From IMG/VR virus record IMGVR_UViG_2061766007_000286: a stretch of 64,000 bases of DNA, one strand, 5' to 3'. The stretch comes from an uncultured virus (IMG/VR IMGVR_UViG_2061766007_000286) (taxonomy: Duplodnaviria > Heunggongvirae > Uroviricota > Caudoviricetes). The notes beneath the pieces were generated by a model, which had not been told where the DNA came from, searched no databases, and worked only from the letters and a program-made list of their open reading frames with translations. Positions 1-64,000 of the stretch are shown piece by piece (within the stretch, counting starts at the first letter, position 1; every line of letters starts with the position of its first letter). The translations under genes and the position numbers were made by a program.

Positions 1-273
1 GCGTTCCGTGGGTGTTATGTCTTTGTCATTGGTATATGTTACTCCGAGGTTTTCTCTGATCACTTCCATATAAGTCCTTACATATGCTCCCATGGAAATG
101 CAGGCTAGTCTGGTCTGCCGAATCGCCACAATCACTCGGTGAAAATAATACTTCTCTAACGGCTCGCCATTTGCCGGGTCGAGCAAGCGGAGTCTGTCTG
201 CCAAATCAAGCAATTTGAAGTATGAAGACTGTAAAGATTCGAGAGCGTCTTTCGCTGCGTCAATGTCCATCAT
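1..273 (-). CDS. hypothetical protein (3' end runs off the window)
   Basis: Manual translation from ATG at 273 (MMDIDAAKDALESLQSSYFKLL...) is open to base 1; AGGAG lies 8 nt upstream. Not in the ORF track. Confidence 0.6.
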   Translation of the reverse strand, partial: MMDIDAAKDALESLQSSYFKLLDLADRLRLLDPANGEPLEKYYFHRVIVAIRQTRLACISMGAYVRTYMEVIRENLGVTYTNDKDITPTER

Positions 274-288
274 TCGTCATTCTCCTAC

Positions 289-1098
289 TCAAATGTGCAC
301 CCACTTGAACTCGGGCCTCTGAGCCGGTCTCGTGGTGCAGAATGTTTCTATGTGGTTCTTGAGAAGTTGGTCGACCTCGTCGGTGAATTCTATGCAGTCA
401 TATACCTGTTCCCCCTGTGGAGAAAGCCAAACAAGACGGCACCCCTTCACTTTAAGACCGGTTACATGTTCGATTATCTTCTGATACAAACGAAGCTGGA
501 TGGAATATCCGGCGAGAGAGCTGTTCGGCCAGTTACCAAAAGGCCACAACAGATTCTCCCATTCGTTGGAATCCGTGAATTTCTTGTTGGTCTTCCAGTC
601 GTATATCCACAGGTCGCCGTTCTCGTCCAGGAAAAGCTGGTCGATGGTTCCGACCAGACTCCAGTCGTACACACCAACCTGGAGTTCCGAACACACCGGA
701 GTCATCGTTTTAAGCAGGTTCTGCATGAACGCGTCGCATACCGGCTTTAGGTCCTGAAAAGCTTTGACGATCTCCGGCCTATTCAAATTGGATGGAATGT
801 CAAAAGTCTTCCCGCTCAGATTGCATTCCATGTACCTGTGCGTCAACGTGCCCTTGTCACATGCAAAAGCGGCTTCGCGGTCCCATTCCGCGATTATCTC
901 CTCTTTGGTCTTTCCCCATTTGGCGGCCTGCCTCGCGGCGCACCCTTCCTTGTCGAACGGCTTGTGCAGTTTTCCGACAATGGTCGTAACCGATAACAGC
1001 TTCTTTTCCGGCTTGCCCTCGAACCAGTATTTGTGCCCTTCGTCCTGGAACTTCACGTCGCTGAATGCTGACAACAACCTATCGCGCACTTCTGTCAT
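289..1098 (-). CDS. PD-(D/E)XK exonuclease (phage RecB/Cas4-like superfamily)
   Basis: Motifs SVTT, GTLTHRYME, GTIDQLF, IYDWKT, YSIQLRLY. Confidence 0.8.
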   Translation of the reverse strand: MTEVRDRLLSAFSDVKFQDEGHKYWFEGKPEKKLLSVTTIVGKLHKPFDKEGCAARQAAKWGKTKEEIIAEWDREAAFACDKGTLTHRYMECNLSGKTFDIPSNLNRPEIVKAFQDLKPVCDAFMQNLLKTMTPVCSELQVGVYDWSLVGTIDQLFLDENGDLWIYDWKTNKKFTDSNEWENLLWPFGNWPNSSLAGYSIQLRLYQKIIEHVTGLKVKGCRLVWLSPQGEQVYDCIEFTDEVDQLLKNHIETFCTTRPAQRPEFKWVHI

Positions 1099-1358
1099 CT
1101 AATGTCCTCGCTATTGGCACTGACTTCTGTGCTTTCTCTTGAAACCTTCCTACGCCGTTCTTTCATCTCGGCAAGACGTTTCTTGTTTTCCGAATTCACG
1201 TAGAATGTTTCCTTTCTCCAGCTCTTGAGCATGTTCACCATCTCAATGATGAGCCGCCTGACAACTCTGCCAGTCTTTATTCCTTTGTGCTTGTCAAACT
1301 CCTCCAATGCATCGAGGAAGTCGATGTACACCTGGTTGAATCGATCAGTGTCGATCAC
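1095..1358 (-). CDS. small basic helical protein, possibly Hc1-like nucleoid-binding
   Basis: 87 aa; KGIKTGRVVRRLIIEMVNMLKSWRKE resembles the short Hc1-like pattern; ATGA overlaps with both neighbours. Confidence 0.4.
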   Translation of the reverse strand: MIDTDRFNQVYIDFLDALEEFDKHKGIKTGRVVRRLIIEMVNMLKSWRKETFYVNSENKKRLAEMKERRRKVSRESTEVSANSEDIR

Positions 1359-1855
1359 TGGAAATCCTCATTGATGGTCTTCTCTGCACGGGATCTGCTC
1401 GCGAACCAGTTCTTGTAGATCGTATTTCCCTTGTTGTCGATCAGGTTGTATTTCTCGTCGATGGATACAAGAGCCGACTCGTCGTCGAAGAACTCGACCG
1501 TATCAAACCACTCGTCGGAAACGACGCGGTTTTCCGTGAAACTGAAGAGATTTTTCTTCCCGTCCTTGCCAACGATCGCGACACCGGAGATCGGATACTC
1601 GATGTAGTCGAGCCATTCGTCACTTAGAATGTCCCCGTCCGTGTCGATGAAGTTCCACCCATCGCTGTTGCGAACGATTGCCACCCCGCACGAGGCGAAC
1701 AGACCAACCTCGTCGAAGGCCAGATCGGTTATGAGGTTCCCGTCTCCGTCGGAGAAAGAGTACTTGTACTTCCCGTCTTCTATCCAGCAAACCTTTAGAA
1801 GGTCTTCGCCGGCGGGACTAGTCGTGACGTTTTCCAGATCTCTCGTGTTTTTCAT
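1355..1855 (-). CDS. WG-repeat (KWG-type) beta-repeat protein
   Basis: Repeated units such as GVAIVRNSDGWNFIDTDGDILSDEWLD and ALVSIDEKYNLIDNKGNTI. Confidence 0.75.
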   Translation of the reverse strand: MKNTRDLENVTTSPAGEDLLKVCWIEDGKYKYSFSDGDGNLITDLAFDEVGLFASCGVAIVRNSDGWNFIDTDGDILSDEWLDYIEYPISGVAIVGKDGKKNLFSFTENRVVSDEWFDTVEFFDDESALVSIDEKYNLIDNKGNTIYKNWFASRSRAEKTINEDFQ

Positions 1856-1875
1856 GGGAGCAACCTCTTACAGAG

Positions 1876-1889
1876 AATATAGTATTTTT
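1876..1889 (-). promoter_or_regulatory. putative early/middle promoter (A-tract-CTATATT class)
   Basis: AAAAATACTATATT, 20 nt upstream of the ATG at 1855. Confidence 0.55.
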
Positions 1890-1902
1890 ATGCTCCAGGA
1901 GA

Positions 1903-3093
1903 TCAGGCTTTCTTTGCCTTTCTGCCGCACGACTTCTCTTCAGGGCAGTAACCGAGCTTTTCGCACTTTGGAACAAAAAGATTTTCCGCGATCCACGCCC
2001 ATTCTTCGTCAAGTTTTGAAAGCTCTTCTCTCAGTTTTCTGGCGAAAGCTCTCATCTCGGTGTATGCTCTGGAACAAAGCCGCTGATTCATGAAGTTTTC
2101 AAGCATGCGGAGATTGCACTTCAACACCACCTTCGTATGCATGCCAAGTGGGAGAATGTTTGCGGCGTCTTCCTTCGATACACCGAGATCCATAAGCGTC
2201 TCATACGCTTTTCGGATTCCTTCCATAGCATCGTCGTATACCTTCTTAGCTTCGTCCGACATGGAGGGAGTGTAGTAGTCGAACTTCTTGCAGTTGATGT
2301 ATCTGGTGCTTTCCTGAAGCCGCGTAGGGGCACCGCCGATGTGAGTATATAGCTCTCTAACGGCTCGACTTGACCACCCGGACAGCACCAATTCGATGTT
2401 CACGAATTCCATCACACGCCCATGCCCGGATTGAATGCAGGATTTTGCTCTGGAGACGTTCTTCTCTGGATCGTCGATTGGCGAGTTCCAGCATATCCCG
2501 GCCATCTTACCGATGATCTGTAACGGGTTCTGCGTGGTCGTTGGAAATAGTTCTATTTTCGGTTCTTCCGTCTTCTCTTTCACTACAAGTTTGGACCAGA
2601 ACCGGACCCGCCATTCCGTAGTATCGACCCAATACGCCGGACAACACTTACCAGTCACGTCGTAATGCCGCACGACGTTTTCAGGTGGAACCGAATACTT
2701 CTTCATCAGCTCACGGACCAGTTCGAGGGCGTTGTCGATCGTTTGCTCCGTTGGCTTGTATTCGGGGTCCTTCTTGTCGTTGCACAACTCGACTCCAATG
2801 GAGTTAGTGTTTGTGCATACACCGTGAAGAGAACCGCCTTTTCCGCTCAGCTTCTTCCCACCGCAGTGCCAAGCAATCACGTCGTCGGGAACTGACTGCA
2901 TGACCTTGTTGGAGTCAACGAAGTAATGCGCTGAGGACTTGGTCACATTGTTCTTGAAGTACTTACAATTTCCACTTGACGTGTCCCCTGCCCCAGCCGT
3001 GTAATGTATTACAATGTACTTGATGTCTTCCAGCTTTCTCTTCTTTCCGTGGTTGGCTTCGTTTGCAGCGACAAAATCTATCTTCATGATCAA
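1903..3093 (-). CDS. thyX: fusion: N-acetylmuramoyl-L-alanine amidase (Amidase_2) + flavin-dependent thymidylate synthase ThyX
   Basis: N-terminal IVIHYTA, SSAHYFVD, AWHCG, NSIGVELC, VVRHYDVTGKCCP; C-terminal GHGRVMEF, RELYTH...RLQESTRY, NLRMLENFMNQRLCSRAYTEMR; no stop between the domains. Confidence 0.85.
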   Translation of the reverse strand: MIMKIDFVAANEANHGKKRKLEDIKYIVIHYTAGAGDTSSGNCKYFKNNVTKSSAHYFVDSNKVMQSVPDDVIAWHCGGKKLSGKGGSLHGVCTNTNSIGVELCNDKKDPEYKPTEQTIDNALELVRELMKKYSVPPENVVRHYDVTGKCCPAYWVDTTEWRVRFWSKLVVKEKTEEPKIELFPTTTQNPLQIIGKMAGICWNSPIDDPEKNVSRAKSCIQSGHGRVMEFVNIELVLSGWSSRAVRELYTHIGGAPTRLQESTRYINCKKFDYYTPSMSDEAKKVYDDAMEGIRKAYETLMDLGVSKEDAANILPLGMHTKVVLKCNLRMLENFMNQRLCSRAYTEMRAFARKLREELSKLDEEWAWIAENLFVPKCEKLGYCPEEKSCGRKAKKA

Positions 3094-3530
3094 TCCTCAT
3101 GCACTATGTGCGGTAAAAGGTACTCTGCAAGCCACTTCTCGTCAGGGAAGCCGACATACATGTTGAAAATGTTTCCATCCCTGTCGCAGAATATGTGTAG
3201 CGGCATCTTGCTGAATCCGAACTCGTTCCATATCATGTTCTCGACACGCTTCCCGTCGGCGGCCTCGAAGTTCTCGAATATCCACTTCACGTTGTTTATC
3301 GGATCTTCCTGGAACCCGTAATCGTTCATCCACTTGGCCATCGCGGCGAACCTGTCCCTGCAGTCAGGGCAGATCTTCTTGCCGTCGAAGAAACTGAATA
3401 TCCACACCTTCGTGTTCGGGAACCTGTCCATCAGAACCTTTCCATACGACGACTTGCCGTACTCGACTAGCCTGTCGTTGAGCGGTACGTATTCTCCGTC
3501 TATCACGGCTTTCTTCGGACAGCAGCTCAT
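3090..3530 (-). CDS. thioredoxin-fold protein (CPDC)
   Basis: Start reassigned to ATG 3530 (GAGGAG upstream); VWIFSFF...CPDC and KMPLHIFCDRDG fit the thioredoxin CxxC and cis-Pro pattern. Confidence 0.6.
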   Translation of the reverse strand: MSCCPKKAVIDGEYVPLNDRLVEYGKSSYGKVLMDRFPNTKVWIFSFFDGKKICPDCRDRFAAMAKWMNDYGFQEDPINNVKWIFENFEAADGKRVENMIWNEFGFSKMPLHIFCDRDGNIFNMYVGFPDEKWLAEYLLPHIVHED

Positions 3531-3538
3531 TGAACTCC

Positions 3539-4576
3539 TCAGTGCAGTATCGTCTCTATCTTCGACCCTATCATCAGCACCTTGTCGGCATACAGCGTGA
3601 ATAGGTTTTTGTATTTGGCGAGCATCTGCTGGTTTCTGAAAACGGGAACCAGGTCGGAAAGCATAGCGTCTCCTGGATTGCACCCGACGGTGTATATGTT
3701 CACCCGTTCATCGCCGTGGCATGAAGCTCCCCAGCTCTGATCCATCGGAGTCAATATGACGCCGTCTCGCACGCAGTTCGGTTCCATCGAATCGTACACG
3801 TTCTTGGTGTTGGAAACGTAGTGTCTTATGCGGTCGAACATACCGTACATGTAATTGCAGACGATGTCCACTCTGTTGTCGCACATGTACACAGTCGTGT
3901 TCTTTATGCGCAGGCTAACCGTGTCCTTGATCTTGCTTATGTCTCCGGTGCGTATGCGGATCTTCGGGTGGTTGAGCAGTTCCATGCAGATGTCATTGTA
4001 GCTTGTCGACGGGTAGTAGATGTTCCCGGTGCCGACATCGCCTATGAAATCCATCGGGAACTCCTTTTTGTACGACCTGGATGTCATCTTGGAGATCTTT
4101 ATCCCGTTGAACTTGTTGTTTGGTATGCGGTCGAATATGCCGCGGATGATGTACTTGCCGACCTTCGACGAATACAATACGTGCGGCTTCGTCGTTTCCT
4201 TGTATTCGTCCATGAACGCTTCCATGTCGCCGATCCCGTTGATTAGACTGGCATATTCCGCATCGTTCGAAAAGCTCGATTTGTTAAGTGGGTATTGGAA
4301 AAGACCGTTCGTGTTGTTCTGTATCGTCAAGTTCTTGTGCGGTATGTACATGAACCTGGCGTTGTGGTACTTCGTGAACTCGCACTTCACGCCCGCGTCT
4401 TGCAGCTTCAACACCGACGCCTCTGTCAGAAAATCCTTCATCGTGTCTAGCGGGTACCCGAGTATCCCCGTGTTGATGAATGTCACGCTTTTGCATGACG
4501 GGTTGTTCGCCAACGTTCTGGCGATATAGCACGCATCTAGCGTGTATCCTACGACTACTACGTTTGGTTGCGGCAA
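3539..4576 (-). CDS. divergent UDP-galactopyranose mutase (Glf)-like protein
   Basis: N-terminal VVVVGY...CYIARTLA Rossmann-like start, FQYPLN, YYPSTSYNDICMELLNHPKI, C-terminal KYKNL...VLMIG follow the Glf layout; the GxGxxG motif is lost. Confidence 0.45.
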   Translation of the reverse strand: MPQPNVVVVGYTLDACYIARTLANNPSCKSVTFINTGILGYPLDTMKDFLTEASVLKLQDAGVKCEFTKYHNARFMYIPHKNLTIQNNTNGLFQYPLNKSSFSNDAEYASLINGIGDMEAFMDEYKETTKPHVLYSSKVGKYIIRGIFDRIPNNKFNGIKISKMTSRSYKKEFPMDFIGDVGTGNIYYPSTSYNDICMELLNHPKIRIRTGDISKIKDTVSLRIKNTTVYMCDNRVDIVCNYMYGMFDRIRHYVSNTKNVYDSMEPNCVRDGVILTPMDQSWGASCHGDERVNIYTVGCNPGDAMLSDLVPVFRNQQMLAKYKNLFTLYADKVLMIGSKIETILH

Positions 4577-4604
4577 GGTTGATAACCCCGTTTTTACAAT
4601 GAAT

Positions 4605-4618
4605 AATATAGATTATTT
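4605..4618 (-). promoter_or_regulatory. putative early/middle promoter
   Basis: AAATAATCTATATT upstream of the TTG at 4576. Confidence 0.5.
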
Positions 4619-4646
4619 CTACGTAAGCGTTGTCGCGCTTTGGAAT

Positions 4647-5171
4647 CTACGGCCAAATGGACCGCGAAATCTCATCGATAAGAGCATTCACAGCGTCTTT
4701 GAACTCTTTGAAACTCTCATATGCTTTGTCCGGGTCTCCCATATCATCGAATACGGTGACGTACCTCTGGATCTCTTCTCCATATTCTTGTTCTGAGGGG
4801 TGTATGAGAACCTGATCCGTCAGAACCTTTCCGTCTTCAAAGAAGACCCCCATCATCGTCTTTCCTTCAGCCTTGCAGATTTCGAATCCATAGATATGCC
4901 GATCCTTCGGGCTGAAGGAAATGAACAATGGAGACATGTCAGTTGAATTTAGGCTGATGTCGTCGTATTCAAGTATCGCGTCACCAACCTGTTTGACGAC
5001 ATATTTGCATTCGTGTTGTTCATGTTCCTTTGCATATCTCTCCAGCATTTCGTATTTTAGATTTACATAGCCGAGGAACAACTCGATTTCCGCGGCCAGG
5101 CGGAACACGTTTCTGTCATATTTCGACAGCTGGATCACATCGCCGTCTTCGGTCGAATGCATGTCTAACAT
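4647..5171 (-). CDS. hypothetical protein
   Basis: 174 aa ORF with GGAGG RBS, co-oriented in the gene string. Confidence 0.65.
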   Translation of the reverse strand: MLDMHSTEDGDVIQLSKYDRNVFRLAAEIELFLGYVNLKYEMLERYAKEHEQHECKYVVKQVGDAILEYDDISLNSTDMSPLFISFSPKDRHIYGFEICKAEGKTMMGVFFEDGKVLTDQVLIHPSEQEYGEEIQRYVTVFDDMGDPDKAYESFKEFKDAVNALIDEISRSIWP

Positions 5172-5180
5172 TTTCCCTCC

Positions 5181-6005
5181 TTATTCTTCCGGTTCAAACG
5201 TCCTCTCCGGCGCGCACTGTTCGTATTCGCCGAACAGGTGGTCCATGTAGCCAGGCGGGAACGCATATTCGTCTGATGTCCCGTAGTTGGCGGCGAAAGT
5301 TATCCCTGAGTAATTCCTCGCCTCGCGGGGGTTCCTGAAGACCGAATTCCTCTCGTTTTCAGGGAGAACATGCTTAGGTATGCCGTGCTTTTCGCACAGG
5401 TAGTCTAGCAGGATGCCAAGAGCGGATAACTGGTCTTCGGTTGGCCTTGTGAAATAAGAGCATCCGCGGAACGGAACGTCCAACTTGATATACGAGTTCT
5501 TGTCTGTCACGAAACAATAAACGTTCTCGCCCTTCTTCTTGCAGTTGGGTATAGACAGCAAGTTGAGGGGCCTGTAGAAGTCCAGCTTTCCATATCCGAT
5601 AAGAGATATTCCTATCGATCCCTTCGATACTGAACTTCCCCCGACCGGCGGCTTTGTGAAATAGCTCGACCAGTACTTGCTGTCGAACATCTTGATGATC
5701 GCACCGTTTCTGGCCACCAGGAAATTCACCGAACACCCAGTGCTCCTCGAGTTTTTCCGGAAAGCCTCTTCGAGCTCGCACTCGCTGAAGTCTATGACTA
5801 TCTTTGTCTTCTTAGTGCTTTCCCTGTGGAAGAACTGGTCGTTTGGCATGTGCGGGCAGAGCATGTTCTTCGACTCGCTTATCTGGACATAATCCATGGG
5901 CATTGAAGGGTCGTTCGTTATCATGTCAATGAACGTGACCTCGTTTTTCCGGAGCCCGGTAACGCGCGTCTTTATCTTGAGAAATGGGTTGTTTGCCTGA
6001 ATCAT
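5181..6005 (-). CDS. Amidase_2-fold protein lacking Zn ligands (probable pseudo-amidase)
   Basis: KIVIDFSE, SVNFLVARNGAI, SIGISLIG, TEDQLSALGILLDYLCEKHGIP, GITFAANY follow the amidase scaffold, with the His/Glu positions replaced. Confidence 0.6.
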   Translation of the reverse strand: MIQANNPFLKIKTRVTGLRKNEVTFIDMITNDPSMPMDYVQISESKNMLCPHMPNDQFFHRESTKKTKIVIDFSECELEEAFRKNSRSTGCSVNFLVARNGAIIKMFDSKYWSSYFTKPPVGGSSVSKGSIGISLIGYGKLDFYRPLNLLSIPNCKKKGENVYCFVTDKNSYIKLDVPFRGCSYFTRPTEDQLSALGILLDYLCEKHGIPKHVLPENERNSVFRNPREARNYSGITFAANYGTSDEYAFPPGYMDHLFGEYEQCAPERTFEPEE

Positions 6006-6013
6006 CCGCTGAA

Positions 6014-6021
6014 TGTTTATA
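6014..6021 (-). promoter_or_regulatory. putative late promoter variant TATAAACA
   Basis: 8 nt upstream of ATG 6005; overlaps the stop codon of the upstream gene. Confidence 0.4.
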
Positions 6022-6874
6022 AGTCTGCTTTTTTGCGCCGTTTCGCGACTGGCTTGGCGGTTGGTTTGTCGTATTTTTTCGTGGCAGTCTTCCGATTTGT
6101 GTTGGAAGTCTTCTTGGTCGTTTTCAGCGCCTTTTCCTTGTCCTTTATAGAACCCCTGTGCTTCGACGTGCTGAGCACGGGATTTATCTTTTTAACCGAT
6201 TCTTTCAGCTCGGCGAGAAGATCGTCGCTTCGTTCGGCAGTGTCGCCTATTCTTGATATGTTCTCGCGGTTCATCGGATCGGTTCCCCCGATCGACTCTT
6301 CCAGTTTTCCGACACACACGTTCAAATCGGAAAAGGTGCCGAGCAGATTCTTGCAATCGGAGTCGTCCAACACCTTGCTGACCGTCGAATCATTCGCTCG
6401 CATGTTGAGATACTGGTCCACCACGACGGCCAGCTTTTTGCACTTTTTCAAGTTGCTGGCTATCCTGTCGAGGTTTTCGTCGATGCTTTCCATGTTGCGT
6501 TTGGCGGTCTCGTGTTCCTCTTCGGTGTACTCTACCTTGGTAAGGTCGTGCAGGAACGTGTTGTAGAATATCCTGGAGTGCAGAAGAGCCTCCTTCAGGA
6601 ATTCCGGCAGCAGCATGTCACCTTCCCCGTTCTTGTCGACTTCTTTCAATCTCTTTTCGAGGTTTCCTATCGCCGTTTGTATGTCGTTGATATAACCGTA
6701 AAACGCCCGGACGGTGGCAGGGGATTCCAGCGCCTGCACTGATATGAGGTACTTGTTCACGTTCTTGATGAACTCGGCCGGATCGAGATTCTCGTACTTC
6801 CCCCACGGGATGCCGAAGGAGCCGTCATCGTCATCAAAATCCTGATCGCCATTGAACATGTCGTCGAAACCCAT
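6017..6874 (-). CDS. hypothetical coiled-coil protein with acidic N-terminus and Lys-rich tail
   Basis: 285 aa; DDDDG N-terminus, heptad-like middle, KTTKKTS...KRRKK tail. Confidence 0.65.
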   Translation of the reverse strand: MGFDDMFNGDQDFDDDDGSFGIPWGKYENLDPAEFIKNVNKYLISVQALESPATVRAFYGYINDIQTAIGNLEKRLKEVDKNGEGDMLLPEFLKEALLHSRIFYNTFLHDLTKVEYTEEEHETAKRNMESIDENLDRIASNLKKCKKLAVVVDQYLNMRANDSTVSKVLDDSDCKNLLGTFSDLNVCVGKLEESIGGTDPMNRENISRIGDTAERSDDLLAELKESVKKINPVLSTSKHRGSIKDKEKALKTTKKTSNTNRKTATKKYDKPTAKPVAKRRKKADL

Positions 6875-6880
6875 TGAACC

Positions 6881-7879
6881 TCACACGCCGGTAGAACCAA
6901 CATTCACGAAAACATCTTTCCTCGCCTCTTTCAGTTTAGAATACAATTCAAACTCTTCTTCCGTAAGCGCCGTCGGTATGACGACGTTTATCGTCGCTAC
7001 AAGATCCGATCCGTTTATGCCCTTTCCGCTTATCCTGAACTTCGCGCCATTCTGCGTTCCCTTCGGGACATTCAAGTCAATCTCTTCCCCGAAATACATC
7101 ATCCTTATCGTTCCACCAAGAACCAGGTCAACCGGACTCGCGTCTATCACCACGGAGACATCGTTTCCGTCCATCGAGACGCCTTCTTCCGGCTGTATGT
7201 TCACTCGGAGCCTGAGGTCTCCGTTGGGGCCGCCATTCAGTCCGCAGTTCCCCATGCCGGACGCGACAAGAACCGTTCCGTTAGCCGTGTCTTTCGGAAC
7301 TTCTATCTCTATCCTGGATTCTTTTATGACGAATCCTAAGCCGTCACATCTACCGCATTTCCGGTCGACGACCCTCCCAGTTCCATTGCATGAGTCGCAT
7401 CTATCGCCATTTATTTCTCCGGTTCCCGCGCATTTGTCGCACTTCTTGAGCATCTCGGCGCCGGTTGCGTCGCAGTATCCGCAACGGCACCCCTTTCTGT
7501 ACCCGATCTCGAACTTGCGTCCTTTCTTCGCGTCCGATACGCTGATCGGAAGATCTATCTCTATGTCCTCGCCTCGTATTTCTACCCGCTTTGCCTTCTT
7601 GCCAAAGTCCTTTGCGACGTTTGACTTGCCGAACACTGAATTGAAAGACGAGACGTTGAATATGGAAGATATCCTGGAATTGTACTTGCGGCGTTCCTTT
7701 TCGTCGGACAGCACCTTGTACGCTTCGTTTACGAGAGCGAATCGCTCGGCCGCCTCTTCATCTCCGGGATTCTTGTCTGGGTGGTATTTCCTGGCAAGAT
7801 CTTTGTAAGCCCGCTTTATCTCCACGTCGGAGGCGAACTTGCCGATCCCGAGAATTTCGTAATACGTACGCGCGGCCAT
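6881..7879 (-). CDS. dnaJ: DnaJ (Hsp40) co-chaperone
   Basis: J domain YYEILG...KYHPDKN...AYKVLSD; four CxxCxxxG zinc motifs (CGYCDATG, CDKCAGTG, CDSCNGTG, CGRCDGLG); C-terminal GGPNGDL and VPKGTQNG. Confidence 0.93.
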   Translation of the reverse strand: MAARTYYEILGIGKFASDVEIKRAYKDLARKYHPDKNPGDEEAAERFALVNEAYKVLSDEKERRKYNSRISSIFNVSSFNSVFGKSNVAKDFGKKAKRVEIRGEDIEIDLPISVSDAKKGRKFEIGYRKGCRCGYCDATGAEMLKKCDKCAGTGEINGDRCDSCNGTGRVVDRKCGRCDGLGFVIKESRIEIEVPKDTANGTVLVASGMGNCGLNGGPNGDLRLRVNIQPEEGVSMDGNDVSVVIDASPVDLVLGGTIRMMYFGEEIDLNVPKGTQNGAKFRISGKGINGSDLVATINVVIPTALTEEEFELYSKLKEARKDVFVNVGSTGV

Positions 7880-8241
7880 TATCTATCAACACCTATCCCG
7901 AACGTCAAGCAGGATATCGCATCGTTCCTTGACATTTTGTATTTGTTCATAATATAGGTTATGTTTTCGTCGGTAAGTTCGTTTTTCGCCTTTTTCGCCA
8001 ACTTCCACTTCACCGGTATATAATGCCCGTCGAATGACGTGTAGGCGAGACACTGTATTCGTTTGGGCAAGTTGAAGAACTCCATCGTGTTGGTGAAGTC
8101 GCTTATGTTCCAGTTCCCCGACATGGACAATACTTTCTGTGTCATGAACATGTCGAACCCTTCCAGCTCGCCTTCGTTCGGCGGGACGGATTTCTTTCTG
8201 TTTCCCAGAAAGGTGAATGGGCTGTATCCGTTTTTTGCCAT
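7879..8241 (-). CDS. clamp loader small subunit, T4 gp62-like
   Basis: SPFTFL...FMTQKVLS...LPKRIQ...KW...YIMNKYKMSRNDAISCL pattern; directly follows the gp44-like gene. Confidence 0.7.
   Translation of the reverse strand: MAKNGYSPFTFLGNRKKSVPPNEGELEGFDMFMTQKVLSMSGNWNISDFTNTMEFFNLPKRIQCLAYTSFDGHYIPVKWKLAKKAKNELTDENITYIMNKYKMSRNDAISCLTFGIGVDR
7951..7964 (-). promoter_or_regulatory. putative early/middle promoter inside the gp62-like gene, upstream of dnaJ
   Basis: ACATAACCTATATT, about 70 nt upstream of the dnaJ ATG. Confidence 0.4.
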
Positions 8242-9242
8242 CAGAGAATCCTCATGACAGAACTGAGAAACGCCATCATGTTGATTTCCTGGTCGACCGC
8301 CGGATACGCGGACTGGAACTGGTACTTCCCTAGCAGGACGGCGAACTCCATGCGTTTTTCCTTCGGGATGAGTTCGACGAACTTGTTTCCGATCAGAGGA
8401 TACAGCGAGGCGAAGTCCACGATGTTCCCGTTTATGTAATCTCTCGTTCCGTCAAAGTCCTTCTTGGAGACGAGCTCCCAGATGTGGTCGACGTCGAACG
8501 ACACCACATCGCCCTTTCCGGCGAGGATCGATCCGTTGTTCTTAAGGAAATTTACATACATCGCCTGGAGTATCGACCGGATATCCGGGTAATAGTCCTT
8601 TGCGATTTCGGCCAATGCCTTCTTGTCGTATGTACCACCATACTTTGCCGTTTCGGTCTCGGCGATTTCCTTCATCCGGTGGAACAGCTTTCTCTTGAGG
8701 GAATCGTCGTTCTTGGAATACGAGAACGATATCGGAGCGCATCTGGAGCGAATGGGCTCCGGAATGATGTGGATGTTGTTGCAGGTCAGAATGAACCTGA
8801 GGGTATTTGTCGTGCTCTCGATAAGTGGCTGGAGACCCGTGAAGAAGCGAGCGGGTTCCGACGGTCTGTCCACCTCGTCTAGGATGACAAATCTTGGTTT
8901 GTCGGTCGGATTCGCCTGTTTGGAGTACTCCTTGATGTCGTCAAGGAGGTCCATGGAGCCGCGAGCAACAGTAAAGAACTTGTAGTCAGCGTTTATCGTC
9001 TCCGGAATTGCCACCGCGAGGGAGGTCTTGCCAGATCCAGGGTTCCCGGAGTGGAAGATATAGTGGGTAAATTCGTTGTTCTGCATGCCGAACTTGACCA
9101 TATTGGTGATTTCGTCCGGGAGAATCACCTCATCTACCGTTTTCGGGCGGTATTTTACGATCCACGGCAGCTTGTCTCCGGTCAGCTGATCTGCCGGCGT
9201 ATTCATGAATTCATTTATTCCATCTTCAGAAAAGACATCCAT
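8241..9242 (-). CDS. clamp loader AAA+ ATPase, T4 gp44/RFC-like
   Basis: WIVKYRPKTVDEVILP, Walker A GNPGSGKTS, Walker B ILDEVD, FILTCN, SRC motif. Confidence 0.92.
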   Translation of the reverse strand: MDVFSEDGINEFMNTPADQLTGDKLPWIVKYRPKTVDEVILPDEITNMVKFGMQNNEFTHYIFHSGNPGSGKTSLAVAIPETINADYKFFTVARGSMDLLDDIKEYSKQANPTDKPRFVILDEVDRPSEPARFFTGLQPLIESTTNTLRFILTCNNIHIIPEPIRSRCAPISFSYSKNDDSLKRKLFHRMKEIAETETAKYGGTYDKKALAEIAKDYYPDIRSILQAMYVNFLKNNGSILAGKGDVVSFDVDHIWELVSKKDFDGTRDYINGNIVDFASLYPLIGNKFVELIPKEKRMEFAVLLGKYQFQSAYPAVDQEINMMAFLSSVMRIL

Positions 9243-9301
9243 TGCGTTATCCTGTTGAAATTTTCCCGTTTCCGGAGGCTTCTCCCCCGGTTTCTAGTCG
9301 T

Positions 9302-9315
9302 AATATAGTATTTTC
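9302..9315 (-). promoter_or_regulatory. putative early/middle promoter
   Basis: GAAAATACTATATT upstream of the clamp loader gene. Confidence 0.55.
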
Positions 9316-9372
9316 GAGACATACTTGTCCGAATAATCCGATCAACGATGGCGACATTTTTCCAACGCAGTA

Positions 9373-9380
9373 TATAAACT
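9373..9380 (+). promoter_or_regulatory. putative late promoter TATAAACT
   Basis: 25 nt upstream of ATG 9406; recurrent intergenic motif resembling T4 TATAAATA. Confidence 0.65.
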
Positions 9381-9405
9381 AAGGTAGGATAATGTCCGGC
9401 TAGAC

Positions 9406-12342
9406 ATGGAATACTGGGAAAATTCGTACTCCTCATGGAACTGGTATAACGAGGTCCTGGAACACAGGAACGGTGGTTCCATATTTGAAGCCGATGAAGA
9501 GCAGAAGGAAGAGGCCCCGCAAGAAGACAATAAAGACGGCGGAGAACAACAGGCCGAAACCACAAAAGAAGGCGATAAAGACGGTGGAAGTCAGAAGACC
9601 GAAGAGAAAAAAGAAGGGGATAACGCCGAGAATGTATCCGGAGAGAACGTAGAAAACGAGGAAAACGACAAAAACGAAGGCACCAAAAATACAGAAAATA
9701 ACGGCACAGACCCACTAGAAGAACAATTTCTTGACAAACCAACCGATGACATACAGTTGCAGGGGGAAGCCGGAGAATATCTCATAGAGCTTCATAATTC
9801 GTACTCCGATGTCAAGGTCTCGGGGTATAATCCGTGGAAACTGGACTGGAGCACTCACCCAGACAACATAGCAGCTCAGCTAAAGTATCTATTCCCGGAG
9901 CCGGACGGATCGTGGAAGATATGGGAACCGAAATACAAGGGAACCCGCGACTATAGTGCAAAAAGCACCAGAGGTCTTGGTGAAAGGTGGCACGGTGGAG
10001 AAGTGAGTGATGACAACTTTAAGATTGTATCCGACATTAGTCGCGACGAATGGTGCAGCTCAAGAATTCAACTAAACAACAATGATAAGCCAATATCTAA
10101 AGTATTCGATCTTGTAAATAATGAGCTTGCAGAATTGGCAAATAAGACTGGCTTCATAAATGACGTAAACATAGACATACTCGCACTGATGGCCTCCAAT
10201 AAAGACGACAGAGAAGAACTACTCAAAAAGATGAAAAAACAGCTCGGTGTTGATAACATTGGAGGACTCGGAAAAGACATCATAAATAACGATGTTTATC
10301 TGAAGCCACTTTTCCGTCCTCTTACCGTCAAAGAACTAATAGAAATCAAGGAAAAGTTTGATAACGAAACATCAAATGAACCGTCTTCAAATGATAAAGA
10401 AATCAAGAAAAAGAAACAGATCGGCAAGGCCATAGAAAACATTTCAAAGAACTCTACCACGGAGTCGTATGATGCTTCTGGGCTGAAAAATGGAAAGAAA
10501 AAGCAGGGTATTGAAAAAGACACTTTATGCATTCTACTGAAGCCAGGCGATACGAAGGATGCTATTGAGAATATATTGTCAGAAGCTGATGGGGCGCCAT
10601 TCTCCATAAACATGACAAAGGAGGACATGGTGTCTCTCCCAACAAACACAGTCAATTCTCTGTACAGTCTGAATCGATTGATCGTAGAGTACAGAGGAAG
10701 TGGCGACGATGAAGAATGTTTAGTTTCCGCTGTATATGACAAAAAGCCAGGGCTCAATTTCAAATACGTTAAATCATACGAAAGAGGCGTAAATGATATA
10801 AAAGAAGACGGTAATAACCGCGTCCCTCTTATAGTATCATCGAAAAAAATGATAGATTCCAGTTCAATAAATGGTACTGGTGAGTGGGAAAAAGACTCCA
10901 AATACGGCATTGAAATATCACATGACCTCTATGAATTCATTTTCAGCACAGAACAACAATATATTACACATGTTATTAGTGGGATCCTTAGTTCCGTGAA
11001 CGCCCCATCTCCAGACTACCTCTCACCTCTCGCCGGTCTCGATCTGTCCGGCATCAGACGGGAAATCATGGAATCATCTCGCCTAGACGTGCTTCTCGAA
11101 GAGATGACCCTCAACGACACCGTCCCAAAGGGTAGTCGTGGCAAAGCACCGAAATACATAAAACATCCATATAAAGGCTTGAACGGGAGCATAACATATA
11201 AAGGAATAAAGCAGCACGAAAATGGAGCTGCCAGAACTATGTGGATTGTTCCGAGCGATTCTGACCCATCTAAAACGTATAATGTACAAATAGACGTTGA
11301 GGTGCCGGGAAAAGGAGGTCTCTTTGCCATAGCTAGAAAGAAAAACCGCAAGCCTGGAGAACTTTCAGCAGACAGAGACAACCTTCGGACATCAAACCTT
11401 CGTCTATACTGTACATGTCCAGACTATCACTTTGGCGGAATAGAATACAACCTCAACCAGAAAAACGCAGCAATGCGAGACCCGGATCTCGGAGGCAAGA
11501 ACCCGGGCGATCTGCACAAGTACATAACCAAGGACGGAAAGGAGTATGAAAAAGGATTCCCAACTCCGGTCAAGCCTATAAAAAGAGATCCCGAAGGAAA
11601 GAAGGAGCTTTGCAAACATATGCATGCCGTTCTTTTGGAATTCAGAAAAAAGATTCGCAAAATATTCTCCGACGCGAAAAATGCTCCAGCTGACTTGGAA
11701 AAAGTTGGATCATTCAACGAGAGCACAGGTAAAGTCATTCAGGCCCCTGATATCATGAACGATTTGGAGAAGACAATGCTCCAGGATAACGCTGAGCAGA
11801 CTCAGACGGAACCGGTTGAGACGGCCGAATCCACCGAAGAAGAAACCCGGCCAGAACAGGCTGAAGAGCAGAACGAAGAAGCGTCGATGGTTGCCGAGGA
11901 AAGTCCCGAAGAGTATCCAACCGAACCGGAAGGTGAATCCGAGCAGACGGAAGAACCCGAGCAGGAAGAACAGCCAGCGGAACCGGAACAGGAAGAAGAA
12001 CCCGATCATTTTGCCGACGCCGGCAACATGATGGATGAAGACGAGACCGTCGACAAACTTGAAGAAGAAAAGAACAAGAGAAAGAGTCTTTCGGATAGAA
12101 TAAAAGACGGCCTGAAGGACTTCGGCTCAAAGATCAAGAACGTCACCAGGCGTTTCTTCAGACATGAGGACTGCGAGTTGGCCGGACAGCTAATCGAACG
12201 GGTACTCGAATCGGACGACCCCCGCGTCATTCAGGAAAGCGTGAGCCAGATAGCCAAACTGCTTGAAGCTAACGGGAAGCACGACTACGCAAAGACCCTG
12301 TTGGAAGACGTCTACGAAAGACCGGGAAGACGCACGAAATAA
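9406..12342 (+). CDS. large acidic protein with SWIM-type zinc finger, probable head-associated
   Basis: LRLYCTCPDY...LCKHMHAVL (CxC...CxH); Glu-rich tracts; many (L/I)-x-E sites. Confidence 0.6.
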   Translation: MEYWENSYSSWNWYNEVLEHRNGGSIFEADEEQKEEAPQEDNKDGGEQQAETTKEGDKDGGSQKTEEKKEGDNAENVSGENVENEENDKNEGTKNTENNGTDPLEEQFLDKPTDDIQLQGEAGEYLIELHNSYSDVKVSGYNPWKLDWSTHPDNIAAQLKYLFPEPDGSWKIWEPKYKGTRDYSAKSTRGLGERWHGGEVSDDNFKIVSDISRDEWCSSRIQLNNNDKPISKVFDLVNNELAELANKTGFINDVNIDILALMASNKDDREELLKKMKKQLGVDNIGGLGKDIINNDVYLKPLFRPLTVKELIEIKEKFDNETSNEPSSNDKEIKKKKQIGKAIENISKNSTTESYDASGLKNGKKKQGIEKDTLCILLKPGDTKDAIENILSEADGAPFSINMTKEDMVSLPTNTVNSLYSLNRLIVEYRGSGDDEECLVSAVYDKKPGLNFKYVKSYERGVNDIKEDGNNRVPLIVSSKKMIDSSSINGTGEWEKDSKYGIEISHDLYEFIFSTEQQYITHVISGILSSVNAPSPDYLSPLAGLDLSGIRREIMESSRLDVLLEEMTLNDTVPKGSRGKAPKYIKHPYKGLNGSITYKGIKQHENGAARTMWIVPSDSDPSKTYNVQIDVEVPGKGGLFAIARKKNRKPGELSADRDNLRTSNLRLYCTCPDYHFGGIEYNLNQKNAAMRDPDLGGKNPGDLHKYITKDGKEYEKGFPTPVKPIKRDPEGKKELCKHMHAVLLEFRKKIRKIFSDAKNAPADLEKVGSFNESTGKVIQAPDIMNDLEKTMLQDNAEQTQTEPVETAESTEEETRPEQAEEQNEEASMVAEESPEEYPTEPEGESEQTEEPEQEEQPAEPEQEEEPDHFADAGNMMDEDETVDKLEEEKNKRKSLSDRIKDGLKDFGSKIKNVTRRFFRHEDCELAGQLIERVLESDDPRVIQESVSQIAKLLEANGKHDYAKTLLEDVYERPGRRTK

Positions 12343-12360
12343 GGCCACAAAACAGCTCAT

Positions 12361-12368
12361 TATAAACT
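12361..12368 (+). promoter_or_regulatory. putative late promoter TATAAACT
   Basis: Intergenic, upstream of ATG 12401. Confidence 0.65.
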
Positions 12369-12400
12369 AGGTATAGCTAACATAATCACAGAGAAATGCT

Positions 12401-15250
12401 ATGCTAGGTGGTTTGGATCGTCTTCAGAAAGAGCTTGACGCACTTACATACAATTCCAGAAGCGTCATGAACGCCATGATCCGCTCAACCGTGGCCAGCG
12501 GAACGGAGATGGGCTATACTGTCCAGCGCGTAAAGGACGACCCAAACGGCAAAATCACCCTAACACAGCCTCAGATATACAAGATATTCAAGTTCTACCG
12601 GGAATGGGAAAACAATTCATTCGATGAATCGTGGTTTGACGAAAACGCTGTAGACGAAGCCCTCAAAGAAGCCCTAGCCAACCACTCAAAGATTCTCTAC
12701 ATGAACCAGGACAACGTCGGCGAATCTACCGGATACTGGCTGAATCTGATAAAAACGGCCAACAATCCGAAGCTCGTGACCAATTCCGCTCCAGTTCCCG
12801 TAAATCTCCGCACCCCGGTGTTCGACGAGAACATGGCCACGACCACGTATGGAAGCAACCAGACTTTCGTGTTCCCGACCGGTTATTATCTGATGGACAT
12901 CCTCGGATACTCTTCCGACGGCGTGGAACACAGCATGGGCGGCAAGAAGTGGTCCATAATCGCCGACGATGACATTCTCCTAGACGGTGGACACGTGGCG
13001 ATCGGCCGCAGGAACGCAAGCGACTCCGTAAAGCCTGCTGCTAGCGGCAACGGCGGAAACACCACGTCCTTCAACATAGCGATGGGTTCGAACGTCTACA
13101 CGTATGGAGACTACTCGATCGTCGGAGGGAGCAATTCTGGCATAAGCTCGCTCGGCGACTATGCCCTCGCCATCGGCGACAGGGTATTCGCTGACGGTCA
13201 TGAAGCCGTCGTGTTCGGCAGCGACAACATCGCGGTCGGCAACGAGTCGATCGTCGCCGGCGGCGAACACAACATCGCGGTATCCGACAACAGCTCAGTT
13301 CTAGGAGGCGAAAACAACATCGCCGGTGCGGAAGTATACGACTTCAAGCTCGTGGAAATGACGATAAGCGCCGCGCAGTCGAACGGAGCGAACGACTACG
13401 AGAACTGCATCGCCGCTTGCAACGGGTACATATCGAGCGACCCGTCAATTAGCATCGCAACCACCACGATCTATTCATTGAGGGTGAACGGAAACATCAC
13501 GAACGCTCTAAAAGAAGACGACGTCATCCGCATGTTCGACTTCACGACGAAGTTCGGTGGAAGAGAAAACATAAAGAGATACGAGCTGAACGGCGCATAT
13601 TATCCGAACAAGACCGCGACAGTAACGTCCGTGTCGTATGATTCCAGCACAAACGTCACGACGATAACGACAACTGGCGCAAATTTCGAATCCATCATCG
13701 ACGGCGGAAAGCTCGCCAAGATACGTACATACGACAAATACAAGCGGCCGATCGACTGTGGCATGTACTCGGCTACCGTCGGTGGACTTGGTCTGTTGGC
13801 GAACGGCCAGTACCAGGTGGCCACCGGCAAGTACAACTACAGCACGCCTTCGTCGATATTCTCGATAGGCGTCGGCGAATCCGAAGACAACAGGGCATCC
13901 ATACTCGACGTGGGCGTCGACTACTTCCGCATTTGCGGAAGCCCATGGAAAGCTGGGCAAATTCTGCCCAACAACACATATCCGGAGTCGTATACAAAGG
14001 ACGCTGGGTTCGTCGGGTTCCAGGTATTCACCGGAAACAGCCACTACATCAGCAATTATGTCGAAATCGTCAACAAGGATTCTCGTATACACGCTTCCGA
14101 CGGTCTTCTGGAAATGGTGTTCAATCCGAAGGACGCTTCGAACAAGTACGGTCTTAGCATAGAAAGCGGCTGCGCTGTTCTGTCAATCGACTCGCCAGAA
14201 GATACTAGCAAGCTCAACACACTCGAACTCAGAGCATCGAAGACGATATCCATCGACGACTTCAGCGGTCTCGCGAACGTTGGTCCGGCGGATATAGACA
14301 TTCTAGCGGAAGGAAACGTTAACATCGGCGGCCTCAAGGGAGTCAACATACAGGCCGGTACGGCGAACGAACGCGGAACCGTAAACATAACCAACGCGAA
14401 CGTCGTGTTGAACAACAGCTCGTTTGAACAGTATGCGTCGACACAGCCATCCGGTTGGTACAGTGGATTCTACGCGTTGAAGGGATGGGACCAATACCAT
14501 CAGAATGACTACTACTTCGAATACAGGAACATACTGAGTGACGCCGACTACAATTCTGTAAACAGCCAGTACAACATAAAGGGCGTGTCCATCGGATACA
14601 ACCCGAAGAAGAACTATCAGACCGGTTTCAATGTAACAAGCGGATTCAATTGGTGGGAAAGAAACGCCTACCTTGACATACACGACGGCGGAAGCTCATC
14701 GTACAGAAGATACCTTCTGACATCGGACGCCGAGAAGGAAGTCCTTACAGCGACACCGGATAGCGGTTTTATACAAATAAAAGGAAATGTTGGAACAAAC
14801 AGCATCGGCGGAGTAACAAGCATTAAGAAAATTGAGTACGCTCAGGAAAAAGACGTTGGCGAAAGATGGTTGATATCGCATCGTATAGGAATAAACTCCG
14901 TTGGTGCCACGGCGTTCGCATACGGAAATATAGAACTGTGCGATTTAGACGGAATCAACCAAGGCGACTATGGCATATCGTTCAAATTGTCCGAGCGAGC
15001 CAGTTTCGTCGGGAAAGGAATATATCATGGTGCGTGCAGTATAGTCGGGACCGGTAAAGATTATCGGGATGCAGATCTTGCCGTGAAAACTGGTATCGGC
15101 GAAGTTGGAATTGAAGTCGACAGCTATGGTAACTCTACCATTACAATATTGTGGCTCGACAAATTCTATAGAGGATCCGGGGATACCAGAAGAGAAGTTC
15201 TGACCATCTCTTTCAACTTCCCGCTTAAAAAGTGGTACAGCATTCTTTAA
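12401..15250 (+). CDS. tail fibre/adhesin-like virion protein with YadA-head-like beta-roll repeats
   Basis: Repeats SIVGGSNS, AVVFGSDNIA, SIVAGGEHNIA, SSVLGGENNIA; G/S/N/T-rich; late promoter. Confidence 0.55.
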   Translation: MLGGLDRLQKELDALTYNSRSVMNAMIRSTVASGTEMGYTVQRVKDDPNGKITLTQPQIYKIFKFYREWENNSFDESWFDENAVDEALKEALANHSKILYMNQDNVGESTGYWLNLIKTANNPKLVTNSAPVPVNLRTPVFDENMATTTYGSNQTFVFPTGYYLMDILGYSSDGVEHSMGGKKWSIIADDDILLDGGHVAIGRRNASDSVKPAASGNGGNTTSFNIAMGSNVYTYGDYSIVGGSNSGISSLGDYALAIGDRVFADGHEAVVFGSDNIAVGNESIVAGGEHNIAVSDNSSVLGGENNIAGAEVYDFKLVEMTISAAQSNGANDYENCIAACNGYISSDPSISIATTTIYSLRVNGNITNALKEDDVIRMFDFTTKFGGRENIKRYELNGAYYPNKTATVTSVSYDSSTNVTTITTTGANFESIIDGGKLAKIRTYDKYKRPIDCGMYSATVGGLGLLANGQYQVATGKYNYSTPSSIFSIGVGESEDNRASILDVGVDYFRICGSPWKAGQILPNNTYPESYTKDAGFVGFQVFTGNSHYISNYVEIVNKDSRIHASDGLLEMVFNPKDASNKYGLSIESGCAVLSIDSPEDTSKLNTLELRASKTISIDDFSGLANVGPADIDILAEGNVNIGGLKGVNIQAGTANERGTVNITNANVVLNNSSFEQYASTQPSGWYSGFYALKGWDQYHQNDYYFEYRNILSDADYNSVNSQYNIKGVSIGYNPKKNYQTGFNVTSGFNWWERNAYLDIHDGGSSSYRRYLLTSDAEKEVLTATPDSGFIQIKGNVGTNSIGGVTSIKKIEYAQEKDVGERWLISHRIGINSVGATAFAYGNIELCDLDGINQGDYGISFKLSERASFVGKGIYHGACSIVGTGKDYRDADLAVKTGIGEVGIEVDSYGNSTITILWLDKFYRGSGDTRREVLTISFNFPLKKWYSIL

Positions 15251-15268
15251 CAACAGGTAAACACGAAC

Positions 15269-17326
15269 ATGTCAAACGTGAAGAACGCATTTCCCCTTGA
15301 AAACCTGGCCGGCGACATCGCCAGGAACAACTTCAACTACCAGTCCGTCCTTAGCGGCCTGATAGAGTGGAATACCAGCAAGGCTGACACGGTTACGATA
15401 CGCCTGTCCAAGGACACCAACCCCTACTTCGAGGACTACACCATTCCAACGAAAAAGGCGATGGAAATCTCCTCGAAGCGCAACGAGAGCAGCGTTTCCG
15501 GAATGGTGTATTCCGGCAATTTCTCCATGGAGTCCATAATCGAAAAGAGCGTTTACGGAGGTGCGTTCGAATACGACACGGCCACGTTCAATCCGTCTAC
15601 CGACATAGAATCTAACGAGATACTCATCAACGCCACAAGCAGCTACTGGCTCGGATGTGCTATCAAATTCGTCGGAGACGATCTTCCACAGGAAATCTCG
15701 GCGTCGTCTCTCTACTACGTCGTAGCTTTCCAGGAAAACTCCATACAGATAAGCTCCGCGCCATCAGGGTCTCCGATGACCATAACGCCGACGACGACAT
15801 CGTCCACGGCCACAATCGTCAAGTATTCGACCAACCCAGTCCGCAGCCAGTCCGACCGCGGAGACGTCATAGTCGTCAAGCCGACGGTCTCCAGCAACGG
15901 AACGACGAAGTGGCGCCTGTATTACGCTCCCGTCATCTACGATTGGGAATCCGGTTCCGATTATCGTTTCGGAAACATCGTCAGACACGAAGACGTTTTC
16001 TATCACGTCATATTCTCCGTATCCAACTCGACGGTCGACCCAGCATCCGACGCGCTCAACTTCAGAAGGCTGTTCCGCGCATGGGAAGAAGGCGCTTCGT
16101 ACATGAAGGACGACATCGTAACTCTTGACGGAAGCGCGTATGTTGTGCGCAAGGACGTTGTGGCCGAGAACACTCCGGCAAACGACCCGTCCGCGTACCA
16201 GTTCTATGCTACCGAATGGACCGACGATGCGGACCACAATACCTACACGAAGGGTCAGCTCGTATGCCTCGACGGCAAGTCGTATCTCTGCAAAAACGGT
16301 ATCGTGAACGACGTGGTATCTCCCGACACCGACGAGGAAAACTGGATGCCGGTTATTCTGTTCAGGGTACCCAAATCAACGGCCATATCAGCAACCACTG
16401 TCATTAAGCAGGAAATGGACCGCGACGCCGCGTTGTTCATTCTCGCCAACGACGGGTACGATTCTAACGACACAACGAAGATACACCTCTCCATCGAGAC
16501 GAAGGAAATGGAGCAGAACTCCATCTACGACCGCTCGGTCGGATATTTCCCGACATCCAACTACGCGTGCTGGCCGGACACTAGCGCGAAGATATGGAGA
16601 ACCAATGACACCTATGAGACCCGCGACATCGACATCAGCAAGCGTCAGGACTACAGCGCCATGATGGTGTTCGAACACACCGACCAGGAGCACGCGAAGA
16701 CCATAAACTTCATAAATTACGACGGACCGGACCTCGACCAGGGTCTTTGCATATATCTTCCGATCGTATCCGAAATAAACGGCGGGTACGCCTATCCGGA
16801 AGACGGCTTCACATACGACTTCTTCTTCCGCATATGGCCTGTCGCGGCCTATACGAACGCTGCCACCAGAGACCACATAATCAACAAGGCGCAGATATAC
16901 GTATATTCCGCACCGGACACCGCCTCGATAAAGAACGACCAGTGCGGAAAGCCGATCGCAAAGTTCTCCATGTCGAGAGCCACGAACATGTTCATACACG
17001 GGGAAAACGTCTCCATACCTGACAAGCCTGTGTGCTACCGCGCAACATTCGTCTACAGCAAGGCGCGCGAAACGTGGATACTGTTCGACTACTACCAGTT
17101 GCCCGACCACATCTTCCTCGGACCGGTCGGCTTCATAGACCCGAACAATCCAGCCAATCTGGACATAAACGCCGATACGATCGGAGACATAAACCCGAAC
17201 GCCGCGTTCATCGGATACGAAACCGCAGGGTTCCCGCTGTTCCAGGACCCCTTCACGACCACCAGACTGACTCCGTACAGAGTCGATTTGGAAGGCTGGG
17301 AAGAGTTCAAAAACAGAATAATGTAA
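15269..17326 (+). CDS. virion protein with three CBM5/12 (ChiC-BD)-like carbohydrate-binding repeats
   Basis: WESGSDYRFGNIVRHEDVFY, WEEGASYMKDDIVTLDGSAY, WTD...YTKGQLVCLDGKSY. Confidence 0.6.
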   Translation: MSNVKNAFPLENLAGDIARNNFNYQSVLSGLIEWNTSKADTVTIRLSKDTNPYFEDYTIPTKKAMEISSKRNESSVSGMVYSGNFSMESIIEKSVYGGAFEYDTATFNPSTDIESNEILINATSSYWLGCAIKFVGDDLPQEISASSLYYVVAFQENSIQISSAPSGSPMTITPTTTSSTATIVKYSTNPVRSQSDRGDVIVVKPTVSSNGTTKWRLYYAPVIYDWESGSDYRFGNIVRHEDVFYHVIFSVSNSTVDPASDALNFRRLFRAWEEGASYMKDDIVTLDGSAYVVRKDVVAENTPANDPSAYQFYATEWTDDADHNTYTKGQLVCLDGKSYLCKNGIVNDVVSPDTDEENWMPVILFRVPKSTAISATTVIKQEMDRDAALFILANDGYDSNDTTKIHLSIETKEMEQNSIYDRSVGYFPTSNYACWPDTSAKIWRTNDTYETRDIDISKRQDYSAMMVFEHTDQEHAKTINFINYDGPDLDQGLCIYLPIVSEINGGYAYPEDGFTYDFFFRIWPVAAYTNAATRDHIINKAQIYVYSAPDTASIKNDQCGKPIAKFSMSRATNMFIHGENVSIPDKPVCYRATFVYSKARETWILFDYYQLPDHIFLGPVGFIDPNNPANLDINADTIGDINPNAAFIGYETAGFPLFQDPFTTTRLTPYRVDLEGWEEFKNRIM

Positions 17327-17334
17327 AAGACATT

Positions 17335-17342
17335 TATAAACT
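17335..17342 (+). promoter_or_regulatory. putative late promoter TATAAACT
   Basis: Between stop 17326 and ATG 17383. Confidence 0.65.
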
Positions 17343-17382
17343 ATGGTTAAGGGAATGCGTATTGCCACAACACGCACTTGCT

Positions 17383-18951
17383 ATGGACACTATATCCGAA
17401 GACATCATCCTCGACCTCCTGAAGAAATATCCCGGGACTGGGGAGAAATCTATCAACGTCAATGAACTCCTTGGGAATCTGCGCGATTTCGTGGAAAAAT
17501 CACCGAAAAAGCCCTCCAAGGAGGAAGTTCTCGGAGACGTTCCGGGAGTTGCGTACTCCAAGGTCATTCAGACTCTCGCCAATACGTCCAGACTTCTCAA
17601 CCAGAAAGGCTCTCCGATGGACCCCGATGTCAAGGACGCCATCAAACCGGAAAAGCAGATGACCATAGCATTCGTTTCCTCTCCGGTTATAACTCCAGGA
17701 GCCATAGCGAGACGCATCATAACCGAAGCCATCGACAGCAAGGAACGCGGATTCTCGGTAGACCTCAAGTCTCTCATATGCGACAAGGTGCATTCCAAGT
17801 TCCTCATGAACCGCGACGGTTCCGTGTGCACGGTAGAAATCCTCTACCCTAACGCCAACGGCAAGATAACCGTCAAGATGTCGTGCGACGGATCCGACGA
17901 CGTGATCCAGGAAATAGCGACAGAAGACGAACAGTACACGAACGGGCTCGGAAACTACATTCTGACGATCCTCGACGAGATGATCACCAACGCCAGAAAC
18001 GCTTCCGAAGAGGAAGAAGCCGTCCGCACCGAGTACACGATACAGAACCCAGTCCACCTCGGCGGCTTCCCCAACGTGTGGGAATCCGTTCTCGACAGAG
18101 ACCTAAAGACAGTGAACGCGATTCTCGAAGCGGACGACGATGACGACTCCGGAGATGACGGCGCGGACATGAACGCCGAGCCGGTTTCCGGCGACGATGT
18201 CGCGGCTTCGTTCGGAGGCGAAGGTGGTGGCGGGTTCGGAGACGCTTTCGGTGGTATGGATCCAAGCTCCGGCGGTGCCAACAACGTCGCCGCGATGAAC
18301 CAGGACGAAAATATGCCTGGAATGGAAGTCACCCCGGACAAGGAACTCATCAAGTTCATGGACGCCGCAATGAACTTCAAGCAGGAAGCGTTCGACACCA
18401 TGATCCGCCTGATAGCCAACTACCAGAGCAACGTACAGCGCACCTCCGGCAACGGTGTAATACTTACCCCGAACGAAATCATAAACGGTACCACTCCGCT
18501 CGAAACGCAGAGCAACAACAGCATCGTGACGATGTTCCTGAAGATATACCCCGAACTCAACCAGGAATTGGAACAGGGCGTCATCGACGAAATCGAGCGC
18601 AAGCTGTGGGGCGGTGCTGACTCGTTCCCGGCCGAGTTCCAGCTCATCAAGGAACGTCTAATTGACAAAATTCCCGATTTCAACATGGATATCGCCGGAG
18701 ACGAATTCTTCACAGAAGAACCTCCGACCGAAGCCGGCATGTCTCCTCTTCCGGACGAAAACGGCATGGGCGGCGAGCAGTCCGGCGGCGACATGGATTT
18801 CGGTGGCGGATACAGCGGTGAAGAAACCCAGCGGCCCTCAGAGGAGTCCGTTCCCGGTGAAACCGAGGAACAAGAACAGCAGAACGAAAGCGATGAAGAG
18901 AAGTTGGACCTGCTGACTTCCCAGCAGGAAAACGCGATAGACAACCTCTAG
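17383..18951 (+). CDS. acidic, Gly/Met-rich hypothetical protein (possible head core/scaffold-type)
   Basis: Start moved from 17032 to ATG 17383 (after the promoter, no overlap with the upstream gene); ILEADDDD, IITEA sites; low-complexity acidic linkers. Confidence 0.6.
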   Translation: MDTISEDIILDLLKKYPGTGEKSINVNELLGNLRDFVEKSPKKPSKEEVLGDVPGVAYSKVIQTLANTSRLLNQKGSPMDPDVKDAIKPEKQMTIAFVSSPVITPGAIARRIITEAIDSKERGFSVDLKSLICDKVHSKFLMNRDGSVCTVEILYPNANGKITVKMSCDGSDDVIQEIATEDEQYTNGLGNYILTILDEMITNARNASEEEEAVRTEYTIQNPVHLGGFPNVWESVLDRDLKTVNAILEADDDDDSGDDGADMNAEPVSGDDVAASFGGEGGGGFGDAFGGMDPSSGGANNVAAMNQDENMPGMEVTPDKELIKFMDAAMNFKQEAFDTMIRLIANYQSNVQRTSGNGVILTPNEIINGTTPLETQSNNSIVTMFLKIYPELNQELEQGVIDEIERKLWGGADSFPAEFQLIKERLIDKIPDFNMDIAGDEFFTEEPPTEAGMSPLPDENGMGGEQSGGDMDFGGGYSGEETQRPSEESVPGETEEQEQQNESDEEKLDLLTSQQENAIDNL

Positions 18952-18969
18952 CCGCGTTTTCGTTCATGC

Positions 18970-18996
18970 GAAAGGGGAGGCACCGCCTCCCCTTTC
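18970..18996. terminator. bidirectional hairpin terminator
   Basis: GAAAGGGGAGGC-acc-GCCTCCCCTTTC, a 12-bp perfect stem between convergent genes. Confidence 0.8.
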
Positions 18997-19001
18997 TTGC
19001 A

Positions 19002-22000
19002 TCATGTCATATCCGTGACGTTTGGTTTCCTTATGCCGTTCAACAGCTGCTTCACGGCATCCTCTATCGTAACGTCGCTGGCGAGTTCCTCTACTTCGAC
19101 ATGCTCGGCCGACATGCTGGGCTTTCTTGGACCGGTAAGCTCCACCGTGCTCACGAGAGAATCGTATATGTCCAGGTTGCTGCCGTAGACCGACGTGTCG
19201 TTCGGGTCGTTCGACTTGTTGCCGGTCGTCTTGCCCTTTACATCCGCGTTGGACGGGCCCGTCTTCGACATCGCCGCTATTCTGTTGTACATGTCGTACA
19301 GCTGGCTATACGGCACCTCGTCCTGGCTAGCTATTATGCCGAACTCGTTTTCTAGCAGATCGAACGACTTGGAGTTGGGGCTTCCCTCGTATTCGTCGTA
19401 CAGGAGAGGTATTCTCCCGTCGTCTATCGCCTTTCTGAACGCGTCGTATTCGTTGTAGATCTGGTCGGCTATCTGCTTGTGTATTCTGAGTGCGTCTCCG
19501 GCATACGGGACCCCGTCTGCATCGTATTTGCCTATGACAGAAATGTCGGTTTCCAGATACGTTGGCTTCACCGGTCTTCCGTCCTTCACCGAGGGCGGTT
19601 CGTATTTCGCGTCGTTTGCGTCGGGCAGCACGCTTTCGTCGGTCTTCTTGTAGTCGTCGAACTGGTAGAACACACCGTTCTCGTCGTATTCGCCTATGTA
19701 CATGTGTTCCGGATCCGCCTTCTGTTGCCCGAACATGTTGGCGTTCGTGAACGGCATCGACGGCAGAACGTCGTACGTCGCCATCGTCATCTTGCCTGTT
19801 GCCAGAGTTATGTACGAGCCGGCGACGGCGTTAGACGGATACACTCGTATGTTTTTGTACGCTTCCTCTCCGAGGAATTCCTTCACGAACTCGACCGGAT
19901 CGCTCTCGTAGTAGTTGTCTATCAGGTACTTGAACCTGCTTATATACTCGGACGACATGAGAACTCGGCACGACGAGTAGCTTCCGCAGAGCGCGTAATA
20001 CGTCATGAGCTGCTTGAACGACAGCGGGTTCTGGAGTCTCCACCCAACGATGTCGTGCGCCCCGACGAAGCTGGTTCCGTTGCTCGCCTGCTTCAGCTGC
20101 ACCATCTCCACGAAGTCGACGATGTTCTTCAGTATCAGGTTTTCCGGAATGACATAGTTGTTCACGCTTGTCGGCGGAACCCACATATCGCCGTTAATCT
20201 TTATTCCGTTTTCGTATTCGTCGCTGCCACGCACTATGTACGGGGTCGTCATGTTCGACAGATCGTCGGTCGGTTCGACGACATATCCGTTCTTGGTGAC
20301 GTTCACGTATGCGTTGGCAACGTATGGATCCTTCTGCGAAAGAACCGCGTCTCTGAACTTGTACGCGTCCTTGTGTCCGACGCCGATCGGCAGGAATTCC
20401 CAGTCGAAAAGGCTTGGGCCGGTTGCGAGCGTACCGCACCACACAACGTTCATCGGATCACCCACCTTTCCTTCGCGGCAGGCCGTCGTGAACTCCTCGG
20501 CGACGCGAGTCAGAGTTATCGCATCGTCGGAGCCGTCCTTTATCAGGGTCTTTCCGTCCACCGTCATTATCTGTATGGAAACGGCGAGCCCGTAGTTGTG
20601 CCACGAGAGGAACTCGGACGTTGGGCCGCCCATGTGCATNNNNNNNNNNGACGTTCATCGGATCGCCTATCTTTCCTTCACGGCAGGCCGTCGTGAACTC
20701 CTCGGCGACGCGAGTCAGGGTTATCGCGTCATCGGAGCCGTCCTTTATCAGGGTCTTTCCGTCCACAGTCATTATCTGTATGGAAACTGCAAGACCGTAG
20801 TTGTGCCACGAGAGGAACTCGGACGTTGGGCCGCCCATGTGCATGTTCTTCTGGTCTTCCATCGACCTGGCCGCGCTAACAACCTTGACTCTGGTGTCGG
20901 AGAACACCTGCTTCAATATCTTTATCAGTATGGCGGCCTTTTCGTATATGCCTATTCCCTTTCTGAGCGACTTTATGTCGTCGCTGGTTTCCGGGAACGG
21001 AGAGAAACCGCTGGTCAGGTTGTCAGGATCCTCTTCTCCGCGGCTTCTGCCGACGCCCTCTTCCTGCTGGAACGGCCCGTAGTCTATTATGGCCCTGCGG
21101 AAGATTATGGAGTCTGCTGGAAGATATGGCATCTCGTATTCCACGGAGACGTTGTCGCTCTCCGACACGAGCATGTCCGTGTTCATGAGGATCAGGTTGT
21201 TGATTGTTATCTTAGAAGTCGGTGTTCTTAGCGAATAATACTTTCCGAGATCGACATCTCCAAGCAGTATTCTAATGGCCGTTGAGCCGAGGAGTTCAGC
21301 ATAGAAGTCTCCATTCAGCATCGGTATGTCGGATGAACTTATGTTCACGCCGATTATGCGATCCTTGTTCGATATGCCGTTGTCGGATGCGTCGTTGAAT
21401 CCTTCAACTTCGTTCAAATCAGATACCTGGACAAGCAATGAGTTGCTCTTCTTGCTATATGCAGAACCCGGTACCTCTTCACCAACAGGAAGAATCTCTC
21501 CCTGTATCTTGGTGTTGTCGCGGAATCTGGAGTAGACGCCTGTATCTGTGAAATTTATCTCGTAGAATCTGACCTTTTCGTTCTTGGTTACATATTTGGT
21601 GTAAGATCCGCCGTTCTTGGTGACCTCCTTTGGAACCTTCCCCTTGCCGACGTATACCGGTATGAGAAGTCTGCAGAGACGGTCGTAGTCGACAGAGTCT
21701 TCATCATTGGAGGGCGCGCTTCTGGATATGTCGGTGTAAAATGTTCCAGATGGAAATACGGAATTTCCGGTATACTTTTCGTATTCCTTTATGCGATCGC
21801 GAATCTTGGAAAGATTGTCATTTAGTACAGCGAGCTTCGCTAGCAGTATTTCCGTGTATGAATCTGCGACATAATATCTTTTGCCCTTTACAATATCTTC
21901 GGCCTTTTCATTTTCATATGCTTTGATGGAATCTTCGTATGTTTTTTCCGAAAATTCTATAAGCTCGTCTGCGGCTTCTGGAGTTTTTATCTTGTCGCTT

Positions 22001-23748
22001 TCGTAATCATATTTCACCGACATGTCATGGTGTACAGTCGCCTGTCCGCCATATGTTACCTTGTACGTTGAAGGATCTCCCTCGTACCCGGTTAGCACCG
22101 TTTCACCCGGTACAAGCGCTTCATTGCTGGACGCGAGTTCCACATACCACTTTGATCGATATTCGGACGGCGTTTCTCCGTCGTCAGGCATCTGCTTGAA
22201 AACTCCGGAGACGCACTTCTTGAAGTCATTCTTCTTGAATATAATTGTACCGGTTCCGGAAACTGTTATGTTGTTGGCGAATTTTATCTCTCTTTTCGTT
22301 ACCCTCTTTTCCGAAGTCGAATTCGAATCGACAAGGCCATCGGTTTCAATATCTGGCCTTTCATTAAATATAACCCTTATTCTGGTTTCGCTTTCGTCTC
22401 CTTCATTGTGCTCATATACCTGCATGCCGATTATATCGGCATCTTCTTTTGCAGTATCGTTTGTCAACGTCACGTCGTCTTCAACGAGAAGAAGCACACT
22501 TGAGACATTCTCTTTTCTCTCATTGATCCAATCTTCAAGAGTCTTGTCGCTGTCCGCGCTCATTTTATACTTCATTATACTGTCATAACCGGAAGTGCCT
22601 TCCAAATCTTCCAACGTTATGCAGGAAAGCGATGTGTATTTTACTTCTCCGTTAAGTTTTACAACCTTGGTAAAAGGATGAACATCGTCGAAAACGCGAA
22701 CATTGTCTTTTGAAAGATCTATCGAGTAGCATGTTATGTTCTCAAGTTTCTTGTCGGACAAACTTGGATATATTGCACGAAGCTCGTCTTCGGAAAACTC
22801 CGTCGACACAACGAACGTGTCTTCGGAAAAATGGCGCAGATTGTTAAAAGAAACGGCCGAATACTTTATCGGAATGTTGTACAGTATTTTATACGCGGTC
22901 TCGAGCTCGTTCAGCAAATCTTCATACAGGTCAGTGTTGCCGAATTTCAATGTTTCAATGACGGTTCTGACACTCATCATGAAAGGGGTTCTTTCATCTG
23001 GATCTTCTGTTTTTATCTTTTTCGGGCCAACCTCTTTGTCTTTAAATGGAAATTTTGCCGCCACCGCCTTAGCTTCCGATAGAGTGCTCTTTGTTGTAAG
23101 CGGTGGTGATATCTTGTATGGGTCCTCCGGGTCTTCTTTTCGGATCTGCATTCCGTACTTTTTCGCCGATACCGACACACCATATTGAGACAGGGTTTCA
23201 TCGAGCTCCTTCAAGACCGAGTTGAACTTCTTTTTAGTCAATACACCAGGAATCGACCCCTCGCTTACCATTTTAAGTATCTGATATTCGGTATACTTTT
23301 CAAGATCCTCGGCCTTTATGATTCCACTGGCAACGGCGTATTCGTCTATGAGCCCAAGAACGGAGAACGCGTATTTATCACAAAAGGGTTCCGTCGATGT
23401 TATATTCTTGAACCTTGGTCTGAGAGGCACCTTGACCATGTCCTTGTCAAAGCAATATGGGGATTCTCCTTCCGGATATATGATTGTGATGCCGTCCGGC
23501 ACCAGTGCACCGTATTTATATTCGATGTATGGCAACCCGTTGGAGGTTTCCGGGTTTATCATCTTCACATCGCGTGTGAAAGTAAGGTCTACGTTCTCGT
23601 CCTGGGTTTTTTCGTCTTCTACCGTTGAAAGGTTCCCGTTTTCGTCCTCTACTGTGTATTTTTGCCGCATATCCATCTTCACGGGAGGCTGCGTTATCGT
23701 AGCCTCCTCGTAGACGGTGTTCCTCTTTTTGTGGCGGTAGAAGTCCAT
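19002..23748 (-). CDS. about 1510 aa virion protein with degenerate M15C peptidase-like domain (split by gap and allele duplication)
   Basis: ORFs 20458..23748 and 19002..20639 share the duplicated MHMGGPT...GDPMNV segment across the gap at 20640-20649; RSMEDQ...SWHNYGLAVSI. Confidence 0.65.
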
Positions 23749-23772
23749 TATTCCGGCGGATTATCCGGTTTA

Positions 23773-23780
23773 AGTTTATA
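23773..23780 (-). promoter_or_regulatory. putative late promoter TATAAACT
   Basis: 24 nt upstream of ATG 23748. Confidence 0.65.
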
Positions 23781-23781
23781 C

Positions 23782-24297
23782 CTAAGCGGAAAAATCGTCG
23801 GTATCGTCCGGCTCCGGCGCCCGGTTCCCCATCTCCACCATGTTGGTGCAGTTGCCGATGTTAACCATGTGCAGAACGCCGTCCTTGTCGATGTACTCGC
23901 CGTTGTTGTGTATCACCGTGTCGTTCAACCTGACAGTGTGGTCCGAGTACTGCTTGCATTTGCGCCAGCTCTGTATGAACGCGTTGCTTATTATGGTTGC
24001 GAAGTAGTTGTACGGGTCCATGGCCTTCCCTGCCTTGTATCTGTGCCCGTATTTTAGCAGGTGCTCTATTGCTCTTCCGCGGAATTCCTCTTTCCAGTCC
24101 TCAGAATACCCTCTCCAGGAGGACGATCCGAGCGTTTTATCTATGATGATTAGCATTATCTGCGCCAATTCGTCTGGCATCGACGCGTCTGGGTTGATGG
24201 ATTTGACCTCTTTCCATGCAAACAGCAGCTTTCCGAGATATTCTTTGTCGATCTTGCCGTTTCTCATGTCTTCAAGATCTGTTTTCGATAGGGGCAT
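23782..24297 (-). CDS. late-transcription sigma factor, T4 gp55-like
   Basis: WRGYSEDWKEEFRGRAIEHLLKY...DPYNYFATIISNAFIQ matches the gp55 core pattern; 171 aa. Confidence 0.8.
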   Translation of the reverse strand: MPLSKTDLEDMRNGKIDKEYLGKLLFAWKEVKSINPDASMPDELAQIMLIIIDKTLGSSSWRGYSEDWKEEFRGRAIEHLLKYGHRYKAGKAMDPYNYFATIISNAFIQSWRKCKQYSDHTVRLNDTVIHNNGEYIDKDGVLHMVNIGNCTNMVEMGNRAPEPDDTDDFSA

Positions 24298-24338
24298 AAG
24301 GCATTCCTTGTCGGTGAATCGCTCACCGTTTTAACATT

Positions 24339-24352
24339 AATATAGGTTTTTT
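24339..24352 (-). promoter_or_regulatory. putative early/middle promoter
   Basis: AAAAAACCTATATT upstream of the gp55-like gene. Confidence 0.55.
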
Positions 24353-24455
24353 CAAATTTTTGTGTTATTATTCGTACAAAATCGAACAATCATCTTTCGG
24401 TCAAAAACGAGTTGCTTCAAAACTCACCAAAAACGGTTTTTGGGCCTTTCGCCTT

Positions 24456-24463
24456 TATAAACT
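24456..24463 (+). promoter_or_regulatory. putative late promoter TATAAACT
   Basis: 28 nt upstream of the sheath ATG 24492. Confidence 0.7.
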
Positions 24464-24491
24464 ATATGTAACAGGATTCTGGGGTTCACAT

Positions 24492-27400
24492 ATGCCAGTC
24501 TATAATCAGGGCGCTCCCGGCGTCAGAATAGTATTGAACGACAACAGCGAAGTGACGGTTACCACTAACCCGAACATCACCGCCGGTATAGTCGGTCCCT
24601 CCTCAAAGGGGGAATTCAACTCTATCCGCACCCTCACTTCCACCGCCGAAATCGACACGTATCTCGGCGCTGGATACAACAGCTACAAGTATAATCAGGC
24701 CCTGTATGCGGCCAGATCTATCATAACCGCCGGCGGTTTCGTGGAATTCGTCCGCCCGTTCGGCGAAGAAGTCGTCACCGACAGAAAGGACCCCGCTTAC
24801 AAGACCAATCAGGCTCTTAAGACGGACTCGTATCTCGTCAGCTACGACTTCAATGCCGAGAATCCAGCCGACACTTCCCTCAGCATCGGATTCAACGCCG
24901 CTACCCGCTACTATGTGGACGGCATGACCGGCAAGGGGAGCCGCGAGATCTACAACATCGCCAAGGCCATCAAGGAGCACAAGAACCACAATTTCGTGGT
25001 GAACGCTCCCGTCGAGGCCGACAGCGCCGGCACCCAGAAGAAGATCCCCCTGTTCGCCATCATGAACACGGACCCGACCGCGGCCGTTCGCGCCGGTGAA
25101 TTCATCGAGATCAGAAGCATCACCGGCAACGGATCCGAAGTCACCGTCCAGACCAAGGGAACCCACGGCCTGACCAAGGACCAGGAAGTCCGCATCTGCG
25201 GTACCGATACGTTCGATACCGGAAACGACACCGTAAAGGTGACCTATGCGACAGCTTCCACCTTCAGATATGCCAGCACCATCGTCGGTACAGGAAGCAC
25301 CGGTGCCGTTTACGTGAACGAAGACACCGTTGAAACCGGAGTGGACTACCTCCGAGTTTCCACCGTGTCCGCCGGACAGGTCTCCAAGAAGGTCTCCTAC
25401 ATCGACGCTTCCGGTGAAATCGCCGACGGCGAAACTGCTTCTGTCACTTTCACGAACAGCAAGTGCGAGGAAAAGACTTATGACATTGCTGGTGTGAACT
25501 GCGACTATGAAGTGCAGAAATACTTTAAAAACGCGAAGTTGAGTGACGTTAATGGGTCTAATGCCGCCTACACCAACTCAAACTTCTCCATTAATCTTGA
25601 CAAGGCTCTTAAAAACGATGACATAGATGTGAAGTTCGCAATAACAAGCGGATCAATCACTTGGTCGAAGACAGTTACTACCGAAGTCTCTCATGATGCG
25701 GACGATACGCACGATGAACCGTGGACCGAAACTGTTGTCACCGAAACCCAGACCGGAACCTGGATAGACGCAGATTCCGGTGAGATCTCCGTCGATAGCT
25801 TTGTAGCAGCCGATGGAGCAACCACGATCGTATTCGCCGGCACTGGAGACGAAGCCAAGGACGCGGAAGCCAAAGCCGCCGACGAGCTGATAATAACCAG
25901 CGGTACCAAGTTCTCTGTCAAGTATAGAGAAGCGGCTTACACGAACGCCGTCCTTTCTTCCGAAGACATGAAGAACTTCGAAATCGGTGACAGAATCAAG
26001 GTCGATTCGGACGATGCCATCGTTACCGGAAAGGCCGGAAACGAAATCACATACGACATCATCAACGGTACATCCGTGTATCCTAAGCAGTTCACTGCCG
26101 AGGAAACCGGCAAGATCTACAACTACACCGCAACTCTGCGCGGTCTCAGAAACGCCATCCTTGAAGACGACGGCTCGATCACCAAGTCTCCAAGCACGGA
26201 CAAGTCGTTCAGCTACGGCTCCGGCATTGACGAAGCCACCAATGAAATCCTGATGAGCGAAAGCGTCAATGAATTCTCCGTTGACGACACCGTGTTCATC
26301 CCAGGATTCGTCAACAGAGCTGAAACCGGTTACTTCAAGACTTCTGAAACTGATACCAATAGCGGTTACTACAAGATCTACGCGATCGACTATACCAACA
26401 ACCGCGTGACCCTCAAGGCCATCGACGGAACCACACCGCTCCCCGTAAAGGCTTACACGTGCAAGGGAGATGTGACTGTGGCTGATGATGTCGTAACGAC
26501 CACTCTTCGCTGCGACTCTGGAGACCGCGTTCTTGTCCAGACCGGCACAGACACCACCGGAAATCCTGTTCTTACCGAAGGTGTTGTTGGTTCCTCTGAA
26601 GTAGTTAAAACGGTGGTTGGAGAGACAATCACAATCAACTATATCATCACCATCACGAACAAGAGCGGTGCCGTAACTCCGGTTTCTGGCACCGAAATCA
26701 GAAACCTCAGCATCGAAGCCGAAACCGACCTGGTCATGTACGATGTGACGAAGGCCAATGCCTCTCTCTTCATCGACAATGCCTGGTCCAACGTCGGCTC
26801 ACCCAAGGTCGGTGACACCAGACTCTACTCNNNNNNNNNNATCAACAGAGCTGAAACCGGTTACTTCAAGGCTTCTGAAACTGATACCAATGGCGGTTAC
26901 TACAAGATCTACGCGATCGACTATACCAACAACCGCGTGACCATCAAGGCCATCGACGGAGCCACTCCGCTCCCAGTAAAGGCTTACACCTGCAAGGGAA
27001 CCGTGACGGTTACCACCGATCCTGAAACAACAGCTGATGTCATAACGACCACTCTTCGCTGCGACTCCGGAGACCGCGTTCTTGTCCAGACCGACACGGA
27101 TGCCATCGGAAATCCCGTTCTGACTGAAGGTGTTGTTGGTTCCTCTGAATACGACGGGGAAAAATACACCATCACAATCACGAACAAGAGCGGCGTCGTA
27201 ACTCCGGTTTCTGGCACCGAAATCAGAAACCTCAGTATCGAAGCAGAAACCGACCTTGTCATGTACGATGTGACGAAGGCCAATGCCTCTCTCTTCATCG
27301 ACAACGCCTGGTCCAACGTCGGCTCACCCAAGGTCGGTGACACCAGACTCTACTCGATCAACAAGTTCGAGATCGCCGTTCCAGCTCTCAAGCAGAACGT

Positions 27401-28991
27401 CAAGGGTCTGTTCTCGACGGAAGATGCCGCGTTCACAGCCGACACCTCCCTCAACGAAAAAGCCGATGCATGGAGAACCCCAGTTCTTCACGAAAACATC
27501 ATCGTCGACTCGATCCTCGGCAACACCTTCGTGTCTCTCGGTCTCGCCACCGAAGCCATGATCGACATCAACTTCAACGGACGTCCCTCCAAGGTGTACA
27601 GACTCACCGACGAAGGGTTCGCCGTCGCAAGACTCTTCCTCTATGTCGAATACATGTTCGCCGGCGACCTCTACCGCTTCTCCGGCACGGTTGCTCCGAT
27701 GATCGTGAACGACACGAACATCTACATCAAGACCGCTGCCGACAGCATCGCCAACGGCTGGGAACTCGTGATGAACGAAAACCCGATGTTTGAAGCTGCT
27801 GTCGAGGAAACAGACTTCGACCTCTCGAAGTCCATGGTGGAAGGCAAGATGACCGGCTATGTGACGAAGCTCGCCGCCGACGGCAACGACGCGGCTCTTC
27901 AGAACTACGCGATCTGGTCATACGACCCGATGAACAACAACTCGTCCGCGACCTACCAGAACGCCTGGCAGCTCTTCCTGGACAAGGACAATGCCTACTC
28001 AGACATGCTGGTGGCCTGCGGCACTAACGTAAAGAACCTCTTCAAGCCCGGCTATGAAGAGATCGACTACAACGTGATCGCCACGATGCTCGACATCTGC
28101 GAAAAGAGAAAGGACCTGTACTGCATCTTCGACGGCGTGGACGAACCCAATATCGACACGGCTCTCCGCAAGATGATCTCCACAGGAAACTTCGGTGACG
28201 TTGGCAGATGNNNNNNNNNNATGTACTGCATCTTCGACGGTGTGGACGAACCCAACATCGACACCGCTCTCCGCAAGATGATCTCCACAGGAAACTTCGG
28301 TGACGTTGGCAGATGGGGTGCCATCTACGACGGTCGCTCGATCTTCCGCGACGACATCTACACCCGGTCCGAAGTACCCGCGCTCAAGACCATTGAAGTC
28401 GCTACCATCATGTGCCTGAACCGCGCCGGTGGCCAGTGGTGGTTGCCGCCTGCCGGTTACACATACGGCGCGATTCCCGGAGCCAATGCCGTCAAGCAGA
28501 AGTACGTCCGCACGTACAACTACGCCGACGACCCGAACTCCGACATCGCCCGTCTGTACGACGCAGGCATCAACCCGACCCGCGTGAACCAGCTCGGCCA
28601 GTTCATCTATGGTCAGAAGACGATGCTCAAGCGCACAACCGCTCTGAACAGAATCAACTGCATCGCACTGGTGGCCGGTGTCCACAAGCGGTTCTCCAGC
28701 TACCTTGATACCAAGACGTTCCAGCTCAACACGGCGGAACTTCGCGCCAACATACAGACCTATCTCCAGACCCAGCTTGACAGCATCACCGCTTCCAACC
28801 CCTCTGGTCTGACGAGCGGTACCTGTATCTGCGACGAAACCAACAATACGCCGGATATTATAGACACGAACCAGTTGATCGTCGACATTTACCTGCAGCC
28901 GACTCGCTCCGCCGAGTTCATCACGCTGCGCACTACAGTGCAGAGAACGGGTGATACCACGACGTCCAACACAACCATCATAGGAGGATAA
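24492..28991 (+). CDS. contractile tail sheath protein, T4 gp18-like, with large insertion domains (two gaps, duplicated segments)
   Basis: N-terminal APGVRIVLND...GIVGPSSKG; C-terminal WLPPAGYTYG, LYDAGINP, IYGQKT, ALNRIN, ICDETNNTPDIID, IYLQPTRSAEFITL. Start at ATG 24492. Confidence 0.92.
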   Translation: MPVYNQGAPGVRIVLNDNSEVTVTTNPNITAGIVGPSSKGEFNSIRTLTSTAEIDTYLGAGYNSYKYNQALYAARSIITAGGFVEFVRPFGEEVVTDRKDPAYKTNQALKTDSYLVSYDFNAENPADTSLSIGFNAATRYYVDGMTGKGSREIYNIAKAIKEHKNHNFVVNAPVEADSAGTQKKIPLFAIMNTDPTAAVRAGEFIEIRSITGNGSEVTVQTKGTHGLTKDQEVRICGTDTFDTGNDTVKVTYATASTFRYASTIVGTGSTGAVYVNEDTVETGVDYLRVSTVSAGQVSKKVSYIDASGEIADGETASVTFTNSKCEEKTYDIAGVNCDYEVQKYFKNAKLSDVNGSNAAYTNSNFSINLDKALKNDDIDVKFAITSGSITWSKTVTTEVSHDADDTHDEPWTETVVTETQTGTWIDADSGEISVDSFVAADGATTIVFAGTGDEAKDAEAKAADELIITSGTKFSVKYREAAYTNAVLSSEDMKNFEIGDRIKVDSDDAIVTGKAGNEITYDIINGTSVYPKQFTAEETGKIYNYTATLRGLRNAILEDDGSITKSPSTDKSFSYGSGIDEATNEILMSESVNEFSVDDTVFIPGFVNRAETGYFKTSETDTNSGYYKIYAIDYTNNRVTLKAIDGTTPLPVKAYTCKGDVTVADDVVTTTLRCDSGDRVLVQTGTDTTGNPVLTEGVVGSSEVVKTVVGETITINYIITITNKSGAVTPVSGTEIRNLSIEAETDLVMYDVTKANASLFIDNAWSNVGSPKVGDTRLYXXXXINRAETGYFKASETDTNGGYYKIYAIDYTNNRVTIKAIDGATPLPVKAYTCKGTVTVTTDPETTADVITTTLRCDSGDRVLVQTDTDAIGNPVLTEGVVGSSEYDGEKYTITITNKSGVVTPVSGTEIRNLSIEAETDLVMYDVTKANASLFIDNAWSNVGSPKVGDTRLYSINKFEIAVPALKQNVKGLFSTEDAAFTADTSLNEKADAWRTPVLHENIIVDSILGNTFVSLGLATEAMIDINFNGRPSKVYRLTDEGFAVARLFLYVEYMFAGDLYRFSGTVAPMIVNDTNIYIKTAADSIANGWELVMNENPMFEAAVEETDFDLSKSMVEGKMTGYVTKLAADGNDAALQNYAIWSYDPMNNNSSATYQNAWQLFLDKDNAYSDMLVACGTNVKNLFKPGYEEIDYNVIATMLDICEKRKDLYCIFDGVDEPNIDTALRKMISTGNFGDVGRXXXXMYCIFDGVDEPNIDTALRKMISTGNFGDVGRWGAIYDGRSIFRDDIYTRSEVPALKTIEVATIMCLNRAGGQWWLPPAGYTYGAIPGANAVKQKYVRTYNYADDPNSDIARLYDAGINPTRVNQLGQFIYGQKTMLKRTTALNRINCIALVAGVHKRFSSYLDTKTFQLNTAELRANIQTYLQTQLDSITASNPSGLTSGTCICDETNNTPDIIDTNQLIVDIYLQPTRSAEFITLRTTVQRTGDTTTSNTTIIGG

Positions 28992-28994
28992 TCC

Positions 28995-29744
28995 ATGGCA
29001 ACTACGGACTCTGCCAATTCATTCAACTCTTCCCTGTTCTATGTTTCCGAGCTGGACAACAAGCGGGACCCCGTACGCAGTACTAAATGGCGACTGATCA
29101 TACCGGGAAACATTCTTACCGTCATAGGGAACTACAAGCTCTCAAACGGGAAAGATAGCTCGACGGACCTGGAACTGTCTAGGGAATTCGCCGTAGGTAT
29201 TCAGGGGTTCACAATGCCCCAGATACAGACGCAAGCACAGAAGCTCCTGTTCATGGGGTTTGAAAGCAACTTCCCAACCGGTCAGTCAAACCTTGCTTCT
29301 ACTACAAACGTTACAATCAACATGTTCGAGGACATGCGCTCCTATGAATACATTTCGTCCTGGAACCAGAGCTGCTACAACACCGGCGTCCTTGAAGACG
29401 AGAACAAGAACAACAGAACCGCTCAGAGCGGACTGAAGCTTGGTCTCGGTACTCACAAGGACAACATCACCAACGAAGCCAACAGGCACGACCTGCTTCG
29501 TTCCGATGTCAAGTTCCAGCTCTATAACTGGGCAAACGGTAACATCATTCTGGAATGCCGACTGATCAACGCATGGCCTAGCACCGTTGGCAGCGTTTCC
29601 GCGTTCAACTATGCGACAAACGCCAACCTGGTCACGTTCCAGACAACGTTCACCTACGACCGGTTCAAGCTCTTCATTCCCAAACAGTACAATGCCACTT
29701 GGGAAAACACCGGCACTGGCAGGAACGCAACCCCGACGGCCTAA
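28995..29744 (+). CDS. tail tube protein, T4 gp19-like
   Basis: Follows the sheath gene; RLINAWPSTVGSV...FQTTFTYD motif. Confidence 0.8.
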   Translation: MATTDSANSFNSSLFYVSELDNKRDPVRSTKWRLIIPGNILTVIGNYKLSNGKDSSTDLELSREFAVGIQGFTMPQIQTQAQKLLFMGFESNFPTGQSNLASTTNVTINMFEDMRSYEYISSWNQSCYNTGVLEDENKNNRTAQSGLKLGLGTHKDNITNEANRHDLLRSDVKFQLYNWANGNIILECRLINAWPSTVGSVSAFNYATNANLVTFQTTFTYDRFKLFIPKQYNATWENTGTGRNATPTA

Positions 29745-29745
29745 A

Positions 29746-30444
29746 ATGAGAGTACTCACAAGCGTTCTGTTCGATACGCTCAAAAAGAACGGCTCCATAA
29801 CAGGAGCCGTTCTTGAAAGCATCGAGGACATAGCCAACTCCGTCAAGGAGGAGATAAGCGGCTCCGAAAGGCGCGCCATAGAAGAGTTCCCGGAGCAGTT
29901 CATCGCCCGCATACCGACAACGCCGGGAGAATGGACGACGCAGCTGCACATATGGGCTACACAGGGTGTCAAGGAGATCTTCGACATGAACTCCGACTAC
30001 CTGGCATTCCAGGACAGCGAACGGAACACCGTCTATATCTGCCTGACGCACAACGTACTCAATACCGGCAGAGTCGATTATGACGACATCGTGAAGCTGC
30101 TCGACTGCGATACCACCACAGAGGACGAGGACGGAAACCCCATATCGATTGTTTCAATTCGAAACAATGAAGGCGAAACTCCTCTGACCCTTATAGTGGA
30201 TCGCGCGTTCGGCAAGGGCAAATACTCCAAGTACAAAAAGGACGAGAAGCTCATCAAGATGCTCACCGAGTACGTGTCCGACATGGACAATGAACCAGCA
30301 CCAGAACAAACGCCGGAACCTATTAAGAAAAAGAAGGTCACCAAGCCAACGCCCGAACCCGAACCTGATCAGGAAGAAGAAATTCCAGAGGATCTTGAAA
30401 CGGTAGAGGATCCAAAATCAAAAAAAAAAATAAAAGCGTCCTAA
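29746..30444 (+). CDS. ankyrin-repeat-like protein with conserved N-terminal leader
   Basis: ATG 29746 follows the tube stop; TTQLHIWATQG, QDSERNTVY, DIVKLL, RNNEGETPLTL, LIKML. Confidence 0.55.
   Translation: MRVLTSVLFDTLKKNGSITGAVLESIEDIANSVKEEISGSERRAIEEFPEQFIARIPTTPGEWTTQLHIWATQGVKEIFDMNSDYLAFQDSERNTVYICLTHNVLNTGRVDYDDIVKLLDCDTTTEDEDGNPISIVSIRNNEGETPLTLIVDRAFGKGKYSKYKKDEKLIKMLTEYVSDMDNEPAPEQTPEPIKKKKVTKPTPEPEPDQEEEIPEDLETVEDPKSKKKIKAS
30420..30430 (+). other. A11 homopolymer, candidate -1 frameshift/slippage site
   Basis: TCA AAA AAA AAA ATA; the -1 frame is open from 30399 to 30962. Confidence 0.55.
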
Positions 30445-30962
30445 AAGAGTCCGTAGACGGCAATGTAGTAGAAAACGGCATCGAATTCGATGATGATTAC
30501 CTTTGGTGGGAGAATACATACCCGTCATGGTATGCGCACGTTGCTGGCGACATGAAAAATGGCGTAGTTATTCTAAAGGACGCTTCTAAAAACCCGGACG
30601 GATCGCATGACCTGCACGTTGTTGGCTCACCAAAGGAAGAGATACAAGCGTGCATCAAATGTTTGTCGGACAACCTTCCGCAAGATGTCAAAAGAATTTC
30701 TTCACACGGTGGAATATCTCCTGGTGGAATAAGTGCCATCCTTCGTTTTCAAAAATGTGGGTGGAATCTTGTCGGAACCGAATCCAAGAAAGACAGCGGG
30801 AAGGACAACCATTACTGGTCTTGTAGCGAACTTTATATAGACAGGCTCAAAAAATGGCTTGACAACCCAGAACACAAAAACTATTGGGAATGGACAGGGG
30901 AAAAGAAAGGTGACCCACGCGAAGACACATGCCCAAGGGTTCCTATAATGGAAAGGCAATGA
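30431..30962 (+). CDS. hypothetical domain, probable frameshift extension of 29746..30444 (ORF track calls only 30552..30962)
   Basis: Frame reads KSVLKESVDGNVVENGIEFDDDYLWWENTYPSWYAHVAGD before the first ATG at 30552, which has no clear RBS. Confidence 0.55.
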
Positions 30963-30984
30963 TACACAAATCAGCTTGAAAAAG

Positions 30985-31012
30985 AAAAGCTGGATCATCT
31001 GATCCAGCTTTT
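30985..31012. terminator. bidirectional hairpin terminator
   Basis: AAAAGCTGGATC-atct-GATCCAGCTTTT between convergent genes. Confidence 0.8.
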
Positions 31013-31027
31013 TATATGACATACATG

Positions 31028-31261
31028 TCAACAAAATGGACCAAGCGGACTTCCCTTTTCCCAAGGCTCCTTCTTTTCTTCAATCCGTTTATTGTTTTCT
31101 TCGATTTCTTTCTCAATTTTTTTTTGTTTTTCTTTCCACAATAGATTCTTAAATTCATCATTATCGTCAAGAACTTTACAGATATAATGATGCAGAATCA
31201 GCATACAAATCAAAACAGCAAGATTGCTACCAATAACAATGCCATACGTAATAGTTTCCAT
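31028..31261 (-). CDS. small membrane protein
   Basis: One hydrophobic segment (YGIVIGSNLAVLICMLILHHYI) then a charged tail; GGAG RBS; AT-rich. Confidence 0.6.
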   Translation of the reverse strand: METITYGIVIGSNLAVLICMLILHHYICKVLDDNDEFKNLLWKEKQKKIEKEIEENNKRIEEKKEPWEKGSPLGPFC

Positions 31262-31308
31262 TGTTGATATTCTCCATATAATAGCGCGAAGCGTTCTTCG
31301 CTTACTTT

Positions 31309-31321
31309 AATATAGGTTTTT
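31309..31321 (-). promoter_or_regulatory. putative early/middle promoter
   Basis: AAAAACCTATATT upstream of ATG 31261. Confidence 0.55.
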
Positions 31322-31322
31322 C

Positions 31323-32879
31323 CTAGTAATAAACACTACTCTCCATCGGCGGCAGATATCCACCCATGGCACCAGCCACCCGTTCCATTCCAGGAACATA
31401 GTCCTGTATGGAGTCGCCGCGTTCTGGAGTCTTCCACTTGATCTCCTTGATGCATTTGTTCATCGTTCTCTTGACGAGATCGGTGCGGTATATCCTCGGG
31501 TCAAGCCACAGCTTGTATTCTCCGACGTTCTTCTTGAGTTTCGGGAACAACTTCAGTTCGGACAGAGCGTAGTTGAAGTCACCCTGATGCATGGCGTACA
31601 GAGCGTTGTAGTAATGCGGCTCGAACCGCTTCGGGAACAGGTCGAACATCCTCTGCAGCACCTTNNNNNNNNNNCTTTTCCATCGTTCTCTTGACAAGAT
31701 CAGTGCGGTATATCCTCGGGTCCAACCACAGCTTGTATTCTCCGACGTTCTTCTTGAGTTTCGGGAACAACTTCAGTTCGGACAGAGCGTACTTGAAGTC
31801 TCCCTGGTGCATTGCATACAGAGCGTTGTAGAAGTGCGGCTCGAACCGCTTCGGGAACAGGTCGAACATCCTCTGCAGCACCTTNNNNNNNNNNTGCCTG
31901 CGACGTTATGGCCATGATGTACTCGCACGCCTTCAGGGTTTCCTCTGGGAAGTCGTTCTTGAACCTCTTGTCGAAAACCCTTATGTGGAACCACTTTATC
32001 GACTCGTCTCTGTTGCCGATGTCTCCATACGACAAGCCGAGATACATGGCCGTTCTGGCGGTCGGTTCCCGCTTCCACTCCTTTTTCAGTATGCGGATGT
32101 TCCGGTTTATGTCTCTGCTCTTCTTGTAGTTTCGTATTTCGATCGGCACGAATATGCGGCGGAGGTTCTTGGAGAACATCATGTACTCGTGTATTCTCCC
32201 GACCATTCTCGTGCATTCTCTGGGGCCTATGCGGTCTCTGCTGAAGGCGAAAGTCTTCGACGTGCACGTTGGNNNNNNNNNNAGGTTCCCGCTTCCATTC
32301 CTTTTTAAGTATGCGGATGTTCCGGTTTATGTCTCTGCTCTTCTTGTAGTTTCGTATCTCTATCGGCACGAATATGCGGCGGAGGTTCCTGGAGAACATC
32401 ATGTACTCGTGTATTCTACCGACCATTCTCGTGCATTCTCTTGGGCCTATGCGGTCTCTGCTGAAGGCGAAAGTCTTCGACGTGCACGTTGGCATGGAGA
32501 AATAGACGTTCTTGTCCTTGGCCGTCTCCGTGACGAATATGTGCCGAAGCTTCACCTGGTCCTGCACCATGTCGTTGGCGTCCAACCACATGACGTAGTC
32601 CTTTGTGCACTGCTCCAGCGCGTATTGCTTTGCGGCACCGAAGTCAAAGTCTCCGTCCTCGTCGTGGAACCTGTTTCCTGCCTCAAACAGGCGCACGCGG
32701 TTTTTCTTTCCTGTACGCTTGATCAGTTCGCGAAGAAGCTCGACCGTTTTGTCGGTCGAGCCAGTGTCCACGATGACGATTTCGTCCGCCAGCTGATTTA
32801 TGTGATTCAGCGTGTTCAGTATTCTGTCGTGCTCGTTTCGCACGATCATGAATACCGAAAGAGTGCTTGCCGCGGCCAT
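31323..32879 (-). CDS. GT2 glycosyltransferase with TPR-like C-terminus (one gene fragmented by three gaps)
   Basis: LSVFMIVRNE, EIVIVDTGSTD, DFGAAKQYALEQCTKDYVMWLDAND, GRIHEY; helical RTAMYLGLSY and RFEPHYYNAL segments; duplicated pieces flank the gaps. Confidence 0.8.
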
Positions 32880-32882
32880 TGT

Positions 32883-33359
32883 TTAGTCTTCGATGATTAG
32901 GGAAAGTACTTCGAAGATCTCGTTGTCGTTGTAGACGTTTTCCTTCGAGATGATCGGCATGTCGTCGAGCTTGCACTTTCTGAGTTCAAGCTCGATGGTT
33001 TCTCCCATGAACTCGTTCTTCTCGAAGTTGTACTTGTCAATGGCGTCGACGAGATCCTTGTTGCCCGTCTTTACCTGTTCGAGTTCCTTGCCGATCTGCT
33101 GCTTTTCTTCTTCGGGCTTTTCGTTGAAATCGGCCTCGGTCTTGATGTCGTGCTTGGCATAGACCTCGCGCTGGAGCTCGACGAACTTGTTCCACTCTTC
33201 AGGCACCGGGAACGCTTCGTTTGTGGCCGTGATTTCCGCGTCGGTCGCCTTGATGTTGAAGGACGACATGTAGCGGAAACGGTTTGAGATTGGATAATCG
33301 AACTTGGCGTTCTTGAGAACGGCGTTAAGCTCAAATGCCTGCTTTCTTGTCAATTCCAT
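32883..33359 (-). CDS. hypothetical phage protein (helical, DUF1617-like)
   Basis: 158 aa, AAGGAG RBS; family resemblance by eye only. Confidence 0.5.
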   Translation of the reverse strand: MELTRKQAFELNAVLKNAKFDYPISNRFRYMSSFNIKATDAEITATNEAFPVPEEWNKFVELQREVYAKHDIKTEADFNEKPEEEKQQIGKELEQVKTGNKDLVDAIDKYNFEKNEFMGETIELELRKCKLDDMPIISKENVYNDNEIFEVLSLIIED

Positions 33360-33390
33360 GTGGTTTCTCCTTGGAAAATCTTGTGACTAT

Positions 33391-33404
33391 AATATAGGTT
33401 TTTT
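33391..33404 (-). promoter_or_regulatory. putative early/middle promoter
   Basis: AAAAAACCTATATT upstream of ATG 33359. Confidence 0.55.
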
Positions 33405-34557
33405 AACACAGCTCGTACACGATGTATCTCAGCACCAGCGCCGTATCATACTTGATGTAAAGGGTATCTCCCTTTATCCGGAACGAAACGGCATCGGTTC
33501 TAGCAGCCTTGAACACCTCTTCGAACATATCCCCTGGAATAGTTATATTGCGGGTTCCTTCCATGGCCAAACCGCCACGAACCGATATGCTGTATCTGTC
33601 CGCGAAAACATAGGTCATGTCGGCGGTAACCTTGTCAACGGGCTCTATCAACAGGGTGAAATCTTTGCTCGGGGCATTGCATCTGTTCATGATACCCAAC
33701 GCATACTTGGCATATTCCGGGTCAATTGTCATGTACGGATCGGCTTCGTCGTACAGGTTTTCCACTGGATCCTCGGGATCCGGCAGGTCGCACATGAAAT
33801 CATATTCCGGCGTCTTGCAGTAAAGCGTGCTTCCGTCCTTGGAAATGTATATCTTGTTCGTGCCGACGCTTCCGGTTCCGGTCATCAGAACGAACATGTC
33901 GTATGGAATGGTCACTCGTATGTCCTCTGCGCCAGAAGCGTTCTCGCTTGTCTTGTACGTGGCTATCGACTTGAGCCCACCGGCATCGCATTCGAACGAC
34001 ATCTTTTCGTCCTTTACGACGAAAGTTATGTTTTTGGCCTTGTCGAAGATGTTTGTGTGCTTGATTATCGCGCCCGCCGCGATGTTGTCCAGGGAAACGC
34101 AGCGCATTTCACCGGCCTTGCTGGAAAGGTCTATGTCGCGCTTTTCAAACCCGATGTCGTATATCTTGAGACGCACTTCCAGTTCGTCGTAGTCCTTGTC
34201 GGCGTTGTAGTATGAGTTGATGACCAGCTCTGGATTTGACTCGTCTTCGTCGTCTATCCAGATCGAGATCAGCTCAGAAGCGCACTGCTTGATAACGTTG
34301 TAGAAGTCAAACATGTTCACGCACACGTTCTTGTCGAGTATTGGAGAGTCTCCGAACGGATATACCTTCGCGGACACCGTCATGTCGTTGGATAGGCGCA
34401 CGGTCTTCTTCCCGTTCTCCTCGTAACACTCGATGTAAAGCCTGGAATTTTCGGCTTCCTTTTCGTCTCTTATGGACTGTGTCAGGAAGTTCATCTTGTT
34501 CTGCAGTCCGCCGAATTCGGAGAACTTCATCACGATGGGGTCTTTTTCTTCTGCCAT
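33403..34557 (-). CDS. probable DNA sliding clamp (DnaN/beta-clamp-sized)
   Basis: About 384 aa, acidic, three repeats of a strand/helix pattern like the beta clamp; start moved to ATG 34557 downstream of the promoter motif. No diagnostic short motif. Confidence 0.45.
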   Translation of the reverse strand: MAEEKDPIVMKFSEFGGLQNKMNFLTQSIRDEKEAENSRLYIECYEENGKKTVRLSNDMTVSAKVYPFGDSPILDKNVCVNMFDFYNVIKQCASELISIWIDDEDESNPELVINSYYNADKDYDELEVRLKIYDIGFEKRDIDLSSKAGEMRCVSLDNIAAGAIIKHTNIFDKAKNITFVVKDEKMSFECDAGGLKSIATYKTSENASGAEDIRVTIPYDMFVLMTGTGSVGTNKIYISKDGSTLYCKTPEYDFMCDLPDPEDPVENLYDEADPYMTIDPEYAKYALGIMNRCNAPSKDFTLLIEPVDKVTADMTYVFADRYSISVRGGLAMEGTRNITIPGDMFEEVFKAARTDAVSFRIKGDTLYIKYDTALVLRYIVYELC

Positions 34558-34581
34558 TGGTTTGCCTTGTGTTTTGGAGTT

Positions 34582-34597
34582 AATATAGGTTATTTTT
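34582..34597 (-). promoter_or_regulatory. putative early/middle promoter
   Basis: AAAAATAACCTATATT upstream of ATG 34557. Confidence 0.55.
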
Positions 34598-34623
34598 GAG
34601 ACGGCTATTTCCACACCCTTAAG

Positions 34624-34631
34624 TATAAACT
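34624..34631 (+). promoter_or_regulatory. putative late promoter TATAAACT
   Basis: 20 nt upstream of ATG 34652. Confidence 0.65.
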
Positions 34632-34651
34632 ATATACGACGTTCCAAGCCC

Positions 34652-35761
34652 ATGAAAGCCACAAAAGTCATAGGAAAAAAGCTCGTTCTCTACATAAATC
34701 GCGGCATAAACTGGCGCGACCACCGAGACGTTATACTGGAGTTCTGGACTAGTGGTCCTTGCCGGAAAAGCGGCTTCAACCCAGCTCAGTTCAAGGGTGT
34801 TTTCTACGCATCCGACCTCCAGCCAAATGAGCTGCTGGCCTACAAGAAGTGGTTCAACGAATACGACTTCAACAACCAGGAAAAGGACTGGCTCGACTTC
34901 ATGGACGGCGTCCTGAACATATTCTACAAGACCAAGGCCCTTGGCATATGCCCGGACAACACGTGGTTCATAGACTTCGTGGACTCCGACGTGGCCGTGG
35001 TCGAAATCTGCAAAAAGCAGAAATACTTCGGAAAACCGAACATAAACGCCCTTTGGAAGATGGGAACGACCGAGCTCTATCGCAGCAACGCCAACATCAA
35101 AAACGGGTACATGTTCACGCAGCGCCTGTCCGATGTGGAAACACGAGACATCATAGGCAAGAAACAGGCCATTATCTTCCAAGCTCCCAAGTCAGTGATG
35201 ATAGAATACTTCGACGGGAAGGAAAAGAAGAGAAAATGCGTGAATTGGGCAGGAGAAGCCATAAACATGACCCGTCTGAAAATATACCCGGACGGGCGCG
35301 TTCTGATCATTCCGATCCAGTTCGACGGCTCCATCGTCAAGATGTCCAGAATGGTGCCTAGCGGCGACAAGGTGCCTACGATTCCCATGTCGATCGGTTC
35401 TCTCAGAGCCCACATAAAGAAACACGAGTTCGACATGTACGGCAGGGACAACCAGATCGACGAGGAAAACAGGGAAACCCGTATCGAGGTCAACAAACGC
35501 CTTAACGCCGTCACCACGCTTTCAGACGAGGACATACATCTCGACGAAGCCCCAAAGATCGACAACGTGAAGAAGTTCATCGTGTACGGGAACGTATCCG
35601 ACGAACGGCGCGAGTACAACCGGCTCATCCGGAAGAAGAGAAAGGAAATCAACCAGAAGGTGAAGAGCGAGACCAAGAGACGACTTCGCGAAATGCTGAA
35701 GAACGAGAAGAAGAAGGAAAAGAGAGGCCCGCTCCGTTTGAGGAAGCTGTTCAACAAGTAG
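34652..35761 (+). CDS. hypothetical protein with very basic C-terminus
   Basis: 369 aa ORF with the codon style typical of the window. Confidence 0.7.
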   Translation: MKATKVIGKKLVLYINRGINWRDHRDVILEFWTSGPCRKSGFNPAQFKGVFYASDLQPNELLAYKKWFNEYDFNNQEKDWLDFMDGVLNIFYKTKALGICPDNTWFIDFVDSDVAVVEICKKQKYFGKPNINALWKMGTTELYRSNANIKNGYMFTQRLSDVETRDIIGKKQAIIFQAPKSVMIEYFDGKEKKRKCVNWAGEAINMTRLKIYPDGRVLIIPIQFDGSIVKMSRMVPSGDKVPTIPMSIGSLRAHIKKHEFDMYGRDNQIDEENRETRIEVNKRLNAVTTLSDEDIHLDEAPKIDNVKKFIVYGNVSDERREYNRLIRKKRKEINQKVKSETKRRLREMLKNEKKKEKRGPLRLRKLFNK

Positions 35762-35779
35762 ATTCGCCGTTTCTCGGTT

Positions 35780-35787
35780 TATAAACT
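35780..35787 (+). promoter_or_regulatory. putative late promoter TATAAACT
   Basis: 26 nt upstream of ATG 35814. Confidence 0.65.
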
Positions 35788-35813
35788 ACAATTAAGCGAC
35801 GCGGACAAAAACT

Positions 35814-36230
35814 ATGGCACGACCAATACCTCCAGGGCCTGGTATGCCCAATAGGGCGAAACGCATTGGACCACCGTCACACGGCCCTAGACCACCCTGT
35901 CCGTGCCCCCACAGACCACCTCCTCCAGGTTTCATGTGCCATCACCCGCACATACCACCTCTTTGCCATCCGCATCGCCATTGGCCGGTCATGCCACACG
36001 ACGGTCTGGGAATACGACGCATAGTGTATAGCCGGGAATTCGGCGATCAGAAGCAGTTCCGATACATAGTGGACCGTTTCGGTCGTAGAGACGTTTTGGC
36101 AAAAGGTTGGATACCAACCAACGAGTGCGAGGGAAACGGCATCCCGCTTCCAGGACCGCAGCCCTGGTCAGGCGGAGAAGGGATGGACCTTCCAAACTAT
36201 CTTTGGAGCAAGAATGTCTGGGGGTGGTAG
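35814..36230 (+). CDS. Pro/His/Cys-rich hypothetical protein
   Basis: PPCPCPHRPPPPGFMCHHPHIPPLCHPHRHWP; has its own late promoter. Confidence 0.6.
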   Translation: MARPIPPGPGMPNRAKRIGPPSHGPRPPCPCPHRPPPPGFMCHHPHIPPLCHPHRHWPVMPHDGLGIRRIVYSREFGDQKQFRYIVDRFGRRDVLAKGWIPTNECEGNGIPLPGPQPWSGGEGMDLPNYLWSKNVWGW

Positions 36231-36434
36231 ATGGACGGCGAACAGGAAACCTTCGAATACAACGGCATAACGTACTTCAATGTCAGCGTAAGCGTTTTCG
36301 GCATGCTGTATTCGCATAAAATGTTCGGGACGAACATCCGCCGAAACGAGATAACGAACCCAGAGCTCCTCAAACTGTATTACGCGAAAAAGCCCTTCGG
36401 CGTCTGCTATCGCGGCATCCGTCTAGAGCTATAG
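36231..36434 (+). CDS. small hypothetical protein
   Basis: 67 aa; the ATG directly follows the upstream TAG in the same frame. Confidence 0.55.
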   Translation: MDGEQETFEYNGITYFNVSVSVFGMLYSHKMFGTNIRRNEITNPELLKLYYAKKPFGVCYRGIRLEL

Positions 36435-36447
36435 CTACCAGAACAAT

Positions 36448-39400
36448 CTATCTGATGTATTCCGCTTCGTAGTATCCGTCGCGGTCTTCGTTTGAACCGT
36501 CTATCTCGGCATCGACTTCATAATAGTCCGGTCTGTTTATGTCCTGTCCAGGACGGGCGTCGATGATGGAAACTGGCGTTTCATGCGTGAGCCAGTCGGC
36601 GTTCATGTCGGTGTGCAGCGGTATACTGTAGCCGCCGTTTCTGTTCGCGTCGTTCATGGTTTCGAGAGCGCGCATGTCCGGATAGCTGTACATGGCGTTC
36701 AGAACCGGATCCGACATGTTACCACCGGTTCTCGCGTTTCTCCACGGAACATCCGTTCCTTCCATGGCAGATACGGCTGGGCGCATGTGCCAGTATACGC
36801 TCCACAGGTTTGGCTGGAACAGATACAAGTCCGTGTTGGCGTCTACCAATCCGCCGTGTACGTTGTTCGGCACCACGAAGCCGATATACTTGTTGGGTTC
36901 TGCCAAACATGTAAATTGCGTAGAATAGTTCGAATGAATGTCGATTGTCGGATCGAATTCCGGCTTTCTATTACCGTCGTTGTCATAAGGCAGATCGTTC
37001 GCGAGGAACGGAAGTATGCCGCGTGTTATTTCGATCGGACGCATCTTGTAATAGGGAACGCTCTCCAAATCCAAGAAAGCGTTCTGCTCTGTATTGCAGC
37101 AGTTGTACTTGAATATGCGATCGGTGTTTGTCCTTTCAAGTATCGGGTCGTATGGGTACGTTCCTTCCTTGATGAAGTTCTCGACGTAGTATACCTTTAT
37201 TGCATCGTTTCCAAAATCATACGAGGACACTTCGTTTTCCAGTCTAACCGCAAACGCCGGGTCACCACCCGTTGTTGGATAGTAACCGAGTTCCGTGACC
37301 GTCGCCCTTGCAAGTTTCTTGTTTGCGTCCTCAAGCATAAGAATGACGCCGACGCTGATATAACTGCCAGCGGCTGGACTTGGCAAAATCAACCAGAGCT
37401 TGTTCGGATCGATATTGGAATCGCCGTCCTCGTATGGGTAATGGAGCATGTCCCAATTTATGTCGTTCTTCACCCTTTCTATAGGCATGTAATCGAACGC
37501 AGATCTTCCGGTCGCGCCTGACCTAAGCATTGACTTCTCTGTGGCTGTAAAGGCGGCATTGCCTATTGTCGGCGTCAGATACGATGTGGGTGCCTGCTTG
37601 TAGTCTAGCAACAGCCACCTACCAGCCGCAGACGAGAACACAAAGGACATGTTGACGCGGGTGTAGACGTACTTCATCTTTGTGAGATAGTACGAACGAT
37701 CAACTATGTGTCCGAGGGCGCTTACTGAGACGTTTCCGACGTAGTCTTCATTTTGCATTTTGAAATACACGGACGACATGTTGCAGTCTTCCAGCAACGC
37801 GGTCCCGGGATCAACCACACGTTCGCTTTCATCGAACGCGAAATTGTCGTCAATGTATTTGCCAACCAATTCATTGGTTTCCGACGTTGACGAAACGACG
37901 TTGTTCAATAGATAGTCTCTGAGAGCATATCTATACGTTCTTTCGGATGATTCGGATGCGCTGGAAGTGTCATATGAAGAGCTTTCCGGCGTTCCGTGAA
38001 CGACTATTCTGAACGAATCGTAGAAACGCATAGGCATCTTGTTCGAATACCCAGTGATGTAATTGCGTATGAACTCTTCGACGTTCTTGTCGTCATCCGA
38101 ATAGTTTATGGACGAAAATGCTTCCATTCCACCCTTAGAATTTCTCACGACAAGAAGCGGGTCCGATTTTATGGATTCCGACATTGTCTCGGCCAACAGC
38201 GGATCATCGTATCCTATGGTATCCGGTGGAGTAAACGGATATGTTGTATCCGTTGAAAACAGCTTCGCGAACGGTGTCCACGAATAGCCATAGAAAGGAC
38301 CGTGTGTTTGCATCGGCGTGGAGTAGAAGTCGAAAAATCTGCTTGATGCTGGCGCACTGAACGAGCTGTCCATGAACTCTCTGTTCAAGTCGTTCAATAC
38401 AAGGCTGGATTCATCTCCTATTGCTTTCTTCATTGCCACAACGAGAGGGTGATCAGATGAAGGATAGAAGGAGCGCATAGGATCCATCTCGGAAACAATG
38501 TCTCCTTCTATGTACCTGTTTCTGGCGTCCGTATTCGATTTGTCGCCATACAGAGAGGTGTACCCGGCACGCATGTATTCTTTCATCGCGGCCATCGAGG
38601 AATTTTCGGTTCCACGATACGAGTTGTCCGTCTTTATGTCATCGGAACCGTTGCTGGAGTTGTCTGACGCGTTCACGTAATCATACGAATTGTATACAGC
38701 CTTGGTGAGCCAACGATACGGATTGGACTTCTTTTCGTCGTACACATATGGCGTCTTGTAGTTGTTGCACTGTATTACGTTTCCGTAAAGGTGCTCCGGT
38801 ATCGCCATTTCACTGCGGTCGTCGTAGCACACCTTGATTGTGTTTGCCATGTCGAAAACCGCAGTTGAATCGCCGCGATCGCCGAACTTGGAGTAAAAAC
38901 TTGAGTCGGCGCTTGGTTCTGAAACGCCAGCAATGGCAGCCTTGCGTCGGACGCGTCCGTTCAGGAAGTCGTTTACCAAGCTACCATAAGCCTTTCTGGC
39001 CTGTCTTCCGTAATAAGAGTATCCGACATTTTCGTCAAATTCTTTCGCATCTACGTTGACGATGCTCTCGGGGAACCACACGCGCACGATTGAGTTGATG
39101 AATTGCCAGTTGTTCTGCTGGACATAGGTATCGGTCGTCAAATATGCGACAGGAACATCTCTCAAATCGAACTTAGAGTACGTACCGTCCTCGCTGTTGT
39201 ATATGAACGCAAACCGGTCCTTGATATACTTATTCCTTCTATACGCGACTGCAGCCGCGGATTCCGACCCGAGGTTGTGCGTGTTCATCAAACTCTGCTT
39301 CATCAACCGCAATTCCGGGTCGTTGTCTATTCTCCATGCGAACGTGTTGGTAGATGTTGGATAGATGGTCGCCAGGCAGACTCTCCGGTCTTCCTCTTCC

Positions 39401-42400
39401 CCAGACTTGCCGTTGCCGATTATGTCGTCTTCGTGGAACGATTGCCCGAATATGCTTCCGCTTGTCGCGAACTCAACTTCTGGGCGAGCACTGAAAAGGT
39501 TTCCATTGTGCCGTTCGGTGAGACCTTCATACCCGTCCTTTCCTTCGGCTATGATGAACTTCGACACCTTCATGTTCCCGGAAACAACCGGCAGCGATTC
39601 CTTTATCAACACCGAGTCCTTTCCGGTTATCATGGCATCGTGCAGCCCGCTCCACGTTTTTCTATCGGCGCACACGTTAACCTTTACATCATTCATCACA
39701 ACGAATCCGAACTCACCAGATCCTGTGTCGGAGAACGAAATCTCTTCGTTGTTGACAGTGGCTATTTTTATCCTGTTCCCGAGCATGTTCGAGACGATGT
39801 ATTCGACGCCTTCTTCAATTCCATCCGGGAGAACACCTCCTTCCTCCACGAAGAACGTTATCCTGCTTCCAATCGAAATGTTTCCTGTTTCCTGGCAGAT
39901 TATTTCGGAAGTATTCACATCGATGGACTCATCCGTCAACGATATCGTGAACACACCGTGGTCGCCATCGAACTCTATCTTCGTGCCGCCGTTTACACGC
40001 GAAACGGATTCGACTGCAAGGTCGACATATACAGTCTTCTGGTATCCGGTGAACACGTATGCACGCGGCTGAGTCACGTAGTTCCTATAGGAATTGAGCT
40101 GACCGACCGTCACTATAGAGAATGGGTTATTGGTCGGAACGGACGGTATGGAAACATTTATGGAGCACTTGGTACCGTCCTTCAGTCCGATTGGCGTCGG
40201 GAGGTGAATAAACGTCTTCTTGTTCTTCGTGGTTGTCTGTAAAGACTGGAACGTCTGTCCGTCATATATCGAGTTTGTGGAGAATATCTCGACAAGATCG
40301 TCATCCGAAACAGTCTCGTCGAACAATGCCGGTATCATGTCGTTGTTGTCGACAAGATCTCCCAAAAGTTCTTCGGATGTCTTCGACGCATGAGAAAACG
40401 TGATATAGTCGCTCTTCGTGCTTTCGAGGAACACCTTTATCCCGTTCGGGGAAACGTTCTCATATACTATTGCTTCCGGATCCCAAGCGCCAGTCGTTAC
40501 CGTGACGAACGTGTTCTTTCTGTTCGGCAACCATAGATATCTTGTGACATCCCCGGAAACGACCTTCCGGATAAGTTCCTTGCCGCTGTTTAGCTCGACG
40601 GACGCCAATGATTCCAACGCGTCTATTACGTCGGTGGTATATCTTTTGCGATATCCACACAAACGGAGACTACCGGTGGAGTCTCTTGTTGTAAGAGCGA
40701 GTACGGTACCGTCCAATGTAGAAATTCCTATACTCGTTTCATCACGTGAGCTCACCACATATTCCCCACCAAGACCGGCACCACCGGGGTATCCACCGGC
40801 AAACGTTACGATATCCCCGACCCGGAACGATTCGACCTCGTCGGAAACCACAAGCTTGCCACCGGAAACATCCGTAGAGAAGTCAAACATTACGGCATCG
40901 GCGACAACTTCGTCGATCGTGTCAAGTCTCTGAACGATGGATATGTCATGCTTTCCGAACATCGATGGCGATGTCATGTCGAGCGTTATGTTGTTGTGGT
41001 AACCGTTGTCGCGCTGGTACCAGAGCATGTCCTCGCACAGAGGACGGGCGTCGGTGTTGCTGCTCGTCGTCGTGCCAGTTATAGTCATTCTCCAGTTGTT
41101 GGCGTCCACTTCGGGCTTCTTTGGAGCACCCGTCGACTCCGCGGCATCTACTTCGCCGTCGGTGGAGGAGTTGTACTTGTTCGGATAGTCCTTCAGATAT
41201 GGCGACTTCCCATCCAGTCCGGTGGCCGTGTCGTACATGTTGGCGGCCACCTGCCACACTGCAGTCTTGTCGGAGTTTTCCAGCTCGCCTTTCCGTTTGG
41301 CGAGATCTTTCTTGTTCGCCGGATTTATGTCGAAGTACGTGCGGTCGTTGAAATATCCGGAAGAACCCTCGCCGAGGGCGAATGAATCCACGTATGGCGA
41401 CGTGCTGACTCCTCCGTCTCCGAGGTTCGTTCTAGTCTTGGAAAGGAACCATCTGATGAACGGACCGTTCTTTCTTTCGTCACGGTTCGAGCCGACGAAC
41501 TTGCCGAAGTTTATCGGCTGGTCCAGTTTGTTCTCAAGGTAGTCGTAGACCTCAGAATCGGAATAGCCCCGACGGTAGTGGTCGATTGGATTTCCGTCTT
41601 CGTCGACCTCGCCGTCGTAGTTTCCGGCAACGTTGTCGTTTTCCGTTCCGTCGAACTTGTAGAACGAACCGATCAGTTCCCATTCCGATCCGTCGTGCGC
41701 TCTGTAAATTCCGTTTTCGCTTTCATCGTCCTGCGAATTTACGTAAACGGCGTCTCCTTCGGCGATCTGGTACGATACCGTAGCGCTGGTAGATGTATCC
41801 GGAGTTGTTGATGGCTCTGTCGTCCAGAAATATCTGAACGACCTCGATCCTGTCTTTTCTATGGAAAACGTGCCATTGTATCCGGCATCGTCCGCAGCGG
41901 CGATAGTCACTTCCGAACCGGTGGCTAGACCGTTTTCCTCGACGGTAGTCACGTTTACGAATTTCCCGTCCACTTCCATTCGCTCGACAGCGTATGTCAT
42001 CTCCGGAAGTCCGCCGGCAAGAGATATGTTCTCAGTGGTCTTCGCCTTTATCGTATATGTCATCATCGAATCGAGCTCGATGATTTCCCAGTTGTTTTCC
42101 TCGATGCGATATACGCCGTTTTCGTCTGGATTTGTCTGTGCGCCGAGTCTTACGTAATCGCCGATCGAGAGAACCACTTCTATGCGAGGAGATCCCTCGT
42201 CTTCACCCACAAACGATGTGGACACCGGATAGGAGAAGTTCCTGTCATCGATCACTGTTATCTGAGCGCCGTCGACGTTCAGATCCGCGTTATAGGCGTT
42301 CTTTACGTTTACGATCGATCCATCGGCAAGGCCATGTGGATTTATCGTGGTGAACGTGGCCGTTGTGCCATCGCTCGTTATTGCGCTGTTTCGCTTGAAC

Positions 42401-42672
42401 CTGACCAGTGTTTTTTCGCCGGAAAGACCGTCCACGTTCTCGTTGAGCTCCGTGTAGACGATCTTTATGTTCGGATCCTTTTCCAGGATGCTTCTATATG
42501 CCACATATACCAGTGGAGTTATCCTGGTGGGGTTCTGCAATATCTGCGAACCGTAGTCGCGTTCGGGGAACCCGAGGGGGCTTACGTTGTAATTGCCAAG
42601 TCCGTCGTCCACCACGGCCTCGATCGGTCTGGTGACGTGGTACTGTATGGTGTCCTTGGGATTTATGGCCAT
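36448..42672 (-). CDS. 2074 aa virion structural protein (tail/baseplate-associated)
   Basis: Uninterrupted ORF; repeated beta modules TTINPHGLADGSIVNV and AQTNPDENGVY shared with the sheath/baseplate proteins; late promoter. Confidence 0.7.
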   Translation of the reverse strand: MAINPKDTIQYHVTRPIEAVVDDGLGNYNVSPLGFPERDYGSQILQNPTRITPLVYVAYRSILEKDPNIKIVYTELNENVDGLSGEKTLVRFKRNSAITSDGTTATFTTINPHGLADGSIVNVKNAYNADLNVDGAQITVIDDRNFSYPVSTSFVGEDEGSPRIEVVLSIGDYVRLGAQTNPDENGVYRIEENNWEIIELDSMMTYTIKAKTTENISLAGGLPEMTYAVERMEVDGKFVNVTTVEENGLATGSEVTIAAADDAGYNGTFSIEKTGSRSFRYFWTTEPSTTPDTSTSATVSYQIAEGDAVYVNSQDDESENGIYRAHDGSEWELIGSFYKFDGTENDNVAGNYDGEVDEDGNPIDHYRRGYSDSEVYDYLENKLDQPINFGKFVGSNRDERKNGPFIRWFLSKTRTNLGDGGVSTSPYVDSFALGEGSSGYFNDRTYFDINPANKKDLAKRKGELENSDKTAVWQVAANMYDTATGLDGKSPYLKDYPNKYNSSTDGEVDAAESTGAPKKPEVDANNWRMTITGTTTSSNTDARPLCEDMLWYQRDNGYHNNITLDMTSPSMFGKHDISIVQRLDTIDEVVADAVMFDFSTDVSGGKLVVSDEVESFRVGDIVTFAGGYPGGAGLGGEYVVSSRDETSIGISTLDGTVLALTTRDSTGSLRLCGYRKRYTTDVIDALESLASVELNSGKELIRKVVSGDVTRYLWLPNRKNTFVTVTTGAWDPEAIVYENVSPNGIKVFLESTKSDYITFSHASKTSEELLGDLVDNNDMIPALFDETVSDDDLVEIFSTNSIYDGQTFQSLQTTTKNKKTFIHLPTPIGLKDGTKCSINVSIPSVPTNNPFSIVTVGQLNSYRNYVTQPRAYVFTGYQKTVYVDLAVESVSRVNGGTKIEFDGDHGVFTISLTDESIDVNTSEIICQETGNISIGSRITFFVEEGGVLPDGIEEGVEYIVSNMLGNRIKIATVNNEEISFSDTGSGEFGFVVMNDVKVNVCADRKTWSGLHDAMITGKDSVLIKESLPVVSGNMKVSKFIIAEGKDGYEGLTERHNGNLFSARPEVEFATSGSIFGQSFHEDDIIGNGKSGEEEDRRVCLATIYPTSTNTFAWRIDNDPELRLMKQSLMNTHNLGSESAAAVAYRRNKYIKDRFAFIYNSEDGTYSKFDLRDVPVAYLTTDTYVQQNNWQFINSIVRVWFPESIVNVDAKEFDENVGYSYYGRQARKAYGSLVNDFLNGRVRRKAAIAGVSEPSADSSFYSKFGDRGDSTAVFDMANTIKVCYDDRSEMAIPEHLYGNVIQCNNYKTPYVYDEKKSNPYRWLTKAVYNSYDYVNASDNSSNGSDDIKTDNSYRGTENSSMAAMKEYMRAGYTSLYGDKSNTDARNRYIEGDIVSEMDPMRSFYPSSDHPLVVAMKKAIGDESSLVLNDLNREFMDSSFSAPASSRFFDFYSTPMQTHGPFYGYSWTPFAKLFSTDTTYPFTPPDTIGYDDPLLAETMSESIKSDPLLVVRNSKGGMEAFSSINYSDDDKNVEEFIRNYITGYSNKMPMRFYDSFRIVVHGTPESSSYDTSSASESSERTYRYALRDYLLNNVVSSTSETNELVGKYIDDNFAFDESERVVDPGTALLEDCNMSSVYFKMQNEDYVGNVSVSALGHIVDRSYYLTKMKYVYTRVNMSFVFSSAAGRWLLLDYKQAPTSYLTPTIGNAAFTATEKSMLRSGATGRSAFDYMPIERVKNDINWDMLHYPYEDGDSNIDPNKLWLILPSPAAGSYISVGVILMLEDANKKLARATVTELGYYPTTGGDPAFAVRLENEVSSYDFGNDAIKVYYVENFIKEGTYPYDPILERTNTDRIFKYNCCNTEQNAFLDLESVPYYKMRPIEITRGILPFLANDLPYDNDGNRKPEFDPTIDIHSNYSTQFTCLAEPNKYIGFVVPNNVHGGLVDANTDLYLFQPNLWSVYWHMRPAVSAMEGTDVPWRNARTGGNMSDPVLNAMYSYPDMRALETMNDANRNGGYSIPLHTDMNADWLTHETPVSIIDARPGQDINRPDYYEVDAEIDGSNEDRDGYYEAEYIR

Positions 42673-42696
42673 TTTCGACGAGCGCTCTATGCCAAT

Positions 42697-42704
42697 AGTT
42701 TATA
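42697..42704 (-). promoter_or_regulatory. putative late promoter TATAAACT
   Basis: 24 nt upstream of ATG 42672. Confidence 0.65.
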
Positions 42705-42731
42705 AAAAGTGCCGGAACCCGGTCTTTCCGG
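42704..42731 (-). terminator. possible terminator after the terminase gene
   Basis: CCGGAA-8 nt-TTCCGG followed by CAC and T5 on the minus strand. Confidence 0.4.
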
Positions 42732-42736
42732 ACATG

Positions 42737-45694
42737 CTAGACTATCTTGTAATCGGCCGCAGCATTGAACTCGTCGGCAAGAGCATTTGGATCCGATGCA
42801 AGCCTTAGCATGGCCGCCTTGTTGGATATCTTGACTTCCTCGTTTATGTCCACGCCTAGGCTGTATCCGAGGTCTCCCGAATCCACCACATTACCGTAGA
42901 ACAGTCCGGACTGCAGGTATAGGAATATGTACATCAACGACGTTACATGGTCGTCGTGAGTACCACCCATTGCACCCCACTTGGTGGCCGATGTCTGGCC
43001 GAACGAATATAGTTCGTTTATTGTGTCATAATCGTACACTTTCGCATATTTTCTCTGAATGTATGTTTTCATCAGGATGCATGCTGTCGACTTTAGGTTT
43101 TCCGACGCCCACAAACCAAGCTTGTTCCCATGCGTATCAAAGTGTATTAGATTCTCGTATTCGAAGTCTTCGTTGAAGTACTTGATCGCGGCGATGCCCG
43201 GACCGTTTTGCTCTATTATAAGGCCCGGGTCGTAGTACTGCTTAAGTACTTCTCTGCTCATCTGGCTGAACTCCTTGATGTCCATTGAATTGCACGACAC
43301 GACGGCGACCTGTTCCACGTCTATGTTGTTCTTGACCAAGCAAATTTGCAAGACGGAACTGTCCTTGTGGACACCGTACCCGGAGTCCAGTGATGCGACA
43401 TATTCCCACCCATTGGTCTCTAAAACTCGTTTTTTAAGTGGCAATTCGTATAGTCTTACGTACTTTATAAGTCCAGGAAGCTTTATCGGGTCTCTGGCCT
43501 TCATTGTGCTTAGGAACTTATGGTCAATTAGCGTCGACACAGAACCGATGAACGAACACAGGTGCTCCTGGTTGAACTTGATTTCTCCTATTTGCTGCAT
43601 TTCCCTTTCAGCCCATTCCTTCGTTCTCGTTGGACACACCTGCCATGTTGCCGCTGATCGGACAAAACCATTTACGGACCGCTCCTGGGTATCACCAGCA
43701 TCTTCCCAAAGTCTGAAGAAGTGGTTCATGCCTCTTGGTGTATTTAGGCATGTAAATAAATTATGTATAACAGAATGTGACCATTCGGCATCCAAATAAC
43801 CATTGTAATTATCATCATTTAACGAGAAATCGTATACCTTGTTGTGCGATTTTTTGATAGATATGATAGGAACCCACACGCAGTCTGGTTCTGCGTTTCT
43901 GAACACGTCGTACTTCGACCACACTTCCTCCGGAAGTTTTGACTTGATGCCAAGAATCAGCTTCCTGCTTAAATGAATGTCATTCTTATCACATATTCCA
44001 CCGGTAAACACAAACTCTTTGTTTGTGAGAACCTTTTCTTTCTTCAGACGACGAATTTCCGGTGCTGAGAACGGGATGTAATCGTATGGGCCGGAGCGGG
44101 TGGAATGCTGCTTCTGCATGTCCCGAGTGATGGATTTTCTGGCGAGCCCAAACCCAATTTCATCGAAGTATAGATCGACCATGTTAGAATTTGTAACCTC
44201 TATCTTCCATACTTCGCTCTGTACACGCACTTTTTTAGTCGGTTTGGTGTAGTTGTGATATACGTTGCTCAGGATACCAAAATTTGCCAACAATATCCTA
44301 ACCTGGTCGATTAGACGCTTAGAAGTGGATGTATAACTTATCCGCTTTCTTTTTTTCTCGGAACACCCGTCGCCGTCAAACATTCCCCTTAACATCGCGG
44401 CAACGCACTTCTTTGACATCCTCATCAGCCTGTCTGGTATGATTTTTTGCTTTGCATGCCGTGTCAGATCAAATCCGACATATTTTAACAGCTGACATAA
44501 CGCCTTGCTATCTGTTCTATAGTGGATTCCATCTCTACACTCATATTTAACGCCTATACGATCAAATGCACTGGAAATATCGTCTCCACACGTAATGATG
44601 ACATAATTCCTTTCTATATTACTCATAGCACATCCTTCGGCTATGTACAGACCGAAAAAATACGCCATGTCTTCCGTTATTTCATCAATCTTTCCCAAAT
44701 GGAAACGCATTCTGTCACCGGTATCATCATACTCTATCCGGTCATCCCCCCAGCAATTCATACCGTATTTGACCATCACATAGTCGCCTTCTTTTAGTTC
44801 GTGCGCCCGACGGATCTTGTAAACTCCATCCCTGCACGACCAGAATTTGTGCATCAGAGATGTTTCGACCTCAGAATACCTAGTCGTTATTATCCTGGTT
44901 TCCTTTGCCTCACCATCGTTGTGCATTATATGTCCATCGTTCATCCCATAACGGCCGAGCACCTTGTATGGCTGGACATCGTACCCCATAACCCTGCCAT
45001 CGTCTATTATGAAATCCCCAACGGTTTTGATTCCCTCCGGTGTGAAAACCATGGTGTCTTTGACAACACAACTTGTTATGATTATCTTAGTGGTTTGACC
45101 AGACGAAATTGTCGGGAACACGGATCCAATAAAGTCGTCGGCCTTGTGGTGTGGGACAAGCGCAAATTCGTCAAGATACAGCAAGTTTACGGACGTACCG
45201 GTTATGCTATCGGATGACGTGGCGGCGCAGAAAATTCTCGTACCGGTGCTGAACTCTATGCTCTTCTTGTTCCAAGACACTATCCCCGGCTGCAGGAATT
45301 TCGGCAACTTCAAGTACGACTCGCGAAGGAGGTACATCTGTTCCATTGAACCTGAAAGTTTGTTAGAAAGTATCGCCACGACCTTGTCGGCGTTGAATAT
45401 GGAATACCAGAGTATGAATGCTCTCGTCGTAGCCGACTTCCCCAACTGACGACCAAACTTAACTATGTTAAAGCGGTACTTGTCAAACTTGCGGATTAGA
45501 TCTTCCTGATAGTTCCATAGACTGAACTTTTGAACACCCTTGTCCTTCGTATTGATATAGACATAGTTTTTGATGAAATATATCGGGTCTTTGACACACT
45601 TAGCCAGTTCACTCGCCTGTTCGGGGGTGATCTCTATTCTCTCATGCTCGTCCCTTAGGTCCGATACTCCCTTGAATGCCAAGGTGAACTCCAC
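42737..45694 (-). CDS. terL: terminase large subunit, T4 gp17-like, intein-containing
   Basis: KDPIYFIKNY, Walker A GRQLGKS, Walker B LLYLDEFA, coupling motif ITS|TPRG, nuclease LDSGYG...DSS and HDD. The start may instead be TTG 45682. Confidence 0.93.
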   Translation of the reverse strand: MEFTLAFKGVSDLRDEHERIEITPEQASELAKCVKDPIYFIKNYVYINTKDKGVQKFSLWNYQEDLIRKFDKYRFNIVKFGRQLGKSATTRAFILWYSIFNADKVVAILSNKLSGSMEQMYLLRESYLKLPKFLQPGIVSWNKKSIEFSTGTRIFCAATSSDSITGTSVNLLYLDEFALVPHHKADDFIGSVFPTISSGQTTKIIITSCVVKDTMVFTPEGIKTVGDFIIDDGRVMGYDVQPYKVLGRYGMNDGHIMHNDGEAKETRIITTRYSEVETSLMHKFWSCRDGVYKIRRAHELKEGDYVMVKYGMNCWGDDRIEYDDTGDRMRFHLGKIDEITEDMAYFFGLYIAEGCAMSNIERNYVIITCGDDISSAFDRIGVKYECRDGIHYRTDSKALCQLLKYVGFDLTRHAKQKIIPDRLMRMSKKCVAAMLRGMFDGDGCSEKKRKRISYTSTSKRLIDQVRILLANFGILSNVYHNYTKPTKKVRVQSEVWKIEVTNSNMVDLYFDEIGFGLARKSITRDMQKQHSTRSGPYDYIPFSAPEIRRLKKEKVLTNKEFVFTGGICDKNDIHLSRKLILGIKSKLPEEVWSKYDVFRNAEPDCVWVPIISIKKSHNKVYDFSLNDDNYNGYLDAEWSHSVIHNLFTCLNTPRGMNHFFRLWEDAGDTQERSVNGFVRSAATWQVCPTRTKEWAEREMQQIGEIKFNQEHLCSFIGSVSTLIDHKFLSTMKARDPIKLPGLIKYVRLYELPLKKRVLETNGWEYVASLDSGYGVHKDSSVLQICLVKNNIDVEQVAVVSCNSMDIKEFSQMSREVLKQYYDPGLIIEQNGPGIAAIKYFNEDFEYENLIHFDTHGNKLGLWASENLKSTACILMKTYIQRKYAKVYDYDTINELYSFGQTSATKWGAMGGTHDDHVTSLMYIFLYLQSGLFYGNVVDSGDLGYSLGVDINEEVKISNKAAMLRLASDPNALADEFNAAADYKIV
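43742..45070 (-). mobile_element. intein (443 aa) with LAGLIDADG homing endonuclease in terL
   Basis: Starts CVVKDT, block B TSLMHKF, HEN motifs FFGLYIAEG and LRGMFDGDG, block F VYDFSL, ends CLN followed by Thr. Confidence 0.9.
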
Positions 45695-45752
45695 ATGGAA
45701 CCGACCGCTCTATATGGAGAAGCGGCTCCAGTTAGTTATATTGTCCTTTATT

Positions 45753-45760
45753 AGTTTATA
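45753..45760 (-). promoter_or_regulatory. putative late promoter TATAAACT
   Basis: Upstream of terL; divergent partner at 45807. Confidence 0.65.
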
Positions 45761-45806
45761 ATCCGGCGAAAAACAGAGCCAAAACAGTACCATTGACCCC
45801 ACCAAC

Positions 45807-45814
45807 TATAAACT
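45807..45814 (+). promoter_or_regulatory. putative late promoter TATAAACT
   Basis: Upstream of the gp15-like gene. Confidence 0.65.
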
Positions 45815-45839
45815 ACATATGCGAAAGACCGGCCAAAAG

Positions 45840-47416
45840 ATGGTACCTTACTACTACACAAGACAGCAGGAAAAGCTGGAAATAGCTCTTATCGACATGT
45901 TCAACAACATCGTCGTAGCCAAGTACAACGACAACAGCAGAACCGTTCCAGTAAAAACCATCAAGGTGCCTATAACAATCACCGGCAACAGAAACTTCGC
46001 TGACTACCTCCGAAACAACCAGACTGCCCTTGAAACCACACCGATACCGATAATGGCGCTTAGATTCAAGGGTATGACGCAAAACTCTGANNNNNNNNNN
46101 AAACCATCAAGGTGCCGATAACAATCACCGGCAACAGGAACTTTGCGGACTATCTCAGAAGCAACCAGACCGCCCTCGAAACCACGCCGATACCGATAAT
46201 GGCGCTTAGATTCAAGGGTATGACGCAAAACTCTGATAACCGAGTTCAGACAACATACATCAGAAGCATATTCTCGAAGGCCACAGACAAATGGATACAG
46301 GACATACAGCCGACGCCATATTTGTGGAACTACGAGCTCGAGGTACTGACCGACAACAGATCCGACTTCGGTCAGCTGATAGAGCAGATCGCACCATACT
46401 TCAACACGTTCAGGACGCTTCGTATAAAGGAATTCGACTTCGCTCCCGACATCGAGCGGAAAATACCGGTGTATCTGGAGTCAATCACGCCACAGTTCGA
46501 GGATGAAAAGGAGGTAGGCTCGTCGCACACGTTCATACGCATCGTATACAACTTCCAGTGCCAGATGGACCTGTACAGGCCGTTCAGCATAGAAGACATA
46601 ATCAAGTACACCCAGATGAACATACACGTGCAGGACTTCCTGCACTCGCTGCAGATATATGCATACCCGACCGAGATAGCAAACAAGGAACGGAAGGAAT
46701 GGGAACAGGTCGTGGCTTCGATACGAGAGGGGTATTCCCTGCTCAAGACGAACGCCCAGACGCTCATAAAGAAGGACGTGGACAAGGACGGCAACGTCGA
46801 ATGGGTGAACGTGACGGCGGATGAGGCCAGGCGACCGGCCGAGGTGCCATCGTTCAAGCTGCTGCACCTGAATTTCGACGACGACACGCCCCTGGAAGAC
46901 GACCAGAGCGGGTTCGGGAGGGACTTCGTCGCGTTGAACGACAAGGACCGCACATATATACCGGATTTGCCCCCGGGAGCCGGACAGCATACTCCAGGTG
47001 GATATGCTTCGGCTTCTGACTGGAACAACATATTGAACTGGTTCGGTACCAATGACGGGCTCTGCGAGAGCAACTACACGTTCAGCGTGATACTGCAGTT
47101 CACAAAGTCGAACACCAAGAACACCGTGTTCCAGATGCTGAAAAACAAGCAGACGAAGGACTCCAAGGGGAAGGTCATACCGGCTGGCGAGGTATACTTC
47201 GAATGGGGTTTGAGCGACGCTAAGCTGTATTTCCGGTTCAAGACATACGGCAGGAAGGCTCAATACTACATGTTCACGGCGAGGGAGGCGTTCAACTACA
47301 GCAATACTGACATCTACAAGTTCGTGTTTGTCCTGTACAACGAAGGAAAGGCCGGCATGTTCGGGTATTCCGTCAACGGCGGAGCTTTGATAGCTCTGGA
47401 ATGCGACAGGACTTAG
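45840..47416 (+). CDS. tail sheath terminator/stabiliser, T4 gp15-like, with C-terminal extension (split by gap and duplication)
   Basis: MVPYYY...DMFNNIVV...IKVPI, PTPYLWNYELEV...DFGQLIEQIAPYF...IPVYLESI; duplicated segment around the gap at 46091-46100. Confidence 0.75.
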
Positions 47417-47437
47417 ACCATTTTAATGCCAAATTGT

Positions 47438-47445
47438 TATAAACT
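47438..47445 (+). promoter_or_regulatory. putative late promoter TATAAACT
   Basis: 27 nt upstream of ATG 47473. Confidence 0.65.
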
Positions 47446-47472
47446 TAAGGTGTGATTTGTCGGCCAGTACGC

Positions 47473-49176
47473 ATGGAAAACCTCCTGGAAATGATCAAAA
47501 ACGACAGGAATGCTAGGGAATTCCTCCATGAATGCTATATGGAGGATCCAGACCATGTAGGCACTGGTTTCAGCAAATGGCTGGCGGAGAACGCGGACGT
47601 TCTTCCGGTTTACCTTGAGTGCATGGAGCAGATCGATGGGGACACAGGTTCCATGTTGGAAAGCTTCATGTTGGCGAGGATGGAAGATGGTGAGGGGAAA
47701 CCGATACAGGAAGCAAATTCAAGAAGATTCAACGTAAATGAAAATGACAGGAAAAAACTCGAAGAAGGCGATCCAGAATATGTCGCCGTGTTTGAAATAG
47801 TAAAAGAATTTATTTACGATATAGTTGAAAAATCCATAAAAAGCGCAGAATCGGCTGAAGGGTTCTTTAAAACAATGATTGATAGTCTTGAGAATACACA
47901 TAGCGCATACGCTTTTAGTGCCAGCCGCCTAATTGACAGAATAGTTAGCAATAATGCGGATGCCAACAAATTGATAATAAATAAATTTGGATCAAATTAT
48001 ACAAAATCACTGTCATTCTCGCGTGCTTTGCTAACCTACATTGCGGAATATGCATATGCTGAAAAGTCAAACCATCATGACAGCCTCTGGAACATAATAA
48101 AATCGGCAACGCATGGATCAGATATAAATGAAAAGATTGACAACTTTGCAAAATGGTCGCTTCTCAACGCGCTCGGCACGAGCACACGCATGACAGACAA
48201 TGAATCGGTTGAAATTCTGGCAAACATATTAAACGATGTATTGCCAAAATATCAATTTCAAAAAGATGACGCAAAAACCATAAAGGACGAACGCAGAAAA
48301 ACTTGTATTAGAGAACTCATTGACGCGATGAAGAATAGCAAATTAAGCGAGGATGAGCAAAGCTCTGTAGTAGAAAATATGACAAAGATGGGGAGGGTAC
48401 TAACCGGTAACGATAGATTTCTGAGAGCATTCAAAATGGACAAGAAAAAACTTGCCCAGAAATTGCTTATTGATACAGAAAAAAGAGTTAAGGCCAAAGC
48501 CAAATCTGAAGAGGTTGATGCCGCTGAAACCAATTTAAAAGAAGAACATGGCGCAGAGGGGACAGATACTATACTAAAAACAACGAATAAAATAATCAAC
48601 AAGATAAATAACGGTTTTGAAAATCTCCAAACTGAGATAAAGTCCGCTCTAATGGGTGAATTCATACAAACACTTCTTGAAGAATACGAACTGTACAAAA
48701 AAGACAACGACAATGATGTAGATATTGGTGATGTACTGGAAAACACCGGTTTTACTGATCCTTGTTCCGTTGGGGATACGTCATTCTCAAACAACTTCGG
48801 GAACGCCTTGATGGATTACATTTTTGGAATAAGCAAACCGTCCTTTGATAATATGGGGCACAGAAAACTAAAGAAATGCATTGAAATCGCAATAGACACG
48901 TATAAGGAACTTCACCCGGAATTAGACACCGACGACGCCTTGAAACATGGGACAAGCGAAATCTGCGATTTAATTTACAAGAACATGATCGATATGATAC
49001 AAAAGACTGTCGGGAAAACTAAAGACGATTTTGACAATCTCAAAGGAGATCCAAGAATGCTTGTCGGGTTCAAACCAGAATGGAAAAGAACCGTTGATGA
49101 TACGCGTGAAGACCAGTTTGAAAAGGATGCATACGAGTACATGTTTGAGAGAGCCAACCTTGGACGTGGCGCATAA
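47473..49176 (+). CDS. helical hypothetical protein, probable internal head protein
   Basis: Late promoter; N-terminal cluster of LLE, LHE, LAE, IQE sites; AT-rich central part. Confidence 0.6.
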   Translation: MENLLEMIKNDRNAREFLHECYMEDPDHVGTGFSKWLAENADVLPVYLECMEQIDGDTGSMLESFMLARMEDGEGKPIQEANSRRFNVNENDRKKLEEGDPEYVAVFEIVKEFIYDIVEKSIKSAESAEGFFKTMIDSLENTHSAYAFSASRLIDRIVSNNADANKLIINKFGSNYTKSLSFSRALLTYIAEYAYAEKSNHHDSLWNIIKSATHGSDINEKIDNFAKWSLLNALGTSTRMTDNESVEILANILNDVLPKYQFQKDDAKTIKDERRKTCIRELIDAMKNSKLSEDEQSSVVENMTKMGRVLTGNDRFLRAFKMDKKKLAQKLLIDTEKRVKAKAKSEEVDAAETNLKEEHGAEGTDTILKTTNKIINKINNGFENLQTEIKSALMGEFIQTLLEEYELYKKDNDNDVDIGDVLENTGFTDPCSVGDTSFSNNFGNALMDYIFGISKPSFDNMGHRKLKKCIEIAIDTYKELHPELDTDDALKHGTSEICDLIYKNMIDMIQKTVGKTKDDFDNLKGDPRMLVGFKPEWKRTVDDTREDQFEKDAYEYMFERANLGRGA

Positions 49177-49197
49177 ACACAGTAAACCTTCCTCCTG

Positions 49198-49211
49198 AAA
49201 AATACTATATT
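49198..49211 (+). promoter_or_regulatory. putative early/middle promoter
   Basis: AAAAATACTATATT 17 nt upstream of ATG 49229. Confidence 0.55.
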
Positions 49212-49228
49212 ATGGGCAACAACATACG

Positions 49229-49651
49229 ATGAAAACGCCCATGGAAGAAACGATAGAACGCAACGTAAACCACCCCTCCCACTACACCGGTCACAAGAGC
49301 GGAATCGAGACCATCGACATAACCAGATGGCTCCCGTTTGACCTAGGAAACGCATGGAAATACCTCATGCGCTACAACATGAAGAACGCGGCCAAGCAGG
49401 ACGTTCTGAAGGCCTGCTGGTACCTGAACGACTATGCCAACAACAGAGTCGCCCCCATCGTCCCCCAGTGCGACGTCGAAACGCTGCTCGAGAACATGGA
49501 TACCGTCATATCCTCCGAAGAAAGTGAAAAGATCCAAGGCGGGCTGTCGCTCATACGCACCATCTGCAAGTTCCCTATGGAACATGTTCCGGGCGATGCG
49601 ATTGCCGACGTGATAAAGTCGCTAACCGAATATGCCAATACGCTCGGATAG
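49229..49651 (+). CDS. DUF3310 (SaV / T7 gp1.7-like) protein
   Basis: VNHPSHYT...IETID...FDLGNAWKYLMR...DVLKACWYL. Confidence 0.85.
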   Translation: MKTPMEETIERNVNHPSHYTGHKSGIETIDITRWLPFDLGNAWKYLMRYNMKNAAKQDVLKACWYLNDYANNRVAPIVPQCDVETLLENMDTVISSEESEKIQGGLSLIRTICKFPMEHVPGDAIADVIKSLTEYANTLG

Positions 49652-49669
49652 ACGAATCGGGCAGGCTCC

Positions 49670-50332
49670 ATGCAACCTCATAGAATAGTTGTTTCCGGGA
49701 TATATTCCGAGGAGACTGGGTTCAAGGAGCTTGCCGATTCGCAGTTCGATTTCATCAAATACCACAAAAACGACATCATCCAAATCCCAAACGAGCCAGG
49801 AACGGCCAGGTGGGAAAGCGGATACGTGTTCGTGTACAAGGTTCTTCCGGACGACTCGTGCTCTGAAGTGTCGGAAATACCATTCTGCAACGACTACATG
49901 ACACATCACTGCGAGAGAAAAAACGCATTCCAGGTGCTTTCGGTCGACTTAGGAACGGGCATTCTCGCGTCGGTTGACATATCGTTCCCGGACTTCGTCA
50001 AAAAATTCAACGAAAGCGTATCGGTCTTCGACAACACGATCTCAATCGACCTGGAAAAACTCGGATCCGAAAACGGCATAAAGGGCGTTCCCGACTACGA
50101 CAAGCTGTACGATGACATAAGGATGACGATATCATCCGATTGCGCCCCCGTCTCAAGGAGCGGAAACAACATACTGATAGACTGCGACGAATTCCGCTCG
50201 TCGGCGGACTTCGATGTCAAGTACACCGAGCACGGCATAATGGCGGAAATGATATTGAACGGAAAGGTCTCGAAAGCGACCGACAACTTTGAAGAACTCT
50301 GTTCCAGACACGGCGTCGAGTTCAGGTTCTAA
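49670..50332 (+). CDS. hypothetical protein
   Basis: 220 aa ORF converging on the radical SAM gene. Confidence 0.6.
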   Translation: MQPHRIVVSGIYSEETGFKELADSQFDFIKYHKNDIIQIPNEPGTARWESGYVFVYKVLPDDSCSEVSEIPFCNDYMTHHCERKNAFQVLSVDLGTGILASVDISFPDFVKKFNESVSVFDNTISIDLEKLGSENGIKGVPDYDKLYDDIRMTISSDCAPVSRSGNNILIDCDEFRSSADFDVKYTEHGIMAEMILNGKVSKATDNFEELCSRHGVEFRF

Positions 50333-51264
50333 GTCTTATCCGGCTCGTCGAAGTTTATCCTGGCTGCCGTCTGCAACGACTGGCACTTCACGGTGCAGCC
50401 ACATGGGCATGGAACCTTCTCGAATCTGCCAGTATATATGTTCCCACACGACACGGCGTATTTGTGACAGTCGAAGACTTCTCCGTTCGATAATATGGCG
50501 AAAAACGAGTCTCCGGGGACAAGGTTGCAATCGAGCAATTTCGACCCGTCCAGGTTCTCCTCCCACGATCTCGGTTTGACCTTCAGACCATACGGCTCGC
50601 CCTTGTATTCGCCCTCGTATCGCGTGGTCTCGTACTCGATTCCTAGACCGTCCAACAGCTTGATGTTGGTCTCGAACGTTCCGTTCTCCACGTGTCGCGG
50701 GTGGACCATATAGTTTACGATGAACTTGGCTTTGGAATCCTTGAACGTTTTGATGGTCTTTTTGAACTCTTTGATTGATCTGTATTCAGGGTGGAAGCCT
50801 ATTCTCCACACAAGTCGGCTGGACGGTATGTCAAGCAGACACGTATGCTTTCCTACCAAGCTCCCGTTCGTGTGCAGGATGACCTTGTTGATCTCGCAGA
50901 GCTCGATTATGAACCTGTCTATGTACGGATATATGAGCGGCTCGCCACCTGAAAATGCGATGACATAATCCTTGAAGTTATTGCGGACATATTCCACGGT
51001 CTTGTCCACGTCAAGGAACTTGTCTCGCATCACCTTCTTCTGGTCCAGCACCCACTTAACATAGTTCTCGCGACCGTATGGCGCTCCAGTGCAATTTGCC
51101 TCGTATATGCCGGAGGGTTCCGGAACGTCGATGAAGTCGATCTCCCCATTCTCCTTCATGTAGATGGGGTTCTTCTCCTTGTTGGACTTGGAGATGCAAT
51201 AGTCGCAAACGAAATTGCAGTTCGCGACTGCTATCAGATCGACAAGGCCTTTTGGTGCTGTCAT
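50329..51264 (-). CDS. radical SAM protein with C-terminal Cys-rich (SPASM/twitch-like) domain
   Basis: CNFVCDYC, FSGGEP, HTNGS, C-terminal GEVFDCH...CGNI...CPCGCTVKC. Confidence 0.85.
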   Translation of the reverse strand: MTAPKGLVDLIAVANCNFVCDYCISKSNKEKNPIYMKENGEIDFIDVPEPSGIYEANCTGAPYGRENYVKWVLDQKKVMRDKFLDVDKTVEYVRNNFKDYVIAFSGGEPLIYPYIDRFIIELCEINKVILHTNGSLVGKHTCLLDIPSSRLVWRIGFHPEYRSIKEFKKTIKTFKDSKAKFIVNYMVHPRHVENGTFETNIKLLDGLGIEYETTRYEGEYKGEPYGLKVKPRSWEENLDGSKLLDCNLVPGDSFFAILSNGEVFDCHKYAVSCGNIYTGRFEKVPCPCGCTVKCQSLQTAARINFDEPDKT

Positions 51265-51273
51265 ATGTCAGAA

Positions 51274-51735
51274 TCACTTACTGGAGTCGAGTCTCCAGAA
51301 TTTAGGCGTGATGTCCTCGTTTTTCTTCAAGTCCCACATTTTCTGATTAGTAGTTCTTTTGTTCAGTGGCCCGAATTCCTTGTTGAACGGACCCGTCTTC
51401 AAGTAATCAAGATTGTCCTTGATTTCCTTTGATACATCATTTAGTCCTGTATATAGAGCTGTCTTCAGTCCAAGAACCTTAACTAGCTTGAGCATTCCAA
51501 TCAGCCACTCCTCTTCCCATTCCCCGCCGTAGAACAGAACACAGGAAATATGAGGAGCGTATTTGCCTATCCAGTTCATCAGGTATTCTTCGTTGAATTC
51601 CTCACCAAGTTCCTTATCCCATAAAAACTTTGAATGACAGTCCGGACAATGAACGGGGCAACCAGTACAGGAAAATGCCAGGGATATTTCACCCGGCACT
51701 TCCTGAAAGACGATTTCAGCATTACAAGATTTCAT
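51274..51735 (-). CDS. nrdG: anaerobic ribonucleotide reductase activating protein
   Basis: VFQEVPGEISLA, GCPVHCPDCHS, GGE, DYLKTGPF, TTNQ; follows nrdD. Confidence 0.92.
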   Translation of the reverse strand: MKSCNAEIVFQEVPGEISLAFSCTGCPVHCPDCHSKFLWDKELGEEFNEEYLMNWIGKYAPHISCVLFYGGEWEEEWLIGMLKLVKVLGLKTALYTGLNDVSKEIKDNLDYLKTGPFNKEFGPLNKRTTNQKMWDLKKNEDITPKFWRLDSSK

Positions 51736-51753
51736 TGTGTCTCCTTAATTGTT

Positions 51754-54700
51754 TTAGTGATAGTATCTCTTGGATGCTTCTATCTGTCGACCCTTCGAGA
51801 AGCTGGAAATCTTCTTGAGATAGCCGATGATTCTGGTAGCATAGGAAATCGAAGTCGAACCGCAGGAGGGACATTTGTCGAGGGTGTGTTTGTCGATGTG
51901 CCCACATGATTCGCAAACGGTTATAGCAACATTGGTGGTCCAGTAGTTGCATCCTTCCTTGGCCGCGATGCACATCATCTTGTAGTATTGTTCGGCATCA
52001 GGATATTCACGAAGATTGAGGTGCAACGCGGAACCGCCGTCTAGGTAGGAAATCATGCTACCGCCATGTAGTCTGAACTTGTCGATCTCATTCAATGTGT
52101 CGTCTTCCACCTTGTAGAAGTAGGAGTTGTAGCAATCGCGAGGAACTTCATATCCGGATTCACGGTCGAACTTGGCATTCTTCACCCCAAGATTCTCGGC
52201 CGGGACGTATTCGGTGTTGAACTTGTATCCATATTTGGTCTTACCGGCCTTGTCGGTGTCGTAGATTACCTTCAGCGCACCCGAGACGAAGTTCTTGTAC
52301 TTCTCGTTGTCGGAGATTTCGAACCCGAGGTATTCGCAACCTTCGACCAGACCGTTGATGCCGGTGGTTAGGAACTGCTTGTCGAGGTCGATGAACCCGG
52401 CGTCGTATACGGGAAGCATTCGGTGGGCCTTGTAGGATTCCATGATCGAACGATAGGAAACCTGATACTTCTGGATTTTCTCGACCTGAACCTGAACCGT
52501 CTTGTAGATTCGGTCCGTCAATTCGTCCATATGTTCCTTCAGCATCGTGTCCTTGTCGATTTCCTTTTCGATCATGTAGGACTTGGATACGTTCTGTATA
52601 AGTCTGTTGAAGTTTATTGTAATGACATTAATCGAACCAGACTTAACACCACCTGCACCGAGCGAATAGGAGAAGTCGTTGTCTGACAGTTCATTGCGAA
52701 GACGGCAGCACGAGCTCAAACTGTCAACGGAACTGGACTCATAAATGAAGAAGCTGTTTCCTTCGGCCAAATCCTGTGCGCGGTCTCTGGCAAACTGTTC
52801 GTCCACTGGCTTATCTTCGTTCACCAACATCGCGGCAGTAACCACGGGGAACGTGAGGAGCGCCTTAGATCTTTCATCGTTGAACCACTTCATGAAGAAG
52901 TTCTGCAATTTCTGGAGAGACTTCCAGGAAGGTTGTGTTCCATCGGGGAAGTAGAAGGTTCCGAAAAGGGAGTCGAAATAGTTCTTGTCGAACAGGGAGA
53001 TGTTCCAGAACGTGGACTGGTAGTTGCGGGCGCCTGCGGGCTGGTTAAGGCAGTAGACCACCTGTTGGAGAAGGTCTGTGATTTCCTGCTTGTTCGTCTT
53101 GAGATAGTTGTCTCCATAGTCCTTCCTGGCGAACCAGTCGAAGTACATCAGGAATTCCACAGTGGCGCAGTTGTGGGTTATGAACCCGCCAGCGTTATAC
53201 CAGTGCGTTTCAGTTTCCAGTTCATATACGTATTCGTCGTCGTTTGCTTCCTTTTCAATCGAAGTGATTACGTCGCACTTGACGAAATCTTCTCTTCTGT
53301 GTTTTTTGTTTGTGGCCACTACGTTGGATTTCACGGTCTTCGAGGCGTTTGGCCCGATATAATACAACTCATCCTGCTCTGTTATATGGAAATCCTTTGA
53401 TTCCCACGCAACCAACGACTCAAAAGTCGGCTTCTTCAGAGTGAGAGAAAGGTACTTGATCAACGACATCGGAATTCCGATTTTAAACAGATCCTTTCTG
53501 TTTTCCCGCTTAGAAGGAATTCTAATTATGTTCTTGTACTTGTTCACGTTCGAAAGGATTTTTTGAACGGTCTCAATCAAACCTTCGTTTGTCAGAGAAA
53601 TGCTGATACTGTGTGACTTTGTGTAACATCCATCAGTAACAAGAAGACCGTCTAGGAAACCCATCTGCCAATCGATGGACTTGTCGGAGACATCCACGTT
53701 TTTGCTATATGTATCGGTGTTTCCCGGAAGCAGCATGCTCTTTATCTGCTTGGAAACGTTGGTAGAGCCGATGTAGTAGCTCCAGCACGTGTTCCCTCGC
53801 TTGTCTAGCGTCCTGGTTTTCTTGTTCGTCAGACCTATTTTTTCCACGGCCTCGTCGAGGAAGTCCATGATGAACTGTTGCTCGTTGTTCACAGAAACAC
53901 GAACTTCTTCATCTCCGATGTTCCCGTCTCCACAAAGAATGCCGATGACCTGACCGGTTATGTAGTCTAGAGAATTCTTGTTTACTAGATACGAGTAGTC
54001 CTTGTTGGCGAATACAGTGTCGCCCACAGCGAGGTTTTCGGCCTTCGTTTCGAACGTCCTGCCCCTGTACAAATGCTTGAACTTGTGGTCTTTCGAGCAT
54101 TTTACGGACAATCCGGTTTTCGTGGTGATGTTGTAGATATCCCCGTCGTATTTTCTTCTGTATACCTTGTTGATCGCGACATTCTTTCCGTCCTCGGCAA
54201 CGAAAAGACCGAGACCGGAAACGTCGGCGTATTCCCATTCACTCCCGTCGGATTCAAAGGAATGGTCCAGCTTGAAACGGGATACGAGTTCCTTCATCGA
54301 GATCGACTTTGTCTTTCCATTTTCGGTCACCAAAATCTTTTGCGATCCATGAAGACATGCACCAGCGAACTGACAGGAAATCGCGTAGATCAAATTAACG
54401 AACGAACCGCAGAACGAATGAAGATGCTTTGGCGCGGCCGATTCACCACCGAGGGGTTTCATGCCGTCGGTGATAAACGGATACATCGAAATGGCAACGC
54501 AATAAGGAGCCAAGCTGGTCTCGTCGTGAGCGTAAATCTCATGTTCTTCCAACTGACGGATATACTCGTCGGCCAGGTCAGTGTCGAACAGCTTTGAAAT
54601 CTTATTGTATAGGATTTTTCTGTTGACTTGGATGTTGATGTCCTTGTTCAACTCACATGCCAGAGATGTCAAGTTCTTTACTGTCACATTAGCATTTGCG

Positions 54701-54804
54701 TCTAATTTCGATCCACTTGCTGGGTTTTCTGCGTGTGTGTAATCCTTGATGTATTCAATTTTGTTTTCAATCTGTTTTTGTGTTAGCTTGACGAATCCTG
54801 ACAT
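51754..54804 (-). CDS. nrdD: class III anaerobic ribonucleoside-triphosphate reductase, intein-containing allele
   Basis: PYCVAI, LTFPVVT, SSCCRL, PAENLG, CESC...CPSC, glycyl radical loop TRIIGYL; no ATP cone. Confidence 0.95.
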   Translation of the reverse strand: MSGFVKLTQKQIENKIEYIKDYTHAENPASGSKLDANANVTVKNLTSLACELNKDINIQVNRKILYNKISKLFDTDLADEYIRQLEEHEIYAHDETSLAPYCVAISMYPFITDGMKPLGGESAAPKHLHSFCGSFVNLIYAISCQFAGACLHGSQKILVTENGKTKSISMKELVSRFKLDHSFESDGSEWEYADVSGLGLFVAEDGKNVAINKVYRRKYDGDIYNITTKTGLSVKCSKDHKFKHLYRGRTFETKAENLAVGDTVFANKDYSYLVNKNSLDYITGQVIGILCGDGNIGDEEVRVSVNNEQQFIMDFLDEAVEKIGLTNKKTRTLDKRGNTCWSYYIGSTNVSKQIKSMLLPGNTDTYSKNVDVSDKSIDWQMGFLDGLLVTDGCYTKSHSISISLTNEGLIETVQKILSNVNKYKNIIRIPSKRENRKDLFKIGIPMSLIKYLSLTLKKPTFESLVAWESKDFHITEQDELYYIGPNASKTVKSNVVATNKKHRREDFVKCDVITSIEKEANDDEYVYELETETHWYNAGGFITHNCATVEFLMYFDWFARKDYGDNYLKTNKQEITDLLQQVVYCLNQPAGARNYQSTFWNISLFDKNYFDSLFGTFYFPDGTQPSWKSLQKLQNFFMKWFNDERSKALLTFPVVTAAMLVNEDKPVDEQFARDRAQDLAEGNSFFIYESSSVDSLSSCCRLRNELSDNDFSYSLGAGGVKSGSINVITINFNRLIQNVSKSYMIEKEIDKDTMLKEHMDELTDRIYKTVQVQVEKIQKYQVSYRSIMESYKAHRMLPVYDAGFIDLDKQFLTTGINGLVEGCEYLGFEISDNEKYKNFVSGALKVIYDTDKAGKTKYGYKFNTEYVPAENLGVKNAKFDRESGYEVPRDCYNSYFYKVEDDTLNEIDKFRLHGGSMISYLDGGSALHLNLREYPDAEQYYKMMCIAAKEGCNYWTTNVAITVCESCGHIDKHTLDKCPSCGSTSISYATRIIGYLKKISSFSKGRQIEASKRYYH
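53170..54357 (-). mobile_element. intein (396 aa) with LAGLIDADG homing endonuclease in nrdD
   Basis: FAGA|CLHGSQ...CSKDHKF, GILCGDG, FLDGLLVTDG, VYELET...ITHN|CAT; absent from the second allele. Confidence 0.93.
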
Positions 54805-54897
54805 ATTTTTCTTTCCTCTTTCCTTCTTGAAGAACTTGTTTTCGTTTTGTTTATACCGCCGAAAAATCTTTTCAAACCCACTTCTGGGCCGCCAAGA

Positions 54898-55026
54898 TTA
54901 TAAACTATTTGTCGGTCTGGCTCCGTTGTACATATCCTCAAAATCTTCAATTTTCAACGCGTCATTTCTCACCATTGTCAGCAAAGCCCTATACACCGAG
55001 CTCACAAACCTATGCGAAGAATCTAT
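54898..55026 (-). repeat. second-allele copy of the glycosyltransferase 3' end (matches 56814..56942)
   Basis: IDSSHRFVSSVYRALLT...RPT(N/I)SL present twice, this copy next to the gap at 55027-55036. Confidence 0.8.
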
Positions 55027-55036
55027 NNNNNNNNNN

Positions 55037-56721
55037 TGATGTTCGTGGTCCAGTAGTTGCAGCCTTCTCTGGCCGCGATGCACATCATCTTGTAGTACTG
55101 TTCGGCGTCTGGGTATTCGCGGAGGTTCAAATGTAGGGCGGAACCACCATCCAGATATCTGGTCATGTCGCCTCCGTGCATCTTGAACTTGTCGATCTCG
55201 TTCAACGACCCGTCTTCTACCTTGTAGAAGTAGCTGTTGTAGCAATCACGAGTCACCTCGTAACCGGCTTCCCTGTCCCACTTGGCGCTCTTCACACCGA
55301 GGTTTTCGGCCGGGACCATCTCGGTGTTGAACCGATACCCGTACTTTGTCTTGCCTGCTTTGTCGGTGTCATAGATCACCTTGAGCAGACCGGACACAAA
55401 CGACTTGTATTCGTCGTTGTTCGATATCTCGATGCCGAGGTATTCACATCCTTCGACGAGACCATTCACGCCGGTGGTAAGGAACTGCTTGTCAAGATCG
55501 ATGAATCCGGCGTCATATACCGGGAGCATCTTGTGAGCCTTGTAGGATTCCATCACCGAACGATATGCAACCTGATACTTCTGTATCTTCTCGACCTGTA
55601 CCTTCACCTCTTCGTTGATGCGCTTGACCAGCTCTTCCTTGTATTCCTTTAGCATGGTCTCCTTGTCGACTTCCTTTTCCGACATGAAGGAGTGCGCGAC
55701 GTTCTGGATTAGGCGGTTGAAGTTGATTGTGATGACATTGATCGACCCGGACTTGACGCCACCGGCGCCGAGAGAGTACGAGAAGTCGTTGTCGGCGAGT
55801 TCGTTGCGGAGTCTGCAGCAAGAGCTGAGGCTGTCGACCGAATCCGATTCGTAGATGAAGAAGCTGTTGCCTTCCGAGAGATCCTTAGCTCTGTCTCTGG
55901 CGAATTGCTCGTCCAGGGGCTTTTCATTGTCGACGACCATCGCGGCCGTTACTACCGGGAACGTGAGAAGCGCCTTGGTGCGCTCTTCGTTGAACCACTG
56001 CATGAAGAAGTTCTGCAGCTTCTGCACAGATTTCCAGGACGGCTGAGTGAAGTCGGGGAAATAGAAATTTCCGAACAGGGAATCGAAATAGTTTTTGTCG
56101 AAGAGCGAAATGTTCCAGAATGTCGACTGGTAGTTTCTTGCACCGGCCGGCTGATTGAGGCAATAGACCACCTGCTGAAGTAGGTCGGTCACTTCCTTCT
56201 TGTTGGTCTTGAGATAATTGTCTCCGAAGTCCTTTCTGGCATAATAGTCGAAATAAGTCAGGAACTCCACTGTGGCCACGGCGCCGGCGAACTGGCAAGC
56301 GATCGCGTAGATGAGGTTGACGAACGAACCGCAGAACGACTGCAGGTGTTNNNNNNNNNNNNNNNNNNNNNNNNTTCATGCCCGATGTCAAGAACGGGTA
56401 CATTGAAATGGCGGTGCAGTACGGCATGAGGCTCGTCTCGTCGTGGGTGTATATCTCATGGTCTTCCAGCTGCCGCAGATACTCGTCGGCGGTGTCAACG
56501 TCAAACAGCTTGGAGATCTTGTTGTAGAGAATTTTTCTGTTTACCTGGATAGCGATGTCCTTGTTCATTTCACATGACATAGACGTCATGTTCTTCATAG
56601 TGACATTCGCATTTGCATCAAGTTTCGCACCTGTCGCGGGGTTTTCCGCATGTGTGTAATCCTTGATGAAATCCAGTTTCTTTTCCAGCTGCTTAGACGT
56701 TAGCTTGACGAATCCTGACAT
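55037..56721 (-). CDS. nrdD: class III ribonucleotide reductase, intein-free allele (gapped, 3' truncated at gap)
   Basis: Colinear with the first copy; reads ACQFAGAVATVEFL across the intein site; internal gap 56351-56374. Confidence 0.85.
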
Positions 56722-56813
56722 ATTTTTCGTACCTCGTTCCTTCTGAAAAACTTGTTTCCGTTTTGTTTATACCGTAGAAAAATCTTCTTGAGACCACCAG
56801 CCCAGGGGTAAAA

Positions 56814-57728
56814 TTATAAACTAATTGTCGGTCTGGCTCCGGTGTACATAGACTCAAAATCTTCAATTTTAAGAGCGTCGTTGCGCATAACAGTCAGCAA
56901 AGCCCTATACACCGAGCTCACAAACCTATGCGAAGAATCTATCCCATACTTCCTGGCAGGACGCGGGTGGTTCTTGTGCCATACACCGGACTTCTCGCCT
57001 GAAATCAACACGACCGGAATGCTGCACAACCTGGCTTCCATGCCCAAAAACGTGTCCTCTCCTCCCCACGTTCCATTGAACTCGGAAGAGAACACTTCAT
57101 CTCTCTCATAATACTTCCTGTTGAAGTGCTTCAACGCGTCTATCGACCTGCGATTGAACGACACGTTGCACGACCACACGACGCTGGACGACTCGAACAA
57201 ATACGATTCCGTCAGCACCTGCGTGTCAAAGTCGAAGAACCTGTATGATTCCAGTGGTTTTGCAAGTTCCCTCTGGTCGTTTCCGTTGTGCTTGTCCTCA
57301 CGGCGTCTTCCAATGAGAATCAATGGCACCGCTCCCTTCAAAAGCCTTCCATGCTCCTCGATAAGACCGGTGTCCGGTATGCAGTCGCCGTCTATGAACA
57401 CGAACCCATTGAGGCCAGGACGCTCGTTTATGGCGATGTCGATGGCCTGGTTTCTGCGGAATCCGGCCAGGAACATCGTCTCTCCTTCGTACGTGTTTGG
57501 GTTTCCCATATAGTCCGGCAGGTCGTCCATGGAAAGTATGCGGTATTCGCCTTTGTACGCCTCCAGAGCCGTCTCTACGGTCTTCTTCTCCAGCACCGTC
57601 GGACGATCCAGGCACACGTAGAAAACGCCAGGGAGCACGGTCTGTGCGTTCACCGCCGCCACCATTTCGTCGATGTATTGCGACTGCCTATACATCAGGA
57701 CAAAAAGTGCGGTTTCGTGGTCGATCAT
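56814..57728 (-). CDS. GT2/GT7C-like glycosyltransferase
   Basis: FVFIDGDCIP, WSCNVSF, FNGTWGGEDTFLG, VWHKNH; start moved to ATG 57728. Confidence 0.8.
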   Translation of the reverse strand: MIDHETALFVLMYRQSQYIDEMVAAVNAQTVLPGVFYVCLDRPTVLEKKTVETALEAYKGEYRILSMDDLPDYMGNPNTYEGETMFLAGFRRNQAIDIAINERPGLNGFVFIDGDCIPDTGLIEEHGRLLKGAVPLILIGRRREDKHNGNDQRELAKPLESYRFFDFDTQVLTESYLFESSSVVWSCNVSFNRRSIDALKHFNRKYYERDEVFSSEFNGTWGGEDTFLGMEARLCSIPVVLISGEKSGVWHKNHPRPARKYGIDSSHRFVSSVYRALLTVMRNDALKIEDFESMYTGARPTISL

Positions 57729-57736
57729 GCATCGAT

Positions 57737-57750
57737 AATATAGTATTTTT
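57737..57750 (-). promoter_or_regulatory. putative early/middle promoter
   Basis: AAAAATACTATATT 8 nt upstream of ATG 57728 (near-leaderless). Confidence 0.55.
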
Positions 57751-57806
57751 GGACACGGACTTGCACCGAAAAACGGCCATTTTGACGATAAAATACAGAG
57801 CAAAAG

Positions 57807-57814
57807 TATAAACT
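57807..57814 (+). promoter_or_regulatory. putative late promoter TATAAACT
   Basis: 29 nt upstream of ATG 57844. Confidence 0.65.
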
Positions 57815-57843
57815 TTATTCAGAAATGTCCCCACGGTCGCAAC

Positions 57844-58756
57844 ATGCAAAATCGCGAAATTGAATTCGTAAAATCTCTTAGAAAAGCCGGTCTCTCCAGT
57901 TCTCTCTGCGAGAGCATCAACGACATAAGAAAGGCGGTTTTCGAGAGCGAGGAAGAAGAACCTTCCAGCAAGAAATACGAACTGACAGATGAAACCAGGA
58001 AAGAAGTGGACGACGACGGTCGTACGCATATCCTACATAGAATCAAAGCCATCGTACCTTTTGGGGAACCAGATACCGATGCATATGTCGCTGCCGGAGA
58101 CCTTGGCGGATGGATCGAATCCGAAGACAACCTCAGCCAGGAAGGAAACTGCTGGGTATATGACGATGCCGTAGTGTACGGGAACGCCTCAGTACGAGGA
58201 GACGCCAACGTGTACGGCGAATCTGAGCTGAGAGACAATGCCCAGGTATATGACACCGCCAACGTCGACCGCACAAAGGTGTCTGGTGACGCAAAGATAT
58301 ACGGAAATGCCTGGGTGTACGGGTTTGACGACGCCATCGGCGTTCAAGTGGTCCGTCGAAAGGGAGAAGGACCCAAGAACGACGAATATGACGATGGTTT
58401 GAACGATGACCACGAACCAGATTATCACATGCCAGTAATATGCGACAACGCCGAGGTATATGGAGATACCGAAGTGAGTGGAAGATGNNNNNNNNNNGGT
58501 GGTCCGTCGAAAGGGAGAAGGACCCGAGAACGACGAATATGACGATGGTTTGAACGACGACCATGAACCAGATTATCACATGCCAGTCATATGCGACAGC
58601 GCCGAGGTATATGGAGATACCGAAGTGAGTGGAAGATGCGAGATATCCGGGAACGCCAAGCTCCACGGAGACTTCATGGTTCCTGAACAGGACATCTCCG
58701 GCGACGTGGAACTGACATCCGACGAAGATCTTGACAGGTACAACCTCACGCACTAA
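57844..58756 (+). CDS. leader + phage hexapeptide-repeat (left-handed beta-helix) protein (split by gap and duplication)
   Basis: KKYELTDE...LHRIKA...GDLGGWIESEDNLSQEGNCWVYDDAVVYGNASVRGDANVYG. Confidence 0.75.
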
Positions 58757-58881
58757 TCACAATCCATAGGAGAACGTCATGAAGAAATCAGAAGAAAAAT
58801 TCCTTGAAGCCCTTGAAAAGGTCGGTCTGTCTAGATCTCTCTGCGAAAGCATCAACGACATCAGAAAGGCGGTTTTCGAGA
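57901..58881 (+). repeat. 46-bp direct repeat (57901-57946 and 58836-58881), 44/46 identical
   Basis: Both copies start 57 nt after their ATG and encode SLCESINDIRKAVFE. Confidence 0.9.
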
Positions 58882-59255
58882 ACGAAGAAGAATCCACCGG
58901 TGACATTCGCGACTTTCTGGCTAAAAAGGCAGAAGAAGATGAAGACAAGGAATTCGAAGAAAACTTGATACACAATCGGTTTTCAAACGATCACGACGTA
59001 TTTGTCAAACCACGGAAATCCGAGAAAAAGATCCCAGTCAAGAAGGACACAGGGGAAAAGTGGGAAAAGAGAGTCGAACTGGAAGATCCATACGACCTAA
59101 ACTGGCGCGGAAAGAAGGTCAAGATCGTTCACGGAAGAGACAAAGGCTCCATAGGCGTCATCGACAGGGTTCACAATAGCAAACTCTACATCGACACCGA
59201 CAAGTATTTCGACCTCGAAAAGGATCCGTGGGAAGTGCTGGCGAAGTCAGAATAG
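58779..59255 (+). CDS. leader + KOW-motif protein
   Basis: AGGAG RBS; shared leader; WRGKKVKIVHGRDKGSIGVIDRV. Confidence 0.7.
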   Translation: MKKSEEKFLEALEKVGLSRSLCESINDIRKAVFENEEESTGDIRDFLAKKAEEDEDKEFEENLIHNRFSNDHDVFVKPRKSEKKIPVKKDTGEKWEKRVELEDPYDLNWRGKKVKIVHGRDKGSIGVIDRVHNSKLYIDTDKYFDLEKDPWEVLAKSE

Positions 59256-59273
59256 TTCGCGGAGAACATTGAC

Positions 59274-59304
59274 GAAAAAGACCGGTTCACCGCCGGTCTT
59301 TTTC
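59274..59304. terminator. bidirectional hairpin terminator
   Basis: GAAAAAGACCGG-7 nt-CCGGTCTTTTTC between convergent genes. Confidence 0.8.
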
Positions 59305-60150
59305 CTATCTAAAGAAAACGGAATTCATCTTTCCTTGAACAAACCTCAATATAGGCAGTTCGCTCGTAGCTTTTCTACGAACATCTTGTGCATACGGTAT
59401 GAACGGTTGTGTTATGGAGTCTATACGTATGGTCTCGTATCCGCTCTCGTTCCCGTAGACGCTCACCGGCGAGATACCCATTGAACGAAGTATGACGGCA
59501 TAGAACTCATCGTCTGCGTTCGTCGCTATTATGTCGTCGTCGAATATTGCCGTTGCCAAGTATATGAACTTCCCGAATATCGCCGGAGGATAAAGCGTGC
59601 CACATCCACCCTGTATGCGGTATCCACCGACCTTCCACACGAACACCGTGTTCACAGTTCCGTTGATCGAATATCCGCGCATCAGGTCATCGCACATGGA
59701 GAACGAATACACACAATCGTCGTCGCACGTTATTATCGGGAGATGCAATCCGTTGTCCATGCAATACTTTATCGTCGGCAGCAGCTTCTTGAACATCCGT
59801 ATGTTCCGCTTCACCCACAAAATTTCAACTAGTTTGTATTTGTTCAACAGCATTATGCTCTTCGGAACGACCTTGTTTGGAAACTCGTCAGTCGACAAGA
59901 CGAGAATTATCCTGTAGTCGTTTCCCTGCTTGAGCAAGCTGTATATGGTCACGTATGCCAGGTTTATCCTCTTCGCCCATGTCGTCAACGTTATTATGGC
60001 TTTTGGCGTATCGGATCTGGAATACTTCGACAGAGCGGCCGACATGTCTTCCTTGTTGTCATGCCTTGCAATCAACGACATGAATTCGTCCGCATCCGCC
60101 TTGGCGTCGGTGAAACTGGAGTACACTGGATGCCTGTAATTTATCGGCAT
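59305..60150 (-). CDS. GT-A fold glycosyltransferase
   Basis: ITLTTWAKRI...IYSLLKQ, FKKLLP, IITCDDDCVY, GGCGTLYPP, ADDEF; ATG 60150 overlaps the upstream TGA. Confidence 0.75.
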   Translation of the reverse strand: MPINYRHPVYSSFTDAKADADEFMSLIARHDNKEDMSAALSKYSRSDTPKAIITLTTWAKRINLAYVTIYSLLKQGNDYRIILVLSTDEFPNKVVPKSIMLLNKYKLVEILWVKRNIRMFKKLLPTIKYCMDNGLHLPIITCDDDCVYSFSMCDDLMRGYSINGTVNTVFVWKVGGYRIQGGCGTLYPPAIFGKFIYLATAIFDDDIIATNADDEFYAVILRSMGISPVSVYGNESGYETIRIDSITQPFIPYAQDVRRKATSELPILRFVQGKMNSVFFR

Positions 60151-60956
60151 CAGCGCTTCCTCCCGAACAGCGAACGGAAGAACCCACCGTTTTTCGGACG
60201 CTCGGTTGCGTCCTTCCACTTTCTCACGACCGAGTTGGACATCTTTATGTACTTGCCGCTTTCTATGAGATCCCTCGCCGTTACGAACAGGTTTTCCGCC
60301 GGAACCTCTATCACCGCCTCGCCGAAATGGTTTGTCAGCGACGGCTCCGAAAGCACGCATCTGTTCGACGATAGCGCCTTGAAAATTCTAACCTGTTCCT
60401 GGAACGCCGTTCGATACGCGTGTATGTTCAGTATTATCTTCGATCTGCGGATGTATTCGTCGAGCGCCTCTCCGTATATGCCGGAGAGCATGACCATCTT
60501 GAGTCCGCTCGTATTGCATGAGTTCATCAACTTGACGAGCTTCATGTTTCTTTCTTCGGTTATCGCTCCGTAGAACAGCAGATCTATGTCGCACTCGTCC
60601 TTTCCAATGATCGGTCCGCACGCGGATATCGCCTTTGTCGGTATCATCGGCATCAGCTTCGCCTTTATGCCGTGAGAGGCTAGGAAGCGTATGTTCTCTG
60701 CGTCGTAGTCCCACACTTCGTCGCAGTCGCGCAATATCATCACGGCGTCCGTCGATATCTTGAACACCGGCAGCTGCTCCAGCTGGTATACGATTATTCG
60801 ATGGTCCGGATGCCTGTTTTTTATCGTGAGGAACTCGTCGTATGTAAACAACTGGTAACACAGTATGAAGGCTGAATACTGCTCTGTCTCGGCAAAATGC
60901 TCGTAAAGCATCTGTCTCACGTCTTCACAAACGTTCGTTTTCGAATAAACTACCAT
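60150..60956 (-). CDS. GT-B fold glycosyltransferase-like protein (Glyco_trans_1_2 type)
   Basis: YQLEQL, VWDYD, DIDLLFYG...R, RSKIILNIH, EQVRI...VLSE. Confidence 0.7.
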   Translation of the reverse strand: MVVYSKTNVCEDVRQMLYEHFAETEQYSAFILCYQLFTYDEFLTIKNRHPDHRIIVYQLEQLPVFKISTDAVMILRDCDEVWDYDAENIRFLASHGIKAKLMPMIPTKAISACGPIIGKDECDIDLLFYGAITEERNMKLVKLMNSCNTSGLKMVMLSGIYGEALDEYIRRSKIILNIHAYRTAFQEQVRIFKALSSNRCVLSEPSLTNHFGEAVIEVPAENLFVTARDLIESGKYIKMSNSVVRKWKDATERPKNGGFFRSLFGRKR

Positions 60957-60966
60957 TTCGAGAAAT

Positions 60967-60980
60967 AATATAGGTTATTT
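60967..60980 (-). promoter_or_regulatory. putative early/middle promoter
   Basis: AAATAACCTATATT 10 nt upstream of ATG 60956. Confidence 0.55.
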
Positions 60981-63900
60981 TTCGTCGCAGAGCGCATCCA
61001 GGTCGAAATCGTCCTCGAACCCGATGTCAGCCGTCATTCTGGCCCGCGTGTCCATCATGGTTGGATATACCCGGTATTTCGCAACCACTTCCAAATAGGG
61101 GAATATGTCGCGGAAAACCGTGTTTATCGGCTTGTACGCCTTTATTGCCTGTACGACCCGCTGCTTGTCACCGTGCAGGAACTGGATGTCCTGACCACCG
61201 CCTATATCCACTCTTACGTCGAAATACGGCGTCGGTATGTATTCGGTGACGTTTCCGTTCTCGGCGTCGGCTTCCAGCCGTGTTTTCACGTCGTATTCCC
61301 GGATGAACTCATCATACGGGTTCTCGTTTTCGGTCCATAGCTTCACGACATCCGCCACGACACCGAACAGAAGCATCAGAGCCTTCACACCGGACTCGGT
61401 GCTCTTGAGCATGTGGTAGTGCGGCAACGTCTGCAAGAACCGCCTGGTGGCGCGTTCCTGCTGTTCCTTGGTCGTGTAATACGGGCTTTCCCGTATGTCG
61501 TCCCAGATGCACGTGATGTCGTAGCCCATGTACTTCGCCAGATACGATATCACGTCGAAGTCTATGATGTCCGGGTCCTTCAGATAGGCGATGCGCTCTA
61601 TCCGTTCCAGTATCGGGTATCCGTGGTCGGAGATGCCGATGAACCCGGCTCGTTCCTCGTCCGGCACGACGCTGTTCAGGTCGTACTTGGTGTCGTAGTA
61701 CTCGTGGTAGGACTTCATCGTGTCGATGTGGTCCAGCTTCTTGTACCGGAAAGAGTGGTTGCCGATGTTCTCGTAATCGCATACATAGCAGGGGAGTCTA
61801 TCGGCCTTGTCTTCTATTTCCTTCAAAACGGTTTCGTAGTCTAGCGTTCTGTACTTATTTCTGGACACGACTTCATATTCGTCTTCGTACAACGATTCAG
61901 TTTCGTCCGAGACCACGGTGATGGAGGTTATCTTTGCGGCGAACTTCCGTTCCATGCGTTCCCATTCGTCATATCTGTTCACTTTCCACAGGCCGTTTTC
62001 ACCCGTGACGCACTGGTCCATCAGCATGACGAGATCGTTTTCCTTGAACCTCACGATCGTCCCGTCATGCTTCTTGAATTCATACGCGGCTCTCAGACTG
62101 GACACGTTGTCCTTGCAGGAATTCTCCTGTATGACATGCCCCTTTGCGCAGCGGAGGTTCGGGCGATACGGGTCTCTCACGGTGCCCTGTATGCTGAACA
62201 TTGTTTCGGAGTCCACCTTTTCGACGACATGTTCGCCGAACATGGGAGAGTCGCCGATTATTATAACGCTGTCTCCAACGGAGAACCCGTGCGGATCGTC
62301 CGTTATGACTCGTATGAACCCTTCGTCGTACACGGCCGACTTGACTCGGTTCCCGTAGTAGCTGGACCCATAATTGGACACGGCCTGCCAGTCGACGCCT
62401 TCCACGATGTACTTGTACCAGCCCATGCACTTCATTATGCCGCTTCTCTGCACGCTCTTGACTGTGCTGTCGAACGCTGGAACGTTGAAGTATACCGCGC
62501 CGTTCTCTGGGGCCGGATACGAAAGAACTTCGAACTTCCCGTTGAACCCGTCTACGAGGCAGTCCTCNNNNNNNNNNGGGAGCAGGGTACGAAAGAACTT
62601 CGAACTTCCCGTTGAACCCGTCTACGAGGCAGTCCTCGATGTTTATCTTCTCGCCTGGCATTATACCGTGCTTGGAGTCGTAGAGTTCCGCACACGCGAT
62701 CTCGTCGGAATACATGTAGATGTTCTTTATCGTGTAGTTGACGCCCTCGGCGATTCCAGGATTGGCTTCGTTTTCCTCGAACAGATTGCGCTGCGAGTAC
62801 AGAACGAAAGAATCCTGCACGCGATCGAGATCGTATACCTTCCATTCCCCGTCTCCGACGATGTACATGGTTCCACCGGCTTCGTTGTCCGGATCGACCA
62901 TCATCACGAAGTCGCCGCTTTTCGGCGAATACTCTACATACGCGGCGTCTTCCTTGGTGACGGACGTGACGCCGTTCGGAGCGTTCACGACCAGGACGTT
63001 GTTTTCCCTGTCGGCTTCGACGATCTCGTACACACCGTTTTCGAGTTCTGGCACCCCGGTAAATCCTATTTCATCACCAACTGAAAGACCGTTGTACGTT
63101 CCGGTTGTCACGGTCACGAGTCCGGAACTTATGCTCACGGAGTGTATGGAGCTTCTCGCGACGTTTCTGTATTCGACTGTTCCGGAAGAATAGTTGAACT
63201 CGTTTCCCTCCAGTATGTCATACGAGAACGTTCTTGGGTCGACGACATTTATCACGTGGACGCCGGACGCATCTTCGTTTTCGCACGACACGTCCNNNNN
63301 NNNNNGCCTTTATCACGTGGACGCCGGACGCATCTTCGTTTTCGCACGACACGTCCACGAACATACCGTCTACGAGATTATGGACTTCCACCGTTCTCAG
63401 AGTGACATGCCCGTCGTCGCACGATATGCGGTCGATGTTCATCTTTACGGTCAGATTCACTCCGCTGGTGATCATCTTGGACCCAGTGAACACGTCGGCG
63501 ACTCCCTTTGCGGTGCGGTTCACGATATCGAACTCGGTGTTGCCAGGATAAAGCTCTATGTAACCATGTCTGGTCGTGTCGTTGACGTCCGCGAACGAAG
63601 GGTTGGTCACGAACTCCCGGTCCTTGGTGTTGTATATCAGCCCGACCTGCTTTTCCTTTTGTATATACANNNNNNNNNNGGTGCTCTCTTCCGTGGACGA
63701 TACCACCACACCGTCAAGCCGTATGGACACTTTCGCATCGGATCCGTCTTCTTTAGCAGCAGCGGATATGTCCACTATCCGGTATATCTCGCCGTATTCT
63801 AGCGGGCTCGGCAGGTTGTCGTTTCCCTTGAAGTACACGTAATCACCGGTCGAAAGTCCNNNNNNNNNNGGTTGTCAGATATGTGGTCCTTTATGTCGTT

Positions 63901-64000
63901 TGCGTAGTCGATCGTCTCGCCGTAGTCCAGAGACTTGAGACGGTACATGCCGAACATGTACGGATTCGTCTCGGAGACGTATTTTGGAACGACGAGACCG
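60975..64000 (-). CDS. large baseplate wedge-like protein (T4 gp7/P2 gpI-like C-terminus); 5' partial, four gaps
   Basis: DPDIIDFDVISYLAKYMGYDI...RRFLQTLPHYHMLKSTESGVKALMLLFG...KPINTVF; upstream fragments are open to the window edge and carry repeated beta modules. Confidence 0.7.

Follow-up and report, generated by a model that had tools for sequence, protein, structure and literature searches.

We found that a gene of a large, uncultured gut phage encodes, in one open reading frame, a cell-wall amidase of the kind used for host lysis, joined to the thymidylate synthase ThyX. Related phages keep this unusual amidase-ThyX pairing. We use "window" for the whole 64-kb stretch of DNA that was analysed, which is part of the genome. 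The preliminary description of this DNA knew of no described example of the pairing, and our searches agreed. No published description of an amidase-ThyX fusion was found, judged by titles and abstracts, and of the 799 records that matched among 50,697 GenBank phage records, none covered 80% or more of its length. Our leading explanation, which we hold tentatively and at somewhat less than an even chance, is that the protein is bifunctional and probably tetrameric: it would supply dTMP to the phage as its thymidylate synthase and also act as an endolysin with several catalytic heads that depends on a holin.

The program-made list of ORFs gives 1903..3093 on the minus strand, 396 amino acids when read from a TTG. 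The likely start is the ATG at 3087-3085, chosen by the N-termini of homologues and the ribosome-binding site; the product then has 394 amino acids. The TGA of the upstream gene (3090-3092) lies between the Shine-Dalgarno-like run and this ATG. The features of the locus are:

1903..3087, minus strand: coding sequence of the fusion, Amidase_2 - linker - ThyX, 394 codons plus the stop at 1903-1905.
3094..3098, minus strand: GAGGA, a Shine-Dalgarno-like run read off the sequence, 6 bases ahead of the ATG at 3087.
2635..3030, minus strand: Amidase_2 catalytic domain, residues 20-151, from Pfam, with H28, E100, H141, K147 and C149.
2587..2637, minus strand: post-catalytic helix AYWVD..W..FWSKL, residues 151-167, which ordinary endolysins have before the linker.
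2557..2586, minus strand: charged linker VVKEKTEEPK, residues 168-177, from the ORF translation and the alignment of fusions.
2014..2538, minus strand: Thy1/ThyX domain, residues 184-358, from Pfam, profile alignment and Foldseek.
2299..2349, minus strand: variant ThyX motif YTHIGGAPTRLQESTRY, residues 247-263, with T-H-I for the canonical R-H-R.
1924..1974, minus strand: subfamily-specific C-terminal cysteine motif VPKC-x5-C-x5-CG (C375, C381, C387).

The fusion is genuine, lies in one ORF and is kept by selection. The preliminary description had proposed a search for the architecture Amidase_2 plus Thy1. Among the best 120 of 5,382 relatives, six protein clusters besides that of the window carry both Pfam domains (392-396 amino acids, identity 62-94%); relatives are thus not always encoded as two genes, the case named there as refuting. 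Fused loci were found on contigs of 40, 132 and 182 kb. It had also proposed checking DNA across the junction, and contigs from two other studies cross it with no indel inside the ORF: one (run X6) spans 1903-3647 with 135 substitutions and no gaps, and the other (run X5) spans 1479-2820 and has no indels except at 1893 and 1900, beyond the end of the ORF. The runs with the best matches (X1-X4) are not independent, because they are possibly the window's own source. The linker has no stop, as first described, and no frameshift. An assembly or sequencing artefact, in which a stop was lost or two sequences were wrongly joined, is therefore rejected and has a vanishingly small probability: seven clusters share the architecture, the fused loci come from several assemblies, and the join is gap-free in the contigs of both other studies. 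Comparison of three fused genes gave a saturated pS of 0.76-0.88, with both domains conserved: pN was 0.31-0.35 for the amidase half and 0.20-0.24 for the ThyX half. Third codon positions hold 22 of the 32 listed differences to close variants within the ORF.

The amidase half is predicted to be the catalytic domain of an endolysin-type N-acetylmuramoyl-L-alanine amidase. It matched Pfam Amidase_2 (PF01510) with 101.7 bits (cut-off 26) over profile positions 3-130 of 131, and PHROG lysis families (endolysin, amidase) matched the fusion down to 8e-39. Its relatives of solved structure are PlyL/XlyA-type endolysins, AmiD, AmpDh2 and Atl amidases. The modular endolysins PlyL (Bacillus anthracis prophage LambdaBa02, PDB 1YB0/2L47) and XlyA (Bacillus subtilis, PDB 3HMB/3RDR) belong to the same catalytic family, with matches to PDB sequences of 4e-14 to 1e-11. 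H28, E100, H141, K147 and C149 align with their counterparts in PlyL and XlyA (2L47, 1YB0, 3HMB) and are invariant in all seven fused proteins, in keeping with the intact zinc amidase of the preliminary description. By comparison with the zinc-binding residues of PlyL, we take H28, H141 and C149 to be the zinc ligands and E100 and K147 to be catalytic. The closest non-fused relatives (52-60% identity) have Amidase_2 alone or together with SH3_3, PG_binding_1 or SPOR.

The ThyX half matched Pfam Thy1 (PF02511) with 124.5 bits (cut-off 24.8) over profile positions 5-187 of 191, and its predicted structure matched T. maritima ThyX in Foldseek with a TM-score of 0.75-0.80, normalised to target length. 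It has the family and fold of ThyX from T. maritima (TM0449, PDB 1O26) and M. tuberculosis (PDB 3GWC/2AF6). The preliminary description had called the ThyX complete. This was right as to its length and fold, which are those of an entire ThyX domain, but its RHR motif reads THI and the cut-off of the NCBIfam thyX equivalog TIGR02170 was missed (77.1 against 87.9 bits). A Treponema homologue (P0049) likewise fell below that cut-off, with 72.4. In place of RHR-x7/8-S the fusion has T248-H249-I250...S260; both arginines are absent and the histidine and serine are kept, and the Ser, Arg and Tyr at the motif's end are retained. T-H-I replaces RHR throughout this ThyX subfamily. To our knowledge, the RHR arginines are supposed to be universal in flavin-dependent thymidylate synthases. 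The variant region also carries a two-residue insertion relative to known ThyX. In solved ThyX the RHR arginines bind FAD and dUMP, according to PMC6514825.

Like M. tuberculosis ThyX, the fusion keeps most residues that contact dUMP and FAD. In the profile alignment R87, H96, Q103, S105, R107, Y108, R190 and R199 of the M. tuberculosis enzyme are kept, and R87, Q103, S105, R107, Y108, R190 and R199 correspond to R241, Q258, S260, R262, Y263, R327 and R336 (contact roles as given in PMC6514825). H222, R241, H249, Q258, S260, R262, Y263, R327 and R336 are invariant in all seven fused proteins. Unlike the T. maritima and M. tuberculosis enzymes, the fusion has THI, the insertion, an arginine (R224) at the position of S71 (M. 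tuberculosis numbering) and an N-terminal amidase. It also has the extra C-x5-C-x5-CG motif and further conserved cysteines: eight cysteines are invariant across the seven fusions, and six of these are at least 90% conserved clade-wide.

In five of five cellular genomes with this clade (4 Treponema and 1 Acetatifactor) there was no match to ThyA (PF00303) and exactly one to Thy1 (PF02511). The clade thus appears to be the only recognisable thymidylate synthase there, and thymidine salvage may still operate. It is the sole candidate in sampled rumen Treponema and some Lachnospiraceae. Standalone phage copies adjoin genes for dUTPase, thymidine kinase and NAD-ligase. From these observations the ThyX half is a plausible enzyme, with predicted activity.

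We considered it very unlikely that one half is non-enzymatic, with ThyX serving only for oligomerisation or as a scaffold, or the amidase doing no more than bind peptidoglycan or localise ThyX. The missing RHR arginines and the score under the equivalog cut-off would fit this reading. So would a second, degenerate Amidase_2-like ORF in the window (5184-6005), which shows that loss of catalysis can befall these domains in such a phage. However, the RHR change is common to the sole thymidylate synthase candidates of all five cellular genomes, and the other residues that contact substrate and flavin, like all zinc and catalytic positions of the amidase, are invariant in seven of seven fusions despite saturated synonymous divergence.

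The most likely origin of the fusion is a swap of modules at an endolysin linker; read-through from one gene into its neighbour is not favoured. Endolysins are built of interchangeable catalytic and wall-binding modules. In the fusion, as in its nearest endolysin relatives, the catalytic domain is followed by this helix and then by a linker rich in charge; two of these relatives (P0133 and P0274) continue with a repeat domain where the fusion has ThyX. Thy1 is the sole C-terminal Pfam family, with no wall-binding domain matched in the fusion. That is, unlike modular endolysins, it has a full metabolic enzyme domain as its C-terminal module and not SH3_3, PG_binding_1, SPOR or repeats. Because the join falls exactly at the boundary between catalytic domain, linker and wall-binding domain of endolysins, we infer that ThyX replaced the binding domain. 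An amidase domain was matched in 3 of 68 ThyX loci, all three fused, and in none of 37 ORFs scanned next to standalone thyX. (These were 37 of 48 neighbours; the other 11 come from the near-duplicate loci L015, L018, L023, L027, L028 and L029, and under greedy ORF picking 2 of 27 viral loci, L012 and L016, yielded no clean ORF.) Read-through of adjacent amidase and thyX genes is therefore rejected for the sampled relatives: none were adjacent, and all three co-occurrences were fused.

Fused and standalone forms do not separate in the ThyX tree, which requires two or more changes of state, and so this ThyX does not need the amidase. Other fusions of the clade exist, with a guanylate-kinase-like domain at the N-terminus (P0130) or with ankyrin (P0122) or PRA-PH (P0263) at the C-terminus; the clade therefore tolerates added domains. 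Thy1 of Thermus thermophilus (PDB 6J61) has an extra C-terminal domain, and is, like the fusion, a ThyX with an appended domain. By Pfam, the kinase-like and PRA-PH partners look nucleotide-related, whereas ankyrin and the 6J61 partner do not. Unlike in the fusion, none of these four partners is a cell-wall hydrolase. Domain shuffling at the endolysin linker is a simpler reading than a coupling of hydrolysis to dTMP supply.

It is possible, though unlikely, that one ORF gives two products, with internal initiation or proteolysis in the linker freeing ThyX, the amidase or each of them. In that case the fusion would chiefly serve expression, or would yield an oligomer of mixed composition, as in endolysins whose binding domain is also made separately from an in-frame start; endolysin genes with such secondary starts are known. 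The linker is predicted to be flexible, with pLDDT of 58-79 across residues 141-180 against a mean of 90.3 for the model. It is charged and differs in length by up to 3-4 residues between aligned fused proteins, properties that would suit either route. A purine-rich run lies ahead of codon 178 (ATA in the window, GTG at the equivalent place in locus L002). In addition, two proteases, a prohead protease and a ClpP-like one, are encoded by a relative (G001), which could fit proteolysis of the linker. Against two products, no conserved start with a properly spaced Shine-Dalgarno-like run was found across the three linker DNAs inspected, and where the standalone enzymes begin with Met, all aligned fusions have a Lys (K177). 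There is also no Shine-Dalgarno-like run in TCCAAACTTGTA, ahead of the sole linker GTG (V169), as the preliminary description had noted.

The fusion lies amid replication genes, with an exonuclease and a clamp loader as neighbours, and not in a lysis cassette. That it belongs to an early-class operon is a guess from these neighbours. A scan of 1-9500 for promoters and terminators gave counts at chance level (11 against 9.1 expected and 13 against 10.7 expected). Neighbouring ORFs at 3093-3530, 3542-4576, 4650-5171 and 6020-6874 had no Pfam family worth naming, even at E<=1. The upstream ORF has a CPDC motif; a guess that it is thioredoxin-like was unsupported. Among the 54 window ORFs profiled, one encodes a gp55-like late sigma factor, and none matched a single-subunit RNA polymerase or another lysis-category PHROG, holin included (holins are often missed by profiles). 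The 64-kb window has no tRNA genes. The ThyX half is nearest to Treponema (66-67% identity). Relatives of the amidase resemble endolysins with SH3, PG_binding or SPOR modules, and the amidase query had no match in five cellular genomes.

The fused protein is predicted to have no signal or membrane segment: no hydrophobic segment was found in any of the seven fused proteins, with a top 19-residue Kyte-Doolittle mean of at most 1.08. This, together with the neighbourhood of replication and nucleotide metabolism, would also fit a cytoplasmic, non-lytic amidase that acts, as AmpD does, on soluble or lipid-linked muropeptide precursors or recycling intermediates. Its purpose would be to shut down host wall synthesis or to scavenge, and not to serve as a terminal endolysin. 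Amidase_2 takes in cytoplasmic AmpD, and G001 has a 437-amino-acid VanY-domain protein that is possibly another wall hydrolase. We regard this reading as quite unlikely. The match to the AmpD model NF008758 is far under its cut-off (28.5 against 143 bits), and the closest matches, which share 52-60% identity, are endolysins of modular build that bind the wall. Modular endolysins, like the fusion, have no signal peptide; canonical endolysins await a holin.

We therefore return to the bifunctional protein as our leading explanation. Both halves would be active, and the ThyX part would form a homotetramer, as expected from its family. ThyX would make dTMP in the cytoplasm while the phage replicates, probably as the only thymidylate synthase in the sampled parts of these phages; a second one had no match among the 54 window ORFs or 146 scanned G001 ORFs. 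Because there is no signal or membrane segment, the amidase heads would have no access to peptidoglycan until a holin had opened the membrane. Four flexibly tethered heads would then hydrolyse the MurNAc-L-Ala bond. As an oligomer, the ThyX core would stand in for the absent wall-binding domain, and its multivalency could provide avidity. Against this explanation are the two absent arginines and the missed TIGR02170 cut-off, which may bear on the predicted activity. The location outside a lysis cassette, the lack of a holin match, the standalone forms interspersed in the ThyX tree and a possible further endolysin in the genome also speak against it; another endolysin may exist because the phage genomes are sampled incompletely (G001 is ~66% complete), and G001 has the VanY-domain protein and the window the degenerate Amidase_2-like ORF.

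Multimeric endolysins are known, such as PlyC, and Lys170 and CTP1L-type enzymes with extra binding-domain subunits. As in these, oligomerisation of the fusion would give several wall-contacting units, although its oligomer is predicted. Their oligomerising unit is a wall-binding domain, whereas that of the fusion would be a DNA-precursor enzyme. The preliminary description had drawn an analogy to T7 lysozyme. That protein belongs to Amidase_2, is also an inhibitor of T7 RNA polymerase and is a precedent for a second role. The analogy was not supported by our search, as no T7 lysozyme was among 30 PDB sequences at E<=0.01. T7 lysozyme and the fusion's amidase share a Pfam superfamily; the second function resides in a fused domain in the fusion and in a moonlighting amidase fold in T7 lysozyme.

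A bolder reading, which we consider distinctly unlikely as a whole, is that the fusion is a four-headed endolysin whose assembly or activity is gated by the state of the flavoenzyme and, jointly, that the ThyX clade is an undescribed mechanistic variant. The gating state would be flavin redox, occupancy by dUMP or folate, or the conserved cysteine cluster, and the variant would possibly bind a metal or an iron-sulfur cluster. If gating is true, host lysis would be controlled by the phage's own DNA-precursor metabolism.

A natural, selected endolysin with an oligomeric metabolic enzyme as its binding module would widen the modular rule, and the fusion hints at a scaffold on which multivalent lysins could be built. 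When a fusion is conserved, its parts are usually linked in function. In this case the link would join DNA-precursor supply and wall hydrolysis, two ends of the lytic cycle between which we know of no connection. In addition, a widespread ThyX clade that lacks RHR and has a conserved cysteine cluster bears on the recognition and enzymology of ThyX. This clade matters because ThyX is under study as an antibacterial target, as stated in PMC6514825.

We found that the amidase-ThyX fusion is genuine, rare and conserved. As the preliminary description had proposed, one ORF encodes both an amidase and a ThyX: a single frame is open from 1903 to 3093 on the minus strand (ORF listing of the window), and both Pfam domains lie in it in frame. 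That frame stood, but the product is probably not the 396 aa first given. Based on the placement of GAGGA, an ATG at 3087-3085 and the TGA of the gene upstream, it is likely 394 aa, with the N-terminus MKI that homologues also have in the alignment. The features, the first three read from the sequence, are:

3098-3094, minus strand, GAGGA
3092-3090, minus strand, TGA of the gene upstream
3087-3085, minus strand, ATG, likely start of the fusion
Residues 20-151, Amidase_2 (Pfam, 5e-29, 101.7 bits, cut-off 26)
Residues 184-358, Thy1 (Pfam, 6e-36, 124.5 bits, cut-off 24.8, profile positions 5-187 of 191)

Both domains were modelled with confidence by AlphaFold2 (62-row alignment; mean pLDDT 90.3 over the whole model), and residues 141-180 were the sole low-confidence stretch (pLDDT 58-79). 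The C-terminal half matched the fold of T. maritima ThyX (Foldseek; TM 0.75-0.80, target-normalised). No signal or membrane anchor was found in the window's protein and six fused relatives, in which the 19-residue Kyte-Doolittle mean peaked at 1.08. The fusion is one ORF with two intact domains, a flexible linker and no export signal. The stop of the ORF directly upstream (3093-3683, minus strand) overlaps the start region of the fusion, suggesting that the two are translationally coupled. From its first start, this upstream ORF overlaps a 345-aa ORF (3539-4576, minus strand) by 145 bases; from the ATG at 3530 it encodes 146 aa that include a CPDC motif and match no Pfam family.

We ran the architecture search for Amidase_2 plus Thy1 that had been called for, using the fusion against 5.8 billion clustered proteins. 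Six of the best 120 of 5,382 matches had both domains (P0002-P0007; 392-396 aa; 94, 81, 70, 64, 63 and 62% identity; 98-100% coverage), some of them on contigs of 118-193 kb. The remaining 114 were Thy1-only proteins of 217-258 aa. Among the best 150 of 9,653 matches in a library of 50%-identity representatives, the P0002 cluster alone spanned both domains. Of the ThyX clade's 29 IMG/VR loci, 2 were fused, as were 3 of 41 metagenome loci.

The join at 2540-2600, where reads might have revealed a break, is continuous. The probable source run has a contig identical to the window, and contigs from two other studies cross the join with no indel inside the ORF. One (run X6) spans 1903-3647 with 135 substitutions and no gaps; the other (run X5) spans 1479-2820, and its two indels, at 1893 and 1900, both fall beyond the ORF. 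Third codon positions hold 22 of the 32 listed within-ORF differences between public-run contigs and the window. Among the fused genes of the window and two other loci (L001 and L002), pS was 0.76-0.88 (saturated) and pN was 0.31-0.35 for the amidase and 0.20-0.24 for ThyX. These patterns show long-term selection on both halves. The phages that carry the fusion are otherwise far apart: only 2 of 15 window proteins (1-17 kb) were matched in a 132-kb relative (G001), the exonuclease (52%) and the fusion (62%). P0004 aligned as a window-like amidase with a ThyX near-identical to that of P0005, indicating that the fused state persists even as its halves recombine.

The amidase half matched PHROG endolysin families (best 8e-39) and, among solved structures, the endolysin domains from PlyL (2L47, 1YB0) and XlyA (3HMB) at 4e-14 to 1e-11. 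H28, E100, H141, K147 and C149 align with their PlyL and XlyA counterparts and are unchanged in all seven fusions, in agreement with the claim of intact catalytic positions. It is conceivable that one half of the fusion has lost catalysis; the invariance of catalytic residues weakens this reading, and we regard it as improbable. Searched by itself, the amidase half gave 1,959 matches. Four of the best 120 were fusions. In the others (51-60% identity), Amidase_2 was the sole domain or was paired with SH3_3, SH3_4, PG_binding_1, SPOR or further modules. The amidase might instead act in the cytoplasm on wall precursors; this close kinship to modular endolysins weakens that idea, and we regard it as improbable. 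Two relatives (P0133 and P0274, on 144- and 164-kb contigs) have the post-catalytic helix and charged linker in common with the fusion, followed by a three-repeat domain. The join therefore falls exactly where catalytic domain, linker and binding domain usually meet, and ThyX occupies the place expected for a wall-binding domain. The fusion most likely arose by module exchange.

No adjacent separate amidase and thyX genes were found in the relatives sampled, the arrangement that had been named as evidence against a fusion. The amidase domain matched at 3 of 68 ThyX loci (3-4 kb flanks), all three fused. Among 37 genes scanned that neighbor standalone thyX, none encodes an amidase; dUTPase, thymidine kinase, NAD-dependent ligase and DUF1599 were found there. 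Separate products could also come from the fusion ORF by internal initiation or cleavage; no conserved start signal was found in three linker DNAs, and we consider this unlikely. On a tree of ThyX sequences, all seven fusions fall in a supported 17-member clade (96/93) with 10 standalone phage-type enzymes. An unresolved fork places this group beside a 16-row clade that includes the named Treponema proteins P0042 and P0049. The fused state requires at least two changes on this tree, one of which is P0008, a standalone ThyX of 218 aa on a 1.7-kb contig. The first ~90 residues of P0008 are Treponema-like, the central ~85 are identical to the window's protein and the last ~40 are nearly identical. 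It looks chimeric: either host and phage sequences genuinely recombined, or the metagenome assembly joined them wrongly.

The description of a complete ThyX held for extent, given the Thy1 profile coverage, but the half departs from the textbook ThyX. When a profile built from 44 clade members was aligned to M. tuberculosis ThyX (6e-18), R87, H96, Q103, S105, R107, Y108, R190 and R199 were retained. Where that enzyme has the supposedly universal RHR motif, the clade has T-H-I and then two inserted residues, and Arg stands in place of S71. The motif is written T-H-I(GG) across the clade (the window part at 1906-2565, minus strand; P0042, P0049, P0086; loci L042-L121). RHR residues bind the FAD phosphates and ribityl, and the first Arg also touches the flavin ring and dUMP, as outlined in a review (PMC6514825). 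The ThyX half scored 77.1, under the NCBIfam thyX equivalog cut-off of 87.9, as did Treponema zioleckii P0049 (72.4).

This clade is common in cellular genomes (433 of 436 pattern matches confirmed). The top cellular matches were from rumen Treponema (66-67%), then Lachnospiraceae and others. In each of the five cellular genomes tested (T. ruminis, a complete chromosome; T. saccharophilum; T. zioleckii; T. pectinovorum; an Acetatifactor MAG), ThyA was unmatched and Thy1 had a single match, to the clade member. Based on these results and the nucleotide-metabolism neighbors, the simplest reading is that the ThyX half is a working thymidylate synthase. Cysteines at least 90% conserved in the clade form a C-terminal C-x5-C-x5-CG motif and occupy three more positions; the clade may be a form of flavin-dependent thymidylate synthase that binds metal. 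We found no published description of a T-H-I ThyX clade.

The protein is predicted to resemble both an Amidase_2 endolysin and a ThyX in its working. It differs from modular endolysins in lacking their binding domain, and from canonical ThyX in its RHR motif and equivalog score. A ThyX with an added domain is known (6J61), and elsewhere the clade is fused to guanylate-kinase-like, ankyrin and PRA-PH partners, with no wall hydrolase among any of these. In these metagenomic relatives (P0130, P0122, P0263, P0125, P0134, P0135) the guanylate-kinase-like domain is N-terminal, the ankyrin repeats are C-terminal, PRA-PH is MazG-like and several extensions of 80-170 aa match no Pfam family. Extensions were unexplained in 12 of 16 longer relatives scanned. 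The earlier statement that no described example of such a pairing was known agrees with our searches: none was found in titles and abstracts (subscription journals and InterPro architecture tables lay outside this search), and none of 799 matching GenBank phage records covered 80% of the fusion.

A second Amidase_2-like ORF (5184-6005, minus strand, 274 aa, weak match of 34.4 bits) lies 2 kb upstream of the fusion in the same gene string. It has SIGISL where the fused amidase has SIGVEL (the catalytic Glu site), and, judged by eye, its first zinc His also seems to be replaced (IVIDFS). The product may be a PGRP-like binding protein that has lost catalysis. Two adjoining ORFs (1,016 and 418 aa; 51757-56279, minus strand) both matched the large subunit of anaerobic ribonucleotide reductase, and an NrdG-like activase and a radical-SAM ORF lie next to them. 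NrdD may be duplicated or split, and an insertion perhaps interrupts it. At 985 aa, the ORF for the large terminase subunit (42740-45694, minus strand) is about double the normal size. It matched in four stretches, with a helicase-like match in the middle, and may carry an intein or inserted domain.

The fusion was the sole thymidylate synthase match and the sole lysis-category match among the ORFs scanned, 54 in the window and 146 of the 167 in G001 (5 ORFs across fetched-piece boundaries and 16 short ORFs were omitted, and both sequences are incomplete). It alone matched PF01510 in G001 and in a second relative's genome (G002). A 437-aa VanY peptidase-domain protein in G001 (L039:15384-16694) could be a second wall hydrolase. 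In the same relative a UDP-galactopyranose mutase (L039:6650-7774) adjoins a TET-associated glycosyltransferase (L039:8476-9492), a pair that hints at glycosylated DNA bases.

From these sequences we infer a mechanism. The ThyX part would tetramerise like the rest of its family and would furnish dTMP while the phage replicates. Once a holin has acted, the wall would be met by four amidase heads, carried on an oligomeric ThyX core that would stand in for the binding domain.
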